Positions 1 through 64,000 of a DNA stretch of 64,000 nt are shown piece after piece; positions within the stretch are counted from its first letter, which is position 1; each line of letters opens with the position of its first letter. The position numbers and the translations under genes were made by a program. The stretch is from an uncultured bacterium (GTDB lineage Bacteria; Patescibacteriota; Minisyncoccia; Phycocordibacterales; GWA1-40-21), in contig CAWJAN010000001.1 of assembly GCA_963840885.1 (NCBI GenBank), positions 115,051 through 179,050 of the forward strand, written 5' to 3'. The notes beneath the pieces were generated by a model. It was not told the DNA's origin. It made no database searches and worked only from the letters and a program-made list of their open reading frames with translations.

Positions 1-653
1 TGCGGAAGATATCCCGTGCCTAGAAGAGTTTCCCGCCTTACAAGCGACGGCACTATCATGAAAAAATAATCTTTCCTGTTTTCCCTGAAAAAATCCAGGA
101 CAAAATTCCAAAGCGCCATCTCAAGCTCCGCGCCTTCATTCTTGAGGAAATATCCGCGGAAGCCGGCGACTTTTGTGCCCATTTCAAAATCGGCAAGGTC
201 ATGGTGCTCCATAAGCTCTATATGATCTTTCGGCCTGAAAGAAAATTTTGGAATCTCGCCCCATTTTCTTACTTCCTTATTGTCTTCTTCGCTGTCGCCT
301 TCCGGCACGGAAATATCCGGCACATTCGGTACGGCAAGCATGAGTTCCTGCCATTTTTTCATGACATCTTTCAGCTCTTCTTCCTGCTTCTGAAGACCTT
401 CTTTTAGGGTTTTCATCTGTCGCAAGAGCTCGGCTTTCTGATTATCGTCCTTGAGCTGTGGCAATCTCGTTGAAACTTCGTTCTGCTCAGCGCGCTTTTT
501 TTCCACTTCCGTGAGAAGCTCTTTTCTTTTGTCATCAAACTTAATAAGGTCGTCAACGTTGAATTTGACTCTCTTTTTTCTTGCGGCTTCGGTGATAAGC
601 TCTTTGTTCTCCCGGATGAATTTGATATCGAGCATGATTTTTTGCTTTTTCAT
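1..653 (-). CDS. serS: seryl-tRNA synthetase, N-terminal part; the gene continues beyond the window start
   Basis: Minus-strand translation reads MKKQKIMLDIKFIRENKELI..., then a long coiled-coil arm, then RPKDHIELMEHHDLADFEMGTKVAGFRGYFLKNEGAELEMALWNF, the typical SerS N-terminal arm and start of the catalytic core. The ORF is open to position 1. An alternative start is the ATG at 633-635 (MLDIKF). Confidence 0.8.
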   Translation of the reverse strand, partial: MKKQKIMLDIKFIRENKELITEAARKKRVKFNVDDLIKFDDKRKELLTEVEKKRAEQNEVSTRLPQLKDDNQKAELLRQMKTLKEGLQKQEEELKDVMKKWQELMLAVPNVPDISVPEGDSEEDNKEVRKWGEIPKFSFRPKDHIELMEHHDLADFEMGTKVAGFRGYFLKNEGAELEMALWNFVLDFFRENRKDYFFMIVPSLVRRETLLGTGYLP

Positions 654-682
654 TCTATCAAATGTTAGAATAAATTCAAAAT

Positions 683-1552
683 ATGAAAAGTTCTTCAATC
701 AAAATACTCGAAGGAAATGAAATTCCTGAAATGCTCCGGGAGATTCCAGATGCGCCGGAAAAGCTCTGGCTTGAAGGCTCTCTGCCCGGCCCGGAAACGA
801 AAATACTCTGTGTCGTCGGCTCAAGAAAATTCACTCCCTATGGCAAGGACGCCTGCGAAAAGCTTATCTCAGGTCTTCGCGGATACGACGTAGTTATCGT
901 CTCAGGCCTGGCTCTCGGCATTGATGCCATCGCCCACAAAGCCGCACTTGATGCAGGTTTGAAGACAATCGCTGTTCCCGGCTCAGGCCTAGACCGCTCT
1001 GTGCTTTATCCGAGTACAAACCGCCAGCTTGCCGAAAAGATTTTGGAATCCGGCGGAGCGCTCGTTTCAGAATTTGAACCGAAATTCCGCGCCACTCCTT
1101 ACAGCTTTCCGCAAAGAAATAGGATTATGGCCGGGCTCTCTCATGCCGTGCTTGTAATAGAAGCGGAAATAAAATCCGGCACGCTCATCACTTCGAAATT
1201 TGCCACGGAATACAATCGCGATGTGCTCACCGTTCCAGGCTCGATTTTCTCCAGGAATTCTGACGGGCCGAATATGCTCATCCGCCTCGGCGCTACGCCG
1301 ATGCGAACAAGTGAAGATATTCTTGAAGCTCTTGGATTCAAAATCGACGAAACTCCTCAAAATCTAGAGTTAAAATATTCTGATTGCTCACCAGAAGAAT
1401 TGCTTGTAATAAAAATACTTGCGGAGCCTATGCCAAAAGATGAACTTATTCGAACTATGAAAATGCCTACTTCAAAAGCAAGCACTGTGCTTTCAATAAT
1501 GGAGATTAAAGGATTGATAAAGGAAAGTATGGGAGAAGTTAGATTGGTTTAA
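683..1552 (+). CDS. dprA: DNA processing protein DprA/Smf
   Basis: Rossmann-like DprA motifs are present: GSRKFTPYG, VSGLALGIDAIAHKAAL and PQRNRIMAGLSHAVLVIEA..SGTLITSKFATEYNRDVLTVPG. There is a C-terminal winged-helix-like tail. Confidence 0.85.
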   Translation: MKSSSIKILEGNEIPEMLREIPDAPEKLWLEGSLPGPETKILCVVGSRKFTPYGKDACEKLISGLRGYDVVIVSGLALGIDAIAHKAALDAGLKTIAVPGSGLDRSVLYPSTNRQLAEKILESGGALVSEFEPKFRATPYSFPQRNRIMAGLSHAVLVIEAEIKSGTLITSKFATEYNRDVLTVPGSIFSRNSDGPNMLIRLGATPMRTSEDILEALGFKIDETPQNLELKYSDCSPEELLVIKILAEPMPKDELIRTMKMPTSKASTVLSIMEIKGLIKESMGEVRLV

Positions 1553-2385
1553 TTACTGTATAAAATTTGTTGATATTGAGCTACTAAAAGATTATAGTCC
1601 ATTTGGTATTTTTGAGTGATCATATTTTTTCTTCCCTCAACTATACTTGAAAGCTCACCTTCTCCTGATACTTGCGCTATATCGTTTGCATATTTTAAAT
1701 TAAGATCTGCTATCTGTTTATTTATGGCATCTAATTTTCCCTGTTTTATATTTTGAGCTTGGGTATTTGCAAAATTTGCAGCATCTTGAGCTGTTTGTTC
1801 TTGCATTGCTTGTAGATTTGAATTAGTAATAATTACTGCACTATTGCAAATATTAGTTGCAACTTGTCCTGAAGAATTAATAACTTTTACATTGGCACTT
1901 TTTATACCATCAGTCGTATATGTCCACGATATTGATTTATTATTACCACTTAAACCATCATCGCCTGACCAAATATATTGATGTGCAGCATCACCATCTG
2001 ATGGTTGCGCTGTCCATGTAACTGGCTCTGTTCCAACAACAGAATTTTTATCAGGAGAACAGTTAACGGTAAACGGTTGTGCTACTGTTTGGGAAATTGA
2101 ATTTGAAATATTTTGAGTATTTTGTTGAGTATTATTTATATCTTCATTTATTGTTGGAGTGTTAATTCCACCTTCAGTTTTGGAATTTGTATTATTTACT
2201 TTAGTAGTTGACGTGGAAGCAACTACGGTTGAAGTTGCAATTTCACTATTTTCTGTTTTTACAGATGAGTGAAACCAAGAAAAAATATTCCAGGTGAAAG
2301 GATTCCACCATGCTGCAAATGCTAAGTTTGGAACAATTAGTGAGACAAATATTGAGGATATGACCAATTTATGTATCTTACTCAT
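1549..2385 (-). CDS. secreted Ser/Thr/Asn-rich protein with a PKD/Ig-like module and a C-terminal coiled coil
   Basis: It has an N-terminal signal peptide (MSKIHKLVISSIFVSLIVPNLAFA) and a low-complexity S/T/N linker. A beta-sandwich-like segment reads FTVNCSPDK...WTAQPSDGD..YIWSGDDG. Its stop overlaps the dprA stop by 4 nt. Confidence 0.5.
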   Translation of the reverse strand: MSKIHKLVISSIFVSLIVPNLAFAAWWNPFTWNIFSWFHSSVKTENSEIATSTVVASTSTTKVNNTNSKTEGGINTPTINEDINNTQQNTQNISNSISQTVAQPFTVNCSPDKNSVVGTEPVTWTAQPSDGDAAHQYIWSGDDGLSGNNKSISWTYTTDGIKSANVKVINSSGQVATNICNSAVIITNSNLQAMQEQTAQDAANFANTQAQNIKQGKLDAINKQIADLNLKYANDIAQVSGEGELSSIVEGRKNMITQKYQMDYNLLVAQYQQILYSN

Positions 2386-2447
2386 AATTCAAAAAGTATA
2401 CCAAAATTTGCATTAAATTTAAATGTGTTATATTACTTATCAAACTT

Positions 2448-4628
2448 ATGAAGCTGGTAATCGTTGAATCGCCGTCAAAAGCGAAAACAATAGAAAAATA
2501 TTTAGGAAGCGACTATACCGTTCGCGCCTCCATCGGCCATGTCCGCGATTTGCCTAAATCAAACAAAGACGCCATCGATGTAAAAGGTGGATTCATTCCC
2601 CGCTATGTCGTTTCTCCTGGAAAAGAAAAAGTCATTTCCGAAATAAAAAGTCTTTCAAAGAAAGCCTCTGAAGTGCTCCTCGCAACCGACCCTGACCGAG
2701 AAGGAGAAGCTATCGCCTGGCATATAAAGGAAGCTGTCGGCCTGAAAAACCCGAAAAGAGTCCGATTTTATGAAATCACTAAAGACGCGGTAAAAGAAGC
2801 GATTCAGCATCCTACAGATATAGACGAAAATCTCCGCAAAGCCCAGGAAGCAAGAAGAGTTCTCGACCGACTTGTCGGCTATGATCTTTCCGGCCTTATC
2901 TGGAAAAAAGTCCGCTACGGCCTTTCAGCCGGACGCGTGCAGTCCCCCGCACTCCGCATAATAATGGAGCGTGAAAGAGAAATACGCGCATTCGTGCCCG
3001 AGCAATATTGGGTCATTGAAGCGGATGTCTCGACGAAATCGAAAGAAAAAATCACAGTTGTATGCGATAAAGAACCGCGAGACCTGAAAGAAGTGGAAAA
3101 AATACTTGCCGCCGGAAACAAAGAAGCATGGTCGGTGAAAAGCGTCACAGAAACTGAAGCGAAGAGAAGTCCGAAAGCGCCCTTTACCACTTCCACGCTC
3201 CAGCAATCGGCTTCTACGAGGCTAGGGCTTTCCCCTTCAAACACAATGCGCATAGCGCAGAAGCTTTATGAAGCCGGTTACATTACATATATGAGGACGG
3301 ACAGCACAAACCTTGCCGAATCGGCGCTGAGTCAGATTGCCGCAGTGGTAAGCAAAAAATACGGCACAAATTACGCAAAGAAAACGATTTACGCGACAAA
3401 ATCAAAAAACGCCCAAGAAGCGCATGAGGCAATAAGGCCGACGGACGCGGCAAACGAAATCGCCGGCCTTGCCGATGACCAGAAAAAACTTTATCGCCTC
3501 ATATGGCAGCGAACAGTTGCCTCGCAGATGGCCGATGCAAAAATCTTAAGGACGAAAGTCTCGGCTGGTGTAGAAAATAAAGACGTTCCAAGCTTTTCCG
3601 CAAACGGCTCGAGAACTCTCTTTGACGGCTGGCTCCGCGCCGACCCTGATGCACGTGGCGAAGACGTGGAATTGCCGAAAGTGTCAGAAGGCAATGCGCT
3701 CAAGCTTTTGGATATAAGAAGCGGAGAAAAATTCACCGAAGCGCCGAACAGATACACCGAGGCCGGACTCATCAAAGAGCTCGAGAAAAGAGGTATCGGC
3801 AGGCCTTCCACTTACGCTTCTATCATGAGAACGCTTGAAGAGCGTGGCTACGTGGAAAAACAGAACAGGACTCTAATGCCGACAGACACAGGAGACGTGG
3901 TCAGCACATTCCTCGAGAATAATTTCGCAAACTACATAAGCGATACTTTTACTGCGGAAATGGAAGATGAGCTCGATGATATCGCTACCGGAAAAAGAGA
4001 TTATACGAAAACTCTTAAAGACTTTTACGGGCCATTTGCAAAAGAGGTCAAAGAAAAAGAAAAGCTGGACAAGGCGACCACTCTTGGTGAAGCCGATGCG
4101 AAATTCAAATGCCCTATTTGCGGCTCGCCGATGATCATCAAGCTTGGAAGAAACGGAAAGTTTCTGTCATGTTCGAGATATCCGGACTGCACCGGAGCGC
4201 TTATGATAAACGGCGAAGAATTGCCTAAAGATAAAATCATAGGAAAAGATCCGGAAACAGGACTCGATATAACACTGAAGACCGGAAAATACGGGCCTTA
4301 TGTCCAGCTCGGCGAAGATACAGGAAAGGGCAAAAAGAAAGTGAAATCCAGGAAAGCCAGCATTCCGAAAGAAGTCAATCCCGACGATGTCACACTTCCG
4401 ATGGCGCTCAAATACCTGAGCCTGCCGAGACTTCTTGGAACTCATCCGGAAACCGGAAAAAATATTACGGCAAGCATCGGACGCTTCGGGCCGTATATAG
4501 TGCACGACGGAGATTTCAGATCGCTGAAAACCGACGACGTTTATGCAATAGAGCTGGAACGTGCGCTCGGAATACTCAAGGAAGAAAAGAAAGTTGGCAG
4601 AGGAAGGTTTGCAAAAAAGAAAAAATAA
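2448..4628 (+). CDS. topA: DNA topoisomerase I
   Basis: The N-terminus reads MKLVIVESPSKAKTIEKYLG (Toprim). The active-site region is present, and C-terminal zinc-ribbon motifs read CPICGSPM...CSRYPDC. Confidence 0.95.
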   Translation: MKLVIVESPSKAKTIEKYLGSDYTVRASIGHVRDLPKSNKDAIDVKGGFIPRYVVSPGKEKVISEIKSLSKKASEVLLATDPDREGEAIAWHIKEAVGLKNPKRVRFYEITKDAVKEAIQHPTDIDENLRKAQEARRVLDRLVGYDLSGLIWKKVRYGLSAGRVQSPALRIIMEREREIRAFVPEQYWVIEADVSTKSKEKITVVCDKEPRDLKEVEKILAAGNKEAWSVKSVTETEAKRSPKAPFTTSTLQQSASTRLGLSPSNTMRIAQKLYEAGYITYMRTDSTNLAESALSQIAAVVSKKYGTNYAKKTIYATKSKNAQEAHEAIRPTDAANEIAGLADDQKKLYRLIWQRTVASQMADAKILRTKVSAGVENKDVPSFSANGSRTLFDGWLRADPDARGEDVELPKVSEGNALKLLDIRSGEKFTEAPNRYTEAGLIKELEKRGIGRPSTYASIMRTLEERGYVEKQNRTLMPTDTGDVVSTFLENNFANYISDTFTAEMEDELDDIATGKRDYTKTLKDFYGPFAKEVKEKEKLDKATTLGEADAKFKCPICGSPMIIKLGRNGKFLSCSRYPDCTGALMINGEELPKDKIIGKDPETGLDITLKTGKYGPYVQLGEDTGKGKKKVKSRKASIPKEVNPDDVTLPMALKYLSLPRLLGTHPETGKNITASIGRFGPYIVHDGDFRSLKTDDVYAIELERALGILKEEKKVGRGRFAKKKK

Positions 4629-4631
4629 GAG

Positions 4632-4670
4632 AATGAGGCCGAGGGCAACGCCCTCGGCCTCATTTTTCGA
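4632..4670 (+). terminator. rho-independent terminator after topA
   Basis: A GC-rich perfect hairpin aatgaggccgagggc-aacg-gccctcggcctcatt is followed by TTTTT. Confidence 0.8.
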
Positions 4671-4709
4671 AGTTGATTTTAATGTTTTTAAAATATACTA
4701 TTACTACCC

Positions 4710-6239
4710 ATGAATATCGAGGAAATTTTCAAGCTTCTCGGCTCGCCTAAGGAAGAAGAGAAAAAGCTGATTAAAAAAGCGCATGATTTTGCCTTAAAAG
4801 CCCATCAAGGACAAAAAAGATTGTCCGGGGAGCCGTATTTTAATCATGTTTTTGAAGTGGTTAAAATCCTGGCCGAATTGCAGATGTCTCCCACCACTAT
4901 AGTAGCCGGCTTTCTTCATGACACGATAGAAGACAAAGTTGCCACGGAAGACGAGATAAGAAAAGAATTCGGAGATGAAGTGCTGTTTCTTGTAAAGGGA
5001 GTAACCAAGCTCGACAATGTCAAATACAAAGGATCCGACAGGCATATTGAATCTTTGCGAAAATTCTTCGTAGCCACGGCGCAGGATATACGCGTACTCA
5101 TCATAAAATTCGCCGACCGCCTCCACAATATGCGCACGCTACAATATCTGCCTGAAGAAAAGCAAAAAAGGATAGCGCTTGAAACTCTTGAGATATACGC
5201 TCCCCTTGCCGACAGGCTTTCTATCAGGCTTGTGGCAAGAGAGCTGGAAGATTTGGCATTCAAATTCGCCTATCCTAAAGAATATGAAGAAACGGTGAAG
5301 CTCCTGAAAAGCAAGGAGAAGGAATCTTTTCCGTATCTGGAAAAATTCACAAGAGAAGTAAAGAAGGCTCTGGCGAAAGAAAATATGATAAATTTCAGGA
5401 CTGACTTCAGGGAAAAAGGCATCTATAGCCTTTACAAAAAGCTCAAGGCAAAGAAAAATGATATAGAAAAAATATATGACATACTGGCCGTCAGGATTTA
5501 TGTCGACACGGTCGCAGACTGCTATAAGGTGCTCGGGATAATACACGGCATATGGAGGCCTCTTCCAGGCAGGATTAAAGATTATATAGCCTATCCAAAA
5601 CCGAACGGCTATCAAAGCCTTCACACCACTATACTGACAAGCGACGGAGCCATAATCGAAGTGCAGATAAGGACGAATGAGATGCATTACAATGCCGAAT
5701 ACGGTATCGCTTCGCATATATCGTATAAAAAATATGTCGGATCAAAACTGAAAAAAGAAGATGCTGAAACTAAATGGTTCAAGCAATTTCTTCCAAAGAT
5801 AATAAATTATTCCGGCAAGGAGAGCGAAATCGTGAACAGCGAAGCCGTGCCTGGATGGATGAAGGAGCTCGCCGATATGCAGGCGAATATAAAAACTGCG
5901 GAAGAAAAAGAAGAGATGATGGACAATCTAAAAGCTGATTTTTTCAATGAAAGGATTTTTGTAATGACTCCCAAGGGTGATGTCATAGACCTGCCGAAAG
6001 ATTCCAAGGTATTGGACTTTGCTTATGCAATACATTCGAAGATCGGCGACCACACGAACGGTGCGCGAATAAACGGCAAGATGGTATCGCTCGATACCGT
6101 GCTCGATAACGGCGACATAGTTGAGATAATAACCAGGGAATCTTCAAAGCCTAGCGCCAAGTGGCTCGATATAGTGAAAACCAGCATGGCAAAAAGGCAT
6201 ATAAACAACTCTCTGGAAAAACTGAAAAACAAGAAATAA
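4710..6239 (+). CDS. rel: bifunctional (p)ppGpp synthetase/hydrolase, short RelA/SpoT-homolog form
   Basis: An HD hydrolase motif (HDTIEDK) is followed by a RelA/SpoT synthetase domain (YQSLHTTI) and a TGS domain (GDVIDLPKDSKVLDFAYAIHSKIGDH..INGKMVSLDTVLDNGDIVEIIT). No ACT domain is present, and the protein is only 509 aa. Confidence 0.85.
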   Translation: MNIEEIFKLLGSPKEEEKKLIKKAHDFALKAHQGQKRLSGEPYFNHVFEVVKILAELQMSPTTIVAGFLHDTIEDKVATEDEIRKEFGDEVLFLVKGVTKLDNVKYKGSDRHIESLRKFFVATAQDIRVLIIKFADRLHNMRTLQYLPEEKQKRIALETLEIYAPLADRLSIRLVARELEDLAFKFAYPKEYEETVKLLKSKEKESFPYLEKFTREVKKALAKENMINFRTDFREKGIYSLYKKLKAKKNDIEKIYDILAVRIYVDTVADCYKVLGIIHGIWRPLPGRIKDYIAYPKPNGYQSLHTTILTSDGAIIEVQIRTNEMHYNAEYGIASHISYKKYVGSKLKKEDAETKWFKQFLPKIINYSGKESEIVNSEAVPGWMKELADMQANIKTAEEKEEMMDNLKADFFNERIFVMTPKGDVIDLPKDSKVLDFAYAIHSKIGDHTNGARINGKMVSLDTVLDNGDIVEIITRESSKPSAKWLDIVKTSMAKRHINNSLEKLKNKK

Positions 6240-6272
6240 AAAGCGGCGCCCTTCGGGCGCCGCTTTTTATTT
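6240..6272. terminator. bidirectional intrinsic terminator between rel (+) and parB (-)
   Basis: Hairpin agcggcgccc-ttcg-ggcgccgct has T-runs on the plus strand and A-runs upstream, so it is a T-run on the minus strand. Confidence 0.8.
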
Positions 6273-6277
6273 CTTGT

Positions 6278-7291
6278 TTACAGAGAAAAATTTTTCACCG
6301 AGTATATATCTTCCCCTTCTTCATTTTTTGCGCTTGAATCATCATCCATTTCAATCGCCTCTTCTTCACTTAGCTTAGGCGCTGATTCTACGCTTCCAAC
6401 TTCTGAAATATGCTTATCAAGAAGCTCATCGATTTTTTTCTTGTCTTTGCTGTTTATAAGGTCGAGTATGGCTTTAACATCTGCATTTGAAAAGAAATCT
6501 ATCTTTATCGTTCCGCCATTCTGCCCTTTTTCTATATGCACTCTTGTGCCGAGCGATTCCGCAAATTTCTTTTCTAAATCCATTATTTCCGGATCGATTA
6601 TATTTTCCTTCTTTCTTGATTTTTCAACGGCAATCTTTCTTGCTATGAGCTCCGCGTCCCTGACGGTAATTTTTTTATATACTATCTCCTTGAAAAGAGT
6701 TTCCTGCTCGTCCGGCCTGTCTATAAGCATCAGAAGCGGCCTTGTATGGCCTTCGAGTATTTTTCCTTCAGAAATCGCGGTTAGCATATGTTCTGGGAGC
6801 GAAAGAATCCTCAAGCTATTGGAAACATATTCGCGCGATCTTCCTATCTTTTGGGCAATCTGCGTATGTTTGAGGTTGAAATCTTCGGCAAGCTTTTGGA
6901 ATGCTTTCGCCCTGTCAACGCAGTTGAGGTCTTCTCTCTGTAGGTTTTCTATGATTGCAAGCTCAAGCTTCATCAAGTCTGATTCTTCATTTGAACGGAT
7001 AACAACAGGTATCTGCGCAAGCCCGGCTATTTTGGAAGCGCGCAGTCTCCTTTCTCCGGATATAAGCTCGTATTCCACGCCGAGTCCGCCGTCAGTTTTC
7101 TGAAATTCTTTTCTTGTGACGACAATCGGCTGAAGAACGCCGTATTGGCGTATCGATTCCGAAAGATCCTTGAGCTTTGATTCGTCAAATTCTTTTCTTG
7201 GCTGAAACGGATTCGGTCTGACCTTATCGAGCTCGACCCAAAAGATCGAGTCGTTGTAAAATTGTCCTGACATATCGCAGTATTTTATCAC
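6278..7291 (-). CDS. parB: ParB/Spo0J-family partition protein with an acidic C-terminal extension
   Basis: ParB box GERRLRASKIAGL..IPVVIR is present. The HTH reads KHTQIAQKIGRSREYVSNSLRILSLPEHMLTAISEGKILEGHTRPLL. Confidence 0.85.
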   Translation of the reverse strand: MIKYCDMSGQFYNDSIFWVELDKVRPNPFQPRKEFDESKLKDLSESIRQYGVLQPIVVTRKEFQKTDGGLGVEYELISGERRLRASKIAGLAQIPVVIRSNEESDLMKLELAIIENLQREDLNCVDRAKAFQKLAEDFNLKHTQIAQKIGRSREYVSNSLRILSLPEHMLTAISEGKILEGHTRPLLMLIDRPDEQETLFKEIVYKKITVRDAELIARKIAVEKSRKKENIIDPEIMDLEKKFAESLGTRVHIEKGQNGGTIKIDFFSNADVKAILDLINSKDKKKIDELLDKHISEVGSVESAPKLSEEEAIEMDDDSSAKNEEGEDIYSVKNFSL

Positions 7292-7472
7292 AGCCGATTG
7301 CCAAATAGAAATTGATTTTTGTTCATAAATTAAGTATTATGCATTCGATGCCGGGATGGATGAAAAGTGAACTGCTTCACTTTTCATCCGAGCGTAGCGA
7401 GGTGGCCGCCATCCCGGCATAGGTTCCGCCATACTTGGCGGAATCAAAAATTCGCAGTATATTTTTGAATAT

Positions 7473-7554
7473 GCCGGGATGGCGGAATTGGTAGACGCAC
7501 ACGACTCAAAATCGTGCGGAGCAATCCATGGGAGTTCGATTCTCCCTCCCGGCA
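7473..7554 (+). tRNA. tRNA-Leu(CAA)
   Basis: Cloverleaf: acceptor gccggga/tcccggc, D-arm, anticodon loop cuCAAaa, long variable arm ggagcaatccatggga, T-arm gagttcgattctc. No encoded CCA. Confidence 0.85.
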
Positions 7555-7671
7555 CAACAAACACAAAGCACTTCTATGTGCTTTTTTGTTTTGCAAATTT
7601 AAATTATTTGACAACGTAAAGTAAAAGATGTAAATTATTAAAGGAAAAACAATAACTCCGGAGGTGTTCTC

Positions 7672-8226
7672 TTGAAAAGCGAAAAAATCGTTTATCTTCT
7701 TGTTGGACAAAGAGGATCGGGCAAAAGCGGTTACATAGAAAAAATCTTGAAGAACCAAAACGGCTTTTATATTATAAGCCGGGATGAGATTCTCATTCGT
7801 CTTTTCGGTTCCACGGATTTGAATCCTTATACGGGCGGGCATTGCTATGCATTTAAAATCATGCGTCGCCTTATTAGTATGAAACTGTCATCTTCCGGCA
7901 ATATTAAATTGATTCTTGATTGCTGGACGGGCAACAGTTCTGAGAGAAAAGCGCTTATTAAAGGATTGCAATCCTGCGGCGCAACCAAGATCATTGCATT
8001 ATATTTTATGACTCCGCTTGAAACAGTAAAGGAATGGTTTTGGAAAAAACCGGGGATTAAAAAGATAGGTCAGAAGGCCGACGATGAAGAGCATACCGTC
8101 TTTTTTTCTGAGGATGCTCCTGAGCGAGATTATGAAATATTCCATAATCTTGCCAAAGATATCAACTCGGACGGTTTTGATAAAGTTGTGAGGATTGATC
8201 CCACACAACCAGTTGTTGTTCTTTAA
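7672..8226 (+). CDS. P-loop NTPase/kinase-like protein (AAA_33/zeta-toxin-like fold)
   Basis: Walker A motif VGQRGSGKSGY is present. TTG start at 7672 has a GGAGGTG RBS 6-12 nt upstream. Size is typical of small nucleotide/polynucleotide kinases. Confidence 0.55.
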   Translation: MKSEKIVYLLVGQRGSGKSGYIEKILKNQNGFYIISRDEILIRLFGSTDLNPYTGGHCYAFKIMRRLISMKLSSSGNIKLILDCWTGNSSERKALIKGLQSCGATKIIALYFMTPLETVKEWFWKKPGIKKIGQKADDEEHTVFFSEDAPERDYEIFHNLAKDINSDGFDKVVRIDPTQPVVVL

Positions 8227-8237
8227 CCTGTTGTTAA

Positions 8238-8272
8238 GGAACCGTCTGTTATTCAGACGGTTCTTTTTTATT
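8238..8272 (+). terminator. rho-independent terminator
   Basis: Hairpin gaaccgtctg-ttattc-agacggttc is followed by a T-run. Confidence 0.75.
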
Positions 8273-8292
8273 TTTATGATACTATCTTTCTC

Positions 8293-9177
8293 ATGAAGCC
8301 AAAGATCTTAGTCATCCTCGGTCCGACCGCCACCGGCAAAAGCGGACTTGCCGTAAAAATCGCAAAAAAATTCAATGGCGAAATAATAAGCGCCGATTCT
8401 CGCCAGGTCTATAAGGGTATGAATCTTGGTAGCGGAAAAATTACCAAAAAAGAGATGCTTGGTATTCCCCATCACCTTATTGATGTCGTTTTGCCGAATA
8501 CTCGGTTTTCAGTTGCCGAGTATAAGAAACTTGCCGAAAAATCCATTGAAAAAATAATCGCAAAGGGAAAACTTCCTATAATCTGCGGCGGAACGGGATT
8601 CTACATAGACAGCATCATAAAAAATATTGAGCTTCCGGAAGTGCCGCCGAATCAAAAATTAAGAAAGATTTTGAATAAAAAATCAGCCGAAAGCCTCTTT
8701 AAGATGCTCGGAAAGCTTTCTCCTTCTCGCGCAAAAAATATTGATAGATATAACAAAGTCCGCCTTATACGAGCCATCGAAATAGCCAAAGCGCTCGGCA
8801 ATGTTCCGGAAATAAAGGAATTGCCAGGCAAATATGATTTTATTTTTATCGGACTCGATTTGCCTGATAAAGATTTGAAGAACAAGATAAGCATTCGGCT
8901 GTTGGCGCGAATAAAGACAGGAATGATTAATGAAGTTAAGAGACTTCATAAAGAAGGTGTTTCCTGGAAGCGGCTTGAATCTTTCGGCCTTGAATACCGC
9001 CAAATCTCTATGTATCTGCAAGGAAAAATTTCAAAGAATAAGATGATAGAAAACCTCAAAAACGATATCTGGCATTTCGCCAAACGGCAAAGGACCTGGT
9101 TCAAAAGAAACGAAGATATTAAGTGGTTCGGGCTGGAAGAATATAAAAAAATTATAAGGTATCTTTCTTCAAAATAG
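8293..9177 (+). CDS. miaA: tRNA dimethylallyltransferase
   Basis: Motifs GPTATGKSGLAV, ISADSRQVYKGMNLGSGK and the conserved MiaA core are present. Confidence 0.9.
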   Translation: MKPKILVILGPTATGKSGLAVKIAKKFNGEIISADSRQVYKGMNLGSGKITKKEMLGIPHHLIDVVLPNTRFSVAEYKKLAEKSIEKIIAKGKLPIICGGTGFYIDSIIKNIELPEVPPNQKLRKILNKKSAESLFKMLGKLSPSRAKNIDRYNKVRLIRAIEIAKALGNVPEIKELPGKYDFIFIGLDLPDKDLKNKISIRLLARIKTGMINEVKRLHKEGVSWKRLESFGLEYRQISMYLQGKISKNKMIENLKNDIWHFAKRQRTWFKRNEDIKWFGLEEYKKIIRYLSSK

Positions 9178-9757
9178 TCTGTTTTTTCCTTAAATGTTCA
9201 GGCAAAATAATTGCAAGAATAAGGAGCGTATTTATAATGTTCAGATAAATAAGAAATCCCGCCTCTGAAAAGCTGTATGTCTGTATGGCAAAAAAACCGG
9301 TCAAAGAATTGAACAGGCTTGCTGCATAAATATTCACTGATTCGGTTTCCGGATATTTCCATGACTTGATAAGGGTCGGTATAGCGGCCGTAAAATCGCC
9401 GGCTATGGCGAAGAGGACGGCCAGACCGGGATTCTTAGTAATTATCCACAACAGAAGAGCGACAACGGAAAATGAGCCGCACAGATAATCGAACCATTTC
9501 AGCTCCCAATGGGACTTCGGATTCATGAATGAGAATGCCAGAACTGGAAAAGAGACTAGTCCGGTTATGAAAACCGGCAATACGATAAGGCCTGCGCCTT
9601 TGGATAATGCGGCTGCGGTGGCAATCATCGGAGAAATCGTCCACATAAGCCAGCTTATCTTATTCGGCCTGTTTTTCTCCAATATGATTCCATGAATATA
9701 CGGAAACATTCCGATTATATTCACGAGTGCCCCTATCAATACAAGATATTCCAACAT
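9152..9757 (-). CDS. polytopic membrane protein, unknown function
   Basis: 201 aa with about 6 predicted hydrophobic helices. No motif recognised. Confidence 0.45.
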   Translation of the reverse strand: MLEYLVLIGALVNIIGMFPYIHGIILEKNRPNKISWLMWTISPMIATAAALSKGAGLIVLPVFITGLVSFPVLAFSFMNPKSHWELKWFDYLCGSFSVVALLLWIITKNPGLAVLFAIAGDFTAAIPTLIKSWKYPETESVNIYAASLFNSLTGFFAIQTYSFSEAGFLIYLNIINTLLILAIILPEHLRKKQTILKKDTL

Positions 9758-9775
9758 GCGGTTTGCATTTAAAGA

Positions 9776-10273
9776 TTAAAATCCGATAATTTCTATCTTG
9801 TCTATTTCCCCGTCGCCGATATGTCTGAAGCTTTCGACAAGTTTTTTAAGCCACTTTCTTTTCTTTTCCACGGCATCTTTGAAAGTAAATATATAGATAT
9901 TATCGAATCCGTTGTAGGCCGACAAGACTTTTATGTCTCCGTTCACGTGGCATATGACCGAGGCTATATCATCCACCGGTATAATCACCTTGGCGTTTAT
10001 GCCTTCCATATCAAGCATATCCTGTATCATTTCCTGGTTTTTTTCGAGCACATCGCGCGCCAGCTGTTTCTGCATGAATGTCTTTGTAATCCTGCCGAGA
10101 GGGCTGAATTTCACCTTCCACCCTTTTTTCCGAAAAGCATTGTTTATCTGCTCTCCTCCGCCAATAAGAATCACGGTAAAATATTTTTTCGATATCTTTT
10201 TTATTTCCGCTATCGCCTTCTTATTTTTCAGTAGCGAGCCTGAAATTTTTATCAGAGCGTTTTGTTTTGCCAT
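9776..10273 (-). CDS. small amino-acid-kinase-fold (PyrH/UMP-kinase-like) protein, apparently truncated
   Basis: LIKISGSLL and VILIGGGEQINNAF resemble the N-terminal half of uridylate/carbamate kinase folds. At 165 aa it is shorter than PyrH. Confidence 0.35.
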   Translation of the reverse strand: MAKQNALIKISGSLLKNKKAIAEIKKISKKYFTVILIGGGEQINNAFRKKGWKVKFSPLGRITKTFMQKQLARDVLEKNQEMIQDMLDMEGINAKVIIPVDDIASVICHVNGDIKVLSAYNGFDNIYIFTFKDAVEKKRKWLKKLVESFRHIGDGEIDKIEIIGF

Positions 10274-10277
10274 TTTG

Positions 10278-10348
10278 CGGGAGATGGAGGAATCGGACCT
10301 CCGACAGCGGTTTTGGAGACCGCAGTTATACCACTTAACTAATCTCCC
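10278..10348 (-). tRNA. tRNA-Trp(CCA)
   Basis: Minus-strand cloverleaf GGGAGAT..AGTGGTA..GCGGT-CTCCAAA-ACCGC..GGAGG-TCCGATT-CCTCC-ATCTCCC-G. It lies in the conserved rpmG-tRNA-Trp arrangement. Confidence 0.8.
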
Positions 10349-10372
10349 ATCGCGAATAAATATAACACAAAT

Positions 10373-10398
10373 AAAAACCGCCCGAAAGGGCGGTTTTT
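10373..10398. terminator. bidirectional intrinsic terminator downstream of rpmG
   Basis: Hairpin aaaaaccgccc-gaaa-gggcggttttt has U-runs on both strands. Confidence 0.75.
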
Positions 10399-10409
10399 AT
10401 TTGTGAATT

Positions 10410-10568
10410 TTATTTCTTCACCTCCTTATGGACGGTATTTTTCTTGCACCATTTGCAAAACTTCTTGAGCTCTATCTTTCGCTCAACGAGTTTTTTATTT
10501 TTTCTTGACCAGTAATTGACTCTTTTGCAATCTTTACAGGCAAGCTTTATGAGTTGTATCTGAGGCAT
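10410..10568 (-). CDS. rpmG: 50S ribosomal protein L33
   Basis: MPQIQLIKLACKDCKRVNYWSRKNKKLVERKIELKKFCKWCKKNTVHKEVKK carries the CxxC...CxxC zinc-ribbon L33 signature. The longer ORF reaching 10703 is probably not the real N-terminus. Confidence 0.75.
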   Translation of the reverse strand: MPQIQLIKLACKDCKRVNYWSRKNKKLVERKIELKKFCKWCKKNTVHKEVKK

Positions 10569-10633
10569 AATTGATTTATTTAACGTTTCAGAGTATAGCC
10601 TAAAATAAGGAAGAAAGCAATGTTTTTTAGTCT

Positions 10634-12313
10634 TTATAGGCTCGTGGGCTCCGCTGGCATTACGCCTTTGGCTTTGAAAATTTTGCTTTTCAAAGTCTGC
10701 CACACGTCTGTAATTTCCTTATTTTTAAGAAGCACGAGGACAAAGATTCCGACAGCGATGGCTATTATCCCGGACAAAAATCCCTGCATGAATATTCCGA
10801 ATGTCGTATTCTGGTTGAACGCGTAGGCAAAAAGATTAAGAGCAAAATAGCTCACTACCCCTATCGACAACGAGCTTATGACCACCTGCCAAAATGTCCT
10901 GAGCACCGGCTTTGAAAAATTCTTGAAATCCTTTTCAAATACAAACCATAATGCCACGCTGTTTATTATCTCTCCGACTGTCCAGCCGAGAGGAAGCGCA
11001 AGCACTATTGTCCCTGGAATATCTTTTATTCTGAGCAAAGTTTCCATTATATTTTTAAATGCCGGATTATTCTTGTACATTACGATAAATAAAAATCCCA
11101 AAATTACCGTGGAAGCGGCGTTTGCAAATTTTGCCCAGAAAGGCTTCTTGGTGTTTCCTGCTGCATAATATGCGCGGACAAAAAGCAATGTCAGATTCTG
11201 AAATGCTATGGAAACAACAAAAACAGCTAGCGACGCAGCTGTAAGACGCGTCTGATACCAGTTGAAAAGGCCTGCGCCGAGAATGGTTCTTACTATCTGC
11301 GCGCGCAGGGTTATAAAAAGCACCGCCGCCGGGACAGACCAGAAAATTATATGCTGAGCAGAAAGCACCGCCTGGTCCACAAATTTCTTATTATCCCCGT
11401 CAGCGAAAGATTGTATTAGTATCGGAAATGCCGCAAGAGAATAACTGACGCCGATGATGGAAAGTAAGACGGACTGCAGGTTGTATGAAAGATTGAAAAT
11501 GGATATTGATCCGGCAGCCATTGTGGAAGCGAAGGATATGAGGAATATTGCGGAAATATTATCAGAACCTAGAGTAAGAGTCCTGGGTACAGATACGAAT
11601 AAGACTTTTTTTATCTCAGCGAAATCGAATTTAAAGCTCGGTCTCGGCACAAGGCCGTGTTCCATGATGAACGGAACCTGTATCAAAAGATGCATAAGAG
11701 CTCCGAAAATAACCCCGTATGCAAGGCCTTTTAAGCCGAATATCGGGAAAAACAGGAGTACCCCCATGATTATTCCCACATTGTATAAAATTGGGCTAAG
11801 AGAATATATGATGAATCTCTTGTAAGTCTGGGTAAGAGTGCCAAAAATATTCGAAAGCCCCAAAAGTATCGGAGAAAGAAGCAGGATTCTTGTCATCATT
11901 ATGACTTTGTCTATATCTTCATGGCTGAAGCCGTTGAAAAGCAGCTGGCTTATCGATGGCACCAGAAAAAAAGCGATGATGCTTACGGCGATTATGAGAA
12001 GGAAAAAGAATGTAAATATGTTTCCTATGAATCGCTTCCCTTCTTCCGGCCCGTCTTTCATCTTGTGCATCAGAAACGGAATAAGGACGGAAACGGAAAC
12101 CATGGAACCGACAGTTATGAAAATAAAATCCGGAATCCTGAAAGACGCGTAATAGATATCGAGCGTCTGTCCTGCGCCGAAATATGCCGCAAGCAGCCTG
12201 TCTCTTACCAAGGCTAGAATCTGGGAAGCAATGGCAAAAAAAGCCAAAAGATAAGCTGCCTGATGCAAACCGCCGACCTCCTTGTTTATAGCGCTGAAAA
12301 ATTTCTTGACCAT
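10634..12313 (-). CDS. murJ: lipid II flippase MurJ/MviN
   Basis: 559 aa with about 14 TM helices. The conserved MurJ N-terminus reads LAFFAIASQILALVRDRLLAAYFGAGQTLDIYYASFRIPDF. Confidence 0.9.
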   Translation of the reverse strand: MVKKFFSAINKEVGGLHQAAYLLAFFAIASQILALVRDRLLAAYFGAGQTLDIYYASFRIPDFIFITVGSMVSVSVLIPFLMHKMKDGPEEGKRFIGNIFTFFFLLIIAVSIIAFFLVPSISQLLFNGFSHEDIDKVIMMTRILLLSPILLGLSNIFGTLTQTYKRFIIYSLSPILYNVGIIMGVLLFFPIFGLKGLAYGVIFGALMHLLIQVPFIMEHGLVPRPSFKFDFAEIKKVLFVSVPRTLTLGSDNISAIFLISFASTMAAGSISIFNLSYNLQSVLLSIIGVSYSLAAFPILIQSFADGDNKKFVDQAVLSAQHIIFWSVPAAVLFITLRAQIVRTILGAGLFNWYQTRLTAASLAVFVVSIAFQNLTLLFVRAYYAAGNTKKPFWAKFANAASTVILGFLFIVMYKNNPAFKNIMETLLRIKDIPGTIVLALPLGWTVGEIINSVALWFVFEKDFKNFSKPVLRTFWQVVISSLSIGVVSYFALNLFAYAFNQNTTFGIFMQGFLSGIIAIAVGIFVLVLLKNKEITDVWQTLKSKIFKAKGVMPAEPTSL

Positions 12314-12361
12314 TTTTTAAAAATATTCAGAGCTTAGTATACTAAATTAAACTTATAAGAC

Positions 12362-12392
12362 AAATGAAAAGGGCCCGCTTTAGGCGGACCCT
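12362..12392 (-). terminator. intrinsic terminator at the 3' end of RNase P RNA
   Basis: Minus strand GGGTCCGCC-TAAA-GGCGGGCCC is followed by TTTTCATTTG. Confidence 0.7.
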
Positions 12393-12394
12393 AT

Positions 12395-12735
12395 TCATGA
12401 ACCTTTATATCTGTAAGCCGAATTCTGTTTGCCGGTTGCCCGGCAAGATAGCCATCTATCTAGGCCAAAAATTGCTTTTTAGCTCGAGCGGCGCTTCCGC
12501 ATAAAGCGGACACGGCCTTGCACAAAGGTAAGGATTTAGCCGTTGCACTTTCACCTTTCGGTGAAATTATTCCCGAAGGAACCCTAGCCTTTCGGCATCG
12601 GCGTCACTGTTCGCACCTCGTGGATTGCTCCAGACGGGCGTTACCCGCTACCCTGCTCCGAGCCTTGCGGCCCGGTTGTGTTCGGACTTTCCTCCCCGGG
12701 AAAATCCCGGAGCAGCTATCCGATACAGAGGCGCT
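12395..12735 (-). ncRNA. rnpB: RNase P RNA (bacterial type)
   Basis: The minus strand contains the universally conserved P4 5' strand GGAGGAAAGTCCG (plus-strand cggactttcctcc at 12682-12694). It also contains the 3' P4 strand ACAGAATTCGGCTTACAG (plus-strand ctgtaagccgaattctgtt at 12411-12429). The region between is GC-rich, stem-rich and ORF-poor. The ends are approximate. Confidence 0.8.
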
Positions 12736-12772
12736 AAAAATTATACAATGATCATTTAATATATGCAAATAT

Positions 12773-12810
12773 AAAACCGCCGCGGCAGAAGCCGCGGCGG
12801 TTTTATATTG
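12773..12810. terminator. bidirectional intrinsic terminator downstream of the pilin-like gene array
   Basis: A perfect 14-bp hairpin aaaaccgccgcggc-agaa-gccgcggcggtttt is present. Confidence 0.8.
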
Positions 12811-12813
12811 ATT

Positions 12814-13056
12814 TTATCTCAAGCCAAGCGTGGAAAGTATGAAGTTTATTATACCTTTTGCGCTAAGCATGATGAATAGGCCGACGATGCCCCAGATCAT
12901 ATGGCTTATGCCTTCCTGCCTTTTGCTTTCATTATCTGCATTCTTTATGAACATGACCACTCCCCACATGAAATACAATATTGCCAAGGCGAATACAAGG
13001 TATTCGGCCGGCGTGAGTATATTGTTGACTATGTTCGTAAAAAGTTTGTCAAACAT
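12814..13056 (-). CDS. small two-TM protein, TrbC/VirB2-pilin-like family, paralog 1 (no signal peptide)
   Basis: 80 aa. TM1 is followed by a charged loop (NADNESKRQEG) and a TM2 carrying the MIWGIVGLFIMLSAKG motif shared with four upstream paralogs. Confidence 0.6.
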   Translation of the reverse strand: MFDKLFTNIVNNILTPAEYLVFALAILYFMWGVVMFIKNADNESKRQEGISHMIWGIVGLFIMLSAKGIINFILSTLGLR

Positions 13057-13081
13057 CTGGTTTGTCTCGTTTGTTTAAAAC

Positions 13082-13426
13082 TTAAGGGAGAGTTGGCAAA
13101 GTTACGGAAGAATTGCCGGTGCCAAACGTATTTACGAGTATTGCTACAAGTCCCCAGACAGAAACCATGACGAAGATTCCCACGATACCCCAGATCATCT
13201 GACCTTTGGCTTTCGACTTCTTTTCATCGCTGTCGGCAATGACAAATACGAAAACTTGCCATATGAAATAAACGACGGCAACCGCAATAAGAACAGGAAG
13301 AATAAGGTTTGCCAGCTGGTGGACATAATTGATGAGTCCGACTACTCCCTGGGTAGGCGTATATTGCGCAAGAGCCACTAAAGGCAAGAAGCTCGATACG
13401 GCCACTGCTGATATCTTTTTTAACAT
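13082..13426 (-). CDS. TrbC/VirB2-pilin-like small secreted membrane protein, paralog 2
   Basis: Signal peptide MLKKISAVAVSSFLPLVALA, then TM1, loop DSDEKKSKAKGQ, and TM2 MIWGIVGIFVMVSVWGLV. The internal ATG at 13424-13426 is the preferred start. Confidence 0.6.
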   Translation of the reverse strand: MLKKISAVAVSSFLPLVALAQYTPTQGVVGLINYVHQLANLILPVLIAVAVVYFIWQVFVFVIADSDEKKSKAKGQMIWGIVGIFVMVSVWGLVAILVNTFGTGNSSVTLPTLP

Positions 13427-13537
13427 AAACTGATTGTTTTTAAATAAACTATTAAATTTTAAAGCGACCAAAATTACGACTTTACATAATTATAAACTGA
13501 CTTATATAAGAGGGCAAGTCTCGTTATCTACACAAAA

Positions 13538-13945
13538 CTAAGGGGTTGGGACATTAACAGGCCTTATCTGTATCTGGGTATCATTGAGCCTGAAAGTATA
13601 TTGGAGAATATTCACGAGCCCCCATACGGAAACCATGACGAAAAGGCCTATGATTCCGTAGATTATGAAATCCTTGGCTTTCTTTTTATTGTCACCTTCG
13701 GCTCTTATGAAAGTGAAAACTCCCCAAAGAAAAGCCAGCACCGCTACAGCCATAAGAACTGGAACAAGAGGATTTATTATGCATCCTATAAACATATTCA
13801 TTACAAGTTCCTTGAAATTTCTCGGGGCCAAGCTGCAGGTAAAACCAGTGAGCGACAAATTGCTCTGGGCATATGAAGAGCCGTAAAACATTCCGAATAC
13901 GAGTGGAGAAACGGATATTGCAAAAATTTTAGCTCTTTTTTTCAT
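13538..13945 (-). CDS. TrbC/VirB2-pilin-like small secreted membrane protein, paralog 3
   Basis: Signal peptide MKKRAKIFAISVSPLVFGMFYGSSYA, then TM1, loop EGDNKKKAKD, and TM2 FIIYGIIGLFVMVSVWGLV. Confidence 0.6.
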   Translation of the reverse strand: MKKRAKIFAISVSPLVFGMFYGSSYAQSNLSLTGFTCSLAPRNFKELVMNMFIGCIINPLVPVLMAVAVLAFLWGVFTFIRAEGDNKKKAKDFIIYGIIGLFVMVSVWGLVNILQYTFRLNDTQIQIRPVNVPTP

Positions 13946-13950
13946 AAAAA

Positions 13951-14292
13951 TTATTGTCCAACTGACTTAATGGTTCCAACAACAAGTGACGCCAGAAGCT
14001 GTGCTCCGAGAAGTATTGCAACGCCTATTACTGTATAAAAGAAGAGTTCTTTTGCTTTCTGAATTTCAGCCGGTTTACCCTGTGCGCGTACGAATACAAA
14101 GCCAGACCAAATAAAGGCAACAATCGCTACAACTACTCCTACTCTTGTAATATAAGTAAGGACTATAGAGACAAGATTTGGAACATTTGTAGTACCTAAA
14201 GGATTTACTATCTGAGCGAAAGAAACAAATGGCATAGCAAGCTGAACAAGAGTTAGACCGCCTATTTTTTTAAACTGTAATATTTTTTTCAT
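13951..14292 (-). CDS. TrbC/VirB2-pilin-like small secreted membrane protein, paralog 4
   Basis: Signal peptide MKKILQFKKIGGLTLVQLAMPFVSFA, then two TM segments separated by the QGKPAEIQKAKE loop. The start is set at the internal ATG at 14290-14292 to avoid overlap with paralog 5. Confidence 0.55.
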   Translation of the reverse strand: MKKILQFKKIGGLTLVQLAMPFVSFAQIVNPLGTTNVPNLVSIVLTYITRVGVVVAIVAFIWSGFVFVRAQGKPAEIQKAKELFFYTVIGVAILLGAQLLASLVVGTIKSVGQ

Positions 14293-14312
14293 ATTTTTAT
14301 TTTTAATAAATT

Positions 14313-14702
14313 TTATTGACCGCCCAAGAATCTGAGCGCCGAGCCGGCATTCGGAACTATCCACTTGATAACCGTATAAACCGCAAGCCAAGAACAAAGG
14401 ACTATAATCATTCCTATAATGGTATTTTTGAACATATTTTTGGCTGCAGTTCTTTCTCCAGGGTTATTAGGATGCAAAAGCATTTTTCCTCCGGCTATTG
14501 CAAATGTAACAGCCGCAACTGAAATTGAAATGCCTAAAAAATATTTTAAGATATTATTTATCAGCTGTATGAAACTGTTGAAATTGCAATCCTGACCATT
14601 ACAAGGAATCACTCCTCCGCTTGATTGCGCGTAAGCCAAAAGCGGCAGAAAAACAAGCGAAGATACGGAGAATGCCAGGATTTTAGAAATATTTCTTTTC
14701 AT
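14313..14702 (-). CDS. TrbC/VirB2-pilin-like small secreted membrane protein, paralog 5 (Cys-containing)
   Basis: Signal peptide MKRNISKILAFSVSSLVFLPLLAYA, a CNGQDC motif, then TM1, loop NPGERTAAKNMFKN, and TM2 TIIGMIIVLCSWLAV. Confidence 0.55.
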   Translation of the reverse strand: MKRNISKILAFSVSSLVFLPLLAYAQSSGGVIPCNGQDCNFNSFIQLINNILKYFLGISISVAAVTFAIAGGKMLLHPNNPGERTAAKNMFKNTIIGMIIVLCSWLAVYTVIKWIVPNAGSALRFLGGQ

Positions 14703-14710
14703 TTGAATGA

Positions 14711-16003
14711 TTATAACAAATTATCCAGTTCTCCGCTTGCATTCTGAACGGAACTATCTACATCAAGACGTCCACTCGTTATATTTTGAATCATTTCCTT
14801 GAATATCTGGTCTGTCTTTGTCATATCCGGGTCAAGCCATCCTTCTGATATAAGAGCTGAGTTGAAAAATACGGTTTTTGCTGGATCTTTGGAACCTTGG
14901 GATATAAGATCCCTTCTTGCCGGGGCAAAATCGGAAACATTGGAAAATTCAGCTTCAGCCTGCGCGCTTGTAAGTGTCGAGATCAGCTGGAATGCAGGAA
15001 CTATATTAGGCGAATTCTTGACCAGAGAGAATCCGTAAAGCTCGCCGAATGTCAGCTTGTTTTTTGTACCGACAACCTGAGGAATCATGGAAACGTCAAA
15101 ATTCAAATTCGGATTCTTGTTCTTTATATCGCCGTATTCCGAAGCAAAGCCGAAATAAACCGCCAAGTTTTCGGCAAGGAAAGACTGCTTTGATGAAGGC
15201 AGGGATATATTCCATGAATAAACAGTTTTCTGGGGATTGGCATAATCCGTATAAAAAGTCATTGCCGAAACTGCAGGCACCGATACGTCCGTCAAAGACC
15301 TGGAATAAAGATCGGACTTAAGTGAGCCATTGTCATTTGCAACTATCTGACTTCCCGCCTGAAGTATGAGGTTGCTGACGATGGCTTTTGCATTATCTAT
15401 ATTGCCGTATTCGCCGAGAGCAACCGCGCTCTGCGTTATATTTCCGCTCTGATCAAGCTTTGTGAGCTTATCGGCAAGCGATGGAAATTCAGCCCATGTT
15501 GCCGGAGGCGTAGCGATGGCCGCACTTCCAAATAGATCTTTGTTCCAATACATCACGAGCGGATCGACAGCAAAAGGAAGAGCGAATGTTCCGCTTGCCT
15601 GAAGATAAAGGTCTGATTCAGGAACAAATGTATCCTGTATTGTGCGCACCGGAATGGACGTCATCAGATACACTTTATCCAGGTATCTTTCTTCAAGATC
15701 TTGCGGCACAAGTATGACATCAGGCTCCTTGCCAGTAGCTATGGCTTCAACCAAATCCCCGTCTATGGTATCAATGCTTTTCTGCGTATATTGTAGCCTG
15801 AGCGATGCATTGTAATCCTGATCGTATTGCTGGATAAAACTGTTGAATGTCGTGCTGTCTATAGTTCCCCAAATAGTTACTTCGACATTGGAATTTGTCG
15901 TGCTTGAGGATTTGTAAGTGGCAAAAACTACAAGCCCGACCACTATCAGAAGCCCGAATACGGCCAGCAATATCAATTTGAATTTATTATCTTCTTTTGG
16001 CAT
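14711..16003 (-). CDS. membrane-anchored extracellular solute-binding-protein-like (SBP family 1-like) protein
   Basis: N-terminal TM anchor followed by a domain of about 400 aa with SBP-like segments (VILVPQDL, YWNKDLFG, and a bilobed alpha/beta pattern). No permease or ATPase partner is adjacent. Confidence 0.5.
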   Translation of the reverse strand: MPKEDNKFKLILLAVFGLLIVVGLVVFATYKSSSTTNSNVEVTIWGTIDSTTFNSFIQQYDQDYNASLRLQYTQKSIDTIDGDLVEAIATGKEPDVILVPQDLEERYLDKVYLMTSIPVRTIQDTFVPESDLYLQASGTFALPFAVDPLVMYWNKDLFGSAAIATPPATWAEFPSLADKLTKLDQSGNITQSAVALGEYGNIDNAKAIVSNLILQAGSQIVANDNGSLKSDLYSRSLTDVSVPAVSAMTFYTDYANPQKTVYSWNISLPSSKQSFLAENLAVYFGFASEYGDIKNKNPNLNFDVSMIPQVVGTKNKLTFGELYGFSLVKNSPNIVPAFQLISTLTSAQAEAEFSNVSDFAPARRDLISQGSKDPAKTVFFNSALISEGWLDPDMTKTDQIFKEMIQNITSGRLDVDSSVQNASGELDNLL

Positions 16004-16024
16004 ATTTTATTAAAATTATTTTTC

Positions 16025-16552
16025 TTATTTTTTTCTGAATACCAATCCATAATGATGGGTGCCGGCATTTATGTCCCGCTCGTATTCGAAGCCGTGCTTT
16101 TCAAAAAGTTCCTTGGCTTTTTGTCCGCTGAAAACAGCTTGTGGCTCTGGTCCCATTCCTCCGAAAGATTCCGACCAGTCTATAACAAGAACCCTTCCGC
16201 CGCGCTTCAATATCCTCTTTATTTCCATGGCTGCATAGTCTTTCTGCTCAAGCTGAAAAAATATATTCGAGGCAATTATGGCATCGAGATATCCTTCCCT
16301 TAATTTTGTTCCGCCAAGATTATCCAAGTCGGTCCATATATTTTCAATATTCAGCAGATGCATTTCTTGGATATGCTTTTTAAGCTTATCAAGCAAGTCT
16401 TTCTGGACATCTATAGCATAAACCTTGCCTGATTCCCCTACGGCTTTGGACAATGCAAGAGCATAGCTGCCTGAACCTGTTCCGAAATCGGCAACCAGGC
16501 TTCCTTTCCCTATATTGAATTGTTCGATATTTTTTTCTGGATCGGAAAACAT
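16025..16552 (-). CDS. class I SAM-dependent methyltransferase
   Basis: Motif I VADFGTGSGSYAL is present, followed by acidic motif II (AIDV) and motif III (LKRGGRVLVID). Confidence 0.75.
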   Translation of the reverse strand: MFSDPEKNIEQFNIGKGSLVADFGTGSGSYALALSKAVGESGKVYAIDVQKDLLDKLKKHIQEMHLLNIENIWTDLDNLGGTKLREGYLDAIIASNIFFQLEQKDYAAMEIKRILKRGGRVLVIDWSESFGGMGPEPQAVFSGQKAKELFEKHGFEYERDINAGTHHYGLVFRKK

Positions 16553-16607
16553 ACGATTATCGAATAATTATAGCTTTATTGGCAAAAGAAGTCCATGAAT
16601 CGGCTAT

Positions 16608-16636
16608 TATAAAACCGCATAATACGCGGTTTTATA
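16608..16636. terminator. bidirectional intrinsic terminator
   Basis: Hairpin aaaaccgc-ataatac-gcggtttt. Confidence 0.7.
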
Positions 16637-16639
16637 AAG

Positions 16640-18109
16640 CTATTTTTTATTTTTCCACTTCTCTATCTCTTTGACTTCTTTTCTGATATATAGTTCTGCG
16701 TCTTCTAAATCATTCTTGAGCTCATTGTTGATTTCTTCTTCCTCCTCGGTCAGCTCTCTTCTGTTTTTGACTTTTTCCAGCTTTCTGATCTGCTCCACTA
16801 CACTTTCTTTAAGCAGATCAAAAGCCTTATGAATCGCATCCTCCGCTTCATCGACTTTTTTGTCTATCAGGAAGAATCTGCGCCATGCATACCATAGCAA
16901 AAGTATCAGAAGTATAATCAAGGAAAGAAGAGGAATGAATATGTCCAAGAAGCTTATGGCCCAGTTTCCTATTATGATTATAGCTGGAGGCCTGACGCTT
17001 ATGCTTATTTCCTTGCTTGACGAGCTTACCGCGCCGCGGCTATCGGTTATCTCTGCCCATATCGTATATGTGCCGTCTTTTAATCCTTCAGTCGATACTA
17101 CCGTGAAATTGCCGCTTGAATCTACACTCGAAATATATTTCCTGATATATCCGCTTGAGTCTTTCAGATAAAGATCCGCTTCGGAATTAAAATATTTCGT
17201 TGTTCCGGACACCGACAAGATGTCGTCTGTTTTTAGGTTTATAGGATAATTGGTTATTATAGGGGCTTCAAGCGATTGCACGAAGAACTGTGCGGAATTT
17301 ATCAGGATATTTCCAAGCTTGCTTACAGCTTTTACCAAAAGAGTATGATTGCCGGCTTCTTGTATCGGAGTCTTATAAATATGGCTGCCGTCGTCATTCC
17401 AGATTTCACTGCTATTATTGTCTATCTGGATTTCGTAATGATCTACGGAATAAGTGCTGTCGGATACGGAAAGCTTGAAGCTTGCCACTGGATCCGTAAG
17501 ATCAGTTCTTTTTATTTCAGTTATATTTAAAACGGCTTGCCCCGTAGACGGAGTAGGCGTCGGCTGATTTTTTACATCCAAAATTGTATATGATGCCTGG
17601 CCGGTGCCCGTAGTTATATCGGTGCCGGAACCGTCGGCTGCAAGGACCGATCCTGAGGTAAAAGACAAGTTTGCCGTCCCGGGTGCCAAAGCCTTAAACG
17701 TAATCGATATTATATTTCCCGAGGAACCTTGGTACCATGGCGGCAAAACTACGCCTTCAAAACTTATTGTGCCTTCAATATTAGAAGAAGCCGGTTCTTG
17801 CGCCCAAAAACCGAATATTGAGCTGCTTTTTGAAATAGAAGAAACTGAAATCAGGTTTGCAGGAAAAGAAATGATTCCTGAAGCGGCATTCATGACTTTG
17901 TCAGCGCTCGAAACCAATACATTTACGGTAAAATAAGAGCCTTTGGTATATGTGCCTGAATTCGGAGACAGCAAGAGCGTAGCCGCCGAAGCTTTAAAGG
18001 CATTTGGAATAAAAAAGGCCGTGATAATGGATAGCAGAAAAAATGTTTTAATAAAAATATCATTAAAACGGCTACAGGAATTTTTTATGTTTGGCTTAAA
18101 CGTTCCCAT
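16640..18109 (-). CDS. cohesin-like domain surface protein with C-terminal TM anchor and coiled coil
   Basis: Signal peptide, then a beta-sandwich segment reading LLLSPNSGTYTKGSYFTVNVLVSS...ISFPANLISV...ISITFKALAPGTANLSFTSGSVLAADGSG, a cohesin-type pattern. A C-terminal TM helix and a charged coiled coil follow. The ATG overlaps the stop of the upstream gene (TAATG). Confidence 0.5.
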   Translation of the reverse strand: MGTFKPNIKNSCSRFNDIFIKTFFLLSIITAFFIPNAFKASAATLLLSPNSGTYTKGSYFTVNVLVSSADKVMNAASGIISFPANLISVSSISKSSSIFGFWAQEPASSNIEGTISFEGVVLPPWYQGSSGNIISITFKALAPGTANLSFTSGSVLAADGSGTDITTGTGQASYTILDVKNQPTPTPSTGQAVLNITEIKRTDLTDPVASFKLSVSDSTYSVDHYEIQIDNNSSEIWNDDGSHIYKTPIQEAGNHTLLVKAVSKLGNILINSAQFFVQSLEAPIITNYPINLKTDDILSVSGTTKYFNSEADLYLKDSSGYIRKYISSVDSSGNFTVVSTEGLKDGTYTIWAEITDSRGAVSSSSKEISISVRPPAIIIIGNWAISFLDIFIPLLSLIILLILLLWYAWRRFFLIDKKVDEAEDAIHKAFDLLKESVVEQIRKLEKVKNRRELTEEEEEINNELKNDLEDAELYIRKEVKEIEKWKNKK

Positions 18110-18993
18110 TATTTTTTATTCTTCCTTCTTTGAAATATGAAATATGCGCAAGCAACTGAAATTACCATTATAATTATAAACCAGACTTCTATATTTTCAT
18201 ACCAAGGCAACGGATTTTGTGGGGATAATTTTTCAATCCTGGTATTTCCTTTCTTATCGATGGCTTTAACGTAAATATAGCTCCTTAAATCCTGATCGGC
18301 CAATACGTACGGGCTTGTTGCAGGAACCCATTTTGAAAAATCAAATATAAAGTACCTGGATTCCTTTACCTCATATCCTGCTATACCAGAACCTTTGTCT
18401 TCGGCCGCAAAAGATAAAAACCATTTGCCGTCAAAAATATTCGGATCACGTGATATCTCCGGCTTGAAAGCTTCCGGGGGCTCGTTATCGGCAATATTAA
18501 GAGATGGTGAGCTTGTAGGAATGACGGAACTTGAAATATTCAAATTCAGGTCGGATGTCTTTATTTTATCCGCAGTACCGTTGCCATCATTCAGCAAAGC
18601 GCTTGCATTTGTAATTTTTATCGGAGCGCTTCCCTCTTTCTTCGTTTTAAATATAAGAGACAGTACAAAACCTTTATCCAAAATGAATCCGCCTGGAGTT
18701 ATCCCGGAGAAAACTATTTCTCCGTTAAGGAGTGCCGGCTGGTCCACCCAGAAATTTACAACGGAATTACCTATTCTTATTTCTGACAGATCCAATAAGT
18801 TCGCAGGAAAATATATCTTTCCGCTTACTGCATTTATATTCTCCTTTTCCGTATTTATGTTCAGATCAACCTCAAATTCCTGCCCTATAGATAAGCTTTT
18901 GCTTGCGGTATCAAAAGAAAATTCAGAACCGAATGCCGATTTCGGGCAAAAAATCACTAAAAATAATAAGGTTATATAAAATTTATTTTTCAT
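18109..18993 (-). CDS. cohesin-like domain surface protein with C-terminal TM anchor
   Basis: Signal peptide, then LSIGQEFEVDLNINTEKENINAVSGKIYFPANLLDL...LSLIFKTKKEGSAPIKITNASALLNDGNGT, which parallels the neighbouring cohesin-like gene. The C-terminus is VWFIIIMVISVACAYFIFQRRKNKK. Confidence 0.5.
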   Translation of the reverse strand: MKNKFYITLLFLVIFCPKSAFGSEFSFDTASKSLSIGQEFEVDLNINTEKENINAVSGKIYFPANLLDLSEIRIGNSVVNFWVDQPALLNGEIVFSGITPGGFILDKGFVLSLIFKTKKEGSAPIKITNASALLNDGNGTADKIKTSDLNLNISSSVIPTSSPSLNIADNEPPEAFKPEISRDPNIFDGKWFLSFAAEDKGSGIAGYEVKESRYFIFDFSKWVPATSPYVLADQDLRSYIYVKAIDKKGNTRIEKLSPQNPLPWYENIEVWFIIIMVISVACAYFIFQRRKNKK

Positions 18994-19050
18994 CTTGTGA
19001 TAATTGTTTTCATTTTAATTTTATGGTTCTCCTGGATTTTTAGATTTGCC

Positions 19051-20385
19051 TTATCCGGTCCAATAATATGCCATTATGGAAAAGTCTACGAGATCGATCT
19101 TTCCGTCTCCGTTCAGTTCTGTTTTTTCTATCTTACTGAAAGCATCGCTTAAAGTATTTTTATACCAATACGATCCTATGGAAAAATCTACGAGATTTAC
19201 TTTACAATCCCCGTTTAAATCTCCCTTTATGGGACATTTTATGACGGGCAATGCGGCGACATTCTGGTCTCCGACCAAAAATGATACGGTCTGGCTGAAA
19301 TCGGATATCGATTGATCTGATGCCGAAGCTTTTGATTTTGTCATGTGCGTTCCCAGATCGACTTGCGAAGTGTCGAAATTATAAAGATATATTCCATTTT
19401 TATCTGAAGATGTGGTGGCAAAAATCTCTTGCGGAGAATGAACGGATATTATTATATTCGCATCATCGGCAGATTGCCCGAAAATCGCTATATTGTCCCC
19501 TTGTTTCACTTCGCTTTTATCCACGGCTATTGTTGGAGCTATAAAAATTCCGCTGACATTTGTGGTTGCTCCGTAAGTAACGCTTACCGGAAATGTCAGG
19601 CTTGTTGACCTGTTTCCCTGATAATCTTCCGAATAGACGCTGAAGAAATAATTCCCTCCTGAAATTCCGTTCAATGTTATTTGGAAATTGGAATCCGTGC
19701 CGGCAACAGTAGAAGCCGCAACTTGCGCATCCTTCAGCAAAGTTACTGTGCTTTGAGGATAGGCTCTTCCAGAAAATACAACTGATGTTGCGCCGCCTCC
19801 TCCGCCTCCTCCTCCGCCCCCGCCTCCTCCGCCTGCAGGCGGCGGCGCAGCAGGCGTGGAAGAAACTTGCGTTGATGTAGCTATTATATTTCCGAATGCG
19901 TCTTCGACTCTTATTACAAAATAATACGCCGTTCCGTTCGATAATCCGGTCTTTACATAAGAAAGGACGTTTCCCAAAGATGGGCCGAAAGTATAGGGGC
20001 CTCCGGATAGGGTGGAAACGCCTACGTCATAACCGGATGCTGTCCAGCCTAAAATGCCTGTGGCTGATGTCCACAACAAAGTTACTTGGGAATCGCCAGC
20101 TGTTGCCGATACTGCAGGAGTGCTTACAAAAGGAAAATATAAAAATCCCGAGTTTATTTTAAAATCCGTGGCGGTACTCGTGCCTATTCCGATTTGTCCT
20201 AGAGTGCTTATAAGGGTATAGCTTGTCGACGAAGAGAGTCCGCCGCCGTTTGATTCCACTGGATCCAGTATTTTATAATCGACGGAGGAATATTCCGCTG
20301 CGAAAAGATTTCTGCCTGTAAAAATAGCGGCAAACAAAAAAAATAATATTGCCGACAGCCTTATTTTTTTGTGCAACTTGTTCAT
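19051..20385 (-). CDS. secreted FN3/Ig-like protein with poly-Gly tract and C-terminal type I dockerin
   Basis: Signal peptide present. An FN3-like segment reads YDVGVSTLSGGPY...GTAYYFVIRVEDAFGN. There is a run of 14 Gly. The C-terminus carries duplicated calcium-binding dockerin segments DLNGDCKVNLVDFSI and LNGDGKIDLVDFSIMAYYW. Confidence 0.6.
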   Translation of the reverse strand: MNKLHKKIRLSAILFFLFAAIFTGRNLFAAEYSSVDYKILDPVESNGGGLSSSTSYTLISTLGQIGIGTSTATDFKINSGFLYFPFVSTPAVSATAGDSQVTLLWTSATGILGWTASGYDVGVSTLSGGPYTFGPSLGNVLSYVKTGLSNGTAYYFVIRVEDAFGNIIATSTQVSSTPAAPPPAGGGGGGGGGGGGGGATSVVFSGRAYPQSTVTLLKDAQVAASTVAGTDSNFQITLNGISGGNYFFSVYSEDYQGNRSTSLTFPVSVTYGATTNVSGIFIAPTIAVDKSEVKQGDNIAIFGQSADDANIIISVHSPQEIFATTSSDKNGIYLYNFDTSQVDLGTHMTKSKASASDQSISDFSQTVSFLVGDQNVAALPVIKCPIKGDLNGDCKVNLVDFSIGSYWYKNTLSDAFSKIEKTELNGDGKIDLVDFSIMAYYWTG

Positions 20386-20410
20386 ATCCTTAAAAATCTG
20401 CCGCGAAAAA

Positions 20411-20824
20411 TTAATTGCCCTTTGGTGTTGCAGCTGTTGCCGTAGTGGTGGAAATTTCGCTTGTATCTATAGGAGCTATTTCAACCACTTTATCTTCGCT
20501 TGGGTCAAATAATATGGCCTTCTGGGCTTTTATATAAATGAGTATCTTGTCGCCGACTTTAGCATTCTCGAAAAACGGCTGGCCTTTGAGCGCATTCGTA
20601 TCGGTTACTGTGGCTATGGTAGGAGTTTCATCTGTAGGCAAAACAACGAGCTTGCTAACCGATGATACTAGCTGATTTATCTCATTCTGTGCGGCCTGGT
20701 CAGATGTTTTTGGAACTTGCGCAAGCTTGATACATAAGAAGACTATAACTGCGAGCGATAAGAAAAACAGAAACCAAGGAATCATTATCTGATATTTGCT
20801 TTTGAGTTTTATTTGAGGGAACAT
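20411..20824 (-). CDS. small N-terminally anchored membrane protein, unknown function
   Basis: Single N-terminal TM (IMIPWFLFFLSLAVIVFLCI) with an extracytoplasmic tail. Confidence 0.4.
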   Translation of the reverse strand: MFPQIKLKSKYQIMIPWFLFFLSLAVIVFLCIKLAQVPKTSDQAAQNEINQLVSSVSKLVVLPTDETPTIATVTDTNALKGQPFFENAKVGDKILIYIKAQKAILFDPSEDKVVEIAPIDTSEISTTTATAATPKGN

Positions 20825-20867
20825 CTTTAATTTTAATATTTTTATTACTTTCTATTATATTAGCTTT

Positions 20868-23800
20868 TTAAAAGACTGCGGTAAATACCTTTTTTATAAA
20901 ATCCCAAATATAATCCGTGAACTGGCCTGAGATGGCGGCTGTCGCCAGCATAAATATACTGTCTCCTTTTATAAGGCCTACATCTCCGCCTCCTCCTCCC
21001 TCATTTTGAGTCGTTGTCGATGTGGTAGTGGCTGTTGATGATGATTGCTCCGTGCCTGAACCTCCTCCAAAATTTCCGCCGGACTGAGAGCCGTTCGGCG
21101 CATTGCCTGATTCTACATTTGAGCCGCCTCTCGGCTTGATAATAACTGGGGCAGCAACAGAAATCTGCGGCTGTACCGTATATGTGAATTTAGACGCATC
21201 GCCGGCATTTGTCACCCTGAAGCAATAATTTGATCCAGTTACGACATTGCTTGTGGAGCGTACCGAATACTCGAGCTCGGTAAACTGGCTATTGGTTAAT
21301 GTTATTGCGGGAGTCTGATTGCTTGAAGTCTTAACATAACCTGGCACGAATGTCTTATTTGCCGGATCGGCAATGCCTGCGGAATCAGTTGTCAGAGAAT
21401 TATCGGCTACATTGCTCGACCAATCCATTGTCCATGGACCGGTAGAAGTTGAAGATGGCACGGCAGTCCAGGTAGAGCAGGAATCGCTTGGCGATGCGTA
21501 TTCCAGGCGGTACTGATAATTTGTGGCCGTATTGCTCCCTGTATTTGAAATCTGCACTCTCAATCTATCGCGGTCTCCTATTACAACGCCGGACGTCAAA
21601 GCCGTGTTTGTAGCGGCGGCATAGCTTGCATTTACTTCATTGCTATCATCTAATCTCCAGCGGTAATTCAGCTGCGTCAGAGCTGCAGTTCCGTTGCCCC
21701 AGCTGACTTCCCAATCATTAAGGTTTGGCGTACCGCCTCCGAGATCTGAAAGCGTAGCTTTAAGATATAGCGTTGCATTATTTCCTGTAGTCGAGATATC
21801 CGAAAGGTCTATAGAGCATGAGCTTGCGCCATTTTGTATAGTGCAGGTTTTTCCGCTTATGGCAGATTGCGTCGAATCAAGAACCTGTACAATGATGTTC
21901 GAATTAAGAGTAGTCGTGGCATCAACTGCAACTCCACCCCATGATGCAACGCCTGGAACAAAATTAAATTTTATTGCCGGAGAAATTATCGTTCCCTGAG
22001 ATCCTGCGGCTGCAGTCGAAGTCGGAGCCGAAGCGCCGTTTAATCCTACACCGAAAACATCAAAGCTTGCACCAGTTCCATCATTGTGAAAATCAAATAT
22101 TCCTATCCATCCGGCAGCGGTAATGAGACTTGATGTGGCTGTTAAATCCCATGTTGCAGGTTCAGGATTGGAATCCAGCCATGTTTTATAGCTAAAATTA
22201 GTTCCTTCAAAACTGGCTCTTGCATCATACCAAGTATTTGTTGACGGTGTGAATAAAGATGAAGAAAGAGTGGTAAATGAGTTAGAACTAAAGTAACCGA
22301 TTTGTTCTCCGTTTGATGGCTGATTAAAACCTGATCTTAGCGTGGTAATAGCTCCTGACGTAGCTCCACTGGCTCGATCAAGAACATCGGCATCATCATT
22401 TGTTGACGGAACCTTATATCTGAAAAATATCTCGGCATCAGGAGAAACATTATCCAATAAATTCCAAGATAAAGCTCTTCTCAAACTTGAATTTGCTCCG
22501 CCTACCTGAAGAACTTTGCTTCCAGTTGCTGTGACATCACTTTGCACAAGCCAAGAAGAAGTGGCTTCGCTATCGTATCGTTTTGTCCAATCGCTCGGCG
22601 CGCTTCCTGTAGCATATCCGGAAAAATCCGTGAAATATGTCGAGACGGTATGAGAACCCAATATTAAAGATTCTGATCCCGTAGCCATCAGAGTTTGCGG
22701 ATCGGAAATGCTGTTATAAAATGTTGCCGGCGAATTCTGGTCGTTATATTCCGTGGCAATCCAGCCCGAAGAAAGGGCGGTATTAGAAATCTGGACTTCG
22801 TCCAGCAAGCCGCTGTTAAAAAAGCTGCTTCCTCCTCGCGACATAAGATATACCGGAACATTGCCGAAGTTATTGGTATTGTCGGTATTTGTAGGATACG
22901 AAGTTGGCGTTTGTAGCGTTCCGTCTATATACAATGCTACTTCATTGACAGCTTGGCTCTTATCAAACACTGCAACATACTGGTGCCAAGCTCCTGCACT
23001 CGGCCTCGTATAGCATGCTTGGTTATATCCGACATCTCCTAATATAGAAATCTGAACATATCCTGAACACGGAGCGGAGCTATTCGGATCAATGAAATAA
23101 CCGGTTGTATAAAGATTGGAGTTAGTCGTTCCCTCTATAGCCATCTGATCTCCGGTTCCAAACGAACTCTGATTCAACCAAAGCGAAACAGTTATGGCAT
23201 TCGTCGCGCTAGAATCTACGGCTGGTGCAGAAACGGAATTGCTTGTTCCATTGAAATTCAAGCTTCCATCAATCTTTCCGGGGACTTGGGCACTGGAAAG
23301 CATGGATCCGATAGATGTTCCGTTGTTAGCGTTTGAGGTGCTGTCCTTCATCTGAGGAGCAACCCCGGCAGGATTTTCTTCCAAATGCCATACTGCCCTA
23401 TAATTTGAGTTCCAAGTGCTGGTGCTATTTTCTTGGTCAGGAGCGGTGCTCGAGCCGTAGTACATATATATCTGGGTATCAGCAGATGACGAAAGAGACG
23501 GAATATTGACCCAGGCATTAAGGGCTCCGGTACTGCTTGAATATGATTCTCGCTGGTATGGAAGAGTGGTGGTGCCGTTTGATGATGTGAAAACTATGTC
23601 ATTGCCGCTTGACTCTGCGTGAGAAGCGAGATCTGAATCGGTCAAACTGATAAGGGCTGGAAAATTCGCATACGAAGCGCTGTTGCTGCTCACTTTCGTA
23701 TGATCGATAGTGATAAGCTTTCGGTATGGAAAACTCGTATTGTACCAATTAGTTGATGAAACGGCGGACGAACCAGTGGCTTGCGTGCTGCTCAAAGTTC

Positions 23801-26800
23801 CGGTATTGAATTGCGCGCTTGATGTCTGGAACCAATCAGGATTTCCTGTAGGAGATGATGAGGCATATGTGAATGTCCAAGTCCCTGATGACCAGCTCCC
23901 ATAAGTGCCTCCTCCGTCATTAGAAGCTCTTGCGCGGACATAATATGTTTCCCCATCCGTTGTAGACAGAGCAGGCGAAAGGCTTGCGGCTGAAAGATTA
24001 TAAGCGGTGCCTGAAGTATATGTTCCTGAAAAAGTTTCCCTGTGAGCCGTTCCGGTGAAATCAGATACGTCATTGAGTTCAATCTGAAAACTGTTGGAGC
24101 TTATGGAACTTGTGGCTGATACTCTGAAAATCGGCGTGGTCGTAGCCTGCCTTATATTATTGAAAGCGATTTGGTTTGAACCTCCATCATCATTATAAAA
24201 CACAGGGGCATTAGGAGCTGTCACAGTCTTATAAGCAACTGTCCAGTCATTAAGAGTGGCTCCGGATGTGATGGAAGCTTTCAAGCAAATGGTTGAATAA
24301 GTCGAGGTGCTGAGCCCGGAAAGATTTATTGGGCTGCTTGCAAAACCCGTGCTGTTTCCCGAGAGATCGCCGTCTGGAATTATTGTGCTGCAGCTAGCTC
24401 CATAATAGACCTGCATGGATACGGTTCCTGAAGTTGCGGTTTTTGACCATGATGCAGAATCCCAGCTCGTCGCGCCTGGTACGAAACTATAATTTATCGG
24501 GGATGACATAATGGAACCAGAACTGGAAGGATTAATTAAAACGGTTGCAGCATCGGGAGAGGTTGCTGAACCAGAAAGGGTCCAAGTATTTGATATGCCG
24601 GTCGATGTATCGGTCGTTAAAGCATTTCGTGAAGCTGCATAAGTTGCGTGATACTGCGGCCTTGCTGTTTGGTCTTCAGTCCAGCCTCCGCTGACGCTGC
24701 TGAGTGTCAGACCGCCGGCTGAGCCATCATCTGTTTCCATGCTCGACAAAGCCAAGGTGCCGATGACGCTTGGAGTAACCGTCGGTGAAGTTTGCGTGCC
24801 AGTATTTGAACTGCTTTGGTTTATGGGAGTAACCGAATTTTCACCTTGAATTTCATACAATACGCCAGACTGCCATTCAACTGTCCCGCTAATCGGAAAG
24901 GTATATCCTGTCCCGTCTCCTCCTTGAACTATTTTCCACCAAACAGTAAGCTGTGCGGTGCCGTTTGTTTGATCTTGAATCTTAGTCCAGGTTCCATCCG
25001 GAGCCGATGTGGTTCTGTCCAGCGAATAATCGGAATTTCCGACAAACGCGACCAAAAGATCTCCGACAGCCGGCTGCAAACTTAATGTAAACGGAACTGA
25101 TGTCCCTGTTACAGCTGGTTCCCATTTTGTACTCTGGACTATTCCTAATGTCTGGCTGCTTGATACTCCGACTGAACCAGAACCTGTTGTTGTTGCAGAA
25201 GATAAAGTTCCTGTATTAAACTGCGCATCCGTAGTCTGAAACCATGCCGGACTGCCGCTTGATTCATAAGTGAAAGATTGCGTCGATGTCGACCAGTTGG
25301 AATAATTTGATCCGTCTGCCGATGCCCTTGCCCTTACATAATATGTGATTCCGTTTGTCGTAGGCAAGCTTGGCGACAAGCTTGACGCCAATAAATTGTA
25401 TACCGTGCCTGAAGCGTATGTGCTTGAAAAAGTCTGGGAATATGTAGTTCCGCTGAAATTAGTGGTGGTGCTGAGCTGTAATTGGAAATTCGTGAAATTC
25501 GTAGGGCTTGTAGCCGAAACCCTGAACAAAGGAGTGGTCGTGCTTTGTATTATATTGTTGAATGCGATTTGGTTTGTTCCGTCACTGTTTGAAAAAGTCG
25601 GGGTGTTTGGTTTTATAATGGCAGAAGAATAAGTTACCGTCCAATCGTTAAGAGTGGCTCCGGATGTGATGGAAGCTTTCAAGCAAATGGTTGAATAAGT
25701 CGAGGTGCTGAGCCCGGAAAGATTTATTGGGCTGCTTGCAAAACCCGTGCTGTTTCCCGAGAGATCGCCGTCTGGAATTATTGTGCTGCAGCTAGCTCCA
25801 TAATAGACTTGCATGGATACGGTTCCTGAAGTTTCTGTTTCCGACCATGTAGCCTGGCTCCATATTACCGAGCCGGGAACGAAACTGAAATTTATCGGGG
25901 ATGACATTATCGTTCCGGTTGAAGATGTGGAATATGGATATTTGACTATTACGATTCCTGAGCCTCCGGCGCCTCCGGTGTCGCTTGATCCGGAACCATT
26001 TTGTCCAGCTCCTCCTCCTCCGCCTCCTGTATTAACAGTTCCCGCTGTTCCGCTTTGGCCGGTATTGCCTCCGGCTCCTCCTCCGCCAGCTCCTCCTGCT
26101 CCGGCATTTCCAGTTCCTGTGCCCAAATGCTGAAGTCCTCCGCCTCCGCCTCCGCCATAAGTAACAGAAGAACCTGAAATAGAAGTTGTGTAGCCGTCTC
26201 CGCCTTTTCCTGCCTGAGTGGCAACTCCATTAGCACCAACTTGCGTTGCTCCTCCTCCGCCTCCGGCGGCAAAAGTTCCGTTCGTTCCGTCTCCGCTGTC
26301 ATAGCCGTTTCCTCCGGAATTTCCTTGCCCTGCCGTTCCGGCTTTACCGGAATCACCGGCATTGTGATATCCTCCTCCGCCGGAACCGCCGGCAGTCGCA
26401 GTTGAACCTTGTTGTCCGCCTCTGCCTCCGCCTATAGCCGTCAATGTTCCAAAAACAGAATTGCTGCCGGCAGTATTTGCCGCTCCTCCGCCTCCTATAG
26501 TAACCGTGTATGACTGCGGAGTTACCGCGTAAGAAGAATTATAAATGACTCCTCCGGCTCCTCCTCCGCCTCCGGTTCTGTCGGGATCATTTCCTCCTCC
26601 GCCTCCGCCGGCAACAACCAGCGCCTCGATATTTCCTGAACCGGATGTGACTTGGAATGTTCCGCTTGAAGTAAAAGAATGATAGCGATAGCCGCCTGTT
26701 GTGGTTATCGTGCCTCCGGTAGCGCTCATGAGAGGAAGCAAAATCACCTGATCGGAGCTTGCGACTGTTCCGGTTAATGTATCCGTATTGAATTGGGCAT

Positions 26801-28052
26801 TAGCTGTCTGAAACCATGCCGGACTGCCGGATGATTCGTAAGTAAAAGTCTGGGTCGATGTAGACCAGCTGCCGTAAGTCGTTCCCCCGTCGGCTGAAGC
26901 GCGGGCACGTACGTAATAGGTCGCGCCATTCGTTGTCGGAAGGCTCGGCGAAAGGCTTGTTGCGGAAAGATTGTATACGGTGCCGGATGCATAGCTACTC
27001 GAATACGTTTCCGTATAAGCGGTGCCGCTGAAATCCGATGCGGTGTTCATCTCGATCTGGAAGCGGTTGAAAGCAGCCGAACTCGTAGCCGATACCCGGA
27101 AGATCGGCGTGGTCGTGCTTTGCATTATATTATTGAAAGCTATCTGGTTGGTGCCATCGGAATCGGAAAAAGATGGTGAGCCAGGAGGAGAAAGCCGGCT
27201 GATTACTATGCCTGTCTGAGATTTTAAACATGTTCCGCTCCATGTTGTTCCTCCGTCTTCTGTTGTATTTGAAGATGATGTTGCGAAAACTCCGACCGCA
27301 TATCTCCATGCAGCGCTTGTGCCTGATGCACCGGTAACTTGAGTTACTGCAGATGTCCAATTTGTTCCGATGCTACTGATGGTTCTCGCCGTACCGCTTC
27401 CGGTTCTTAATCCGTTTGTTATTTTAATGGCTAAATTTCCGGCGTTTACATTAAGATTCGGACTAAAAACTATTGGGCTTGTGCCTGTTGTTGTAAGCTG
27501 GTTAACGTTTTGCGAATCAGCGATTGGGTTTGATGTATCGACTCCGCTGTATACCGCTTTAAATACGCTCGTATAGTAGTCGGTTCCGCCGCTCATAGAA
27601 ATTGCCAAAGTTTTTGCGGTGCCATCCATGACCGCATTATCGGTCAGATAATATATATATGTATGCTGTTGTGCAGAAGATCCGGCGTCCCCCGCGGCAA
27701 GTGTCATTGCAACTCCTCCGTAAGTAACACTTGTCATTGTTTGCGTTCCGGCTGTCGATCTTGATGATGCTATTGCCACTACCAAAAGCCTGTTCGAACT
27801 TGTCGTCGATACAGCAAAAGATGCGGCTGTTGCTCCAGGATATGCAGTGGCTCCATAAACAGAAGCCCAGGCATCAAGCGTTGCCACTTCCGCGTTTGCA
27901 TAATTCGGACTTGCAGGGAAATTCAACAAGCTCAAAAAACCCTGTCCGGAAAAGCCGATCGGATATTGGAATACCCAGCTGAAAATCAAAACAAAAATAA
28001 AAGCCGATTTAAACGTTTTCCTTATTATTTTGTTTATGAGTTTAAGCTTCAT
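20868..28052 (-). CDS. giant secreted surface protein (2394 aa) with repeated FN3/Ig-like modules, Gly-rich region and a LamG/ConA-like lectin domain
   Basis: A single uninterrupted 7.2-kb ORF with an N-terminal signal peptide. A module of about 130 aa (SDGTNQIAFNNI.QSTTTP.FRVSATS...YYVRARAS.DG..YS.WS..TQ.FTYESSGSPAWFQT..AQFNTGTL) is present three times. A 60-aa block is exactly duplicated. An internal region of about 230 aa is extremely Gly-rich. The LamG-like segment reads NFNGTSNSVSAP...ITVSLWLNQSS...ALYIDGTLQ. Confidence 0.75.
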   Translation of the reverse strand: MKLKLINKIIRKTFKSAFIFVLIFSWVFQYPIGFSGQGFLSLLNFPASPNYANAEVATLDAWASVYGATAYPGATAASFAVSTTSSNRLLVVAIASSRSTAGTQTMTSVTYGGVAMTLAAGDAGSSAQQHTYIYYLTDNAVMDGTAKTLAISMSGGTDYYTSVFKAVYSGVDTSNPIADSQNVNQLTTTGTSPIVFSPNLNVNAGNLAIKITNGLRTGSGTARTISSIGTNWTSAVTQVTGASGTSAAWRYAVGVFATSSSNTTEDGGTTWSGTCLKSQTGIVISRLSPPGSPSFSDSDGTNQIAFNNIMQSTTTPIFRVSATSSAAFNRFQIEMNTASDFSGTAYTETYSSSYASGTVYNLSATSLSPSLPTTNGATYYVRARASADGGTTYGSWSTSTQTFTYESSGSPAWFQTANAQFNTDTLTGTVASSDQVILLPLMSATGGTITTTGGYRYHSFTSSGTFQVTSGSGNIEALVVAGGGGGGNDPDRTGGGGGAGGVIYNSSYAVTPQSYTVTIGGGGAANTAGSNSVFGTLTAIGGGRGGQQGSTATAGGSGGGGYHNAGDSGKAGTAGQGNSGGNGYDSGDGTNGTFAAGGGGGATQVGANGVATQAGKGGDGYTTSISGSSVTYGGGGGGGLQHLGTGTGNAGAGGAGGGGAGGNTGQSGTAGTVNTGGGGGGAGQNGSGSSDTGGAGGSGIVIVKYPYSTSSTGTIMSSPINFSFVPGSVIWSQATWSETETSGTVSMQVYYGASCSTIIPDGDLSGNSTGFASSPINLSGLSTSTYSTICLKASITSGATLNDWTVTYSSAIIKPNTPTFSNSDGTNQIAFNNIIQSTTTPLFRVSATSPTNFTNFQLQLSTTTNFSGTTYSQTFSSTYASGTVYNLLASSLSPSLPTTNGITYYVRARASADGSNYSNWSTSTQSFTYESSGSPAWFQTTDAQFNTGTLSSATTTGSGSVGVSSSQTLGIVQSTKWEPAVTGTSVPFTLSLQPAVGDLLVAFVGNSDYSLDRTTSAPDGTWTKIQDQTNGTAQLTVWWKIVQGGDGTGYTFPISGTVEWQSGVLYEIQGENSVTPINQSSSNTGTQTSPTVTPSVIGTLALSSMETDDGSAGGLTLSSVSGGWTEDQTARPQYHATYAASRNALTTDTSTGISNTWTLSGSATSPDAATVLINPSSSGSIMSSPINYSFVPGATSWDSASWSKTATSGTVSMQVYYGASCSTIIPDGDLSGNSTGFASSPINLSGLSTSTYSTICLKASITSGATLNDWTVAYKTVTAPNAPVFYNDDGGSNQIAFNNIRQATTTPIFRVSATSSISSNSFQIELNDVSDFTGTAHRETFSGTYTSGTAYNLSAASLSPALSTTDGETYYVRARASNDGGGTYGSWSSGTWTFTYASSSPTGNPDWFQTSSAQFNTGTLSSTQATGSSAVSSTNWYNTSFPYRKLITIDHTKVSSNSASYANFPALISLTDSDLASHAESSGNDIVFTSSNGTTTLPYQRESYSSSTGALNAWVNIPSLSSSADTQIYMYYGSSTAPDQENSTSTWNSNYRAVWHLEENPAGVAPQMKDSTSNANNGTSIGSMLSSAQVPGKIDGSLNFNGTSNSVSAPAVDSSATNAITVSLWLNQSSFGTGDQMAIEGTTNSNLYTTGYFIDPNSSAPCSGYVQISILGDVGYNQACYTRPSAGAWHQYVAVFDKSQAVNEVALYIDGTLQTPTSYPTNTDNTNNFGNVPVYLMSRGGSSFFNSGLLDEVQISNTALSSGWIATEYNDQNSPATFYNSISDPQTLMATGSESLILGSHTVSTYFTDFSGYATGSAPSDWTKRYDSEATSSWLVQSDVTATGSKVLQVGGANSSLRRALSWNLLDNVSPDAEIFFRYKVPSTNDDADVLDRASGATSGAITTLRSGFNQPSNGEQIGYFSSNSFTTLSSSLFTPSTNTWYDARASFEGTNFSYKTWLDSNPEPATWDLTATSSLITAAGWIGIFDFHNDGTGASFDVFGVGLNGASAPTSTAAAGSQGTIISPAIKFNFVPGVASWGGVAVDATTTLNSNIIVQVLDSTQSAISGKTCTIQNGASSCSIDLSDISTTGNNATLYLKATLSDLGGGTPNLNDWEVSWGNGTAALTQLNYRWRLDDSNEVNASYAAATNTALTSGVVIGDRDRLRVQISNTGSNTATNYQYRLEYASPSDSCSTWTAVPSSTSTGPWTMDWSSNVADNSLTTDSAGIADPANKTFVPGYVKTSSNQTPAITLTNSQFTELEYSVRSTSNVVTGSNYCFRVTNAGDASKFTYTVQPQISVAAPVIIKPRGGSNVESGNAPNGSQSGGNFGGGSGTEQSSSTATTTSTTTQNEGGGGGDVGLIKGDSIFMLATAAISGQFTDYIWDFIKKVFTAVF

Positions 28053-28093
28053 TTTTATGCTTAAATTATATCAATGGCGATTGATATTGTCTA

Positions 28094-31090
28094 TTATTTG
28101 CTTATAAATAACGGCGACAGGCTTGATCCGACTGCATTTATAACGTTCACATATCCGTCAAATACCCTATTGACCGGAGAAACCAGCCATATAACTGAAT
28201 CACCAAAAGCTATAACATGCTGTTCTAATTTAAGCCCGACATCGCCTCCTCCGCCTCCGTTTGAAGGCGGAGTGGTTGTTGAAACTGTCGTCGTTGCGGT
28301 TGATGAAGACTGCTCTGTGCCGCTTCCGCCGTTTTCGTTTCCTCCGGACTTGCCTGAATTTGCCGCCGCTGAAGACTCGACATTTTTTCCTCCCCTGTTT
28401 TTGACAACCGGCGCGACAACGGACACTTCCGGCAAATTGCCGTATACAAAATTTGACGAGTCGCCGGCGTTCGTTACCCTGAAGCAATAGGCCGATGATG
28501 TATCGATATTTGATATGGAATATATAGAATATTCAAGCTCTGTAAACTGAGAAGTTGTCAGGCTCATTGCCGTCGTCTGGTCTTCCTGCGTCTTTACATA
28601 TCCAGGAACAAAAGTTTTTCCGGCTGGATCAGTAATTTTGGAAGAATTTGTCGTAGAAGTATTATTACCTACCTTTGATATGCTCATGGCCCATGGCCCC
28701 ATCGTATTGTCGAAAGCCGGCACCGGATACCAGCTCGTGCATGAGTCATCGCTTGAAGCGTATTCAAGGCGGTATTGATAATTTGAAGCTATGCCCGTGC
28801 CGGTATTTGAAACCTGAATCCTGAGTCTCAATTGATCTCCCATATTTACTCCGGAAGTCAGCGGCGCATTTACCGAAGCATAGCTTTCGCTGTTTTGATT
28901 CGGATCATTCGTCCTCCAGCCGTAATTGTCTGTCTGAGTTATCTGCGCGGTTCCGCTAGCATTTCGCCAGCTTACAGACCAGTCATTTAATGATGGAGAT
29001 GTTGTGCCTGTGCCGTTTAGAGTAGCTTTTAGGCATATACTATTATATGTGGTGGTGCTTAATCCTGATAAATCTAGGGGGCTCGTTGATGAAGAAAATC
29101 CTGCGCTGTTTCCGGAAAGCGCGCTGTCCGGAATAATCGTATCGCAAGGAGCCGTGCTTGAATAATAGACTTGGACTGAAGTAGATCCGTATGTCTCATC
29201 TGCCGACCAAGATGCCTGATTCCAAGAAATCATTCCTGGAACGTAATTGAAATTAACCGGCGGAGAGATGATCGAGCCTGTATCGGTGGCTGCGGAAATC
29301 GGCGCTGAACCTCCGCCTACATTTACGCCGAAAGCGCCGAAGCTCGTTCCGGTTGCCGCGGAAATTGAGCTCATGAGCCCTATCCATCCTGCGCTTGTGG
29401 TCGCGCTTGAAGTAGATTGAATATCCCAAGATGAAGGCTCATTGTCAGCCGCAAGCCAAGTCTTATATTTAAAATAATTTCCTGAAAAACTTGCGCGCGC
29501 TTTATACCATCTATTAGCCGAAGGGCTGAATGAAGAACTGGCATTTACAGCAGAACTACCTGAATCATAATATCCTATATCTTCCGTGCTTGATGAAGAA
29601 TCATATCCTCCTATAACTCCCGTTGCGCTTACGTAACTCGTTCCCGAAGCCCTTGCCACGGCAAAAGCGTCGGTATTTGTCGCCGGGACTTTATAAATAA
29701 AAAATATATTCGCGTCTCCGGAAACGCCGTCTAGGACATTCCATGATAAAAGATTGAATGGGCTTGTCGTCGATTCTGAACGCAGAACCTTTCCTCCCGC
29801 TGCTGTCGCATCGTCCCGTATAAACCAGTCATTCGCGCTTGCAGACCACTTTTCCGTCCAATCACTTGGCTTTGAGCCTGTGGCATACCCTGAAAAATCA
29901 GTAAAATATATCTTGCTTGTATCCAAAAGGTCTGCTGTTCCGGAACTTGTCGTTTCAATGCTGCCGGACAAAGATCCGGTATTGAATTGCGGTCCCGTAG
30001 TCTCGAACCAGTCCGGATTGCCTCCTGTTTTATAAGTGAAAGATTGCGTAGCTGCAGACCAGGAAGAATAATTCGTTCCGCCGTCTGATGAAGCGCGCGC
30101 TCGGACATAGTAAGTTGCGCCATCTGTGGCAGGCAAGCTTGGCGACAATGCGGCTGCCAATAAATTGTATTTTGTTCCCGAGGCATACGCTCCTGAAAAA
30201 GTCTCCGTATACGATGTGCTGCTGAAATCGGATACGGAATTCAATTCCAATTGGAAAGCATCAAAAGAAGACGAAGAGACGGCAGATACGATAAAATCAG
30301 GAGTGGTAGTGCTCTCTCGTATATTGTTGAAAGAAATTTGGTTTGTTCCGTCGCTGTCCGAAAAGATCGGAGCGGACGGAGGGATTGCCAATGGCTTGAT
30401 AGCTATAGTAAATGCTTCCGGGCTGTCTATCGTTCCGGAAGTCGTAAAAGTCCCCGGATCATCAGAAGAGGCGGTCAATGAACGATTGGCAGTTGAAACT
30501 CGCGAGCGAGAAGTCGCTCCAGATCCGTTCTCCGCTATCGTAATCAAATTGGAATAATTTGCAGGAGCTGCGGTTACTGAAGAGTTAGAAATGCGGTTTG
30601 TCATGCCGGCAATCCAAAGAGTATCTGCAGTTCCCCAAGACGGAGAAAGAGCCGGCGGATCATTTGTTGTGGATGTGGCTATTTCTGGTGTTCCGGTCCA
30701 TCCGCTTATGCGGTATCCGATGGCGGCAACACGGATATTTGTGGATGTTATGGCAACTGTCGCTCCTTCCGATCCGCTTGCCGTTTTATACCATATATAT
30801 GTATGGCCAAGAGTTGTTGAGTCTATGGAACTAAGCAAAGACCATCCGCTAGGCGTTGATGCGGTTGCAGTTGATCCTCCCCTAAAAACAAGCATGAGCA
30901 GATCGCCAGCCTGGATGCCGGAAGGCAAGGTGACATTGTTCGATGTCGCGGCGCTACTGTTTTGATATGTGCTCGTAGCTGCAATTGCAGGATAACCTGC
31001 TGCTAATGCATTGGCGTGAATATTGAATATTCCCAAAATAATAAAAACAAATATTGATTTTAAAAATAGCTTTTCCAAGTGATTGTTCAT
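28094..31090 (-). CDS. large secreted surface protein (998 aa), paralogous to the 2394-aa protein
   Basis: Signal peptide MNNHLEKLFLKSIFVFIILGIFNIHANA. It shares the FN3-like AQFNTG module, the YFTDFSGYATGS.PSDWT jelly-roll-like domain, and a C-terminal S/T/G tail ending GGGGGDVGL plus a hydrophobic segment, all with the 2394-aa protein. Confidence 0.75.
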   Translation of the reverse strand: MNNHLEKLFLKSIFVFIILGIFNIHANALAAGYPAIAATSTYQNSSAATSNNVTLPSGIQAGDLLMLVFRGGSTATASTPSGWSLLSSIDSTTLGHTYIWYKTASGSEGATVAITSTNIRVAAIGYRISGWTGTPEIATSTTNDPPALSPSWGTADTLWIAGMTNRISNSSVTAAPANYSNLITIAENGSGATSRSRVSTANRSLTASSDDPGTFTTSGTIDSPEAFTIAIKPLAIPPSAPIFSDSDGTNQISFNNIRESTTTPDFIVSAVSSSSFDAFQLELNSVSDFSSTSYTETFSGAYASGTKYNLLAAALSPSLPATDGATYYVRARASSDGGTNYSSWSAATQSFTYKTGGNPDWFETTGPQFNTGSLSGSIETTSSGTADLLDTSKIYFTDFSGYATGSKPSDWTEKWSASANDWFIRDDATAAGGKVLRSESTTSPFNLLSWNVLDGVSGDANIFFIYKVPATNTDAFAVARASGTSYVSATGVIGGYDSSSSTEDIGYYDSGSSAVNASSSFSPSANRWYKARASFSGNYFKYKTWLAADNEPSSWDIQSTSSATTSAGWIGLMSSISAATGTSFGAFGVNVGGGSAPISAATDTGSIISPPVNFNYVPGMISWNQASWSADETYGSTSVQVYYSSTAPCDTIIPDSALSGNSAGFSSSTSPLDLSGLSTTTYNSICLKATLNGTGTTSPSLNDWSVSWRNASGTAQITQTDNYGWRTNDPNQNSESYASVNAPLTSGVNMGDQLRLRIQVSNTGTGIASNYQYRLEYASSDDSCTSWYPVPAFDNTMGPWAMSISKVGNNTSTTNSSKITDPAGKTFVPGYVKTQEDQTTAMSLTTSQFTELEYSIYSISNIDTSSAYCFRVTNAGDSSNFVYGNLPEVSVVAPVVKNRGGKNVESSAAANSGKSGGNENGGSGTEQSSSTATTTVSTTTPPSNGGGGGDVGLKLEQHVIAFGDSVIWLVSPVNRVFDGYVNVINAVGSSLSPLFISK

Positions 31091-31117
31091 TTATTATCTT
31101 CTATTGATATAAATTTA

Positions 31118-34100
31118 TTATTGGCTGGAGCTTGTAGCTTCTGTACTCGTGCTGTCTGTAGTGCCGGTTGTCGTCGCCTGTTCCGTTTGAACCGGTTCGG
31201 TAACATCCACTTCTCTCGTTGCTTTTGCATTATTACCTGCAGCATCTGTTGCGGAATACGTTATCGCATATGTTCCCGCTGTGCTCGTATCTACAGTTCC
31301 GGAAGTTGTAACGGAAACGTTTCCGTCGACATCATCTGTCGCTGTCGCGCCGGCATCCGCATATGTGTCGCCCACGGTAAGGTTTACAGGATTTGAACCG
31401 TTCAGTGTTATGACCGGAGCCGTGGTGTCGGCTGGCGCTGGCGGAGTGGTTGTAGCTTCCGTATCGGTAGTCGTCGATGTCGTATCTGTTGTTGAGGCTG
31501 TATCGTCAGCCGAAGTCGTATCCGTGCTCGTTGAAGTGGTGTCGGTGCTTGTCGATGTTGTATCGGTCGAAGTTGATGTCGTGGATGATGAAGTTTCCGA
31601 GGTATCGGACGACTGATCGCTTCCCTGTCCCATTGCCGGAGACGGCGATGAAGGAATTATGGACATAAAATCTTTTGCGCCTTTCACAGCAAATGCCGTC
31701 CAGCTGAACTCGATATCTTCGGGCGCAGGATTATTTATCATTATCGTGAATCCATTCGTTGATTTATCGGCCACCAAATATTTGATCTCATTGTTGAATA
31801 TTGCGACAGAAACGGCGGCAGCATCAACTGAGCTGTCAAGAGAAATCGTGGCGTTCACTACAGGATCGACAAGATACGGCTTGTCGAATGTCACATCCAC
31901 GCTGGTAGCGCCTTTATATATGGTGGCAAATCCTGCTGTATCGGAATTGAAGTAAGGAGTGCCGAAGAAAATGGTATCCGAATTGAACGAAATTGCGTCA
32001 CTCAAAGAATTTACATGGTCTATCGTCAAGCCGTTTGCCGTTATCTGCGGCGTTATTATTTCCACTCCGGCGGCAAGCCTGCCGGTGAACAGTTCCGAGG
32101 AATTTTCTGCCGTTGATGTTCCGTTGAGAAGCTTGTCCAAAACTTGTTTTGCAAAATCGTCAGGATATATTCCATTGTCTATGTTTATTCCGGCAAATTC
32201 GCTTATGCTCTGTCCATTGTAATATCCTTGTTCAACATAAACCATTACCGTTGTCGATGTCGACGACGGAGACCATGAGCCGAGGGCTTTACCTATTACG
32301 AATCCCGCTCCGGTCGCTTTCATCGCTTTTCCAGGATCGTTTGAAGTCGTAAGATAATCTCCGGGATTTATTTCTTCCGAACTAGAGGAAATTTTTACAG
32401 GAACGCGTCCGTTAAGGGCTATCGGCATAGGATTGTCTTCCTTCTTTATATTATATCCGGCTGATGTGAAATTGCCGTGGTTGTCGGAAACTATTCCTAC
32501 AGTATTTTTCTGGTAAGGGCTGTTTGATTTTACGAGCTCTGTGATCTGGCCGAGAACATTATTGTAGTCTACAGACGTATCGGTTGCTGTGCCGTATGTG
32601 TTTACCAATTGCGAGCCGGTAACGACTATGTCGCCGTATTCGGTTCCTGTGGCGACCGGATAATTTTCAGCGTAGTCGGCGGATGGCGCTGAACTGCAAT
32701 CTCCGAGCGTATATATGCTGCCGGCCGAAGGAGATGTTCCTGTGGCCAATGTCGAACATACCGCCGTTGAAACGGTTGTAGTTGCAAGGCCGATGCTTAC
32801 TATTCCATTGCTGTTTACTGTAAATAATGACGTGTCGTTTTTCTTAAGATCTATGAAGTTTCCTGTAAACGATCCTCCGCCTTTTCCGAAATTCATCGTA
32901 AGCCCTTCTCCGGAGAATGCGGAGGTTTCCTGATAAAAGCTTGCCACTGACGTAGCTGTCGTCATGGTATTGGTGTAAAGCCTCAAGACATCTCCTTGCG
33001 TAGTTCCGTCATTTTCTGCATACAGCGCAGCAGGTAAAAGAACTCCTCCAGCATTTCCGGCAGTGATTGCCTGCAAGCCGAATGTCGCGCCGGTGGTTCT
33101 GATGCCGGTATTCACGCCGGAAGTGTTTGAACCTGCGTTCGAGACTATTTCCATTCCGCGCGTAGTATTTGCAAGAGTGGTGTTATCAACCATTCTCATG
33201 ATTTCTCCTACGACCGTATTTGCATTCGTGGTCGGCTGAACATTTACAACGAAACGGTTACCGACTTGAACGCCTCCGGCAGTAGGATTTACATTATAAT
33301 TTCCATTGATACCGGCGATGGCATTTGTAGCGCCGTCAGCCGAAACCGAACCGTCTATCAAAAGTTTCGCCAGAGAAAAAGATGTCGTTGTACCTATCAT
33401 CGCCTGGCCGCTTTGCGATATTGTGAAAAGATTTGCGCCTGTAGATGAGGAAACTGCGAACGGATTAATACCTGATGCTCCTTGTACCAAGAAACTTGAT
33501 GTTGAAGTCGTGGCGTTCACGCCAGCAACTGTTCCGTTATCGAAAAGGACGCCGGAACTTAGAGTTGAAGTGGATGTCCAGCGCGCCACCTTTCCATTAG
33601 TGCCTCCTGAAAGAATTGGTGAGGTTGTTGAAATAACATTTCCGCTTCCATCAACTGCAAGGAATGAGCCGACAAGTCCGTTGCCGAGTTTAAGATTTGA
33701 GATTGTTGTTGTTGCAAGTGTCGTCGTTCCGTTAATGGTAACTGAACCTGTGAATGTTGCTCCTGTAAGAGCTGCGAAGGTCGATGAAGCGTAAGTATAT
33801 GTCGGATAATTCGCGATTGTCGCATACGTTGATGTTCCATATGCGTATGTGGAGAATGTTGAAGATGCGTATGTGTATGTCGGATAATTCGTAAGGGTGC
33901 TAACGGTATTTGTTATGTATCCAGACGGATTAGATGCGAAATAATATGTGGAAGAAGCATAGCCAAATGATGGGAAGGTCGAGGATGCATACGTATATGT
34001 AGGAGTGTTTGCAAGAAGCGCATATGTGGAAGTTCCATAAGCATAAGTGACAAATGTTGATGATGCGTAAGTGAATGATGGGAAAGTTGAGGATGCGTAT

Positions 34101-37100
34101 GTATTCGTAACATATCCGGACAAAAGATTTGCAGTCGAAGTTGCAATGACATTTCCCAAAGAATCAGCCGCGAGAAGAGTTGAAGCTATTCCGTTTCCTA
34201 GAGAAAGCTGGCTGATGCTTGTTGTAGCGAGATTAGAACTTCCTAAAACGCTTAATATGGATGAAAGATTAGCTGATCCTGAAATGGTTGTTGTGGAAAA
34301 AGTAGAAGTGCCGGAAACAGTAAGCTGATTTGAACCAAGATTTACATTGGAGCTTGCTCCCGTATAGGGAACATAATTGGCAAGCGCAGCAGAAGTTGCA
34401 TATGTTGATGAGCCGTAAGCATATGTCACGAAAGTTGATGAAGCGTAAGTGAATGTCGGATATGTGGCTGTGGCGTTTGCGATTGTCAGGTATGTGGAAG
34501 CGGCGGAAGTGGTGGAAAGGTATCCTCCGAGTGTTGTTGCCAATGTTCCCGTGGAGACGTAATTGATGGCAGCCTGAAGCTGGGAAAGATATGTCGAAGA
34601 TCCGTAAGTGAATGTCGGATATGTGGCTGTGGCGTTTGCGATTGTCAGGTATGTGGAAGCGGCGGAAGTGGTGGAAAGATACGGTGCGAGAGCGGAAGCC
34701 GTGATGAATCCTGAAGTAGAGTTGTCAGCGGTGGAAAGGTCTTGTCCGGAGATGTTTGAGATGTATCCAGACGGATTCGAAGCAAGGTAGAAGTCGGATG
34801 ATGAAGCGCTTGGAATATACGGAAGCGATGTCGAAGCGGAAAGAGGAAGGTATGTTGCTGCTGCAGATGTTGTTGAAAGGTATCCTCCGAGTGTTGTTGC
34901 CAATGTTCCCGTGGAGACGTAATCGATGGCAGCCTGAAGCTGGGAAAGATATGTCGAAGATCCGTAAGTGAATGTCGGATATGTGGCTGTGGCGTTTGCG
35001 ATTGTCAGGTATGTGGAAGCGGCGGAAGTGGTGGAAAGATACGGTGCGAGAGCGGAAGCCGTGATGAATCCTGAAGTAGAGTTGTCAGCGGTGGAAAGGT
35101 CTTGTCCGGAGATGTTTGAGATGTATCCAGACGGATTCGAAGCAAGGTAGAAGTCGGATGATGAAGCGCTTGGAATATACGGAAGCGATGTCGAAGCGGA
35201 AAGAGGAAGGTATGTTGCTGCTGCAGATGTTGTTGAAAGGTATCCTCCGAGTGTTGTTGCCAATGTTCCCGTGGAGACGTAATCGATGGCAGCCTGAAGC
35301 TGGGAAAGATATGTCGAAGATCCGTAAGTGAATGTCGGATATGTGGCTGTGGCGTTTGCGATTGTCAGGTATGTGGAAGCTGCGGAAGTGGTGGAAAGAT
35401 ACGGTGCGAGAGCGGAAGCCGTGATGAATCCTGAAGTAGAGTTGTCAGCGGTGGAAAGGTCTTGTCCGGAGATGTTTGAGATGTATCCAGACGGATTCGA
35501 AGCAAGGTAGAAGTCGGATGATGAAGCGCTTGGAATATACGGAAGCGATGTCGAAGCGGAAAGAGGAAGGTATGTTGCTGCTGCAGATGTTGTTGAAAGG
35601 TATCCTCCGAGTGTTGTTGCCAATGTTCCCGTGGAGACGTAATCGATGGCAGCCTGAAGCTGGGAAAGATATGTCGAAGATCCGTAAGTGAATGTCGGAT
35701 ATGTGGCTGTGGCGTTTGCGATTGTCAGGTATGTGGAAGCTGCGGAAGTGGTGGAAAGATACGGTGCGAGAGCGGAAGCCGTGATGAATCCTGAAGTAGA
35801 GTTGTCAGCGGTGGAAAGGTCTTGTCCGGAGATGTTTGAGATGTATCCAGACGGATTCGAAGCAAGGTAGAAGTCGGATGATGAAGCGCTTGGAATATAC
35901 GGAAGCGATGTCGAAGCGGAAAGAGGAAGGTATGTTGCTGCTGCAGATGTTGTTGAAAGGTATCCTCCGAGTGTTGTTGCCAATGTTCCCGTGGAGACGT
36001 AATTGATGGCAGCCTGAAGCTGGGAAAGATATGTCGAAGATCCGTAAGTGAATGTCGGATATGTGGCTGTGGCGTTTGCGATTGTCAGGTATGTTGCTGC
36101 TGCAGATGTTGTTGAAAGGTATCCTCCGAGAGAAGAGATGGTTGCGAATGTCGTCGAAGCGTAAGTGAATGTCGGATATGTGGCTGTGGCGTTTGCGATT
36201 GTCAGGTATGTGGAAGCGGCGGAAGTGGTGGAAAGGTATCCTCCGAGAGAAGAGATGGTTGCGAATGTCGTCGAAGCGTAAGTGAATGTCGGATATGTGG
36301 CTGTGGCGTTTGCGATTGTCAGGTATGTGGAAGCGGCGGAAGTGGTGGAAAGTTTTGCATCAAGTGCGGCTTGCAAATCGGTTTGATCAGAAAGTAAACC
36401 GGTGATGGCTCCCCATGCGACGGTTGCTGACCCGCTTGAAGCAAAAGCCCAGGCATATCCGTTTGGTGCAGTGCTTGATGCCTGAAGAAATTGTCCGGCT
36501 GTTCCCGTTGCGATAGATGTAAGTCCTGAAGAAGAATTGAATATTGCGATTTGTCCTGCTGTTCCCGTCCCCGTTATCGGATTCGTAAGCGTAGTCTGAT
36601 ATGTCGAAGATCCGTAATCATATGTGACAAAAGTTGATGATGCGTATGTATATGGAACATATGTCGAAGCTGCCGTTGCCGAAGTAAGATACGGTGCGAG
36701 AGCTGATGAATCAATGTATCCAGACGGATTCGAAGCAAGGTAGAAGTCGGATGATGAAGCGCTTGGAATATACGGAAGCGATGTCGAAGCGGAAAGAGGA
36801 AGGTATGTTGCTGCTGCAGATGTTGTTGAAAGGTATCCTCCGAGAGAAGAGATGGTTGCGAATGTCGTCGAAGCGTAAGTGAATGTCGGATATGTGGCTG
36901 TGGCGTTTGCGATTGTCAGGTATGTGGAAGCTGCGGAAGTGGTGGAAAGATACGGTGCGAGAGCGGAAGCCGTGATGAATCCTGAAGTAGAGTTGTCAGC
37001 GGTGGAAAGGTCTTGTCCGGAGATGTTTGAGATGTATCCAGACGGATTCGAAGCAAGGTAGAAGTCGGATGATGAAGCGCTTGGAATATACGGAAGCGAT

Positions 37101-40100
37101 GTCGAAGCGGAAAGAGGAAGGTATGTTGCTGCTGCAGATGTTGTTGAAAGGTATCCTCCGAGTGTTGTTGCCAATGTTCCCGTGGAGACGTAATCGATGG
37201 CAGCCTGAAGCTGGGAAAGATATGTCGAAGATCCGTAAGTGAATGTCGGATATGTGGCTGTGGCGTTTGCGATTGTCAGGTATGTGGAAGCTGCAGATGT
37301 TGTTGAAAGGTATCCTCCGAGAGAAGAGATGGTTGCGAATGTCGTCGAAGCGTAAGTGAATGTCGGATATGTGGCTGTGGCGTTTGCGATTGTCAGGTAT
37401 GTGGAAGCGGCGGAAGTGGTGGAAAGATACGGTGCGAGAGCGGAAGCCGTGATGAATCCTGAAGTAGAGTTGTCAGCGGTGGAAAGGTCTTGTCCGGAGA
37501 TGTTTGAGATGTATCCAGACGGATTCGAAGCAAGGTAGAAGTCGGATGATGAAGCGCTTGGAATATACGGAAGCGATGTCGAAGCGGAAAGAGGAAGGTA
37601 TGTTGCTGCTGCAGATGTTGTTGAAAGGTATCCTCCGAGTGTTGTTGCCAATGTTCCCGTGGAGACGTAATCGATGGCAGCCTGAAGCTGGGAAAGATAT
37701 GTCGAAGATCCGTAAGTGAATGTCGGATATGTGGCTGTGGCGTTTGCGATTGTCAGGTATGTTGCTGCTGCAGATGTTGTTGAAAGGTATCCTCCGAGAG
37801 AAGAGATGGTTGCGAATGTCGTCGAAGCGTAAGTGAATGTCGGATATGTGGCTGTGGCGTTTGCGATTGTCAGGTATGTGGAAGCGGCGGAAGTGGTGGA
37901 AAGTTTTGCATCAAGTGCGGCTTGCAAATCGGTTTGATCAGAAAGTAAACCGGTGATGGCTCCCCATGCGACGGTTGCTGACCCGCTTGAAGCAAAAGCC
38001 CAGGCATATCCGTTTGGTGCAGTGCTTGATGCCTGAAGAAATTGTCCGGCTGTTCCCGTTGCGATAGATGTAAGTCCTGAAGAAGAATTGAATATTGCGA
38101 TTTGTCCTGCTGTTCCCGTCCCCGTTATCGGATTCGTAAGCGTAGTCTGATATGTCGAAGATCCGTAATCATATGTGACAAAAGTTGATGATGCGTATGT
38201 ATATGGAACATATGTCGAAGCTGCCGTTGCTGAAGTAAGATACGGTGCGAGCGCTGATGAATCAATGTATCCAGACGGATTCGAAGCAAGGTAGAAGTCG
38301 GATGATGAAGCGCTTGGAATATACGGAAGCGATGTCGAAGCGGAAAGAGGAAGGTATGTTGCTGCTGCAGATGTTGTTGAAAGGTATCCTCCGAGTGTTG
38401 TTGCCAATGTTCCCGTGGAGACGTAATCGATGGCAGCCTGAAGCTGGGAAAGATATGTCGAAGATCCGTAAGTGAATGTCGGATATGTGGCTGTGGCGTT
38501 TGCGATTGTCAGGTATGTGGAAGCTGCAGATGTGGTTGAAAGGTATCCTCCGAGAGAAGAGATGGTTGCGAATGTCGTCGAAGCGTAAGTGAATGTCGGA
38601 TATGTGGCTGTGGCGTTTGCGATTGTCAGGTATGTGGAAGCTGCGGAAGTGGTGGAAAGATACGGTGCGAGAGCGGAAGCCGTGATGAATCCTGAAGTAG
38701 AGTTGTCAGCGGTGGAAAGGTCTTGTCCGGAGATGTTTGAGATGTATCCAGACGGATTCGAAGCAAGGTAGAAGTCGGATGATGAAGCGCTTGGAATATA
38801 CGGAAGCGATGTCGAAGCGGAAAGAGGAAGGTATGTTGCTGCTGCAGATGTTGTTGAAAGGTATCCTCCGAGTGTTGTTGCCAATGTTCCCGTGGAGACG
38901 TAATCGATGGCAGCCTGAAGCTGGGAAAGATATGTCGAAGATCCGTAAGTGAATGTCGGATATGTGGCTGTGGCGTTTGCGATTGTCAGGTATGTTGCTG
39001 CTGCAGATGTTGTTGAAAGGTATCCTCCGAGTGTTGTTGCCAATGTTCCCGTGGAGACGTAATCGATGGCAGCCTGAAGCTGGGAAAGATATGTCGAAGA
39101 TCCGTAAGTGAATGTCGGATATGTGGCTGTGGCGTTTGCGATTGTCAGGTATGTGGAAGCTGCGGAAGTGGTGGAAAGTTTTGCATCAAGTGCGGCTTGC
39201 AAATCGGTTTGATTGGAAAGCGTACCAGTGATTGCACCCCACACTCCGTTTCCTCCACTACTGCTTGCAAGCACCCAATCATATCCAGTAGGAGAAGTTG
39301 AAGATGCTCTCAAAAACATTCCGTCTGTGGAAGTGCCTATGCTCGACAATGTTCCAGTTGCTGTCCAGTAAGAAAGTTGTCCTGCGACTCCGCTGCCGGA
39401 AATTTTATTATTAAAATTTGTCCAATCTGATGATGAAAGATATCCGTCATTTGTCGATGAGGCAATACCAAGCTTTGTTCTTATTGATGAAGAAGATTCA
39501 TCTCCGGTATTTATTCCTGTTGAAGTTCCTGTAAAATTTGAAGCGGAAATATTTCCGGAAAAGTTTGCGTCCGCGGCGCTTAAAAGTCCATTGCTGTCTA
39601 TGGAAAAAATATTTGTTCCTGTCGAATCTTGAATTTGAAAAATATTTGCAACCTGTCCCAGAAAAGCCCTGACGGTAAGCGCGGTGGAATCCGTGGATGT
39701 AGAAAGTATACTCACCACGGAATTATCTATTGGGGTTGTAGTTCCGAAAGATGATTGCCCTGCTCCGCTTACGGCTCCAGCCACCTGAGAAAATGCTGCG
39801 GAAGTTATTTTTTGTCTTGGGCTAAGAGTTTGGAATGTAACATTGTCGGAAGAAACTTCAATCTGCAGATATATGGAATTATTCGTATTGAAATTGTAAT
39901 CCAAAATATCAGGGTAGCCGGCTACAGTATCTCCGATATTTACATTAAAAACTCCCTGGCGGACTTGCGAAGAAAAAGATGTTGGCGCCGATGCTGGCCA
40001 GAGTTTTGTGCCAGAACCGACGGTAGAATTATCCCAAATTGAAAATTTAAAATAATAATTTGTTCCGGTTCCTCCCAAAAGATTTCCGCTTGAATCCGCA

Positions 40101-40231
40101 AGCCTGCCTTGATAAGAAAGGATGGTAGGAACTCCATTTTGTGCAAAAACAAAATTTTCGCTTAATAACGGAGAAAAAGCGAAACAGAGGACAAACAATA
40201 AAATTAGTGATTTTTTATAGGTTTTTACCAT
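31118..40231 (-). CDS. giant repeat-rich secreted protein (about 3038 aa from the signal-peptide ATG) with fiber-like Tyr/Ser/Thr repeats and a C-terminal Ig-like (DUF5011-type) domain
   Basis: One uninterrupted 9.1-kb ORF. The signal peptide MVKTYKKSLILLFVLCFAFSPLLS starts at the ATG at 40229-40231. The central region of about 4.8 kb consists of near-identical tandem repeats with unit LSTTSAA(S/A)TYLTIANATATYPTFTY(G/A)SSTYLSQLQAAIDYVSTGTLATTLGGY. The C-terminus has a TSTSTDTT S/T linker. It ends in a segment PVITLNGSNPVNLTVGDTYADAGATATDDVDGNVSV...GTYAITYSATDAAGN, typical of bacterial Ig-like surface domains. Confidence 0.75.
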   Translation of the reverse strand: MVKTYKKSLILLFVLCFAFSPLLSENFVFAQNGVPTILSYQGRLADSSGNLLGGTGTNYYFKFSIWDNSTVGSGTKLWPASAPTSFSSQVRQGVFNVNIGDTVAGYPDILDYNFNTNNSIYLQIEVSSDNVTFQTLSPRQKITSAAFSQVAGAVSGAGQSSFGTTTPIDNSVVSILSTSTDSTALTVRAFLGQVANIFQIQDSTGTNIFSIDSNGLLSAADANFSGNISASNFTGTSTGINTGDESSSSIRTKLGIASSTNDGYLSSSDWTNFNNKISGSGVAGQLSYWTATGTLSSIGTSTDGMFLRASSTSPTGYDWVLASSSGGNGVWGAITGTLSNQTDLQAALDAKLSTTSAASTYLTIANATATYPTFTYGSSTYLSQLQAAIDYVSTGTLATTLGGYLSTTSAAATYLTIANATATYPTFTYGSSTYLSQLQAAIDYVSTGTLATTLGGYLSTTSAAATYLPLSASTSLPYIPSASSSDFYLASNPSGYISNISGQDLSTADNSTSGFITASALAPYLSTTSAASTYLTIANATATYPTFTYASTTFATISSLGGYLSTTSAASTYLTIANATATYPTFTYGSSTYLSQLQAAIDYVSTGTLATTLGGYLSTTSAAATYLPLSASTSLPYIPSASSSDFYLASNPSGYIDSSALAPYLTSATAASTYVPYTYASSTFVTYDYGSSTYQTTLTNPITGTGTAGQIAIFNSSSGLTSIATGTAGQFLQASSTAPNGYAWAFASSGSATVAWGAITGLLSDQTDLQAALDAKLSTTSAASTYLTIANATATYPTFTYASTTFATISSLGGYLSTTSAAATYLTIANATATYPTFTYGSSTYLSQLQAAIDYVSTGTLATTLGGYLSTTSAAATYLPLSASTSLPYIPSASSSDFYLASNPSGYISNISGQDLSTADNSTSGFITASALAPYLSTTSAASTYLTIANATATYPTFTYASTTFATISSLGGYLSTTSAASTYLTIANATATYPTFTYGSSTYLSQLQAAIDYVSTGTLATTLGGYLSTTSAAATYLPLSASTSLPYIPSASSSDFYLASNPSGYISNISGQDLSTADNSTSGFITASALAPYLSTTSAASTYLTIANATATYPTFTYASTTFATISSLGGYLSTTSAAATYLPLSASTSLPYIPSASSSDFYLASNPSGYIDSSALAPYLTSATAASTYVPYTYASSTFVTYDYGSSTYQTTLTNPITGTGTAGQIAIFNSSSGLTSIATGTAGQFLQASSTAPNGYAWAFASSGSATVAWGAITGLLSDQTDLQAALDAKLSTTSAASTYLTIANATATYPTFTYASTTFATISSLGGYLSTTSAASTYLTIANATATYPTFTYASTTFATISSLGGYLSTTSAAATYLTIANATATYPTFTYGSSTYLSQLQAAINYVSTGTLATTLGGYLSTTSAAATYLPLSASTSLPYIPSASSSDFYLASNPSGYISNISGQDLSTADNSTSGFITASALAPYLSTTSAASTYLTIANATATYPTFTYGSSTYLSQLQAAIDYVSTGTLATTLGGYLSTTSAAATYLPLSASTSLPYIPSASSSDFYLASNPSGYISNISGQDLSTADNSTSGFITASALAPYLSTTSAASTYLTIANATATYPTFTYGSSTYLSQLQAAIDYVSTGTLATTLGGYLSTTSAAATYLPLSASTSLPYIPSASSSDFYLASNPSGYISNISGQDLSTADNSTSGFITASALAPYLSTTSAASTYLTIANATATYPTFTYGSSTYLSQLQAAIDYVSTGTLATTLGGYLSTTSAAATYLPLSASTSLPYIPSASSSDFYLASNPSGYISNISGQDLSTADNSTSGFITASALAPYLSTTSAASTYLTIANATATYPTFTYGSSTYLSQLQAAINYVSTGTLATTLGGYLSTTSAASTYLTIANATATYPTFTYASSTFVTYAYGSSTYATSAALANYVPYTGASSNVNLGSNQLTVSGTSTFSTTTISGSANLSSILSVLGSSNLATTSISQLSLGNGIASTLLAADSLGNVIATSTANLLSGYVTNTYASSTFPSFTYASSTFVTYAYGTSTYALLANTPTYTYASSTFPSFGYASSTYYFASNPSGYITNTVSTLTNYPTYTYASSTFSTYAYGTSTYATIANYPTYTYASSTFAALTGATFTGSVTINGTTTLATTTISNLKLGNGLVGSFLAVDGSGNVISTTSPILSGGTNGKVARWTSTSTLSSGVLFDNGTVAGVNATTSTSSFLVQGASGINPFAVSSSTGANLFTISQSGQAMIGTTTSFSLAKLLIDGSVSADGATNAIAGINGNYNVNPTAGGVQVGNRFVVNVQPTTNANTVVGEIMRMVDNTTLANTTRGMEIVSNAGSNTSGVNTGIRTTGATFGLQAITAGNAGGVLLPAALYAENDGTTQGDVLRLYTNTMTTATSVASFYQETSAFSGEGLTMNFGKGGGSFTGNFIDLKKNDTSLFTVNSNGIVSIGLATTTVSTAVCSTLATGTSPSAGSIYTLGDCSSAPSADYAENYPVATGTEYGDIVVTGSQLVNTYGTATDTSVDYNNVLGQITELVKSNSPYQKNTVGIVSDNHGNFTSAGYNIKKEDNPMPIALNGRVPVKISSSSEEINPGDYLTTSNDPGKAMKATGAGFVIGKALGSWSPSSTSTTVMVYVEQGYYNGQSISEFAGINIDNGIYPDDFAKQVLDKLLNGTSTAENSSELFTGRLAAGVEIITPQITANGLTIDHVNSLSDAISFNSDTIFFGTPYFNSDTAGFATIYKGATSVDVTFDKPYLVDPVVNATISLDSSVDAAAVSVAIFNNEIKYLVADKSTNGFTIMINNPAPEDIEFSWTAFAVKGAKDFMSIIPSSPSPAMGQGSDQSSDTSETSSSTTSTSTDTTSTSTDTTSTSTDTTSADDTASTTDTTSTTTDTEATTTPPAPADTTAPVITLNGSNPVNLTVGDTYADAGATATDDVDGNVSVTTSGTVDTSTAGTYAITYSATDAAGNNAKATREVDVTEPVQTEQATTTGTTDSTSTEATSSSQ
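34400..39250. repeat. nested near-perfect tandem repeat array inside the giant gene (117-nt subunit, 360-nt unit, about 1.5-kb higher-order unit)
   Basis: Antisense ORFs at 34608, 34968, 35328 and 35688 are exactly 360 nt apart, and their translated proteins are identical. The 360-nt unit recurs at 34561, 34921, 35281, 35641 and 36001. A 117-nt subunit dominates 36060-36360. Blocks starting at about 36351 and 37902 are identical over several hundred bp (offset 1551 nt). A third divergent copy starts near 39177. Confidence 0.9.
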
Positions 40232-40363
40232 ACAAATAATGCCTGTACACTCAAATAAATGCCTTATTTGATCAACTGGCATTATTATAACACTGTATGC
40301 ATAGAATATACAAATATATGTTGATAAAAATACGTTTAAAAATATGGATATTTTATTCCATTG

Positions 40364-40410
40364 ACAAAAAAACCGGTTCTTAGCTTAAGAAATCCGGTTT
40401 TTTATTTTTT
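40364..40410 (-). terminator. intrinsic terminator downstream of gyrA
   Basis: Hairpin aaaaaaccgg-ttcttagcttaagaaat-ccggtttttt. Confidence 0.7.
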
Positions 40411-40428
40411 ATGGCTTAAAATAAAGAC

Positions 40429-42906
40429 TTATATGCAGGTCACTGAAGCGATTGAATCACCCTCATAAAGCTTCATTATTCTTACCCCCTGAGTCTGTCT
40501 TCCGAGCGAAGGAATCTCTTTCGCATTGATTCTTATGACTTGGCTTTTCTTGGAAATAGTCGCTACTTCTTCGACATCGTCGGTCAAAACTCTTGATGCG
40601 ATTATTTCTCCGGTCTTCGGCGTAACTTTCATCGTCTTTATTCCTGATCCTCCTCTGCCTTGGACTTTGTATTCCTTGATAGCCGTTTTTTTCCCATAAC
40701 CATTTTTACTGACTACGAAAAATTCAGGATTTTTCATTTCTTTATTTATGACATCGGCTCCGACAATATAATCGCCTTTACTAAGTTTCATTCCGCGGAC
40801 TCCGGCGGCGCCTCTTCCCATAACCCTTATGTCTTTTCCTTTGAATCTTATGGACTGGCCTTTCGCTGAAGCAAGAATTACCTCATCTGTATCTGTCATG
40901 AAAAGCGCAGAGGAAAGTTCATCTCCGGTATCAAGTGATATAGCGATGAGTCCGCTTCTTCGTACATCCTTGAAACTGTCTGCATCGACTCTTTTCGTCG
41001 TTCCATTTTTTGTAATCAGGATGAGCGAGAGTTTTAAATTTTTCAAAGTTTTCGGCATCGCAAGAACAGAAGTTATTTTTTCATCGGCGGAAACTGCAAG
41101 ATAATTTACGATGGCTTTTCCTTTCGTCGCCCGCTTGCCTTCCGGAAGTTCATACATCTTAAGCTGATATGCTTTTCCTTTGTTCGTAAAAAACAAAATA
41201 TCATTGTGGGTTGTCGCAGTCAGGAAATGAGTTATGAAATCCTCCTCTTTGGTATCAAGATCGACAACGCCGACTCCTCCTCTTTTCTGTTTTTTGTATT
41301 CGTCGGGATTTGTCCTCTTTACGTATCCTCCGGCAGTAAGCACGAGCATCGAAGGTTCGTCTGCTATCAGATCTTCCTGAGAAAAAATCTTTGCTCCGCC
41401 TTTTACGACCTTGGTCAGCCTTTCATCGCCGTATTTTTCTTTTATTTCCTTAAGCTCGTCTTTTATGATCTGCAGAATCCTTTTCGGCTTTGACAAAATG
41501 TCTTTTAGATCTTTTATGAGGTTCTGCACTTCGAGAAGCTCGTCCTCCACTTTCTTCCTTTCAAGACCGGCAAGCTTCTGCAACCGCATTTCCAAAATGG
41601 CATTGGCCTGGATTTCCGAAAACTTGAAAGTTTTCATGAGGCTTGATCTCGCATCATCAACATCTTTTGATTTTTTTATGAGTTTTATTATTTCATCTAT
41701 ATGATCGAGGGCTTTCTTGAGTCCTAGAAGTATATGTTCCCTTGCTTCGGCTTTCCTCAAATCGTATTCTGTCCTTCTCTTTACAACGATTTTCCTGTGC
41801 ACGATAAATTCGTCCAGGAATGTCTTGAGCGACAATGTCTTCGGGACTCCTCCGACAAGAGCTACCAGGTTGAAATGGAAAGCTTCCTCAAGCTGCGTAT
41901 GCTTATACAAATAATTCAAAACTGAGTTCGGCTCGGCATTATTCTTGAGTTCAATGACAATTCTTATATCTTTTGCCGATTCGTCGCGAAGGCCCTTTAT
42001 TCCCTCGACTTTCTTGTCGCGCACAAGATTTGCAATAGCTATGATGAGCTCGGCTTTATTAACCCTGTAAGGAATCGAGGATATTATTATCTGCATCTCC
42101 CCGCCTTTTTTTCCTTCCACTATTTCTGCATTTCCTCTTGTAACGACTCCTCCGCGGCCAGTAGCATAGGCATGATTTATATCTGTCTGATTGAAAATAG
42201 TTCCGCCAGTGGGAAAATCCGGGCCTTTTATGAATTCAAGAAGGTCTTCCGTGGTAGCCTCAGGATTATCTGCCAAATGGAGCGTTGCATCAACGACTTC
42301 ATTTAGATTATGAGGAGGAATATTCGTAGCCATGCCTACGGCAATACCCAGAGTTCCATTCAGAAGAAGATTCGGCACTGCAGCAGGAAGAACATCCGGC
42401 TCTTTTTTCGTATTGTCATAGTTTGGCCTCCAGTCAACAGTATCTTTTTCAAGATCTTTAAGCATCTCTCCGGAAATCTTGGACATTTTTGCTTCTGTAT
42501 ACCTCATAGCGGCCGCTCCGTCTCCATCTATATTCCCAAAGTTTCCTTGTCCTATTATGAGAGGGTATCTGAAAGAAAAATCTTGGGCCATCTTTACCAT
42601 GGATTCATAAATGGCGACGTCGCCATGAGGGTGGTAATTTCCCATGACTTCTCCTACTACAGTAGCGGATTTCCTTGTTTTTCCTCCAGATGTAATACCC
42701 ATCTGACCCATCGCATACAAAATCCTCCTGTGAATCGGCTTTAGCCCGTCTCGTATATCCGGCAGCGCTCTCTGTGTAATGACTGACATGGCATAGTCCA
42801 AATACGACTCCTTCATTTCAGTCGTAATGCTCCTCGGAGAAATAGCTTTAGCTTCTATTTTTTTCTCTTCGTGTGAATCTTCCTTTTTCGTATTCGTCTT
42901 TGCCAT
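40429..42906 (-). CDS. gyrA: DNA gyrase subunit A
   Basis: The GyrA N-terminal catalytic region reads [32 protein letters not shown], with AAMRYTE around the active-site Tyr. C-terminal beta-pinwheel repeats are present. Confidence 0.95.
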
Positions 42907-42931
42907 TTTTTTATAATCTTATGATTTTTAA

Positions 42932-43231
42932 TTATTTTGTGCTTGTTGCCGATGTGGCCGTATCCGTTGATTCCATTAAATCAGTACTGCTTGCCGTGCT
43001 CGTCCCAAAAAACTCATCCTTGGATTCATTCAATTTTTCAGAGAAATCCGATATGGACTGCTTGATATTTTCTAACCCTCTGTTGTCTGCCGGACTGCTT
43101 TCGTTGAAATAGCTTATCTGCGATTTCACGAAAAACCACCCTGCGGCAATGGCAATCGTAATCACGATTGCCGCCATTACGGAAAAATTTTTCTTTTTGC
43201 CGTCCGGCCAATTTTTCATGTCTTTGAACAT
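42932..43231 (-). CDS. small membrane-anchored protein, unknown
   Basis: 99 aa with a single TM (VMAAIVITIAIAAGWFFV) and an S/T-rich tail. Confidence 0.4.
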   Translation of the reverse strand: MFKDMKNWPDGKKKNFSVMAAIVITIAIAAGWFFVKSQISYFNESSPADNRGLENIKQSISDFSEKLNESKDEFFGTSTASSTDLMESTDTATSATSTK

Positions 43232-43244
43232 CGGATTTCAATTA

Positions 43245-43910
43245 TTACTGAACTGAAAGAACAACCACATCTCCTTCCCTTCCTTCCAAATCTTTTCTTT
43301 TTATCGTCAGCTTGTCCGTAGGCTTTACGCTCTCTTCTCCGGCTTCTTTCAAATATTTCTTGAGTGCGTCTTTGGCTCCGACTTCTCCCTGGCCGGACAG
43401 GCCGTAATGCATAGGTATGATTATTTTAGGCTCTATTTCCACCGAAAGCTTTTCAGCTTGCGCCGAATCTATTACCCCTTCTCCTCCGATAGGAAGAAAC
43501 AATATATCCACATCACCCAATGATTCTTTTACATCACTTGAAAGATTTATATCGCTAAGCGCTCCAAGAAAACATATATTTATATTTTCAAGAGTAACGG
43601 AATAAATTGTATTTATCTTATCTTTGCCACCCTGGCCGGTCAGGCCATAATTTGATTTTGAAGCGAATCCCTTTATGAAAACATTTTTTGCTTCATATTC
43701 TCCTGGACCTGAAATGACTATTGGCTCTTTCCCATTATAGGATAAGTTTTCCGCGCCGTTCATATCTTTGTTATTCAGGCTTACAAGGGCGATATCGGCA
43801 AAAAACCTTGTAGTCTTGAATTTTGATTCTTTGGAAATAGGGTTAAAAGCGAGGGTAATATCGCCAAATTGGACTTTAAAAAACTCCACCCCTTGGTAAG
43901 TTATTATCAT
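43245..43910 (-). CDS. MBL-fold metallo-hydrolase (UPF0173-like)
   Basis: The beta-lactamase-fold pattern is present, with DILFLPIGG and a C-terminal PKIIIPMHY metal-binding segment. Confidence 0.65.
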   Translation of the reverse strand: MIITYQGVEFFKVQFGDITLAFNPISKESKFKTTRFFADIALVSLNNKDMNGAENLSYNGKEPIVISGPGEYEAKNVFIKGFASKSNYGLTGQGGKDKINTIYSVTLENINICFLGALSDINLSSDVKESLGDVDILFLPIGGEGVIDSAQAEKLSVEIEPKIIIPMHYGLSGQGEVGAKDALKKYLKEAGEESVKPTDKLTIKRKDLEGREGDVVVLSVQ

Positions 43911-44105
43911 GCTGTAATTATAGCAAATATTGCGGCAGATTAAAAGGGAAAAATACTATTTTAAGTCTTTACAGCGGCTATTAATTCTGATAGCATGAGC
44001 CCATTATCAGGTTGCGCAAAAAGCTGACCTCATCAGGCCCGAGAGCGGATGAAACTTTTTGGCAAAGTTTGCGCGCCTTAACAGGCGCATTTTTTTATCA
44101 AATAT

Positions 44106-45266
44106 ATGGGTTTATTTTCAAAAAAAACAAAAGAAGAAAAAGAGGAAGTTAAAGAAACAAAGACAGCAAAGGTTTCTAAGACCGATACTGTAGTTTCCGA
44201 AAAAGCAATGAAGGATAGCGTGATGTCCAAATATTTCGCCGAAACGAAAAATCTTCCTATGCCGGGAGAAGTCGTTGAAGGAAAAGTTTCAGGAATAGAA
44301 AAAGCCAGGGTTTACGTCGATCTTACTCCTTACGGAACAGGCCTCATTTACGGAAAAGAATTCATAACGGCAAGAGACGTCATAAAAAAAATCGGCGTCG
44401 GAGATACCGTTTCCGCAAAAGTAGTTGATTACGCAAATAAAGAAGGATACATAGAGCTTTCGCTCAAAGAAGCCAGACAAGCGCAGATATGGGGAGAGGC
44501 GGAAAAAGGCATAAGAGAAAAAACTGTTTTCGAACTTCCTGTTGAGGAAGCTAACAAGGGTGGACTTATAGTTTCGTGGCAAGGAATAAAAGGATTTTTG
44601 CCTGCTTCACAGCTGAAAGCCGAACATTATCCGAAAGTAGAAGAAGGCGACAAGGATAAGATTCTTGATGAGCTAAAAAAGCTTGTCGGGCAGAAAATCG
44701 CCGTCAGCATCATTACTGCTGATCCTAAAGAAGGAAAGCTCATTTTTTCTGAAAAGAATCTCGAGAAGAAAGAGAAGCTTAAAATGGCTGACAAATATAA
44801 AGTCGGCGATGTTCTGGACGGCGTTGTAACTGGTGCCGTAGATTTCGGAGTATTCGTAAAGCTTGAAGACGGCCTTGAAGGACTTGTTCATATTTCTGAA
44901 ATAGACTGGGGACTTGTTGAAGATCCTAAAATAATGTTCAAAGTCGGAGACAAGGTTAAAGTCAAAGTCATAGACGTCAAAGACGGAAAAGTTTCGCTTT
45001 CCATAAAAGCCCTTAAAACCAATCCTTGGGTTGAGGCCGAGAAAAAATACAAGAAAGGAGACGAAGTTGAAGGCGTCATAATAAAATTCAACAAATACGG
45101 AGCCCTTGCTTCAATTGAGGAAGGAGTTTCCGGGCTTGTCCATGTTTCCGATTTCGGTTCGGAAACGAAGATGAAAGAAGCCATCAGCCTTGGAAAAAGC
45201 TATAAATTCAAAATAAATCTTTTTGAGCCTAAAAATCAGAAGATGGGATTGAGTTTTGCAAAGTAA
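44106..45266 (+). CDS. rpsA: 30S ribosomal protein S1-like, with about four S1 domains
   Basis: Repeated S1 OB-fold segments are present (GEVVEGKVSGIEKARVYVDL, VGDVLDGVVTGAVDFGVFVKL, KGDEVEGVIIKFNKYGALASI). Confidence 0.8.
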   Translation: MGLFSKKTKEEKEEVKETKTAKVSKTDTVVSEKAMKDSVMSKYFAETKNLPMPGEVVEGKVSGIEKARVYVDLTPYGTGLIYGKEFITARDVIKKIGVGDTVSAKVVDYANKEGYIELSLKEARQAQIWGEAEKGIREKTVFELPVEEANKGGLIVSWQGIKGFLPASQLKAEHYPKVEEGDKDKILDELKKLVGQKIAVSIITADPKEGKLIFSEKNLEKKEKLKMADKYKVGDVLDGVVTGAVDFGVFVKLEDGLEGLVHISEIDWGLVEDPKIMFKVGDKVKVKVIDVKDGKVSLSIKALKTNPWVEAEKKYKKGDEVEGVIIKFNKYGALASIEEGVSGLVHVSDFGSETKMKEAISLGKSYKFKINLFEPKNQKMGLSFAK

Positions 45267-45275
45267 CTGTAAAAA

Positions 45276-45312
45276 TAAAAAGCGGCGCCTTACGGCGTCG
45301 CTTTTTATTTTT
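45276..45312. terminator. bidirectional intrinsic terminator between rpsA (+) and pth (-)
   Basis: Hairpin aaagcggcgcc-ttac-ggcgtcgcttt is followed by a T-run. Confidence 0.75.
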
Positions 45313-45317
45313 TATTA

Positions 45318-45917
45318 TTAGTTTCCAGAATTGACCTGTGCAGTTGCAATATCTCTTCCTTCTTTCAAAAGAGTTTCGAGCCCCTCCGCCGCTCTTTTCA
45401 TTATTTTTTTCAGCTCATCCTGCTCGCTTGGCTTGAATTTTCCTAGAATAAAATCTCCCACTGCTTTTTCTCCCTGAGGTTTTTTTACCATACCTTTTGC
45501 ATTAGCCGGAGAAATTCCTATTCTCATTCTTATGAATCCTTCCGTTTTAACTGCTTTGATTATGGATTCCACTCCTCTGTGCCCGCCGGAGCTTTTGTTG
45601 TATGAAAGTTTTATTTTTCCGAAAGGAATATCCATGTCGTCGTGAATGACTACCAGAGTTTCAGCCGCTTTCTTGCTTTTTATGAGCGATCTGACGGCAT
45701 CGCCTGATTTGTTCATGAAAGTATTTGGCTTTATCAATGTCACAGTATTTTTCCCGACTTTCGTTTTTGCGATTTCTGATTTTATTTTCTTGTCTTCCTT
45801 CCACTCATATACGCCTTCTTTTTTCGCAAAAGCATCCATTGCGATTCTTCCTGTATTGTGGCGCGTGCCTTCATATTCAGCGCCTGGATTTCCTAAACCA
45901 ACTATTATGTAATTCAT
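45318..45917 (-). CDS. pth: peptidyl-tRNA hydrolase
   Basis: The N-terminus MNYIIVGLGNPGAEYEGTRHNTG and the conserved Pth core are present. Confidence 0.9.
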   Translation of the reverse strand: MNYIIVGLGNPGAEYEGTRHNTGRIAMDAFAKKEGVYEWKEDKKIKSEIAKTKVGKNTVTLIKPNTFMNKSGDAVRSLIKSKKAAETLVVIHDDMDIPFGKIKLSYNKSSGGHRGVESIIKAVKTEGFIRMRIGISPANAKGMVKKPQGEKAVGDFILGKFKPSEQDELKKIMKRAAEGLETLLKEGRDIATAQVNSGN

Positions 45918-46037
45918 AGTTCATAATTTTAAGGCAAACAAAAAAGATGTAAAGGGTGTTTTTTCTTTAAAATTTTGCAAAATGGCATTTTTATGGTAAA
46001 ATCTTCCTTTAACCTTAATTAAAGCCGCAAAAACAGG

Positions 46038-46670
46038 ATGCAGAACGCAAAAAATTTTATAAAGGAAGTTGTTGGCATAGCTATTTTATCTTTCATAATA
46101 GTTCTTCCCATAAGAGTATTTATCGCTCAGCCATTTGTCGTATCCGGAGAATCGATGAGCCAGACTTTCCAAGACGGCAATTATCTTATAGTAAATGAGT
46201 TAGGCTATGATTTCCATAAGCCTGCCCGCGGAGACGTAATAGTGTTCAAAGTTCCTCCTGCCGGCCTTGCGCTTCAGAATGTCGATATAACAAAAACCGT
46301 TTACTATATAAAAAGAGTTATAGGTCTTCCTGGAGAAACCGTTGAAATAGACGGTGATGAAGTAAAGATTTACAATTCTGCAAATCCTGGCGGATTTGTG
46401 CTGGACGAACCTTACATATATATAGACAAAAGCGTAACATCCGCATTCTCGCAAATACATGAAAAGACTACTCTCGGACCGAACGAATATTTCGTCATGG
46501 GCGACAACAGGCATAACAGCTCTGATTCCAGATTATGGGGAATATTGCCTGGAGATAACATAAAAGGACAGGTTTTAGCCCGTCTATTCCCATTGAATGA
46601 AATTTCTATCTCGCCTGGAGAATTCAGCTTCGGTTCATCAACGCCGATTTCAACTTCAACATCAAAATAA
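46038..46670 (+). CDS. lepB: signal peptidase I
   Basis: N-terminal TM; catalytic Ser box GESMSQTF; and YIKRVIGLPGE...GDNRHNSSDSRLWG boxes. Confidence 0.9.
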   Translation: MQNAKNFIKEVVGIAILSFIIVLPIRVFIAQPFVVSGESMSQTFQDGNYLIVNELGYDFHKPARGDVIVFKVPPAGLALQNVDITKTVYYIKRVIGLPGETVEIDGDEVKIYNSANPGGFVLDEPYIYIDKSVTSAFSQIHEKTTLGPNEYFVMGDNRHNSSDSRLWGILPGDNIKGQVLARLFPLNEISISPGEFSFGSSTPISTSTSK

Positions 46671-46672
46671 AT

Positions 46673-47896
46673 ATGGCAAAAAAGAACAATAAACAAAAAA
46701 TGAAAAAATCTTCTCCTAAAAAAGAATTCGTAAGCTTTTTGCCTGTAAATAAATCGGCCGAGGCGGCCCTATATTTTGGATTTACTCCGATAAAAACTCT
46801 CCGCATAGCAAAAGACGATATCAGCAAAGCATCGGCGCTTAAAGAAAGCTGGGCAAAAAACTGCGCCGGAATGCCCTGGCTTTTTTCTCAGCCTTTCGTG
46901 GAAGAAAGGATAGCCATGCTCCGCGAATATACCGACCAAAAAATGATTTCCCAGCCGCAGCCGGTAATGTTTATACATGAAACGGAAATAATAAAAGAAA
47001 GGGCAAAATCCACCATTAATCTTGAAGTCGTCGGAACGGAAAAAGCTATAGCCGAAGCTCTTCTCATAAAAACTACGGTTTCAATACTTAAAGACAGCGG
47101 CTATAAGAATATTTCCATAGAAATAAATTCCGTCGGGGACAAAGAATCGATAAGCAAGTTTTCAAGAGATCTTACGAATTATTACAAGAAAAATCTCAAT
47201 CAGCTTGGAAGCCACTGCAGGCAGAACTTCAAGAAAGATTCATTTTATGTGCTTCCATGCTGCGAATGCGATCCCGCAGGAAAAATAAAAGAAGTCGCTC
47301 CAACGTCCATTGCTTCCCTTTCAGACATAAGCCGCCTGCAGTTCAAAGAAGTGCTCGAGTACATAGAGACTATGGAAATTCCGTACAAAATAAACAATTG
47401 CCTGGTGCCGGACAGGAAATACGGTTCAGGAACAGTCTTCGAAATAAGGGAGGTGTTGTCAGACGGCAAAGAAGGAGAAGTCATCGCTGTCGGCTTCAGA
47501 TACGACGGCCTAGCGCAAAAGATAGGATATAAAAGGGATATTCCGGGAGCAGGCGTAAAGATATTCCTCAAGAAAAAAGCTTCCGTTAAAAAAATATCTA
47601 AGCTTCCTAAGCCAAATGCATTTTATATACAGCTAGGCGATGAAGCTAAGCACAAGAGCCTGCAAGTCATAGAAAGGCTCAGGAACGACGGCATTTTCAT
47701 ATACCATATGCTCGGACGAGATAAGTTCGGAAGCCAGTTCTCTCTTGTGGAAAAATCCAAAGTTCCATACGTCATAATCATGGGCAAAAAGGAATTTTTG
47801 GAAAACGCCGTTATGGTGCGCGACAATACCACGAGAATACAGGAAACCGTTCCCATAGAAAATCTATCGGAATACCTCAATAAGCTCAAGAAATAG
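46673..47896 (+). CDS. histidyl-tRNA synthetase-like protein (HisRS/HisZ family) with degenerate catalytic motifs
   Basis: The HisRS-type block LNLEVVG..ISIEINSVGD is present, as is the histidine-A-like motif VGFRYDGL. A clear class II anticodon-binding domain follows (VKIFLKK..VPYVIIMGKKEF..VMVRD). The N-terminal third lacks a recognisable motif 1 and motif 2. Confidence 0.5.
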   Translation: MAKKNNKQKMKKSSPKKEFVSFLPVNKSAEAALYFGFTPIKTLRIAKDDISKASALKESWAKNCAGMPWLFSQPFVEERIAMLREYTDQKMISQPQPVMFIHETEIIKERAKSTINLEVVGTEKAIAEALLIKTTVSILKDSGYKNISIEINSVGDKESISKFSRDLTNYYKKNLNQLGSHCRQNFKKDSFYVLPCCECDPAGKIKEVAPTSIASLSDISRLQFKEVLEYIETMEIPYKINNCLVPDRKYGSGTVFEIREVLSDGKEGEVIAVGFRYDGLAQKIGYKRDIPGAGVKIFLKKKASVKKISKLPKPNAFYIQLGDEAKHKSLQVIERLRNDGIFIYHMLGRDKFGSQFSLVEKSKVPYVIIMGKKEFLENAVMVRDNTTRIQETVPIENLSEYLNKLKK

Positions 47897-47954
47897 GCTG
47901 TTGTTTTAAATCAACATTGCATTGATACTGAAAAAATGCTATTCTTTTTCGGCT

Positions 47955-48200
47955 ATGATAACGAATATAGAAATAGACAAAAAATCCAACGAGAGCAATG
48001 CAAGCATGCTCAGGCGCTTTACGAAAGCCGTGCAAGGCTCGGGAATCTTGCCAAGAGTAAGATCTATCAGATATTCAACTAGAAAACTCTCCCACTACAA
48101 ATTGAAGATGCAGAGGCTTTCCAAAATAGAGAAAAAAACAAAGATAGAAGAACTCATTAAGCTCGGCAAGATGGGCGAAAGGAATGAAAACCGCAGATAA
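47955..48200 (+). CDS. rpsU: 30S ribosomal protein S21
   Basis: IEIDKKSNESNASMLRRFTKAVQGSGILPRVRSIRYSTRKLSHYKLK matches the S21 pattern (LRRF.K....G.L...R....Y..P...R). The start is set at the internal ATG. The ORF extends to 47922. Confidence 0.7.
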   Translation: MITNIEIDKKSNESNASMLRRFTKAVQGSGILPRVRSIRYSTRKLSHYKLKMQRLSKIEKKTKIEELIKLGKMGERNENRR

Positions 48201-48205
48201 GTTCG

Positions 48206-48589
48206 ATGATAAATAATTTCTCCACAACAAATGAGACCAGAGGCAAGCTACCAAGCTTGCCTTTTGCCAAAATCAAAAATAAGATACTGGGAAAAGGCTA
48301 CGATCTTTGCCTTATCTTTACCAGCCCGCAAAAAATTCGGAGGCTTAATAAGGTTTATAGAAAAATAAATAAGCCGACGGATATACTCAGCTTCCCTGTT
48401 TCAAGGAAATCCGGGGAGGTTTTTATCTGCCTTTCCGAAGCAAGGAAAGAAGCGGTCAGATTTGAAAGGGGGTATGAAAATTTCATTGCATTTCTGTTCA
48501 TACACGGCTGCGTGCATCTTTTGGGATATGATCATGGAAGAAAAATGGAGAATCTGGAAAAAAAACGCAGAAAGGATTTCGGCGTCTGA
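48206..48589 (+). CDS. ybeY: rRNA maturation endoribonuclease YbeY
   Basis: DILSFP and the zinc site HGCVHLLGYDH are present. Confidence 0.85.
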   Translation: MINNFSTTNETRGKLPSLPFAKIKNKILGKGYDLCLIFTSPQKIRRLNKVYRKINKPTDILSFPVSRKSGEVFICLSEARKEAVRFERGYENFIAFLFIHGCVHLLGYDHGRKMENLEKKRRKDFGV

Positions 48590-48673
48590 TATGCATATTT
48601 GTCCACACAGAGCTTTTCTCGCATTTAGAAAATAATTTTGCTAAAATAAGGCTAACTTAACCTTATTTTAAAA

Positions 48674-49858
48674 ATGTCCAGAAAAATTTCAGTCGGAATA
48701 GGAATAGGAACATACCAGATAAAAGTGGTTGTTACCGAGGATATAAAGACTGAGAACGGAGAATTCAGCCCCCAAATAATTGGTACCGGAATTGCGGAAT
48801 CCAAAGGACTCAGGCACGGCTACATAATAAACGTGAACGATGCGGTAAGATGCGTAAAGCATGCCGTGGCGCAAGCGGAAAAATCGTCGGGAATGAAAAT
48901 AAAGAGAGCTTATATCGCCGTAGGAGGAATAGGCCTATCTTCCATAGTCAGCAAAAGCACTGTTCCGGTAGCTAAAGCCGATTCTGAAATAAGCGAACTT
49001 GATGTAAAAAATGCCATAGCGACTGCTGAAAATGATCTTCCTAAAAGCGTTCTCAATAATAAAAGAATACTGAATGCAATACCTATCGGCTATAAAATAG
49101 ACAACGAGGCTGTAATGGGAAGGCCTGTAGGAATGCACGGCACGAAGCTCGAGGCAAAAGTCCTTTTTGTGCTTTGCATAGAACAGCATCTGAACGACTT
49201 GATATCGGCTGTTGAAACAGCCGGCATCGAAGTTGCAGACGTCGTAGCTTCTCCTATCGCCGCAAGCATAGTTAATCTTTCAAAAACACAGAAAATCGCC
49301 GGATGCGTTCTGGTAAATATCGGTGCCGAAACCGTTTCTCTTGTCGTATATGAAAACAATGTTCCCATTTCACTTGAAGTCTTCCCTATCGGCAGCGCAG
49401 ACATAACGAATGATATCGCTTTGGGATTCAGAATCCCAATAGATGAGGCAGAGAACATAAAAATCGGTTCTGAAAATGGCAGCAAGCAGGAAAAGAAAAA
49501 ACTGGATGAAATTATAGGAAGAAAACTTTCAGATATTTTCAACCTTGTAGAAGCTCATCTCAAGAAAATAGGCAGGAGCAATCTTCTGCCTGCCGGAATA
49601 GTCCTTACAGGAGGAGGCTCTCTTGTGGAATCTGTTGAAGAAATGGCAAAAACATCGCTAAAACTCCCGTCAAAGATAGCTTCGATTAACTTCGCGCCGA
49701 ATATAAAAAATTTTCAGCTCAAGGATCCTTCGTGGTCTGTAGCTTACGGCCTGTCGATTCTCGGGCTTGAAAGCGACGACAGCTCCATAATCACGATAAA
49801 AAGAGGCGATGGAATAGGAAAAACTGTCGGCGGATGGTTCAAAAAGCTTCTCCCTTAA
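48674..49858 (+). CDS. ftsA: cell division protein FtsA
   Basis: Actin-like ATPase fold: VGIGIGTYQIKVVV, IAVGGIG and VLTGGGSL. Confidence 0.9.
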   Translation: MSRKISVGIGIGTYQIKVVVTEDIKTENGEFSPQIIGTGIAESKGLRHGYIINVNDAVRCVKHAVAQAEKSSGMKIKRAYIAVGGIGLSSIVSKSTVPVAKADSEISELDVKNAIATAENDLPKSVLNNKRILNAIPIGYKIDNEAVMGRPVGMHGTKLEAKVLFVLCIEQHLNDLISAVETAGIEVADVVASPIAASIVNLSKTQKIAGCVLVNIGAETVSLVVYENNVPISLEVFPIGSADITNDIALGFRIPIDEAENIKIGSENGSKQEKKKLDEIIGRKLSDIFNLVEAHLKKIGRSNLLPAGIVLTGGGSLVESVEEMAKTSLKLPSKIASINFAPNIKNFQLKDPSWSVAYGLSILGLESDDSSIITIKRGDGIGKTVGGWFKKLLP

Positions 49859-50064
49859 ACTTTCCTTCCGCCGGTTTTCCGCAATTGTGCGAAAGACCGG
49901 CTTTTTCTTTCTTCAACACGAAAAAAAACTTAAGACAACATTTCCATTTTAGGCTGTTTTTTGATATTATATTGCTACAAATAAGTTGTTTAAATTATCA
50001 AGTTTATTAAATTTTGCTTAACGCTTAGGTTAGAAGACCGGAAGAGCTGAAAGCCGTTTTAAAA

Positions 50065-51252
50065 ATGCCACAAATAAAACCAGACGTAGAGACTTTTGCC
50101 AGAATTAAAGTTATCGGTATCGGCGGATCGGGAAAAAATGCCACAAATCACATGATCAATTCCAAAGTAAAAGGAGTTGAGTTCATTGTCGTAAATACCG
50201 ACGTGCAGGATCTCCACCATTCTCTTGCGCCAAAAAAGATTCATATAGGAAAAAATCTCACTCGAGGCCTCGGAACCGGAATGAACGCTGAGCTCGGTAA
50301 GCGCGCCGCTGAAGAGACTAAAGAAGAAATACAGGAGGCATTGAAGGGTGCGGATATGGTATTCATAGCCGGAGGAGAAGGAGGAGGGACATGCACTGGA
50401 GCTGCTCCGTTTGTGGCAAAAACCGCAAAAGAACTTGGCATACTTACGATAGCTGTGGTCACAAAGCCATTTTCTTTCGAAGGCGCCCAGAGAAGCAAGC
50501 TTGCTGAATTAGGAATAGACGAACTTCGAAAAAATGTCGACGCTATAATAGTGATACCTAACGACAGGATGATGGCGATGGTTGGTAAAGACGCTACCGT
50601 GAAATCAGCTTTTGCCATATGCGATGATGTCCTGAGGCAGGCTGTCGAAGGTATTTCTGACCTAATCACCACTCCTGGGACAATAAATATAGACTTTGCT
50701 GACATTAAAGCTGTCGTTGAAAATGCCGGCTCAGCGCTTATGGGAGTCGGCAAATCAACCGGAGAAAAGAGAGCAGAGGAAGCGGCAAAAATGGCCATCA
50801 ATTCCCCTCTTCTCGAAGTTTCGATTAATGGGGCGAAAGGAGTTCTCTTCTCCATCGCGGGCGGCGACGATCTGACGCTTTTTGAAATCCAGGAAGCGGC
50901 AAAAATAATAACGGAATCCATAGATCCGAATGCGAAAGTCATTTTCGGCACGATTCATACGGACAAGCTCAAAAAGGGAGAGATTCAGATTACCGTCATA
51001 GCTTCTGGATTCTCCGGCGAGTATGTAAACAAGAAAACTTTGTTCTATTCCGCTGCGCCAAAAGAAGAAAAGGAAAGCAAGATAGAAAAGCTTTTTTCAG
51101 CTTCCCCGGCAAGCATGCCAGAAATGAAAGAAACGAAAGAAACTAAAGCCGAGCCGCAAGCTCAGACTGAAAACAAGAAAACGGTAAAAATAGACAATGA
51201 AGACGATGACTGGGGCCCAGTTCCGTCATTTTTAAGGCGTTCAAAAAAATAA
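50065..51252 (+). CDS. ftsZ: cell division GTPase FtsZ
   Basis: IKVIGIGGSGKNATNHM, the tubulin signature GGEGGGTCTGAAP, and a T7 loop NIDFADIK are present. Confidence 0.95.
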   Translation: MPQIKPDVETFARIKVIGIGGSGKNATNHMINSKVKGVEFIVVNTDVQDLHHSLAPKKIHIGKNLTRGLGTGMNAELGKRAAEETKEEIQEALKGADMVFIAGGEGGGTCTGAAPFVAKTAKELGILTIAVVTKPFSFEGAQRSKLAELGIDELRKNVDAIIVIPNDRMMAMVGKDATVKSAFAICDDVLRQAVEGISDLITTPGTINIDFADIKAVVENAGSALMGVGKSTGEKRAEEAAKMAINSPLLEVSINGAKGVLFSIAGGDDLTLFEIQEAAKIITESIDPNAKVIFGTIHTDKLKKGEIQITVIASGFSGEYVNKKTLFYSAAPKEEKESKIEKLFSASPASMPEMKETKETKAEPQAQTENKKTVKIDNEDDDWGPVPSFLRRSKK

Positions 51253-51258
51253 AATAAT

Positions 51259-52179
51259 ATGACTTACGATTTAGCCATTATCGGCGCCGGACCCGCTGGA
51301 ATCGCAGCCGGAGTCTATGCTGCCAGAAAAAAACTCAAGACTGTTTTTATAACGAAAAACTTTGAAAATCAGAGCATTGTTTCAGATAATATACAAAATT
51401 GGATAGGAACTGTTTCCATTCCTGGAGCCGAGCTTGCAAAAAACCTGGAAAATCACCTGCGGGCTTACGCGAAAGATTCTGTTGACATAAAAACTGGAGA
51501 AACCGCAGAAGAAATAAGAAAGGACGCTGGAGCATTTAAAATAAAAACCGGCTCAAATGAATACGCCGCAAAAACCGTTCTTATAACGACCGGCAGCATG
51601 AGAAAAAAACTCACAGTGAAAGGGGCGGATGTGTTCGACAACAAAGGAATCACCTACTGCGCCACATGCGATGCGCCTTTTTTTGAAGACATGGATGTTG
51701 CCGTTATAGGAGGAGGAAATGCCGCATTTGAAACGGCGATGCAGCTCGTTGATATAGCAAAAAGCGTAACCATACTCCAAAGAAGCAAATTTAAAGCTGA
51801 TCCGGTAACGGCAGAAAAAGTCCTTTCAAATCCTAAAGTCAAAGGCTACGAAAATGCCGATCTTATGGAAATAAAGGGTGACAAATTCGTTACAGGGCTT
51901 GTTTACAAGAAAAAAGATACAGGAGAAACAGTTGAGCTTCCCATACAAGGTGTTTTCGCAGAAATCGGCTCCGTTCCTTCGGTAAATTTCCTTAAAAACG
52001 GAATCGTCAAGCTGAACGAATTCAGCCAGATAATCACCGATCCGAAAAACCAGCGCACTTCTGAGCCCGGCATCTGGGCTGCCGGCGACTGCACCGACGG
52101 GCTATATCATCAGAACAATATAGCCGCAGGAGATGCCGTAAAAGCACTCGAGGACGCTTACTACTATCTGAGAGGATAA
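51259..52179 (+). CDS. trxB: thioredoxin-disulfide reductase
   Basis: FAD motif IIGAGPAGIAAGVYAAR, redox-active CATCD, and NADPH motif VIGGGNAA are present. Confidence 0.9.
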   Translation: MTYDLAIIGAGPAGIAAGVYAARKKLKTVFITKNFENQSIVSDNIQNWIGTVSIPGAELAKNLENHLRAYAKDSVDIKTGETAEEIRKDAGAFKIKTGSNEYAAKTVLITTGSMRKKLTVKGADVFDNKGITYCATCDAPFFEDMDVAVIGGGNAAFETAMQLVDIAKSVTILQRSKFKADPVTAEKVLSNPKVKGYENADLMEIKGDKFVTGLVYKKKDTGETVELPIQGVFAEIGSVPSVNFLKNGIVKLNEFSQIITDPKNQRTSEPGIWAAGDCTDGLYHQNNIAAGDAVKALEDAYYYLRG

Positions 52180-52182
52180 ATA

Positions 52183-52212
52183 AAAAGCCGACCGTAAAAA
52201 CCGGCCGGCTTT
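52183..52212. terminator. intrinsic terminator shared by trxB (+) and the Nudix gene (-)
   Basis: Hairpin aaagccgaccg-taaaaa-ccggccggcttt. Confidence 0.6.
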
Positions 52213-52751
52213 TAAAAATCTCTGATATTGCTTATGCGCTGTATCTGCACATCGCCTTTAAGGCTTTCCTGGCGCGGACCATATACAGCCTTACCAAAAA
52301 TCTTCTGTCCGCCAAGAACGATCGGAACCCAATACTTATCCGCAAGCATCATCCTATCAAAAGGCAGGTTGTCTATGAGGCATAAGTTTGGCTCCGACAT
52401 TTCGTCGCTTGGCACGATAGTGCCGGTCCATTTTTTTGTAACATAAACATGGACCTTGCAGACGAATGTGATTTTCTCTTCCGTGGTATTGCGGAAGAAC
52501 ATTACGGCGAATTTTTCCAGATCTTTTTCTTCGATATCGACTCCTCCGATATCTCCGTTTGATGTTTCCTGGAAGACTTCACGTATGGCTGCCTGCTTCG
52601 GCGTTTCACCCTCTTCGATTCCGCCGCCATATCCATTCAGCTTGCCGGCGCCGATTCCCTTATTCTTAACCGCAAGAGTCACATAGCGGCCAGAAACAAG
52701 AAAAATCAAAACGGCATCGCGCAGAATCTTTTCCTTTTCCCTTGTTTTCAT
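52212..52751 (-). CDS. Nudix hydrolase
   Basis: Nudix box GGGIEEGETPKQAAIREVFQETS. The start is set at the ATG at 52749-52751, which has a strong AGGAGGTGA RBS. The longer ORF to 52892 is rejected. Confidence 0.8.
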   Translation of the reverse strand: MKTREKEKILRDAVLIFLVSGRYVTLAVKNKGIGAGKLNGYGGGIEEGETPKQAAIREVFQETSNGDIGGVDIEEKDLEKFAVMFFRNTTEEKITFVCKVHVYVTKKWTGTIVPSDEMSEPNLCLIDNLPFDRMMLADKYWVPIVLGGQKIFGKAVYGPRQESLKGDVQIQRISNIRDF

Positions 52752-52833
52752 AGAGCTCACCTCCTTTCTTTTTAAATAAGCATCACTCCTGATTATTAGA
52801 CTATAACTTATTCGGCATTTGTAAAGCAAAATC

Positions 52834-52862
52834 AAAAAACGGCCTTCCGGCCGTTTTTTGAT
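52834..52862. terminator. intrinsic terminator
   Basis: Hairpin aaaaaacggcc-ttcc-ggccgtttttt. Confidence 0.75.
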
Positions 52863-52863
52863 T

Positions 52864-53097
52864 TTACATCTGCGCTGTCTTGTTTCCGACAACCATATTG
52901 TAAATCCAAGCCACTATTGCAGCTCCGATTCCCCAGTCGAAGAATCCCCAGATGCCTCCGATGATTCCTCCGACAAATGTCGGGGCATATCCTATATAAA
53001 GCGGCGATAGCAAATTAACTATGCTGTTTCCCCAGCCATATGAAGCAAGCCATCCGAGAATCATTATCCAAAGACCGAATGATAGCCCCCCAAGCAA
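52864..53097 (-). CDS. small Gly-rich two-TM membrane protein, unknown
   Basis: 77 aa with two hydrophobic helices carrying GxxxG-type repeats (GGIIGGIWGFFDWGIGAAIVAWIY). Confidence 0.4.
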   Translation of the reverse strand: MLGGLSFGLWIMILGWLASYGWGNSIVNLLSPLYIGYAPTFVGGIIGGIWGFFDWGIGAAIVAWIYNMVVGNKTAQM

Positions 53098-53237
53098 GAG
53101 CGAAAGCTTTTACGTTAAGTTTCATAAACAAAGTCAATTAAACTTATAATGAATCAACCGCATTAATTATACAAAGATGATTTTTTACGCACAAATAGCT
53201 ATTGTTAATAAAAAATCCGCCGGAGCGGATTATTTTG

Positions 53238-53310
53238 TGGGCGGTACAGGATTCGAACCTATGACCCTCTCTACGTCAAAGAGATGCTCTACCAACTGAG
53301 CTAACCGCCC
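53238..53310 (-). tRNA. tRNA-Val(GAC)
   Basis: Minus-strand cloverleaf GGGCGGT-TA-GCTCAGTTGGTAGAGC-A-TCTCT-TTGACGT-AGAGA-GGGTC-ATAGG-TTCGAAT-CCTGT-ACCGCCC-A. Confidence 0.8.
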
Positions 53311-53429
53311 ATATTATTTTTCTTTTTAAATTTGCTTCGCGATATTATCTGCCAGAACAGCTAACCGCCCAAAATATAAAATTACCTAAAAGATACTAGC
53401 ATAAAAAATTCAAAAGACAATTTTTGAAT

Positions 53430-54176
53430 TTAAATCTCTATTTTGGAGAATGACCAGCTTCCCAGCACCAAAAATACCAGTGTAAATAAAGAGAGGACGA
53501 GTATATCAAGTCCCAGCCCGAAATGAGTTGCGCCATCCAGAAGAGTCCTGAAAGCGTCTATTCCATATGAAAGAGGGTCCAGCCTGGCAAGAATATCTAT
53601 GACTTTAGGAAGGCCGTCGAGCGGAAAGATGGCGCCTGAGAGAAAGAATAATGGCATTATCAAAAAGTTTGATATGAGCTGGAATCCCTGCATATCATCA
53701 AGGTGGGATGCTATGAGAGTTCCGAGACAATTGAAGAGAAGTGCCACGAGAAACATTATGAATATTGCCGGAATAAGCATCAGCCAATTCCCTGGCCTGA
53801 AGCCTACGAAAAGCGATAGGAAAAATACGACAAGGCCCTGAAGGGTCGAGGTCGTTGCCCCGCCCATGGTCCTTCCTATCATTATATTGAATCTTGAAAC
53901 GGGGGCGGCCAACGTTTCCTTAAGGAAACCGAATTGCTTATCCCATATTACCTCTATACCGGAAAAGAAAGATGAGAAAATTATTCCCATGCCGATGATT
54001 CCCGGGACAAGAAAGCTCAGGTAATTCCCTTCTCCGGCTTTTTGGAAAACTGGGCCGAGTCCAAATCCTAAAGCCACCATGAAAAGAAGCGGCTGCGCCA
54101 AAGAACCGAGCATCCTCGATTTTGACCTGAAATATCTTTTAACCTGCCTAAGCCATAAAATGTAAATCGCTCTCAT
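53430..54176 (-). CDS. ABC-2 family transporter permease
   Basis: Six TM helices with the ABC-2 signature. Translationally adjacent to the ATPase gene. Confidence 0.8.
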   Translation of the reverse strand: MRAIYILWLRQVKRYFRSKSRMLGSLAQPLLFMVALGFGLGPVFQKAGEGNYLSFLVPGIIGMGIIFSSFFSGIEVIWDKQFGFLKETLAAPVSRFNIMIGRTMGGATTSTLQGLVVFFLSLFVGFRPGNWLMLIPAIFIMFLVALLFNCLGTLIASHLDDMQGFQLISNFLIMPLFFLSGAIFPLDGLPKVIDILARLDPLSYGIDAFRTLLDGATHFGLGLDILVLSLFTLVFLVLGSWSFSKIEI

Positions 54177-54184
54177 ATTTTTTA

Positions 54185-54988
54185 TTATCGTTTATTCCCG
54201 CCTCCCCACATTCTCCTTCCCATCCTCATATGGTCGACTCCCTTCGCTTCCTCTTCCCTTATCACTTTTCCTGTAAGCGAAAGAAAAGCTTCTTCCAAGC
54301 TGTTTGTGCCGGTTTTTTGTTTTAATTCCGACGAAGAACCCATGGCGATGATTTTACCGTGGTCTATGACGGCTATCCTTTGCGCCACTTTGTCGGCTTC
54401 TTCCATATAATGAGTCGTAAAGAAAATCGTAGTTCCTTCCGTCCTATTGAGTTCTTTGAGGTATTCCCACATGTGATTTCTGGTCTGCGGATCAAGGCCG
54501 AGCGTAGGTTCATCCAGAAACATTACTTTTGGGTGATGCAAAAGCCCCCGTGCAATCTCCAATCTTCTTTTCATTCCTCCGGAAAAAGTTTTTACAAGAC
54601 TGTCCTTCCTGTCCCAAAGTTCCACAAAATTCATAAGCTTCTCTATTCTTTCTTTTATGGTCTTCCTATCCATGCCGTAAAGCACCCCGTGAAATTCCAT
54701 ATTTTCATATGCCGTAAGCTCATCATCAAGAGATGGATCCTGAAAAACTATTCCGAAAGAATGCCTTACGCCGTTTGGATCTTCCTGAACATTAAAACTG
54801 TTCAATGTTATGTGTCCGGATGTCGGAGAAAGCAATGTGGTGAGTATCTTTATAGTGGTGGATTTTCCGGCGCCATTCGGGCCCAAAAACGCAAATATCT
54901 CTCCTTTGGCTACGGAGAAAGAGATATTATCTACCGCGGTAAAATCTCCGAATTTCTTTGTTAGATTTTCAACTTTGATTATGCTCAT
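54185..54988 (-). CDS. ABC transporter ATP-binding protein
   Basis: Walker A GPNGAGKST, signature LSGGMKRRLEIA, and Walker B VMFLDEPT are present. Confidence 0.9.
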   Translation of the reverse strand: MSIIKVENLTKKFGDFTAVDNISFSVAKGEIFAFLGPNGAGKSTTIKILTTLLSPTSGHITLNSFNVQEDPNGVRHSFGIVFQDPSLDDELTAYENMEFHGVLYGMDRKTIKERIEKLMNFVELWDRKDSLVKTFSGGMKRRLEIARGLLHHPKVMFLDEPTLGLDPQTRNHMWEYLKELNRTEGTTIFFTTHYMEEADKVAQRIAVIDHGKIIAMGSSSELKQKTGTNSLEEAFLSLTGKVIREEEAKGVDHMRMGRRMWGGGNKR

Positions 54989-55037
54989 TATTGTTTAGTA
55001 CGTTCCATTCTTAAAACAGATGCTTATATCTTATCAT

Positions 55038-55065
55038 AAAAACTGCGGAGAGGGGGAGATTCGAA
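55038..55065. repeat. 28-nt direct repeat of the 3' end plus trailer of tRNA-Ser (att-like scar)
   Basis: aaaaactgcggagagggggagattcgaa occurs at 55038-55065 and again at 55195-55222, where it forms the last ~20 nt of tRNA-Ser plus its trailer. The 129-bp spacer contains a degenerate T-arm-like motif (ggtttcgaatctcgc) and a nested inverted repeat. Confidence 0.7.
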
Positions 55066-55202
55066 GCTTACAGCTTCAGTACCCTCATTGGATATTTTAC
55101 TTCATTGTATTCGTAAAATATACACAATGAGGTTTCGAATCTCGCACGGAAGCGCCCCGCGCTTCCTCCTCTCGAAGTTTTTACACTGCGTTTAAAAAAC
55201 TG

Positions 55203-55289
55203 CGGAGAGGGGGAGATTCGAACTCCCGAGACCCTTTCGAGCCTACCGCTTTTCGAGAGCGGCGCTTTCAACCACTCAGCCACCTCTCC
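55203..55289 (-). tRNA. tRNA-Ser(CGA)
   Basis: GGAGAGG-T-GGCTGAGTGGTTGAAAGC-GCCGCT-CTCGAAA-AGCGGT-long variable arm-GGGAG-TTCGAAT-CTCCC-CCTCTCC-G. Confidence 0.8.
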
Positions 55290-55365
55290 AGTGTTAAGTG
55301 AACCGAAAAACATTAGCATTTTTTTGCCTTTTTTACAAAAAGTTGTTATATTATCTCGGCTGTTT

Positions 55366-55440
55366 GGCCCTATCGTCTAACGGTTAGGACACGGCCTTTT
55401 CAAGGCTGTAATCGGGGTTCGATTCCCCGTAGGGTCACCA
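55366..55440 (+). tRNA. tRNA-Glu(UUC), CCA encoded
   Basis: GGCCCTA..GTCTAACGGTTAGGAC-A-CGGCC-TTTTCAA-GGCTG..CGGGG-TTCGATT-CCCCG-TAGGGTC-A-CCA. Confidence 0.85.
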
Positions 55441-55473
55441 CTAGTATTTAAATACCAGTATTAAAATAAGACT

Positions 55474-56079
55474 ATGGATTTCAAAGTAAAATGTGAAAAT
55501 TGTGGAAAGATAACTCCACACACCCAAAGAGGTGAAGCTGTACAAAATGATGAGATAGATTGGGGGGAAGATGAACCAGCCCAAGAAATACATTGGAACA
55601 ATCTTTTATTACAATGCGACCTATGTGAAAGTGTTTCTTTGCACTATTTTTCTCCAGAAGTACGCGAGGAGTTAACTCAACAGTTTCCCATTATAAAAAA
55701 TTTAAATGGTGTACCTGCTAATGTGGCGAAATCTTATTCGGAAGCAAAAAAGGTAAAAAATATCTCGTCTTTAGCTTTTTCAACGTTAATAAGAAGAGCT
55801 TTAGAATCTGTATGTATAGACCAAAAGGCTGTAGGGAAAGATTTAAATAAAAAACTAGAAGATCTGGGTAAAAAAGGAATTATTCCTCAAACTCTATCAA
55901 AAATGTCTCATGCGATAAGATATTTTGGAAATATCGGCGCTCATGCTTCAGATATTGAAATTAGTGTTGAAGAAGTTCAAACCATGGATGATTTTTTTGT
56001 AGCAGTGCTAGAGTACGTATATATAGCTCCTCAGAAATTAAAAAGAGTAGAAGAACTTATGAAAAAGAAGAATAAATAG
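55474..56079 (+). CDS. zinc-ribbon plus DUF4145-like domain protein (defence-island-associated family)
   Basis: N-terminal CENCGK...CDLC zinc ribbon. The C-terminal helical domain has the DUF4145-type motif IRYFGNIGAHASD. It starts 34 nt after tRNA-Glu. Confidence 0.5.
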   Translation: MDFKVKCENCGKITPHTQRGEAVQNDEIDWGEDEPAQEIHWNNLLLQCDLCESVSLHYFSPEVREELTQQFPIIKNLNGVPANVAKSYSEAKKVKNISSLAFSTLIRRALESVCIDQKAVGKDLNKKLEDLGKKGIIPQTLSKMSHAIRYFGNIGAHASDIEISVEEVQTMDDFFVAVLEYVYIAPQKLKRVEELMKKKNK

Positions 56080-56106
56080 TTTTATAGATTACTTACAAAT
56101 ATTTTA

Positions 56107-56871
56107 ATGAGTAACAAAAATGAACAGATTACAGAAGATCAACATTATGTTCCCCAATTTTATCTAAGGCAGTGGCTGGATGAAACCGGCGGTTTCTATC
56201 CTGTAAAGATTGAAGAAAAACAACCTCCAAAATTAAAAATCTTTTCTGATAAATCAGATCAGAGTAGGTTTTGTTACGAAAACTTCTTCTATGCCCAACA
56301 CACAGGAGTTGAAGATGAAATAAGTCAAATTATTGAAAAGGAATTTGCAAAGATTGAAACAATATTTTCTCAAGAATTACCAGTTCTTGAGAAGAAGATT
56401 TTGAATTATGAGCATATTAACAATGGTGTTGTAGGAGATACCGGATAATCTGGATAGATCCTCTTGATACAGACCTTTCTCTTTCCTATACCTCCGTATT
56501 GCCTCACCTATATGGTTTTCATTGTTCATAGGATGAATTGTAGTTAGTTAATAAAAAAATGGTAAGACTGTGAAATGTATCCATTTGGACATGTTTTGTG
56601 GATAACTTTATTAGCTTTAAGAACAAATACTATGATTAGTCTTGAACAATTGAGAGAAGTTGAGCCTGCATTAAAAGATATGTTTGATAAAGAGGTAGAG
56701 CGTATTCGGGATCTCCTCTATGCCCAAGCCAAGATGGCCCTTGAATGCTTCCTGGAAGAGAAAACTGGTACTAAACAAGAGGTGCATGTTCCTGATTTTA
56801 GTTTTGACTCAAGAGAACGGGATGCACTCAAACGCTGTCAGGAGATTATGGATCTGAAAAAGAAAAAATAG
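56107..56871 (+). pseudogene. disrupted DUF4238-like gene (N-terminal fragment 56107-56448, possible C-terminal fragment 56575-56871)
   Basis: The N-terminal fragment starts with the DUF4238 hallmark HYVPQFYLRQW, but the ORF ends after 113 aa. A second 98-aa ORF follows in another frame after a 126-nt gap. Together they would make a protein of about 250 aa. Confidence 0.35.
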
Positions 56872-56889
56872 TGCTGTTGAGCGGATTTT

Positions 56890-57470
56890 GACTTTATTTT
56901 CCTATCCTATACAATTGGATTAACACCACAATTTTTTTCCTCTGCATTTGGGCATAATGCAAACACTGTAGATTTAGGTGTTCGGGAAAAGTGGTGCTGG
57001 ACCTAGCCCAAGTGGAGCCAACCATAAAAAAGCTAGCCGACTAAGCGTGTAGTCTAGACTCTAAGCTTATAGGCGAAATAAAATAGGAGTCACTTACTGG
57101 TGCCAATGCAGTTAAAAGGGGCTAGCCTCGTTAGCGATTTGGGAGACGATTTCCGGCTTTCTCTGAGGCGAAAAAAACAGGAAACAGTATAGTCCGTTGC
57201 TTTAGCCTTTGTGCTCGTACAAACAAAGGTAGCGGGGTTTTAACCTTTGTGTACCCGACTAAACGACAAAGGGAAGGGATTTTCTCTCTCTTGTATCCAG
57301 CGAACCAAACAAGTGAGAAAAAAGTTTATCTCTTGTACTGAACAAGGATAGCCAAAGAAGCGGCTCACGGCTTTAGGGCGAAACAGACAGTGGCTTCGGT
57401 TATTGCGTATAAGCTGAGCGCAATACATGATGAGCAAAACCCAGTTCTCGAGAACTGGGTTTATTTATTC
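56890..57470 (+). ncRNA. candidate large structured ncRNA (about 580 nt) of unknown class, ending in an intrinsic terminator
   Basis: No ORF of 60 aa or more on either strand across about 850 bp. Local GC is higher than the flanking island. Repeated stem motifs are present (cctttgt..acaaagg twice, gctagcc box twice). It ends in the perfect terminator aaacccagttc-tcga-gaactgggttt-ATTTATT at 57437-57470. Confidence 0.35.
57436..57470 (+). terminator. rho-independent terminator closing the candidate ncRNA
   Basis: 11-bp perfect stem, tcga tetraloop, T-rich tail. Confidence 0.8.
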
Positions 57471-57891
57471 CCCGAAACAGATATCTACTTTTTCTTTCTG
57501 CATGAAATTCTGGAAACTACGGAGATGTATTATAATGGCGTTCCAATTCTGGATAACGAGGGTCACCAACGTTGATATTGTGTGTAAAAATTCAATAATA
57601 CCTTGCAACTAAGCCACCCTTAAGGGGTTCCAAATCCAATTTTTCAAAAAGAGATTATTTAATTCTCTTAGTGATTAAAGGATACCCCTTCGGGGATTGG
57701 AACCGATAGCTAACTAAGGAGGATTGGAACTACTATTTTTTGATGTTAAACATCAGACCTTCTTTTTCAGAAAAAGGTTGCAAGATCGCAGTATTCAACT
57801 CCCTGTTCTTTACATAACGGAGGTATTTTTGGCTTGTTTTGATTGCAATCTGGTATCTCATATGTAACAAGAATACATTTGTGGATATATG

Positions 57892-59046
57892 CTACCGCAA
57901 CCGCAAATGTGTCGGCGCTATAAACTTTTGGATCTTTATACTCAGAAATTTGAGGGTATTTATAGACCATGTTCTCTGAGTTTCAAGATAATCTCTATAA
58001 AGGCCAATTAAATTTAATCTGAAAATATCATCGTTTTCTGGTTTAAATCTTGAAATTATGGATTCAAAAACATCATAAAGAAAAATACCTGTTTTCTCAC
58101 GTAATTTTTTGCTTTTATCCTTCGTTCTCACACCCCAACTGTAATTCCAACCAATACTAGACAAAGCTTTTAAAAGTAAATTACGATTCTCTTGTTCAAA
58201 TTCACTCTCAAAAAACCTTTTTATATTCTCAAAAAATGCAAAAATAAGATCATCATTATAATCAAGTTTTTTCTCATAACCCTCCTGGTTGTGAGCCATG
58301 TTCGCTCTGTGAATAAGTTCAAAATAATGACCGGCAAGTTTAATAAATGAAATTTTTCCATCAATACCAAGACCATTAAAACTGATTTCCTCAAATAGAA
58401 AATGAGAATGGTCAATTTCAGGATGCTTAACAAAAAGTTCGTCTAGATAAAATGACGAATTTGGATATATATGTTCATCTAGATAACCATTAAGGAATGA
58501 TTTCTGATTGTTCAAAGACAAGACAAAAAGATTGTTTGTGAATTGATTGATATGACGTAGTTTTTCCAAGGGAGTAGTTTTTATTTTTTTGAAGCCAAAT
58601 TCTAAAGTTTTTTCAAAAAGAAAAGCATGCTCAGAAAATAATGTTAATAATAAATTACTTCTGAAATAAGTAATAAAAACGGTCCTGGCATCATTATTTT
58701 CCAAAGAAAACTCTAAAAGAGAATCGTAAAAATAAACTATGTCGCCAAGATATTTCAGTACATCTTCCCCGTTTTTTTGTGTAAGTAATTTATTCAAATC
58801 TATAATAAAAAGTTTGATGTTGTACTTATTAAATTTTTTGAATGGTATAAATACAACAGAAGCATAAATAGTTATAGAACCTAACATGAAAATTCCACCC
58901 GTTATTTGGAGAAGAAATGGCTGAAAAATTTGAGTAAATTCAGCTAATAGAGTTGCTAGGACACTTGCTATACAAAAATAAATTGCAATAGAAACTGATA
59001 TTTTTCTAAGTTTAAATCGTAAACCAAGTCGCGTATCAAGCGACAA
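57892..59046 (-). CDS. AT-rich membrane protein (two N-terminal TM helices plus cytoplasmic domain), unknown; likely horizontally acquired
   Basis: 384-aa ORF with markedly lower GC than the rest of the window. N-terminal TM pair. No recognisable catalytic motif. A 67-aa ORF at 57767-57970 overlaps its 3' end in another frame. Confidence 0.5.
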   Translation of the reverse strand: MSLDTRLGLRFKLRKISVSIAIYFCIASVLATLLAEFTQIFQPFLLQITGGIFMLGSITIYASVVFIPFKKFNKYNIKLFIIDLNKLLTQKNGEDVLKYLGDIVYFYDSLLEFSLENNDARTVFITYFRSNLLLTLFSEHAFLFEKTLEFGFKKIKTTPLEKLRHINQFTNNLFVLSLNNQKSFLNGYLDEHIYPNSSFYLDELFVKHPEIDHSHFLFEEISFNGLGIDGKISFIKLAGHYFELIHRANMAHNQEGYEKKLDYNDDLIFAFFENIKRFFESEFEQENRNLLLKALSSIGWNYSWGVRTKDKSKKLREKTGIFLYDVFESIISRFKPENDDIFRLNLIGLYRDYLETQRTWSINTLKFLSIKIQKFIAPTHLRLR

Positions 59047-59099
59047 ACCGATAAGGGAAACTAAAATGGAGATTGCAGTTATAGCGACACCTAAATTAA

Positions 59100-59640
59100 A
59101 AGAAGAGACCGTTTCTTGTATTATTTTAATGCCCTAATTCAAAATCTTTTAATAATTCAAGATATTTGGCTTTTATATGTCGCTCTACCCAATTATCTGA
59201 AAGCTGACTTATTTCGCCGTTACTGCTGACAATTGAACTGCATGGCGCAAAATAAGAATCCCGAGTTGGTGTTGCGATAGAATAACCATGAAGGATCCGC
59301 ATGTTTTCATGAGTCTGTTCTAGACAATTTCCTTTATTTCCTTCGGATGCAAACTTGATGCTATATTTTACCTCTACAGATAGAAAACGTTCAACTTTCC
59401 ATCAGTTTTCTTTATCAATAAGAATGAAGTCGGGGGCATTTCTGAATATTGATTTAACGACTTTTTTAACTTCTACCGAAGTTTTGATATTGGGCTAACT
59501 CAGGAAGTGTGTATTCATAAGCAAAACGAAGTATGGTAAATTTCCCAACATCTCTGAACATAAGTGCGAAGATTAGTTCAGCGACTTTCCCTTTGATAAG
59601 GTCATGCGAAAATTTTTCAGTAGATTCCATTTATTTAGTA
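59100..59640 (-). pseudogene. frameshifted PD-(D/E)xK-type nuclease-like gene
   Basis: The minus strand reads MESTEKFSHDLIKGKVAELIFALMFRDVGKFTILRFAYEYTLPELAQ.., then a stop, and then in other frames ..PDFILIDKEN.. and WKVERFLSVEVKYSIKFASEGNKGN.... The D..E.K spacing (PDFILID...VEVKY) fits a restriction-endonuclease-like core. At least two frame breaks are present. Confidence 0.4.
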
Positions 59641-59674
59641 ATTTAAAGTCCAATAGCTTTAATTTTCTCGTCAA

Positions 59675-60341
59675 TTATAGCTGAACCTTTTGATTCCCGA
59701 GGAAATGAACCATCCTTATTGAAAAGGAAATTTCATGAGATGGGTGATTAACTTTCTTTGGAAATAGGGATGTAATTTTTTCAATATCAGTAAATGGTGC
59801 CACTTCTAACTTTTCTCCTGCAACTGCTGAAGTATGGCGACCAGAGGAGAGTGACCCCGTATTTGGGTTTTCCTCTATAAGTTTTCCCATTTCCGTGGCA
59901 GCTAACTGCCAATAGGTAGTAAGGGCTATTTCGTGTTCAGTGATAGACCCTTCATGAAATTTTTCGAGATGTTCTAATAACTCTTTCGTAGCATTCCAGA
60001 GAGAATCGTATTTCATTGATCCATCAGAGCTGAATCAATTCGTTGTCGATTCGACTCTACCATGAGAAAAAACATAACCTTTAACGAAAGGAATTCCATT
60101 TTTTACATCTAATTCAAATACTTGGATCCAACTGTCATCGATTTTTCCAAATAGGTGAGGATAATCGTTTAAACATTTTGCTTTCTGAGTTTCTCAGTGC
60201 TCGCGATTCAGCAGATGCAAACTCGTCTACGTGTAGCAATTGCGTTCTTTCTCGTCGTCTTTCTGACGATAAATACGATACGACCGTACCCACTTCAAGC
60301 GTATGCATGCGCCACAACAAAGGACTATAAGTGTTGTCCAA
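59675..60341 (-). pseudogene. fragments of a second decayed gene (ORFs 59675-60016 and 60135-60341)
   Basis: Contiguous minus-strand ORF fragments are separated by stops and frameshifts. No family recognised. Confidence 0.3.
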
Positions 60342-60644
60342 GTTCGACGGAGGATTTATGTCCTATTAGTTCAATTATAAGTTTTTTCGTAGAAAAATCG
60401 CAAATGTTGTCTATGTAGAATTGCAATACGGGATTAGACTGTTCTGACAAAGGTTACCAAGTTTGGTAACTTTCGACCCCTTGGCAAAAATTTCTTCAGG
60501 AGTATAGATCCAAATGAAGGAAGATATTTAGTCAACCAGTTTTTGGCAGGTCATTATCCTCATGTTTCTCAGAATCTTTAAAATGTAAAAAGTTTTTGAC
60601 CTGTCTCCAAATCTGGTTCCAATTTTCTAAACAGAGTGTCACCA

Positions 60645-61826
60645 ATGAGAATACTTGGAATTGAAACTTCGTGCGACGAAACTGCCGTCTGTATCATTGA
60701 AACGGGCGGCGATTTTCCTGAATCAAAAATAAAAATCCTGGGAAATGAGCTGTATTCTCAGATTGCCTTGCATGCGCAATATGGCGGAGTCTTCCCTAAT
60801 CTTGCAAAAAGAGAACATGAGAAAAATCTTGTTCCCCTGCTTTTGAAATGCCTTGAAGAAGCCGGCTTACTTAAACTGAATACCGACGCTTTGGTCGGGA
60901 CTACGACCAAAAGCGTCGGAGAAATAAAAGAAATGCTTTCCCATGAAAAAGAGCTTTTTGAAGCTCTTCAAAAAGAAGTTTTCAAAATCGGCAAGCCTGA
61001 AATAGATCTTATTGCCGTCACAAACGGCCCTGGCCTTGAGCCGGCGCTATGGGTCGGAGTAAATTTTGCAAAAGCATTGTCGCAGATATGGGGCATTCCA
61101 GTTATGCCCGTAAACCATATGGAAGGACACATTGTGGTTGCAGCGCTTGAACAAATAAAAAAAACTGAATATGAAATGAGGGCTGTAAACTTTCCAGCGA
61201 TGGCGCTTCTAATAAGCGGCGGTCATACGCAGCTTGTTCTTGTGAAAGATTGGCTTCATTACGAAATAGTCGGCAATACCAAAGACGATGCGGTCGGCGA
61301 AGCTTTCGACAAAGTCGCTCGTATTCTCGGGCTTCCTTATCCGGGCGGACCTGAAATATCAAAGCTTGCGGAAAAAGAAAGGACTGAATATACCGGCAAA
61401 AAAACTCCCTATCCGCTGACAAGGCCGATGATTCACTCAAAGGATCTTAATTTTTCTTTTTCCGGAATAAAGACAGCTGTTCTTTATCTGACAAAAAAGA
61501 TTCCGGATATGACGGATGTAATAAGGCAAGAAATCGCAAAAGAGTTCGAAGATGCCGTAACGGAAATACTTGTAAAAAAAACAAGTGAAGCTGCGGAAGA
61601 ATATAATGCCAAAACAATAATCCTAGGCGGAGGAGTGAGCGCAAACAAAAAAATAAGGGCTGATTTTATAGCTCTTGCCGGAGAATTAGGCTTAAATCTC
61701 ATGATACCTGAAATAAGTGCTTCCACCGACAATGCCCTCATGATAGCCGTTGCCGGATATTTTAACGCCAAAAATGGCAAAAAAACGTCTTCAGACTTCG
61801 AAGCTGACGGTAATTTGTCTTTATAA
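60645..61826 (+). CDS. tsaD: tRNA N6-adenosine threonylcarbamoyltransferase TsaD (Kae1/YgjD family)
   Basis: MRILGIETSCDETAVCI, metal-binding HMEGHI, and the ASKH-fold C-terminal half are present. A GTG at 60636 is a possible alternative start. Confidence 0.9.
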   Translation: MRILGIETSCDETAVCIIETGGDFPESKIKILGNELYSQIALHAQYGGVFPNLAKREHEKNLVPLLLKCLEEAGLLKLNTDALVGTTTKSVGEIKEMLSHEKELFEALQKEVFKIGKPEIDLIAVTNGPGLEPALWVGVNFAKALSQIWGIPVMPVNHMEGHIVVAALEQIKKTEYEMRAVNFPAMALLISGGHTQLVLVKDWLHYEIVGNTKDDAVGEAFDKVARILGLPYPGGPEISKLAEKERTEYTGKKTPYPLTRPMIHSKDLNFSFSGIKTAVLYLTKKIPDMTDVIRQEIAKEFEDAVTEILVKKTSEAAEEYNAKTIILGGGVSANKKIRADFIALAGELGLNLMIPEISASTDNALMIAVAGYFNAKNGKKTSSDFEADGNLSL

Positions 61827-61849
61827 CCTGGCACTTGATTTTTTTCTTG

Positions 61850-62031
61850 CCATCAATTATGATACTGGCAGACAGACATCGAACCGGGGTCTTTGGCTGG
61901 AGACCCGGAAGAGGATAGCCCACACTTCCCTCTTTCAACGACAAAACGGCAAGAGCCCGTTGAGTTTTCTTTCAGGGAGAAAACGCAACCTAGCGCTCGG
62001 GGCCCTACCGACTCGGAGGGCCCTTTTTTAT
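61850..62031 (+). ncRNA. candidate small ncRNA (about 180 nt) with its own terminator, possibly SRP RNA-like
   Basis: ORF-free and structured: hairpin GTTG-AGTTTTC..GAGAAAAC-GCAAC, and a GGAA-tetraloop hairpin CCCGGAAGAGGATAGCC resembling SRP RNA helix 8 (GUCCGGAAGGAAGCAGCC). It ends with the terminator ggggccct-accgactcgg-agggccc-TTTTTTA at 61998-62031. Confidence 0.3.
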
Positions 62032-62088
62032 TGCGACAGAATATAAAAATATTTCCAAAAAACATTATTTTTGCTAATATAAGCTGAA

Positions 62089-64000
62089 ATGAATGAAAAG
62101 TTTTTAAAGCCGTACGACCCGAAAGAAACTGAACCGAGAATATACAAAACCTGGGAAAATTCAGGATTTTTTAATCCTGACAATCTTCCAAAAAGTCATA
62201 AGGAAAAATATTCGATAATAATGCCTCCTCCGAATGCAACCGGCGTGCTTCATATGGGCCATGCTCTTGGAATGACCATTGAAGATCTTATGATCCGTTA
62301 TCAAAGAATGCGCGGCAAAAAAGCACTCTGGCTGCCAGGCACTGACCATGCAGCTATGGCCACTCAGTCAAAAGTCGAAAAAGACATAAGAAAAAAAGAA
62401 AATAAATCCAGATACGATCTCGGCCGCGAAGAGCTTCTGAGAAGGATAGACGAATTCGTCGAAGGAAGCAGAAATACCATGACTTCCCAGATGAGGATTA
62501 TGGGTGCGTCTTGCGACTGGTCGCGGGAAGCTTTCACGCTGGATGAAAAAAGAAGCTTTGCTGTCCGCACTGTTTTCAAAAAAATGTACGATGACGGGCT
62601 TATTTACCGCGGATACAGGATAGTGAACTGGGATCCTAAAGGCCAGACGACTATTTCCGACGACGAGATAGACCACGAGGAACGAGACGCAAAAATGTAT
62701 ACCTTCAAATACTCTAAAGACTTCCCTATTTCCATTTCAACAACAAGGCCGGAAACGAAAGTCGGCGATGTCGCCGTTGCGGTCCATCCTGAAGATCCGA
62801 GATACGAAAAATTCGTAGGAAAGGAATATGACGCCGTTTTCTGCTCCGTTCCCATACACATAAAAATTATTGCCGATAAGGAAGTGGACAAGGATTTCGG
62901 CACGGGCGCTCTTGGCGTCACTCCTGCGCATAGCATGATCGACTGGGAGATGGCTGAGAGGCATGATCTTCCTAAAGATAAAATAGTAATAGATGAAAGA
63001 GCAAGGATGACGGTCGGAGATGAAAATATAAAGGAAAAGAAAACGACTGAAGCGAGAGAAGCCGTAGTCGAATGGCTTAAAAAAGAAGGGCTGCTGGAGA
63101 AGGAGGAAACAATAAAGCAGAATGTTTCGCTTTCGGACAGGACGGGGGCCTTGGTTGAACCGCTTCCAAAGCTTCAATGGTTTATCGGGGTTAACAAGCC
63201 TTTCAAGATTGAACACTCGGAAATACAAGGCATAAAATCAGGGCAAGAAACTACGCTGAAAGATATGATGAAAAACTCCGTGGAAAGCGGGCAGATTAAG
63301 ATAATTCCAGATTATTTTTCAAAAACTTATTTCCATTGGGTGAATAATCTGCGCGACTGGTGCATTTCTAGGCAAATCTGGTATGGACACAGGATTCCAG
63401 TCTGGTATAAGGGCGATTCTATTTATTGCGGAATTGAAGCTCCAAAAGGCGACGGCTGGACTCAAGACGAGGATACTTTGGATACCTGGTTTTCTTCCGC
63501 TCTTTGGACATTCTCCACGCTCGGCTGGCCGGAAAAAACCGAAGACCTGAAAATCTATCATCCCACTGATGTTATGGAAACAGGCTATGATATTTTGCCT
63601 ATCTGGGTGGCAAAAATGATACTGATGACGAATTATAATCTTGGCACTATACCCTTCAGCAAAGTCTATCTTCATGGCATAGTCCGCGATTCAAAAGGCA
63701 GAAAAATGTCCAAATCCCTGGATAACAATGTCGATCCCATAGATGTGGTGAATAAATTTGGCGCCGATGCCGCAAGAATGGCGCTCATCGTCGGCAATAC
63801 TCCGGGCACGGATTCAAAATGGTCGGAAGACAAAGTAAAGGGATATAAAAATTTTGCCAATAAGATATGGAATATATCCAGATTCGTGCTCGAATCGGCC
63901 ACTGATGAAAAATTTGACGAGAAATTCAGCGCATACTCTGATAACGATTCCAAGCTCGTAAAAGAAAGGGATGATTTTATTTCGGATGTAACCAAAGACA
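62089..64000 (+). CDS. valS: valyl-tRNA synthetase, N-terminal about 637 aa; the gene continues beyond the window end
   Basis: MNEKFLKPYDP..IIMPPPNATGVLHMGHALG carries the class I HIGH motif. The editing domain and the KMSKS motif (GRKMSKSLDNNVDP at about 63700) are present. The ORF is open at position 64000. Confidence 0.9.
   Translation, partial: MNEKFLKPYDPKETEPRIYKTWENSGFFNPDNLPKSHKEKYSIIMPPPNATGVLHMGHALGMTIEDLMIRYQRMRGKKALWLPGTDHAAMATQSKVEKDIRKKENKSRYDLGREELLRRIDEFVEGSRNTMTSQMRIMGASCDWSREAFTLDEKRSFAVRTVFKKMYDDGLIYRGYRIVNWDPKGQTTISDDEIDHEERDAKMYTFKYSKDFPISISTTRPETKVGDVAVAVHPEDPRYEKFVGKEYDAVFCSVPIHIKIIADKEVDKDFGTGALGVTPAHSMIDWEMAERHDLPKDKIVIDERARMTVGDENIKEKKTTEAREAVVEWLKKEGLLEKEETIKQNVSLSDRTGALVEPLPKLQWFIGVNKPFKIEHSEIQGIKSGQETTLKDMMKNSVESGQIKIIPDYFSKTYFHWVNNLRDWCISRQIWYGHRIPVWYKGDSIYCGIEAPKGDGWTQDEDTLDTWFSSALWTFSTLGWPEKTEDLKIYHPTDVMETGYDILPIWVAKMILMTNYNLGTIPFSKVYLHGIVRDSKGRKMSKSLDNNVDPIDVVNKFGADAARMALIVGNTPGTDSKWSEDKVKGYKNFANKIWNISRFVLESATDEKFDEKFSAYSDNDSKLVKERDDFISDVTKD

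Follow-up and report, generated by a model that had tools for sequence, protein, structure and literature searches.

Two giant proteins with a common C-terminal cassette

We analysed a 64,000-nucleotide stretch of DNA from an uncultured member of the Patescibacteria (hereafter, the window), which encodes two giant proteins, p1 and its paralogue p2 (Table 1). Protein p1 consisted of an N-terminal hydrophobic signal segment, Gly_rich_2, DUF2341, repeated beta domains and a C-terminal cassette. The N-terminal segments of p1 and p2 were signal-like, strongly hydrophobic and basic at the start, with a best 19-residue Kyte-Doolittle mean (KD19) of 1.7–2.1; the short homologues P0002, P0003 and P0012 had the N-terminus MKK...ALGARNVFA|FE. 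The two proteins were colinear over the C-terminal 547 aa of p2, at 52% identity. Pfam matches in p1 and p2 were limited to Gly_rich_2 and DUF2341, both distant from the tail. A six-frame scan of the window found the motif GGGGGDVGL (G5-DVGL) at two sites only, one in p1 and one in p2; the third giant protein of the window lacked it.

Table 1. Positions of the features discussed in the text, numbered along the window.
Feature	Position	Strand	Remarks
Polytopic membrane protein, 201 aa	9152–9757		unannotated
Dockerin-like 444-aa protein and two cohesin-like proteins	16640–20385	minus	weak Pfam matches, below gathering thresholds; genes at 19051–20385, 18109–18993 and 16640–18109
Bitopic membrane protein, 137 aa	20411–20824	minus	directly downstream of p1
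p1, giant protein, 2394 aa	20868–28052	minus	predicted secreted
p1 terminal beta-sandwich domain	21156–21671	minus	YRWRxDD...YCFRVTNAG; AF2 pLDDT 80–95
p1 whole cassette	20868–21131	minus
p1 Gly-acid unit 1, RGGSNVES	21108–21131	minus	disordered linker begins here; pLDDT <50 until terminal helix
p1 Gly-acid unit 2, GGGSGTEQ	21045–21068	minus
p1 Ser/Thr-rich run, SSSTATTTSTTT	21009–21044	minus	conserved in P0011, P0017–P0019
p1 core motif, GGGGGDVGL	20973–20999	minus	third Gly-acid unit, best conserved of the three
p1 tail, 34 aa	20871–20972	minus	amphipathic helix predicted in last 16–18 residues, QFTDYIWDFIKKVFTAVF
p2, paralogue of p1, 998 aa	28094–31090	minus	predicted secreted
p2 terminal beta-sandwich domain	28418–28927	minus
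p2 whole cassette	28094–28396	minus
p2 Gly-acid unit 1	28373–28396	minus
p2 Gly-acid unit 2	28310–28333	minus
p2 S/T run	28265–28309	minus
p2 core motif, GGGGGDVGL	28232–28258	minus
p2 tail, 45 aa	28097–28231	minus
Third giant protein	31118–40282		lacks G5-DVGL

The cassette followed the same order in both proteins: RGGxNVES, GGSGTEQ, a Thr-rich run, GGGGGDVGL and then 34 or 45 residues. Protein p1 ended in ...RGGSNVESGNAPNGSQSGGNFGGGSGTEQSSSTATTTSTTTQNEGGGGGDVGL plus 34 aa, and p2 in ...RGGKNVESSAAANSGKSGGNENGGSGTEQSSSTATTTVSTTTPPSNGGGGGDVGL plus 45 aa. The initial annotation had reported that the two proteins end alike, and a profile built from the tail alone bore this out, scoring p1 at E = 4e-25 and p2 at E = 2e-22 against 1.84e9 proteins. 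The coordinates in that annotation ran from the motif to the protein end; the whole cassette proved larger in both proteins. The linker held three GGx(G/N)x(D/E) units, 13–24 residues apart, in a region predicted to be disordered. The AF2 model of p1 showed a confident beta-sandwich, residues 180–257 at pLDDT <50, and then a terminal helix at model residues 254–269, which was of low confidence (pLDDT ~50). An O-glycosylated stalk is a candidate role for the Ser/Thr run of p1.

The terminal beta-sandwich of p1 matched no Pfam family, and a Foldseek search of the PDB with this domain returned generic Ig/CBM-like beta-sandwiches only (E at least 3.6e-3). The beta-sandwich domain that precedes the cassette, although without annotation, is widespread in Patescibacteria. 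Other members of this domain family carry C-terminal domains ending in '...YTATANP'; a WxL-like identity was considered for these and set aside, Pfam giving it no support.

Linker and motif together formed the best conserved stretch of the 547-aa block shared by p1 and p2 (77% aa identity), and the last ~30 residues formed the least conserved part (27% identity). Third-position identity at identical residues was 0.35–0.39 in linker and motif and the same elsewhere in the block, and the synonymous sites of linker and motif were saturated. Because of this saturation, we rejected recent duplication or gene conversion as the source of the likeness between the two tails. In alignment A2, columns G47–G50, D51 and G53 were invariant or near-invariant. 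All complete members fitted the consensus G5-D-(V/I/L/S/T)-G-(L/F/Y/I), located 25–72 aa from the end.

Occurrence and variation in the Patescibacteria

The initial annotation had proposed that a profile of the tail be built and scanned against related genomes. When this was done, the element recurred in many Patescibacteria lineages. The tail-only profile matched 13 cluster representatives at E ≤ 1e-3 (1.84e9 proteins searched), and recovered P0001, P0007 and P0011–P0019. Further cassettes were found in GTDB loci L003, L005, L006, L007, L009, L070 and L073, whose source MAGs are labelled Paceibacterota, Kaiserbacteria, Ryanbacteria and 'Saccharibacteria'. The known cassettes, including those of related loci, number ~25 and come exclusively from Patescibacteria. 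Loci carrying the beta-sandwich domain were collected from GTDB species genomes, where 112 pattern matches gave 83 confirmed by tblastn, of which the best 80 were kept. A scan of GTDB genomes with the tail-only alignment A3 gave 600 pattern matches and 0 confirmed by tblastn, with low-complexity masking the probable cause. When the tail profile was used in a word-indexed search of proteins, Gly-rich words dominated and only 2 matches came back. The tail profile found nothing significant in a PDB sequence search.

The cassette varied among its carriers in ways that bear on its function. In L007, an F5/8-type-C domain was inserted in the linker, and in P0002, P0003 and P0012 a Cys-containing segment was inserted there; motif and tail were retained in all four. 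In L083 and L084, the same Thr-rich run stood, with the G5DV motif and the tail, behind an FN3-like domain of a different protein. The preceding domain was the same unannotated beta-sandwich in nearly all of the ~25 examples and was FN3-like in two. Two loci from Gracilibacteria (L076 and L080) had the beta-sandwich domain, an S/T linker and a degenerate motif, followed by PG_binding_1 (E = 2e-15 and 2e-13, respectively). The tails of P0017–P0019 were 64–72 aa long and can be hydrophilic. In L004, L008, L010 and probably P0004, the protein ended exactly at the motif. Because several homologues end in this way, the tail would seem to be dispensable for some members of the family. Each locus held one or two cassette genes and no more.

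One might argue that the cassette has no specific role, and is a low-complexity linker and terminal remnant inherited with the beta-sandwich domain, its look of a 'signal' coming merely from carriers that are paralogues or orthologues. The near-uniform preceding domain fits this idea, as do the tiny size of the family, a tail proper that is poorly conserved and absent from some homologues, and a DNA-pattern scan of JGI metagenome contigs for (S/T)TPxxGGGGGDV, in which all 11 matches were due to chance. We nevertheless judged it quite improbable. Low-complexity linkers normally drift fast, whereas here no part of these old paralogues, with their saturated synonymous sites, is better conserved than linker and motif. 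Moreover, distant lineages share invariant Gly, Asp and Gly columns, and motif and tail are kept around inserted domains and behind a second, unrelated domain. We concluded that the cassette is a real, selected and reusable C-terminal element. The suggestion of an 'anchoring signal' in the initial annotation is reasonable in this light, the element being conserved, selected and modular on surface proteins with signal peptides, present behind two domains and able to survive insertions in its linker.

Physical properties of the tail and comparison with sorting signals

We compared the tails with membrane anchors using KD19, with 1.6 as the transmembrane threshold. The best values were 1.29 in p1 (1.05 when only post-motif residues were counted) and 1.33 in p2; genuine membrane anchors encoded in this window scored 2.5–3.0. 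The initial annotation had described about 25 hydrophobic residues after the motif; this did not hold, since p1 and p2 each carry six D/E/K/R residues in the tail and their KD19 values lie below the threshold. Among the 22 tails, charged residues numbered 2–15 per tail, and only two tails (P0012 and L009) had KD19 ≥ 1.6. Values of the hydrophobic moment (muH) were 0.54–0.73 in p1, p2, P0001 and P0011, with z of 2.4–3.7 relative to shuffled sequences. The individual values of muH and of mean hydrophobicity (<H>) were 0.55 and 0.31 for p1, 0.73 and 0.16 for P0001, and 0.64 and 0.20 for P0011. On the identical scale, the anchor of PBP5 gave muH 0.43 and <H> 0.44, and a true TM anchor from this window gave 0.07 and 0.93. 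We regard the tails as amphipathic and not transmembrane, 20 of 22 lying below the threshold; amphipathicity is clear in the p1-like subgroup only (z was near 0 in other tails). The tails were also net basic (K/R 10.7% vs D/E 4.3%). A K or R fell in the last three residues of 13 of 18 tails, against 29% expected (binomial P = 2e-4, uncorrected for relatedness); this was usually one residue, and the p1 end, ...TAVF, has none.

These properties bear on whether the cassette is a new, Patescibacteria-specific sorting signal. Under that explanation, a membrane enzyme would recognise G5-DVG-(L/F/Y) and cut at the Gly run, the weakly hydrophobic, basic-ended tail would be removed, and the protein might be attached to wall or lipid. 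A conserved Gly-rich motif 25–72 residues from the C-terminus with a Thr-rich linker before it, as in PGF-CTERM, is what such a signal could look like, and the K/R enrichment at the extreme end, the TM-like hydrophobicity of two tails and the presence of the cassette behind two different domains are all in keeping with it. The natural variants that end at the motif even resemble a processed product. We nonetheless regard this explanation as unlikely. It sits poorly with tails that lack a TM helix in 20 of 22 cases and hold 2–15 charged residues each, and the 64–72-aa tails and folded PG_binding_1 described above are unlike a discarded anchor. That is, because a folded PG_binding_1 can follow the motif, discarding everything past the motif makes no sense. 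The absence of a TM helix, the PG_binding_1 after the motif and the homologues that end at the motif together count against the analogy with sortase, exosortase and archaeosortase substrates drawn in the initial annotation.

Searches for known signals and processing enzymes likewise gave no support to a sorting signal. NCBIfam, including its sorting-signal models, had no match at E ≤ 1 to whole p1 and p2 or to their isolated 100-aa tails, in agreement with the initial annotation, which had seen no LPXTG or PEP-CTERM motif. A Pfam scan of ~50 ORFs of the window gave no domain of a sortase, rhomboid, CPBP or exosortase, and the neighbours of P0011 and P0019 likewise included none of these enzymes. 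On the 247.9-kb contig that contains the window, the gene calls for the 7 kb upstream were all housekeeping and included no candidate processing enzyme. Nor was there one among nine gene families that rank with those shared most frequently by the 82 related loci. A regular-expression search for the TLxTC sortase signature found it in no plausible ORF. An unannotated polytopic membrane protein in the window (Table 1) had no Pfam match at E ≤ 5. The initial annotation had allowed that a motif restricted to these two paralogues, with no candidate enzyme, might reflect recent gene duplication; we found the motif well beyond these two, and saw no enzyme in the scanned regions.

The closest architecture among known sorting signals is that of GlyGly-CTERM (TIGR03501), in which up to 13 otherwise unrelated paralogues per genome carry a Leu-rich true TM helix with only 0–5 residues beyond it, and a dedicated rhomboid protease is co-distributed (PMC3237569, PMC6219818). 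The cassette resembles it in being C-terminal on signal-peptide proteins, with a Cys-free Gly/Ser signature, a stretch of greater hydrophobicity after it and, in many cases, basic residues at the end. However, 20 of 22 tails are without a TM helix, the motif contains an Asp, the tails are 25–72 aa long, the scanned regions gave no rhomboid, there is no HMM match, and the cassette belongs to monoderm Patescibacteria. Its carriers, moreover, are one or two per locus, and the two in this 64-kb window are homologous over 547 aa and not in the tail alone. The PGF-CTERM/archaeosortase A and LPXTG/sortase A systems share with the cassette a Thr- or Pro/Gly-rich stalk directly before the C-terminal motif and the order of motif, hydrophobic stretch and basic residues; the stalk is glycosylated in PGF-CTERM proteins. 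In contrast, the cassette has neither a PGF or LPXTG motif nor a TM helix, sortase and archaeosortase were not found in the scanned regions, and in some cassette homologues the motif is followed by a folded domain. The units GGSGTE and GGGGGD also fit the RTX pattern GGxGx(D/E), but they are 13–24 residues apart and not tandem nonamers, so no beta-roll is possible; p1 and p2 are also Sec substrates and not type I secretion substrates.

The surrounding gene cluster and the candidate role of the cassette

Downstream of p1, the window encodes a small membrane protein (137 aa), a dockerin-like protein and two cohesin-like proteins (Table 1), the latter two with true C-terminal membrane anchors (KD19 2.46 and 2.97). 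Homologues of the trio of dockerin-like and cohesin-like proteins were present in 49 of the 83 clustered sources (the window and 82 loci). Many Patescibacteria keep this trio downstream of the beta-sandwich domain gene, and the surface-protein cluster, which joins a dockerin-like protein and cohesin-like membrane proteins with the small LytR_C-like protein, is widespread in the phylum. Some relatives of the 137-aa protein have a LytR_C domain; a PDB sequence search with the protein itself found nothing significant.

This setting raises the idea that the cassette is a docking peptide, a substitute for a dockerin, in which G5DVG(L/F/Y)xxxNxF would bind a protein of the cluster, the candidates being the membrane-anchored cohesin-like proteins and the small membrane protein of LytR_C type. 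Cassette genes do lie in a conserved cluster with these proteins, the small membrane protein is encoded directly downstream in the window and its homologues downstream of the cassette gene in L004–L007, and the best conserved part of the cassette is a short linear motif in a disordered region, as is typical of peptide-domain recognition. Yet the small protein family is widespread in Patescibacteria: L096 and L097 have it in the same cluster but lack a cassette gene, L098 and L099 have it in unrelated contexts, and L004 retains it though its cassette is tailless. In addition, P0019 and P0011 have no adjoining cluster genes, and the Pfam matches to cohesin and dockerin fell below gathering thresholds. 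We therefore hold docking to be distinctly unlikely. The 137-aa protein was also considered as a tail-specific partner or enzyme and rejected: it has no His, no candidate catalytic triad is conserved in its alignment, and it is widespread and occurs without cassette genes. We concluded that it is a member of the surrounding surface-protein cluster and not a tail-specific partner.

Our preferred reading, to which we assign a probability of about 0.45, is that the tail is an uncleaved, non-covalent tether to the cell envelope, and that the cassette is a modular element of Sec-exported surface proteins of Patescibacteria. The 70–80-residue disordered Gly/Ser/Thr linker, with its three GGx(G/N)x(D/E) units and Thr-rich run, would serve as a flexible stalk across the wall zone, and the Thr-rich run may be glycosylated. 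The segment G5-D-V-G-(L/F/Y) and the few residues after it would form a specific hinge or recognition element. The tail would then bind the membrane or envelope without being cleaved, and the giant protein would be held at the cell surface by analogy with PBP5, which is held by its C-terminal amphipathic helix.

Support for the tether comes from the conservation of linker and motif in old paralogues, the recurrence of the cassette behind two domains and around insertions, the disorder and terminal helix of the AF2 model, the amphipathic and net basic tails and the signal-like N-termini. It also comes from L076 and L080, which place PG_binding_1, a known wall-binding module, at the position of the tail. 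Non-covalent wall modules in general (PG_binding_1, LysM, SLH, WxL) share this arrangement of a stalk followed by a retention module, although p1 and p2 have no folded domain such as PG_binding_1 (PF01471), which follows the cassette in those two loci. The nearest precedent for an amphipathic tail is E. coli PBP5/DacA, whose C-terminal amphipathic-helix membrane anchor is experimentally proven (PMC2909392); we verified its sequence in PDB entry 6ntz_A. PBP5 is likewise Sec-exported and has a terminal amphipathic helix of ~18 residues at the outer face of the cytoplasmic membrane, a location that would apply to the tails by analogy, and its residue style (NFFGKIIDYIKLMF) resembles that of P0001 (NNFFDFIKNLFSKIF); its muH and <H> are comparable with those of the p1 tail. 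However, PBP5 has no long Gly/Thr stalk or G5DVG, and the two can be compared by analogy only, no homology being detectable. Several observations count against a tether. The terminal helix is predicted at low confidence, amphipathicity is clear in the p1-like subgroup only, and several homologues end at the motif with no tail. In addition, the post-motif tail is poorly conserved, while the Gly-rich motif is conserved yet not obviously needed by an anchor lying in the plane of the membrane, and the frequent terminal K/R is also expected of a cleaved tripartite signal.

If the cassette does no more than serve as a passive stalk and anchor, the result is a useful annotation and no surprise. If the sorting signal were true, giant adhesin-like proteins would be fixed to the envelope of ultrasmall epibionts, with an unusual, marginally hydrophobic amphipathic retention segment in place of a TM helix. 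Patescibacteria live attached to other microbes, and their giant surface proteins are leading candidates for recognising the host. A cassette that can be defined by an HMM offers a handle on these proteins, for finding them in metagenomes, for localisation experiments in the few cultivated lineages, and for phylogenetic profiling in search of an enzyme.

Anatomy and age of the shared C-terminus

Downstream of gyrA, three giant genes, p3, p2 and p1, follow one another on the minus strand. The C-termini of p1 and p2 read as the initial annotation had described them: both open with RGG(S/K)NVES, a short spacer, GGSGTEQ and the Ser/Thr run SSSTATTT(V)STTT, and 3-5 residues later comes GGGGGDVGL, followed by 34 residues in p1 and 45 in p2. 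The coordinates first assigned enclosed the motif and the residues beyond it, but left outside the rest of the cassette, by which we mean the Gly/Ser/Thr linker, the GGGGGDVG motif and the tail together. The motif is the third and best-conserved copy of a GGx(G/N)x(D/E) unit spaced at 13-24 residues. A six-frame scan of the window found G5-DVGL at these two ends only, and the C-terminus of p3 showed no cassette-like end.

Features of the window and of related loci
Feature	Source	Position (nt)	Strand	Details
p3	window	31118-40282	minus	3054 aa
p2	window	28094-31090	minus	998 aa
p1	window	20868-28052	minus	2394 aa
p1 full cassette	window	20868-21131	minus	
p2 full cassette	window	28094-28396	minus	
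Beta-sandwich domain, p1	window	21156-21671		~170 aa; YRWRNDDGsE...FTELEYSI...YCFRVTNAG
Beta-sandwich domain, p2	window	28418-28927		as in p1
Gly_rich_2 (PF21722)	window	~25940-26670		p1 residues 461-705; E = 3e-17
p3 tandem repeats	window	34515-39154		
Surface-protein cluster	window	16640-20824		small LytR_C-like, 444-aa dockerin-like, two cohesin-like proteins
Pilin-like array	window	13082-14702	minus	four small membrane proteins, 129-148 aa
Polytopic membrane protein	window	9152-9757	minus	201 aa
Low-GC stretch	window	55474-60016		
Tail-less homologue	L004	~1612-1848		
Tail-less homologue	L008	~10194-10430		
Tail-less homologue	L010	~5664-5912		
p3-like giant	L096	38-5917		
p3-like giant	L097	73-5475		

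A stretch of 547 residues proved colinear between p1 and p2 (52% identity), so that the tail belongs to a larger paralogous block. Amino-acid identity in this block peaked at 77% in the linker and motif (p1 residues 2318-2362) and was lowest, 27%, in the last ~30 residues. Third-codon-position identity at identical residues was 0.35-0.39 in the linker and motif, as saturated as everywhere else in the block, and there was thus no sign of gene conversion between the tails. A recent gene duplication had been offered earlier as a simple cause of the likeness. That explanation fails, because 77% amino-acid identity with saturated third positions indicates an old duplication and purifying selection on the low-complexity linker and motif.

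The Gly_rich_2 domain of p1 also occurs in the homologue P0019/L002 (precomputed Pfam annotation), and GGGGxAGG-rich blocks similar to p1's were seen, by eye only, in giant proteins from L006 and L061 that look unrelated. The near-perfect long tandem repeats of the p3 gene (period 360 x 4.4 copies at 99% identity, 477 x 2.3 at 98%, 159 x 2.1 at 100%) encode STTSAA(S/A)TYLTIANATATYPTFTY... units; a recent repeat expansion or an assembly collapse/expansion is possible. GC skew was strongly positive (+0.24 to +0.40) over window 34-40 kb. The p3-like giants of L096 and L097 carry Bact_surface_Ig-like and Peptidase_S74 (precomputed Pfam), the latter an intramolecular-chaperone auto-processing domain of the phage tail-spike type; p3 contains the region homologous to these giants (~residues 2257-2690) and an Ig-like domain, with no Pfam call for Peptidase_S74 at E<=0.01.

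Distribution and modularity of the cassette

The beta-sandwich domain of p1 and p2, which has no Pfam or NCBIfam match, is widespread. It was found in at least 80 GTDB species genomes or loci (L003-L082, the best 80 of 83 tblastn-confirmed matches), by record title almost all Patescibacteria-group MAGs, with a few named 'uncultured Gammaproteobacteria', 'uncultured Pseudomonadales' or WOR-3. It occurs in tandem copies, in giants of ~4000 aa and in ~440-aa proteins ending ...YTATANP, and many different sequences come after it. The cassette is limited to a subset of the domain loci closest to the window (L003, L005, L006, L007, L009, L070, L073), in carriers such as those of L003 (2303 aa) and L006 (Kaiserbacteria, 2219 aa) whose upstream architectures vary greatly.

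The C-terminal 270 aa of p1, used as query, matched eight proteins, all with p1's terminal domain; in six, a Gly-rich linker leads to GGGGD(V/I)G(F/Y) or the variant GGGSG(L/V)EA and then a 30-45-aa tail. A profile of the tail alone, of the kind the initial annotation had proposed, gave 13 matches at E<=1e-3 among 1.84 billion representative proteins (p1, E = 4e-25; p2, E = 2e-22), including large carriers of 1354, 1440 and 2055 aa, and so extended the tail beyond the p1/p2 paralogues. The cassette is rare, unannotated and restricted to Patescibacteria.

The terminal motif and tail were kept where an F5/8-type-C domain (L007) or a Cys-containing segment (P0002, P0003, P0012) is inserted in the linker, and in a different protein family (L083, L084) TTTSTTTPPxGGGGGDV and the tail come after an FN3-like domain. 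In L004, L008 and L010 the gene ends right at the motif (...GGGGGSE, ...GGGGDSG and ...GGGDGGLE), and no frame after it encodes a tail; these are natural tail-less variants, and P0004 probably ends likewise. Taken together, the insertions, the FN3-like context and the motif-terminated homologues show that motif and tail behave as a unit of their own. Both this modularity and the signs of selection weaken the view that the cassette is an inherited linker without function, which we consider improbable.

Two Gracilibacteria loci (L076, L080) combine the p1-type domain and a Ser/Thr linker with a degenerate motif (GGDSGSL or GNVGLL). A short NxxNGYAFAP segment follows, also present in P0017 and resembling LKNGNAFVFA of P0001, and then PG_binding_1 (E = 2e-15, 2e-13). 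A distal part that is cut off is hard to reconcile with this arrangement, which suggests that the motif-bearing end is the site encoding envelope attachment.

Tail properties and neighbouring genes

The 'about 25 hydrophobic residues' noted earlier did not hold up: each of these two tails has six charged residues, and the best 19-residue Kyte-Doolittle means (KD19) were 1.29 for p1 (1.05 for post-motif residues alone) and 1.33 for p2, against a transmembrane threshold of 1.6. Real anchors in the window scored 2.46 and 2.97 (C-termini of the two cohesin-like proteins) and 2.69 (N-terminus of the 137-aa protein). Among 22 tails, with 2-15 charged residues each, P0012 and L009 only reached transmembrane hydrophobicity. 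The terminal 18 residues of the p1-like subgroup had hydrophobic moments of 0.54-0.73 (z 2.4-3.7 vs shuffles); by the same measure the amphipathic anchor of E. coli PBP5 (sequence checked against PDB 6ntz_A) gave 0.43 with mean hydrophobicity 0.44, and a true transmembrane segment from the window 0.07 with 0.93. Tails are net basic, with K/R among the last three residues in 13/18 vs 29% expected (P ~2e-4, uncorrected for relatedness). AF2, given the last 270 aa of p1 and a 10-sequence alignment, predicted a confident beta-sandwich (model residues 1-178, pLDDT 80-95), disorder at residues 180-257 including the motif (pLDDT below 50) and a low-confidence terminal helix (254-269). Foldseek on the terminal domain returned generic Ig/CBM-like sandwiches only.

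A sortase-, exosortase- or rhombosortase-like protease, for which the initial annotation had proposed a search, did not emerge from the window ORFs and neighbouring genes covered here. Pfam found no sortase, rhomboid, CPBP or exosortase-like protein in ~50 window ORFs, which included housekeeping genes (among them DprA, TopA, RelA/SpoT, ParB, MiaA, MurJ, GyrA, Pth, HisS, YbeY, FtsA, FtsZ, TsaD), surface proteins, four T4SS-pilin-like proteins and signal peptidase I; gene calls in the 7 kb upstream were housekeeping, with no processing enzyme. We clustered the ORFs of 82 related loci and the window and scanned nine of the most recurrent gene-orientation families (cohesin-like, CARDB-like membrane proteins, beta-lactamase-like, methyltransferase, several unknowns), and no protease or transpeptidase family turned up; the neighbours of P0011 and P0019 had nothing relevant in common. 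Of the polytopic membrane proteins noticed in the window, the 201-aa protein (~six hydrophobic segments by eye; no Pfam match even at E<=5) alone lacks an annotation, and formally it is a possible membrane enzyme.

The pilin-like array all matches T4SS_pilin (PF18895, E = 4e-12 to 5e-8), some members also TrbC/VirB2; its members are conjugation-type pilin paralogues, of a kind reportedly described for Patescibacteria T4SS. The low-GC stretch (0.32-0.37 at 56-60 kb vs ~0.42 elsewhere) adjoins a tRNA-Ser/tRNA-Glu pair, contains DUF4145, a truncated DUF4238 ORF and a 384-aa ORF without any family, and may be an integrated or defence-related islet.

The surface-protein cluster sits 2-4 kb downstream of genes with the beta-sandwich domain and recurs in L003, L009, L016, L024, L036, L046, L052, L053, L055, L056, L096, L097 and others; homologues of its trio of one dockerin-like and two cohesin-like proteins occur in 49/83 clustered sources (82 loci plus window). 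Its 444-aa protein has a signal peptide, Ig and dockerin-like domains, and the two cohesin-like proteins have real C-terminal transmembrane anchors, with Pfam cohesin and dockerin scores under gathering thresholds. That the cassette serves as a docking peptide within this cluster seems to us improbable too. The 137-aa membrane protein lies directly downstream of p1, and homologues occupy the same place after the cassette gene in L004-L007. We rejected it as an enzyme (no His, no conserved candidate catalytic triad) and as tail-specific, because its family (at least 117 Patescibacteria clusters, LytR_C being annotated in some) also occurs in cassette-free surface clusters and unrelated contexts.

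A proposed terminal retention element

The carriers run from a Sec signal through functional domains and a long disordered Gly/Ser/Thr stalk to the motif and a basic, weakly hydrophobic, amphipathic end; surface proteins whose stalk spans the wall and whose terminus serves for retention are laid out in this way. An uncleaved, non-covalent tether is in our estimate the most likely mechanism, though tentatively so (probability about 0.45). The long linker would span the wall, and the G5DVG segment would act as a hinge or recognition element kept by selection. A classical C-terminal sorting signal, to which the conserved motif, the Thr-rich linker ahead of it, the basic terminus and the naturally 'pre-truncated' variants would all be suited, is unlikely, if somewhat less so than the other alternatives: the hydrophobicity values speak against a transmembrane helix, a defining feature, some tails are long and hydrophilic, the motif can be succeeded by a folded domain, no sorting-signal HMM matched, and the genes covered revealed no enzyme. 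The known system nearest in layout is GlyGly-CTERM/rhombosortase, with its Gly/Ser-rich motif, hydrophobic region and basic residues (PMC3237569, PMC6219818), and the nearest in predicted mechanism is the PBP5-type amphipathic anchor, whose membrane binding is experimentally established and whose function has been described (PMC2909392); the cassette belongs to neither class. Nor does the evidence so far make it a new sorting system. The cassette is a useful handle on the retention of giant surface proteins in Patescibacteria epibionts.

Follow-up and report, generated by a model that had tools for sequence, protein, structure and literature searches.

The window, meaning the whole stretch of 64,000 nucleotides that was analysed, belongs to a Patescibacteria chromosome and contains an unusually long reading frame that adjoins gyrA and is surrounded by gyrA, rpsA, pth, hisS, lepB, ftsA/Z, topA, parB and murJ (Table 1). 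The true start of the protein is probably Met18 (ATG at 40229–40231), as judged from the sequence, since a TATAAT-like box overlaps the upstream ATG and the signal-peptide-like stretch starts at Met18; the product would then have 3,037 residues. Conservation of the N-terminal region reaches approximately residue 230, with 40–80% identity among relatives, and a Foldseek search with its β-sandwich domain returned generic Ig-like matches only. Inspection of the sequence and Pfam searches found no LPXTG motif, SLH domain or C-terminal transmembrane segment that could serve as a cell-wall anchor. Neither the protein as a whole nor its predicted auto-chaperone domain has a direct match in Pfam, NCBIfam or PHROG, and the only direct profile matches within the protein are those of the repeat unit to phrog_25379 and of the C-terminal end to PF16403.

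Table 1. Features of the giant gene and one further gene of the window (positions are those of the window)
Feature	Position	Strand	Residues	Remarks
Whole ORF	31118–40282	minus		3,054 aa; 9,165 nt, intact reading frame
Predicted Sec signal peptide	40142–40231	minus	18–47	MVKTYKKSLILLFVLCFAFSPLLSENFVFA/QN, cut before QN; by eye from sequence
N-terminal β-sandwich (Ig/FN3-like)	39791–40138	minus	~49–164	family-conserved; AF2 pLDDT >90
E0, old diverged copy of distal module E	39179–39403	minus	294–368	β-hairpins and helix 'SNQTDLQAALDAK'
Near-perfect nested repeat region	34445–39178	minus	369–1946	51 module copies, six types
AB array	38829–39154	minus		period 159 nt, 2.1 copies, 100% matches (Tandem Repeats Finder)
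Module E copy 1	37904–38263	minus	674–793	includes tail-fibre motif WGAITGLLSDQTDLQAALDAK
AbABCD array	36801–37903	minus		period 477 nt, 2.3 copies, 98% matches (Tandem Repeats Finder)
Module E copy 2	36353–36712	minus	1191–1310	1,551 nt from copy 1
Ab array	36043–36352	minus		period 117 nt, 2.6 copies, 95% matches (Tandem Repeats Finder)
ABCD array	34445–36118	minus		period 360 nt, 4.65 copies (4 full and partial), 99% matches
Degenerate (old) stalk repeats	33443–34444	minus	1947–2280	kindred type (YASSTF / PSFTY / GTSTY ...)
'Head' region	32681–33442	minus	2281–2534	most conserved part of family; many invariant G/N/D/R/T positions
Predicted phi29-gp12-type intramolecular chaperone (Peptidase_G2-like)	32213–32680	minus	2535–2690	starts with motif A/DYAENY (bar between A and D)
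Small α/β domain	31676–31948	minus	~2779–2869	helical linker ahead; AF2 pLDDT 75–95; family-conserved
Low-complexity linker	31412–31645	minus	~2880–2957	rich in Ser/Thr/Asp
Bacterial surface Ig-like domain (PF16403 / DUF5011)	31202–31411	minus	2958–3027	Pfam E 2.2e-21; PDB 2kpn match
Signal peptidase I gene	46038–46670			

Anatomy of the repeat region

The repeat region accounts for about half of the 3,054 residues. As assembled, its 4,734 nt are tiled without gaps by copies of six in-frame modules, in agreement with the sequence-only reading, which had described near-perfect nested repeats within a 9.1-kb gene. The modules are A (25 residues, 17 copies), B (28 residues, ten copies), b (14 residues, six copies), C (40 residues, nine copies), D (27 residues, seven copies) and E (120 residues, two copies), arranged in the order ABABCD AbABC E AbABCD AbABCD AbC E AbAbABCD ABCD ABCD ABCD ABA. 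Every module length is a multiple of 3 nt. Unique sequence amounts to 762 nt, 13 nucleotide columns vary among copies and exact internal repeats are up to 622 nt long; listed by module, variable nucleotides number eight in A, two in E, one each in B and C and none in b or D. Such near-identity cannot be due to chance.

Tandem Repeats Finder identified four arrays in the region, with periods of 159, 477, 117 and 360 nt; its call for the ABCD array was 34515–36094 (period 360, 4.4 copies, 99% matches). The 360-nt unit proposed earlier holds for the copies starting at 34561, 34921, 35281 and 35641, which are at least 99.4% identical, but the supposed fifth copy at 36001 is merely partial. The 117-nt unit, previously taken as a subunit of the 360-nt unit, is actually a separate A+b array, with module A common to both. 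The blocks at 36351 and 37902, thought to be identical parts of a 1.5-kb higher-order repeat, do recur 1,551 nt apart, but they represent the two E modules of 360 nt, which differ at two positions, both synonymous. Identity at this offset spans only 36231–36844 and is then lost owing to unlike intervening modules (AbC versus AbABC). The divergent copy noticed near 39177 is E0, which has 59% protein and 62% DNA identity to E and is modeled by AF2 as strands and a helix with a pLDDT of 55–72.

An assembly artefact, in which the repeat family is real and the number and order of modules and the 9.1-kb length result from a wrong path through the repeat graph or from collapse or expansion of a long-read consensus, is in our judgement quite improbable. 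Exact repeats of up to 622 nt and arrays that are 95–100% identical are beyond the resolution of short reads, and 54 of 80 related genes, from public and mostly short-read metagenomes, leave their contig soon past the N-terminal domain (less than 3 kb remains downstream in 63 of the 80 loci, compared with less than 3 kb upstream in 34). Frameshifts are evident in two related fragments (P0121 and P0122), and neither an independent copy of the gene nor any sequence of the same species was found in any collection searched. Against an artefact, the reading frame is unbroken throughout, with all module boundaries in frame, and an artefact of a short-read graph would normally be a collapsed repeat and not a set of four distinct in-frame arrays. 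The copies are also distinct sequences, since both E copies and two B copies carry private substitutions; in addition, module A has two chimeric leader alleles, A3 and A5, each present in a single copy, whose sequences resemble recombination junctions. The contig is no shorter than 64 kb and carries intact housekeeping genes to either side of the gene, which suggests an assembly from accurate long reads, able to span the 4.7-kb array.

Relatives of the protein

The protein belongs to a family found at 61 GTDB loci, with record titles of Patescibacteria type at 58 (including Parcubacteria/Paceibacterota, Nomurabacteria, Uhrbacteria, Minisyncoccia and Saccharibacteria), of Gammaproteobacteria at two and of Peregrinibacteria at one. 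The family is unannotated and has not been described before; the kind of protein is itself familiar. Its members have a signal peptide and β-sandwich domain at the N-terminus and a conserved module at the C-terminus, with a hypervariable part between them, and secreted cohesin- or dockerin-like genes often recur downstream of them.

The closest relative found, L140, shares 72–76% identity over the N-terminal 360 residues and contains A-, b-, B-, C- and D-like modules that are mutually diverged, with no detectable internal DNA repeat, which supports the earlier proposal of a very recent expansion. Among 180 family members and hits, the fraction of residues in exactly repeated 10-mers is 56% in the present protein, 47% in the next highest and at most 26% in the others. 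The module types, including their aromatic positions, are kept across species (L140, P0030, P0057 and P0123), and degenerate repeats comparable to those that follow the near-perfect region are present in P0030, P0055, P0057, P0112 and P0123.

Phage-type elements of the stalk and C-terminal module

The repeat unit matches phrog_25379, annotated as 'tail protein' (E 3.4e-6), as does E0 (E 1e-4). The motif WGxITGxLSxQTDLQxAL is shared with 76 IMG/VR loci, mostly at 60–90% identity over 20–35 residues; a tblastn search of GenBank phages with the repeats and the low-complexity filter on gave no match. Six of ten IMG/VR ORFs with the motif were scanned against PHROG: two match several tail-fibre families and have C-termini of the S74 type, SD(Y/I)R(L/I)K, and two others match one tail family each. 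Tail fibres bearing the longer form WGxITGxLSxQTDLQxAL(D/N)xK (phrog_25379 and relatives) have this motif in common with the present protein, and several of them end in a Peptidase_S74 intramolecular chaperone. Repeats of the YLTxxxAxxTY type and the ASNPSGYISNISGQDLS block, as in P0123, P0127, P0131 and P0145, are a further likeness. Unlike the present protein, the viral motif proteins are 300–1,000 residues long, carry one to four diverged motif copies and lack a signal peptide, and none has long near-identical DNA repeats.

Residues 2535–2690 are predicted by AF2 with a pLDDT of ~90 and resemble the intramolecular chaperone of gp12, the pre-neck appendage (tailspike) of Bacillus phage phi29 (Peptidase_G2, PF11962; PDB 3GQ7 / 3GQH). 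In the alignment the motif A/DYAENY falls on S691/DFAEYF of gp12 (the bar precedes Asp in both), followed by the blocks GDIV, (I/V)G(I/V)(I/V)S and L(N/L)G(R/Q)(V/I)(P/A)V(K/R)(I/V); among 45 family members, conservation at the D, A and E positions of this motif is 90% or higher. The homolog P0112 aligns across the domain (E 4e-11) and itself passes the PF11962 profile (32.8 bits, cutoff 25). As the domain has no direct profile match, it is assigned to the auto-chaperones by its fold, its motif and transitive homology. Residue 691 is the last of mature gp12* (PMC6542822), and the C-terminal domain of gp12 is required for trimerisation and is removed by cleavage after folding (PMC3357383). Both proteins have an elongated region upstream that is likely to need trimerisation, which is a β-helix in gp12 and a repeat stalk with a 'head' (AF2 pLDDT mostly <50) in the present protein. 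The latter is cellular, has a signal peptide and is ~3.6 times longer, and its auto-chaperone-like domain is internal, whereas that of gp12 is C-terminal. Since cleavage would discard the ~360 residues beyond the domain, including the conserved α/β and Ig-like domains, it may act as a non-cleaved trimerisation knob; gp12-like cleavage and ATP dependence apply to the present protein at most by analogy.

These features, together with a neighbouring 2,394-residue protein that matches phrog_2295, could point to a prophage remnant or a phage-derived, tailocin-like particle with the gene as a true phage tail fibre rather than a cellular surface protein. We regard this as very improbable, because no capsid, portal, terminase, tail-tube, baseplate or integrase gene was found within the window, whose flanks are core chromosomal, and because an N-terminal signal peptide, as present here, is absent from virion tail fibres. 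Moreover, the signal peptide and N-terminal domain are kept across the almost exclusively Patescibacteria family, and its frequent cohesin- or dockerin-like neighbours also argue against a phage origin of this kind.

Structure prediction, proposed at the outset for a few repeat units, gave no secondary structure and a pLDDT of ~30 for residues 373–680 as an AF2 monomer, and no solved structure resembles the repeats (spurious matches to antibody light chains only). Thr, Ser and Ala make up 53% of the 1,578-residue region and a second Ser/Thr-rich linker lies close to the C-terminus, which would suit a flexible, probably O-glycosylated, mucin-like spacer of a monomeric surface protein, with near-identity of the repeats simply providing length. 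We consider such a disordered tether unlikely. The regular pattern of Tyr (9%), Leu (10%) and Phe (3%) in the region and its near lack of Gln and of charge (no Glu or Arg and two Lys) are atypical of disordered linkers, and its module types and aromatic positions are conserved across species. Furthermore, its motifs recur in tail-fibre proteins of phages, a class of obligate trimers on which AF2 monomer runs typically fail, and a putative trimerising domain follows downstream.

A putative giant surface fibre

We therefore favor, as the probable explanation, a giant secreted surface fibre of an ultra-small Patescibacteria (Paceibacteria-type) bacterium that has the layout of a phage tailspike or tail fibre and whose stalk was recently expanded by recombination. 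The signal peptide, the phrog_25379 match, the tail-fibre motifs in IMG/VR and the phi29-gp12-type auto-chaperone in the C-terminal module all accord with the initial suggestion of fibre or adhesin stalk repeats. The short repeats rich in Thr, Ser, Ala, Leu and Tyr that bear the tail-protein motif extend over ~1,900 residues. A homotrimer is the best reading of the fibre; as the stalk has no predicted monomer structure, a trimeric β-structured form is assumed by analogy. The auto-chaperone domain would drive homotrimerisation and folding of the fibre upstream and may then cleave itself between Ala2535 and Asp2536, as gp12 does between Ser691 and Asp692. The N-terminal domain would keep the fibre on the cell, the 'head' region would be the distal, target-binding end and the repeats would serve as a spacer and determine how far the fibre reaches.

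Trimeric autotransporter adhesins (YadA, BadA and Hia) are likewise very long fibres with a repetitive modular stalk, a presumed adhesive head and, towards the C-terminus, a trimerisation element, and the present protein is probably trimeric as well. It differs from them in having no YadA-type β-barrel anchor and no head, neck or stalk Pfam domain of this class, with trimerisation predicted to proceed via a phage-type auto-chaperone. Patescibacteria are not known to have an outer membrane.

Periscope proteins (SasG, Aap, Rib, Sgo0707 and others; PMC9704523) similarly derive a stalk from highly identical tandem DNA repeats, and the present protein is likely to be at the surface too. In the periscope class each chain is monomeric and consists of repeat domains that fold individually, and multimeric stalks are explicitly excluded (PMC9704523), whereas the modules here are motifs of 14–40 residues without a monomeric fold in AF2 and are accompanied by a putative trimerisation domain. 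The class is also defined by variation in repeat number between strains, and the present gene is known from one strain. As in periscope proteins, the stalk is expected to grow or shrink by homologous recombination. The near-identical 4.7-kb part would be of very recent origin: older stalk modules, already present, would have been multiplied in several rounds by unequal homologous recombination or replication slippage, to give the four tandem arrays and the 1,551-nt higher-order duplication. Given the exact repeats that persist in the gene, we predict that the length of the stalk should keep changing within the population by the same process.

Anatomy of the repeat array

The repeats sit within a single minus-strand ORF, the fibre gene, whose product we call the fibre protein. 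Tandem Repeats Finder located four arrays between 34.5 and 39.2 kb, and no equally strong tandem array was found by this program elsewhere in the 64-kb window. Parsing of the protein showed that six in-frame modules tile the repeat region with zero residues left over, in the order ABABCD-AbABC-E-AbABCD-AbABCD-AbC-E-AbAbABCD-ABCD-ABCD-ABCD-ABA. A single copy of every module totals 762 nt and the region is thus about six-fold redundant. Variation over all module copies is restricted to 13 nucleotide columns: eight in module A, where they are confined to the first 24 nt, two in E, one each in B and C, and none in b and D. The longest exact repeat in the array region is 622 nt. The A-leader variants are of two types, mostly tracking which module precedes; two further variants, A3 and A5 (one copy each), are chimeric and look like recombination junctions. 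Several rounds of unequal recombination or slippage, one after another, are indicated by the four arrays with their different periods, by a 1,551-nt duplication and by the chimeric alleles at junctions.

Features of the fibre gene, its neighbours and the window
Feature	Window position	Residues	Size	Copies	Remarks
Fibre gene	31118–40282 (minus)		3,054 aa		
Tiled repeat region	34445–39178	369–1946	4,734 nt		modules A–E
Array, period 360 nt				4.4	99% matches
Array, period 117 nt				2.6	95% matches
Array, period 477 nt				2.3	98% matches
Array, period 159 nt				2.1	100% matches
Module A			25 aa	17	
Module B			28 aa	10	
Module b			14 aa	6	
Module C			40 aa	9	
Module D			27 aa	7	
Module E	36353, 37904		120 aa	2	
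E0 segment		294–368			older, E-like
Head		2281–2534			start of C-terminal module
Candidate auto-chaperone domain		2535–2690			
Ig-like domain		2958–3027			PF16403/DUF5011
Downstream cluster	16640–31090 (minus)				six genes
Downstream gene 1	(minus)		998 aa		no family
Downstream gene 2	(minus)		2,394 aa		Gly_rich_2, DUF2341, phrog_2295
Downstream gene 3	(minus)		137 aa		
Downstream gene 4	(minus)		444 aa		Big_6; borderline Dockerin_1 (22.7 bits, cutoff 22.9)
Downstream gene 5	(minus)		294 aa		Cohesin, weak but full-length (E 0.004); TM segment at C-terminus
Downstream gene 6	(minus)		489 aa		weak Cohesin, Big_13, PPC
Pilin genes	13082–14397 (minus)			3	T4SS_pilin/TrbC-VirB2 (PF18895, PF04956)
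Low-GC patch	56–60 kb (region 55474–59046)				GC 0.32–0.37
DUF4145 protein	55474–56079				in low-GC patch
ORF without family	57892–59046		384 aa		in low-GC patch

The sequence-only reading had placed these repeats essentially correctly, but several details differ. The 360-nt unit, given as at least five copies, is present in 4.65 copies; the 117-nt unit (A+b), taken to be its subunit, is instead a sister array; and the 1.5-kb higher-order blocks are really the two E modules lying 1,551 nt apart. The divergent copy that it noted near 39177 is borne out as the E0 segment, with 59% protein and 62% DNA identity.

The 1,578-residue repeat region is composed of 19% Thr, 18% Ser, 16% Ala, 10% Leu and 9% Tyr; its charged residues are 41 Asp and two Lys, with no Glu or Arg. 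Plus-strand GC skew over window 34001–40000 is very strong (+0.24 to +0.40, versus about ±0.1 elsewhere), as a result of the bias of the coding strand, which is Thr/Ser/Ala-rich, towards ACN, TCN and GCN codons, and the GC content there is raised (0.46–0.49 versus ∼0.41). The repeat unit, over its residues 84–165, matches the PHROG family phrog_25379 ('tail protein') with an E value of 3.4e-6, as does the N-terminal E0 segment (E 1.1e-4), with the match limited to a motif region of ∼80 residues; the full-length fibre protein gave no PHROG match at E ≤ 0.01. The WGAITGLLSDQTDLQAALDAK element of the repeat unit is also present in 76 IMG/VR loci. We read ten of the ORFs containing this element and scanned six of the ten against PHROGs: two (L062 and L021), each with an S74-type SD(Y/I)R(L/I)K chaperone at its end, matched several tail-fibre families, and another two matched one tail family each. 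The blocks ASNPSGYISNISGQDLS...ITASAL and YLTxxxAxxTY are common to the repeats and to database proteins carrying collagen, PTR, fibritin-C or BclA-like domains. A check of the repeats for a β-helix or fibre fold (AF2, monomer) produced a pLDDT of ∼30 and no secondary structure, and no solved structure resembling them was found. No GenBank phage was matched in a tblastn search with the repeats, for which the low-complexity filter is the probable reason. From the tail-fibre motifs and the putative trimerizing chaperone downstream, we infer that the stalk would form a trimeric β-structured shaft.

Domain architecture and the candidate auto-chaperone

BLAST mapping to homologs delineates conserved ends at residues ∼20–230 and ∼2280–2875 with a variable middle between them. 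Both ends match one common homolog set, including P0002, P0008, P0009 and P0024; their joint presence, which marks membership of the family, was found in the fibre protein. From Met18 (ATG at 40231) the N-terminal sequence resembles a Sec signal peptide (MVKTYKK-hydrophobic-VFA↓QN), and Met18 appears a more plausible start than the first ATG at 40282, which is overlapped by a TATAAT-like box. A hairpin with a T-run at ∼40370–40410 resembles a gyrA terminator; a promoter and terminator scan upstream of the fibre gene scored no better than shuffles.

The signal peptide is followed by a β-sandwich predicted with a pLDDT of >90 (AF2), for which Foldseek returns generic Ig/FN3-like matches only. 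Directly after the near-identical modules come ∼330 residues of degenerate repeats of the same kind. The head, which opens the C-terminal module, is the most conserved part of the family, with many invariant residues, and AF2 produced no fold for it. The adjoining segment is a confident β domain (AF2 pLDDT ∼90), followed by a helical linker and a small α/β domain, and the protein ends with a Ser/Thr-rich linker and the Ig-like domain (76.1 bits against a gathering cutoff of 27; E 2.2e-21). The latter was the sole match of the full protein to Pfam, NCBIfam and PHROG, and scans of segments at E ≤ 10 added only phrog_25379. Sequence searches of the PDB with the single protein, the repeat unit and the family profile returned, besides the Ig-like domain, nothing but spurious matches to antibody light chains.

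The predicted fold of the β domain fits the C-terminal fragment of gp12, the tailspike of Bacillus phage phi29, which contains an auto-chaperone (Pfam PF11962, Peptidase_G2). Its Foldseek matches, which are weak, are homotrimeric phage decoration proteins, H-type lectins and the C-termini of tailspikes and pyocin fibres. PF11962 itself does not match the fibre protein even at E ≤ 10; the homolog P0112, which aligns to the domain with an E value of 4e-11, matches PF11962 with 32.8 bits (cutoff 25), and the putative profile match of the fibre protein is thus transitive only. Since no Pfam threshold is reached, the domain is a divergent relative and not a profile-level member. The maturation motif is present: A2535↓D2536-Y-A-E-N-Y aligns on gp12 S691↓D692-F-A-E-Y-F (gp12 sequence from EU771092; cleavage site based on EU771092, PMC6542822 and PMC3357383), residue 691 being the last of mature gp12* (PMC6542822). 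The D, A and E of the motif are each at least 90% conserved among 45 family members, and the blocks GDIV, IGVIS and LxGxxxVxI are also common to gp12 and the domain. A phage-tailspike ancestry of the family appears clear. In gp12 the chaperone domain promotes trimerization, cleaves itself off once folding is complete and is C-terminal, whereas in the fibre protein conserved domains follow it; self-cleavage is uncertain here because the domain is not terminal.

The head region (residues ∼2290–2500) also occurs in P0032–P0037, P0039 and P0043. Some head-bearing proteins have a fused Peptidase_S74 intramolecular chaperone, or right-handed β-helix Pfam domains, in place of the gp12-type domain, an indication that heads and chaperones are shuffled as modules in Patescibacteria.

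Genomic context, relatives and integrity of the array

The window is a segment of bacterial chromosome, encoding dprA, topA, relA/spoT, parB, miaA, murJ, gyrA, S1, pth, hisS, signal peptidase I, ftsA, ftsZ, trxB and tsaD, with gyrA directly upstream of the fibre gene and three small pilin genes adjacent to one another. No phage structural genes were found in the 64 kb, so that the gene lies outside the viral or prophage setting of a phage tail fibre, and, given the housekeeping genes around it, we reject a prophage origin. A diversity-generating retroelement, raised by the literature, was also considered, and the subset of window ORFs scanned with Pfam contains no reverse-transcriptase domain. 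The low-GC patch is possibly an islet that was acquired horizontally or is related to defence. The six genes of the downstream cluster are tightly spaced and all have signal-like N-termini; genes 5 and 6, which encode the cohesin-like proteins, lie at 18109–18993 and 16640–18109. Homologs of the last four, in conserved order, lie downstream of family genes in loci L077, L107 and L119, with partial sets in six more of 39 GTDB loci and in metagenome loci L153, L163, L179 and L217; the cluster possibly encodes a conserved, cohesin/dockerin-like scaffold at the cell surface.

Homologs of the non-repeat C-terminal 1,108 residues are Patescibacteria MAG proteins (labelled Paceibacterota, Nomurabacteria or Parcubacteria), the best with 51–53% identity. 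A GTDB scan (one genome per species, 12 query sequences) yielded 61 family loci with ORFs of up to >4,000 residues, 58 of them with Patescibacteria-type titles, two Gammaproteobacteria and one Peregrinibacteria; metagenomes contributed 80 loci. Synteny with gyrA is absent in all related loci.

The nearest relative found, L140, is 72–76% identical across the N-terminal 360 residues and then has A-, b-, B-, C- and D-like modules, which makes the module types older than the split. Its module copies differ mutually, and self-comparison detected no internal DNA repeat. Degenerate YASSTF/PSFTY-type stalks are also present in P0030, P0055, P0057 and P0112. Among 180 family proteins and ORFs, exactly repeated 10-mers take up the largest fraction of residues in the fibre protein (56%), followed by P0057 (47%) and all others (≤26%). 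The near-identity of the modules therefore reflects recent, lineage-specific amplification or homogenization, which supports the very recent expansion, one of three options put forward from the sequence alone.

The assembly could be materially wrong in copy number or module order, which we consider improbable. Exact repeats of up to 622 nt are beyond short-read resolution, and public assemblies break at related genes: in 54 of 80 loci (L140–L219) the contig ends before the ORF does, and less than 3 kb of sequence lies downstream in 63 of the 80 and upstream in 34. Against such an error, the ORF is unbroken across 9.1 kb with every module junction in frame, individual module copies carry their own substitutions, and the contig is long and otherwise normal. 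Contigs bearing the family N-terminal domain tend to stop shortly after it (L140–L219), in varied stalk sequences and not only in YxSSTF-type repeats; none of the 54 ends specifically in the latter. The variable middle of family genes thus seems to break metagenome assemblies systematically, and in public MAGs its members are, as a consequence, probably both truncated and too few. In L138 (JGI 3300045909, a 10-kb contig) and P0122 the related genes are strings of short, frameshifted ORFs, and P0121 has ∼190 residues in frame followed by out-of-frame text, which suggests that these homologous repeat genes come from error-prone long-read assemblies.

Exact look-ups of the fibre protein and the neighbouring GyrA found nothing on record in public collections, and an exact 32-mer of module D had no match in metagenome contigs; thus, the species is not represented elsewhere in public collections, and none of the collections searched yielded a sequence of the same species.

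Proposed mechanism and comparison with known systems

We conclude that the repeat expansion is real and striking, and that it belongs to an uncharacterized but widespread family of putative Patescibacteria surface fibres. From the domain order, homologies, repeat anatomy and comparative recency, we infer a mechanism in which the protein would be exported via Sec and the auto-chaperone domain would nucleate a homotrimer, zipping up head and stalk. The chaperone may then cleave itself off between A2535 and D2536 or may equally stay attached, given the conserved domains that follow it. The N-terminal domain would anchor the fibre on the cell with the head distal, stalk length would set its reach, and the near-identical modules would destabilize that length via RecA-type unequal exchange.

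Periscope proteins resemble the fibre protein in their surface-protein tandem repeats of high DNA identity (95–100% here, with a predicted signal peptide and a presumed surface location). The class consists of monomeric single chains whose individually folding repeat domains (about 50–165 residues) form a rod (PMC9704523), whereas the modules here are of 14–40 residues (120 for E), show no monomer fold (AF2 pLDDT ∼30) and are accompanied by a putative trimerizing domain. Repeat number varying between close strains defines the class, and the fibre gene is known here from one genome; the protein would work like a periscope but falls outside the class definition (PMC9704523). Trimeric autotransporter adhesins are similar in form, but their YadA-type β-barrel anchor and head, neck and stalk domains have no Pfam matches in the fibre protein.

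Our tentative proposal, which we regard as possible rather than probable, is that Patescibacteria took over the phage tailspike/tail-fibre plan, including a gp12-type auto-chaperone, for chromosomal, Sec-exported trimeric host-attachment fibres, that in this lineage recombination between the nested, nearly identical stalk modules tunes the reach of the fibre at population level, as a trimeric counterpart of the monomeric periscope proteins, and that the fibre is perhaps mounted on a cohesin/dockerin-like scaffold encoded by the conserved cluster. Identical repeats in a surface stalk are already well known; what is new in detail is the family itself, its nested grammar of modules and the presence of a gp12-type chaperone in an exported cellular protein.

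Patescibacteria that have been brought into culture live attached to other microbial cells; the molecules by which they find and hold hosts are, to our knowledge, largely unknown beyond type IV pili. A widespread, wholly unannotated family now gains a concrete architecture of signal peptide, base domain, variable stalk and conserved head, together with a putative phage-type trimerizing auto-chaperone and its predicted site of cleavage. Repeats this close to identity suggest that stalk length can shift fast, which could matter for reaching through host envelopes or for escape from recognition.

Follow-up and report, generated by a model that had tools for sequence, protein, structure and literature searches.

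A second tRNA-Ser end in a CPR bacterium may be the arm of a structured, putatively mobile element of a family located behind tRNA genes

We analysed a stretch of 64,000 nucleotides from an uncultured CPR bacterium (the window), in which the 3' end of a tRNA-Ser gene is present twice. With about an even chance of being right, we propose that the second tRNA-Ser end forms the 3' arm of a structured, intact element of ~145 nt, which belongs to a family of CPR tRNA-flank elements and is a putative non-autonomous mobile element acting as DNA. The element is probably small, non-autonomous and structured, specific to the 3' flanks of tRNA genes, and active as DNA. Read on the tRNA strand, it starts with an inverted copy of the tRNA gene's final ~20 nt, inside which a hairpin (A) is found, continues with a three-way junction composed of hairpin B, the motif GTACYG and hairpin C with its UGUAA loop, and ends with a direct copy of the same ~20 nt followed by a few nt of the local trailer. 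Pairing of the two arms gives a forked hairpin, the stem of which reproduces as a duplex the neighbouring tRNA gene from the T-loop to the 3' end.

The repeat search of the window detected an exact 28-nt direct repeat, AAAAACTGCGGAGAGGGGGAGATTCGAA on the + strand, at 55038-55065 and 55195-55222, with 157 nt from start to start and a spacer of 129 nt. This confirms the duplication of the tRNA-Ser 3' end 157 bp downstream reported in the initial annotation: no match was obtained in 100 shuffles, the chance expectation is 0, and no third copy was found in the window even when 3 mismatches were allowed. On the tRNA strand, the repeat reads TTCGAATCTCCCCCTCTCCG and then CAGTTTTT, that is, 20 nt from T-loop position 54 to the discriminator G73, plus 8 nt of trailer. 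It is therefore derived from the tRNA, as annotated, and begins in the T-loop, as does the identity block of integrative elements that target tRNA genes. The Rfam tRNA model scored 60.7 bits at 55203-55289. The distal copy lies downstream of the tRNA-Ser gene, in the same orientation, and ends 49 nt ahead of the start codon (ATG, 54988) of an ABC-transporter ATPase gene, whose protein is also present in the metagenome sample ERR12036782. The features are given below along the tRNA strand.

55202-55289, minus strand: tRNA-Ser(CGA), complete and canonical, CCA not encoded (ARAGORN, 55289->55202; Rfam tRNA)
55195-55222, minus strand: proximal copy X of the repeat, tRNA positions 54-73 and trailer CAGTTTTT (repeat search)
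55176-55201, minus strand: post-tRNA hairpin, AGTTTTT-(12 nt loop)-AAAAACT (folds)
55038-55182, minus strand: whole element, a 145-nt forked hairpin (RNA and ssDNA folds, covariance model)
55168-55182, minus strand: outer part of the inverted arm, AAAAACT-T-CGAGAGG (complement of the trailer and the acceptor 3' strand)
55148-55166, minus strand: hairpin A, GGAAGCGC-GGG-GCGCTTCC, interrupting the inverted arm and followed by a conserved GU (fold; homologue in locus L134)
55134-55145, minus strand: inner part of the inverted arm, GCGAGATTCGAA (sequence comparison with the tRNA end)
55083-55132, minus strand: hairpin B, long and AT-rich, variable at the tip, conserved and covarying at the base (folds, covariation)
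55077-55082, minus strand: conserved junction GTACTG, GTACYG in the family (invariant alignment columns, regex scan)
55064-55076, minus strand: hairpin C, AAGCT-GTA-AGCTT, with an invariant U-GUA-A loop (regex scan, alignment, covariation)
55038-55065, minus strand: distal repeat copy X (28 nt), forming the element's 3' arm (paired to the inverted arm in the folds)
54185-54988, minus strand: ABC-2 type transporter ATPase gene, 49 nt past the element, context only (Pfam; relatives)

Hairpin C and the distal repeat overlap by 2 nt, the end of the one being the start of the other. On the + strand, the inverted copy of the tRNA end and trailer reads TTCGAATCTC (55134-55143) and TCCTCTCGAAGTTTTT (55167-55182), the two parts being split by the GC hairpin at 55148-55166, and its inner part is the reverse complement, with 1 mismatch, of the T-loop and T-stem 3' strand (TTCGAATCTCCC). 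The degenerate T-arm-like motif and nested inverted repeats previously noticed in the spacer are thus real, and are more specifically an inverted tRNA-end copy divided by a hairpin. At other loci, an intrinsic terminator is found where the window has the post-tRNA hairpin. This hairpin was compared with the trailers of loci L114 and L121, and the L114 trailer, CAGTTTTGAAACGCAGTGTAGAAACTG, is homologous to it.

Acceptor-like and T-stem-like strands are present in the spacer in the order of a tRNA, which could suggest a decayed tandem duplicate of tRNA-Ser (a pseudo-tRNA) or a non-canonical or intron-containing second tRNA. We find such an origin hardly credible and reject it. ARAGORN detected only tRNA-Ser (55202-55289) and tRNA-Glu in the region, and the Rfam tRNA model had no match in 55038-55194 at E <= 10, so that no functional second tRNA was found in the spacer. 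The tRNA 3' end recurs in the 5' arm as its reverse complement, T-loop (AATCGAA for TTCGATT) and positions of G.U pairs included, and a GC hairpin of only 19 nt, with no copied 5' half of a tRNA, separates the acceptor-like from the T-like strand. Moreover, the same core is found behind unrelated tRNAs.

Homologous elements were indeed located 3' of ~16 of 118 tRNA genes (about 14%) in related CPR sequences, behind tRNAs of the isotypes Ser, Val, Glu, Gln, Lys, Pro, Arg and Ile. For the census, the last 14 nt of each of 118 non-redundant tRNA genes were looked for over 300 nt. Thirteen genes repeated their own end downstream, and an inverted copy was also present for 8 of those 13 and for 3 other tRNA genes. 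The upstream control gave one direct copy, due to a paralogous tRNA, and no inverted copy. A covariance model (R1) run over 1.71 Mb returned 9 matches at E < 0.01, all of them on the same strand as a tRNA and less than 300 nt beyond its 3' end: three behind tRNA-Ser, two behind tRNA-Glu, one each behind tRNA-Arg, tRNA-Ile and tRNA-Val, and the L134 element, which has Val arms. The match in the window covers 55054-55147 with 99.4 bits. Across the family, elements are 95-180 nt long. Three subfamilies could be seen: the window type, a 'GAAAGACGGA...GAGTCGGGGTCG' type and a 'CAGCGGAAT...' Val type.

The helices of these elements covary. Alignment cells were paired in 93.2% of cases compared with 67.6% in shuffles, none of 500 shuffles reaching as high a value, and both sides had changed in 17/22 pairs. 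Hairpin A was 100% paired across 7 elements, with both sides changed in 8/8 pairs (its pairs and the acceptor pairs were counted by a Python script), the base of hairpin B (helix 2) was likewise 100% paired with both sides changed in 8/8 pairs, and hairpin C (helix 3) was 100% paired with both sides changed in 4/5. For example, the hairpin A homologue of L134, GAAAGCGCt-GGG-aGCGCTTTC, shows a compensatory change relative to that of the window. The hairpin C loop U-GUA-A, the motif GTACYG and the GU following hairpin A are invariant in the family alignment.

We then compared the arms with the core. One core is found behind tRNAs of differing isotype, each time with arms that match the tRNA at that locus. 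The window element, with Ser arms, and the L134 element, with Val arms, have homologous hairpins A, B and C, while hairpin C of L114 (Glu) is like that of the window. The cores of L103 (Glu) and L101 (Arg) are 81% identical and their tRNAs 64%. Between the Val elements of L099 and L131, identity reaches 97% in the core compared with 81% in tRNA-Val, 75-86% in the arms and 56% in the spacer. In L114, the acc5 segment GACCCCA is the reverse complement of TGGGGTC, whereas the 5' strand of the tRNA is GGCCCTA; since acc5 differs from the tRNA 5' strand, the arm is an inverted copy of the 3' end. The same inverted-copy pattern was observed in L103. The repeat reaches 0-32 nt into the locus-specific trailer (8 nt in the window, 32 nt in L100) and, because this trailer is included, the copy must have been templated locally rather than brought by an attP.

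These results bear directly on the initial annotation, in which the duplication was taken for an att-site-like scar left by an excised or deleted integrase-borne element. According to this explanation, the two copies would represent attL and attR, and the integrative element, targeted to the tRNA, would have been internally deleted or imprecisely excised, leaving the two attP arms between the copies. Elements of this kind, such as those with P4-like tyrosine integrases, have a direct repeat from the tRNA T-loop to the 3' end, lie in tRNA clusters with variable neighbour genes and can form tandem arrays; the identity block of T-loop-type tRNA integrases runs from the T-loop past the 3' end, as does the repeat in the window, and the neighbourhood is a variable islet. 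In addition, locus L122 carries an array of a 198-aa ART-PolyVal ORF and two small elements, each bounded by the 3' end of tRNA-Ser(UGA). Contrarily to an att scar, however, the spacer holds an intact member of a conserved and covarying family, to which the inverted tRNA-end copy belongs. Independent deletions would not produce a conserved 95-180-nt unit with covarying helices behind 8 isotypes, with a locus-specific trailer in the repeat and arms that change with the tRNA while the core is constant. Only 129 nt separate the copies, no integrase was found in the window or beside any copy, and neither the repeat nor the core motifs matched a viral contig in three scans (0 matches), and a phage attP was also rejected on this ground. 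Pfam detected no integrase, transposase or reverse transcriptase among the 40 ORFs of the window, nor any Phage_integrase or recombinase match, and a crude integrase motif scan of the loci gave a single archaeal recombinase near no element. We therefore consider the scar very unlikely and largely refuted by the family data. In the explanation that we favour, the 28-nt repeat belongs to the design of the element instead of marking where an island with an integrase has been lost.

Related genomes differ in the presence of an element at a given tRNA and in its subfamily. The tRNA-Ser of the relative L001 is identical to that of the window and is directly followed by a terminator and the ABC gene. 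The comparison with relatives suggested in the initial annotation thus yielded the empty site; the relatives showed only empty sites or the same small element, and never a long insertion at this position. The form of the window without the element would be tRNA-Ser joined directly to ...CAGTTTTTATGATAAG. Similarly, tRNA-Val is identical in the window and in L131, where a decayed copy of the element follows the terminator; none follows in the window. From this sequence comparison, the unit seems to be located beyond the terminator of the tRNA itself and not inside the tRNA, unlike att repeats; the ancestral terminator, T1, was assigned from the similarity of A/T-rich flanks only.

Such filled and empty sites recall MITEs and REPINs (RAYT), which are also small, non-coding, non-autonomous hairpins located in intergenic DNA just after terminators, with several subfamilies and presence differences among relatives. 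Dispersed copies with presence/absence polymorphism were indeed found (~16/118, filled versus empty at identical tRNAs). However, instead of constant terminal inverted repeats and a short TSD, the element has inverted arms whose sequence is taken from the tRNA beside it and differs among family members, and a short TSD was not observed; the location is strictly 3' of tRNA genes. A TSD model in which a staggered cut duplicates X and the terminator was also rejected: it fits L100, with its 55-nt repeat, but not loci with differing terminators. Insertion at a restriction-like T^CGA site was rejected as well, as it fits the Ser and Val members but not the Glu and Arg members.

We also wondered whether the element could be a structured non-coding RNA gene, that is, a tRNA-like 't-element' co-transcribed with the tRNA or read through from it, which we hold to be possible but doubtful. 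The arms would then be an acceptor/T-stem mimic identical to the neighbour tRNA, with hairpin A standing in for the D and anticodon arms and the three-way junction for the T-loop. RNase P and RNase Z could release the RNA, which might be bound by a tRNA-binding factor, or might serve as a decoy or as a signal for processing or termination. The topology is that of a tRNA (acc5 - insert - T5 - insert - T3 - acc3), and the plant mitochondrial t-elements and mascRNA share with it an acceptor- or T-stem mimic beside another gene and this tRNA strand topology. A conserved junction with covarying peripheral helices and the invariant nucleotides mentioned above are typical of functional RNAs, and the core is more conserved than the tRNA (97% vs 81%). 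Folding of the element gave z = -7.0 / -8.7 as RNA, and -36.2 / -37.9 kcal/mol with z = -8.2 / -9.3 as ssDNA for both strands. The tRNA (minus) strand folds better than its complement in 10/14 elements, and this, together with the invariant single-stranded junction nucleotides, fits RNA equally well as DNA. In the window, no terminator-scoring signal was found between tRNA-Ser and the element; because a strong terminator is absent there, this element is probably co-transcribed with tRNA-Ser. Its closing helix, followed by CAGUUUUU, resembles an intrinsic terminator ahead of the ABC gene.

Against an RNA gene, a canonical terminator-like hairpin is located directly between tRNA and element at most loci, and no promoter was predicted ahead of the element. 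Unlike in t-elements and mascRNA, the T-loop is replaced by a three-way junction, and the helix runs past the acceptor end into trailer-complementary sequence, in which it differs from a substrate of RNase P/Z; the predicted structure seems partly compatible with cleavage by these enzymes. The arm is a perfect reverse complement of the local 3' strand and trailer even at G.U pairs of the tRNA, and identity to the trailer of the adjacent tRNA is not required by an RNA function. G.U pairs are not in excess over A.C, departures being about equal (9 G.T vs 6 A.C) and predicted G.U pairs 30 vs 30 on the two strands, although these counts do not single out one strand as the functional one. The distribution is patchy, with differing subfamilies at one tRNA in close relatives and with tandem arrays. 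Finally, Rfam cmscan of 54950-55480 at E <= 10 returned only the two tRNAs, tRNA-derived cross-hits and noise, without a match to a family. Known RNA families (ribozymes, introns, tmRNA, omega-RNA) were rejected accordingly, and the element family was absent from Rfam and from the literature searched (open-access papers, bioRxiv). By eye, a hammerhead-like motif was rejected, since GTACTG...CGAA is unlike CUGANGA...GAAA and the Glu and Arg members have no CUGA. A reverse-transcribed mature tRNA (PBS-like) was rejected because the inverted arm complements the genomic trailer and not CCA; TGG is seen in this arm only in L006, whose CCA is encoded in the gene. A group I intron at a new tRNA site was rejected too, as the sole paper found on tRNA introns in Patescibacteria is unrelated and concerns an intron at position 35/36 (10.1101/2025.07.03.662931).

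In the explanation that we favour, the element would be non-autonomous, selfish or mobile, and would work in the form of a folded DNA single strand, not as an RNA gene. Its conserved junction would be recognised by an enzyme encoded elsewhere in the genome. Local template switching or gene conversion would write the arms and maintain their identity with the adjacent tRNA gene, and the TCGA palindrome of the T-loop and the post-tRNA hairpin could be natural switch points. Conserved segments (hairpin A, core) alternate with the arm segments (acc5, T5, T3+acc3), and we know of no transposition mechanism that rewrites arms in such a pattern, which is why the template-switch or gene-conversion step is a conjecture. 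Neither an excised or circular form nor an autonomous, gene-bearing version was seen.

A specific mechanistic version of the DNA element would be a folded single-strand recombination site, like the integron attC or the CTX-phage attP(+), recombined with the end of the tRNA gene by an Xer-like or dedicated tyrosine recombinase to give cassette-like arrays behind tRNA genes. All of these sites are imperfect forked hairpins of ~60-150 nt with a stem mimicking the duplex partner, here a duplex copy of the target. Their terminal structure varies, and one strand carries an extrahelical feature, here a hairpin. The element likewise forms an imperfect hairpin that is stable as a single strand on either strand, the two folding about equally well. 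The order of an integrated CTX is X ... X' - loop - X, and the element follows it as X - short segment - X' - loop - X. The ORF-cassette array of L122 and the tandem units of L101, L110 and L134 point in the same direction. In contrast to attC and attP(+), however, the stem is the sequence of whichever tRNA adjoins, and the arms have no constant R/L-box-like sequence, no RYYYAAC/GTTRRRY and no dif-like motif. The segment from X to X' is poorly conserved (56% vs 97% for the core), although a circular element should keep it, no recombinase was found in the 64-kb window, and recombination inside X leaves the retargeting of the inverted arm unexplained. Altogether, we regard a folded recombination site as quite unlikely.

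A bolder possibility, unlikely in our view, is that these are programmable mobile elements directed to tRNA genes, made of a conserved ~90-nt scaffold (hairpin A and the three-way junction), a ~20-nt guide arm and a matching target-mimic arm, both arms being rewritten from the new target at each move. The IS110 bridge RNA, the EBS/IBS of group II introns and the TnpB omega-RNA also combine a scaffold with variable target-matching segments. Unlike in these systems, no recombinase, reverse transcriptase or nuclease gene is attached to the element, its ~20-nt target match is sequestered in cis by the target copy, and their Rfam models did not match it. If true, this would imply nucleic-acid-guided or structure-templated insertion without an attached recombinase gene, with recognition of the duplex end of any tRNA gene, and both the enzyme, encoded elsewhere, and the arm-copying chemistry would be new.

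If the DNA-element explanation is confirmed, CPR/Patescibacteria carry previously unnoticed small structured elements tied to tRNA genes, with a stem copied from the neighbour tRNA. Such partial tRNA duplications would then be neither prophage or island scars nor att sites for island-finding tools, and they may confuse tRNA annotation in metagenome-assembled genomes. Arms matching the local target across at least 8 isotypes call for an undescribed arm-rewriting mechanism, candidates being template switching, gene conversion and guided insertion. The elements would also offer a concrete way to study mobile DNA and the plasticity of genomes among organisms that are not culturable alone; if they are RNA, they would form a new tRNA-mimicking RNA family.

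Lastly, we looked at the neighbourhood of the Glu/Ser/Val tRNA cluster. In line with the hotspot proposed in the initial annotation, it is a variable region, with genes that differ among relatives at the same position (isochorismatase, CYTH/CDPS, Abi_C/HNH and HEPN genes). In the window, a PD-T7-4-like DUF4145 gene and a truncated DUF4238 gene are located beside tRNA-Glu.

The 28-nt sequence at the end of tRNA-Ser(CGA) is an exact direct repeat, as the initial annotation had proposed, with copies at 55038-55065 and 55195-55222; a repeat search confirmed this. No third copy was found in the window, even allowing 3 mismatches, and 100 shuffles gave 0 matches. In the orientation of the tRNA it is TTCGAATCTCCCCCTCTCCG followed by CAGTTTTT, running from position 54 in the T-loop through the discriminator and 8 nt into the trailer. 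The second copy lies downstream of tRNA-Ser and ends 49 nt ahead of the ATG of the ABC-2 ATPase gene (54988).

55289->55202, minus strand: tRNA-Ser(CGA), detected by ARAGORN; 60.7 bits with the Rfam tRNA model

A second tRNA in the spacer, which had been considered possible, or another known RNA was ruled out, since neither ARAGORN nor the Rfam tRNA model detected a tRNA there and no other Rfam family matched at E <= 10. The 129-nt spacer was found to be ordered, not random, with the following parts on the tRNA strand.

Part 1: short post-tRNA hairpin, AGTTTTT...AAAAACT
Part 2: CGAGAGG, complementary to the acceptor 3' strand
Part 3: hairpin A, GC-type, GGAAGCGC-GGG-GCGCTTCC, then GU
Part 4: GCGAGATTCGAA, which apart from 1 mismatch is the T-loop plus T-stem 3' strand in reverse complement
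Part 5: hairpin B, long and AT-rich
Part 6: GTACTG
Part 7: hairpin C, 5 bp with a GTA loop, then the 28-nt copy

The tRNA-Ser end thus occurs in three copies, two of them direct and, between these, an inverted one that hairpin A splits. Positions 55182 to 55038 (145 nt, hereafter the element) form a forked hairpin when folded (RNA, z = -7.0 and -8.7; single-stranded DNA, -36.2 / -37.9 kcal/mol, z = -8.2 / -9.3, the strands being similar), and the 3' end of tRNA-Ser itself is an equally good pairing partner for the inverted arm.

In a metagenome search that used the tRNA end as probe and in the syntenic loci (related CPR sequences, L numbers), the same arrangement was found repeatedly. Sufficient downstream sequence was available for 118 non-redundant tRNA genes; 13 of them had their own last 14 nt copied (<= 2 mismatches) within 300 nt downstream, and an inverted T-loop and T-stem copy lay in between in 8 of those 13 as well as behind 3 other tRNA genes. 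Upstream, the same probes gave one direct match, to a paralogous tRNA, and no inverted one. Elements were found behind tRNAs for Ser (CGA, GCU, UGA), Val, Glu, Gln, Lys, Pro, Arg, and Ile, with at least three core subfamilies, each behind different tRNAs. Tandem units were present in L101, L110, and L134. The array downstream of one tRNA-Ser(UGA) also included an ORF.

L122, about 5560-6720, minus strand: array 1-1160 nt downstream of tRNA-Ser(UGA), consisting of a small element, a 198-aa ART-PolyVal ORF, and a small element

In this array, a terminator-like hairpin lies ahead of every unit, and each unit closes with a copy of the tRNA-Ser(UGA) 3' end; at the start of the ORF unit is the T5-like GGGGAGATTGAAC.

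Conservation was studied in the window-type subfamily (n = 7: window, L118, and L104, Ser; L103 and L114, Glu; L101, Arg; L134, Val). Alignment with MAFFT (A5) showed 93.2% pairing in the T helix, hairpin B base, and hairpin C vs 67.6% in shuffles, with both-side changes in 17/22 pairs, and 0/500 shuffles reached any measure. Shifting the 3' partners by one column lowered pairing to about 52%. Hairpin A, aligned manually, was 100% paired with both-side changes in 8/8 pairs. The invariant single-stranded positions were A-TCGAA, GTAC-G, T-G-AA in the loop of hairpin C, and GA. A covariance model of the core gave 9 matches (E < 0.01) in 1.71 Mb, all on the same strand as a tRNA gene and <300 nt 3' of it, including a new element behind tRNA-Ile in L006.

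The arms, on the other hand, follow the local tRNA. Hairpins A, B, and C are homologous in the window and L134, with compensatory changes, while the arms are Ser in one and Val in the other. The cores of L103 (Glu) and L101 (Arg) are 81% identical vs 64% for their tRNAs; in the Val elements of L099 and L131, core identity is 97%, 2/3 differences being compensatory, vs 81% for the tRNA-Val genes, 75-86% for the arms, and 56% for the spacer. That the 5' arm is truly copied in inverted form is seen in L114, where GACCCCA is the reverse complement of TGGGGTC and not the tRNA 5' strand GGCCCTA; likewise, T-loops TTCGATT are matched by an arm AATCGAA. Since the direct copy runs 0-32 nt into the local, non-conserved trailer, its template is local. 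The inverted arm is complementary to trailer sequence instead of CCA, so its source is the gene rather than mature tRNA. Arm segments are interleaved with conserved ones; conjecturally, they could be rewritten by local template switching or gene conversion, with switches at the TCGA palindrome of the T-loop and at the post-tRNA hairpin.

We favour, without strong confidence, an element acting at the DNA level. Action as RNA would fit the tRNA topology, the conserved junction, the better fold on the tRNA strand in 10/14 elements and, in the window, the lack of a strong terminator between tRNA-Ser and the element. However, a terminator usually lies ahead of the element with no promoter predicted there, G.T and A.C departures are balanced (9 vs 6), as are predicted G.U pairs (30 vs 30), and both strands fold equally, so that RNA is the less favoured reading. 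The motif GAGCGAAGC / GCGAAGC recurs in elements of L011, L101, L103, L122, and L128; d(GCGAAGC) is known to form a DNA mini-hairpin of unusual stability, which may hint at biology involving single-stranded DNA.

By its neighbouring ABC protein and the order of its genes (TsaD ... tRNA-Glu / tRNA-Ser ... ABC ... tRNA-Val ... NUDIX, TrxR, FtsZ), the window is assigned to CPR/Patescibacteria. Comparison of the junction in relatives revealed an empty site: in L001, an identical tRNA-Ser is directly followed by a terminator, with the ABC gene 50 nt on. L002 and L133 carry an isochorismatase gene at this site, and L131/L132 a decayed remnant, GAGATTCGAA-CTTTTgtaAGAAGG-TATGATAAT. The tRNA-Val genes of the window and L131 are identical; in L131, a scanned terminator lies directly 3', followed by an element and a second terminator, and the window has a terminator only, with similar A/T-rich flanks. 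These flanks weakly suggest that insertion may occur after the tRNA's own terminator. In L134 (20-365), the ABC ATPase gene is immediately preceded by a tandem pair of elements that both have tRNA-Val arms and belong to different subfamilies. In the window, it is the tRNA-Ser element that precedes this gene, so gene order near the ABC operon differs between these relatives.

Pfam analysis of 40 window ORFs detected neither an integrase nor a transposase or reverse transcriptase; these ORFs include housekeeping genes (DprA, Topo I, RelA/SpoT, ParB, MiaA, MurJ, GyrA, FtsA/Z, and aminoacyl-tRNA synthetases), T4SS pilins, and surface proteins. Element sequences had 0 matches in viral contigs. The initial view of an excision or deletion remnant is not retained: the repeat forms the outer arm of an element that is intact, structured, and apparently mobile and non-autonomous, with specificity for tRNA-gene 3' flanks. 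Among the closest analogies, integron attC and CTX attP are folded single-strand recombination sites with constant recombinase boxes that the element lacks, and REPIN-/MITE-type hairpin repeats differ in having constant TIRs and a TSD. The tRNA-like t-elements, which are defined by demonstrated processing, are an analogy in topology. A limited search of Rfam and the literature gave no earlier description of such elements.

Several other features were seen around these tRNA genes and in the window.

55474-56448 and 56575-60016: variable region downstream of tRNA-Glu
53359-53370, minus strand: 12-nt copy of the start of tRNA-Val (GGGCGGTTAGCT), 49 nt upstream of tRNA-Val (53310->53237)
L001:9738-9830, and about 115 nt (L046) and 72 nt (L069) upstream of their tRNA-Gln / tRNA-Lys: mirror-image 5' units
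20868-40282, minus strand: three consecutive giant ORFs (2394, 998, 3054 aa)
13082-14397, minus strand: T4SS pilin (TrbC/VirB2-like) domains in three small ORFs arranged in tandem

Downstream of tRNA-Glu lies a 201-aa DUF4145 ORF that matches both a PHROG 'DNA binding protein' and PADLOC family PD-T7-4; next come a truncated DUF4238 ORF (113 aa vs a 281-position profile) and ORFs without family match, one of 384 aa. The same position holds Abi_C, HNH, HTH, CYTH, and CDPS in L131/L132 or HEPN in L133. The region adjoining the tRNA cluster is thus a small variable defence islet. The partial tRNA-Val copy is conserved, as a similar GGGCGATTATGCTGTTTTGGCAGATAA lies at the same place in L131/L132. 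The mirror-image units contain a direct copy of the tRNA's first 16-18 nt, hairpin(s), and an imperfect inverted copy, and suggest that both ends of CPR tRNA genes may be prone to direct and inverted local duplication. In L001, the first hairpin of this unit has a CTGC loop, as in hairpin A of the 3' elements.
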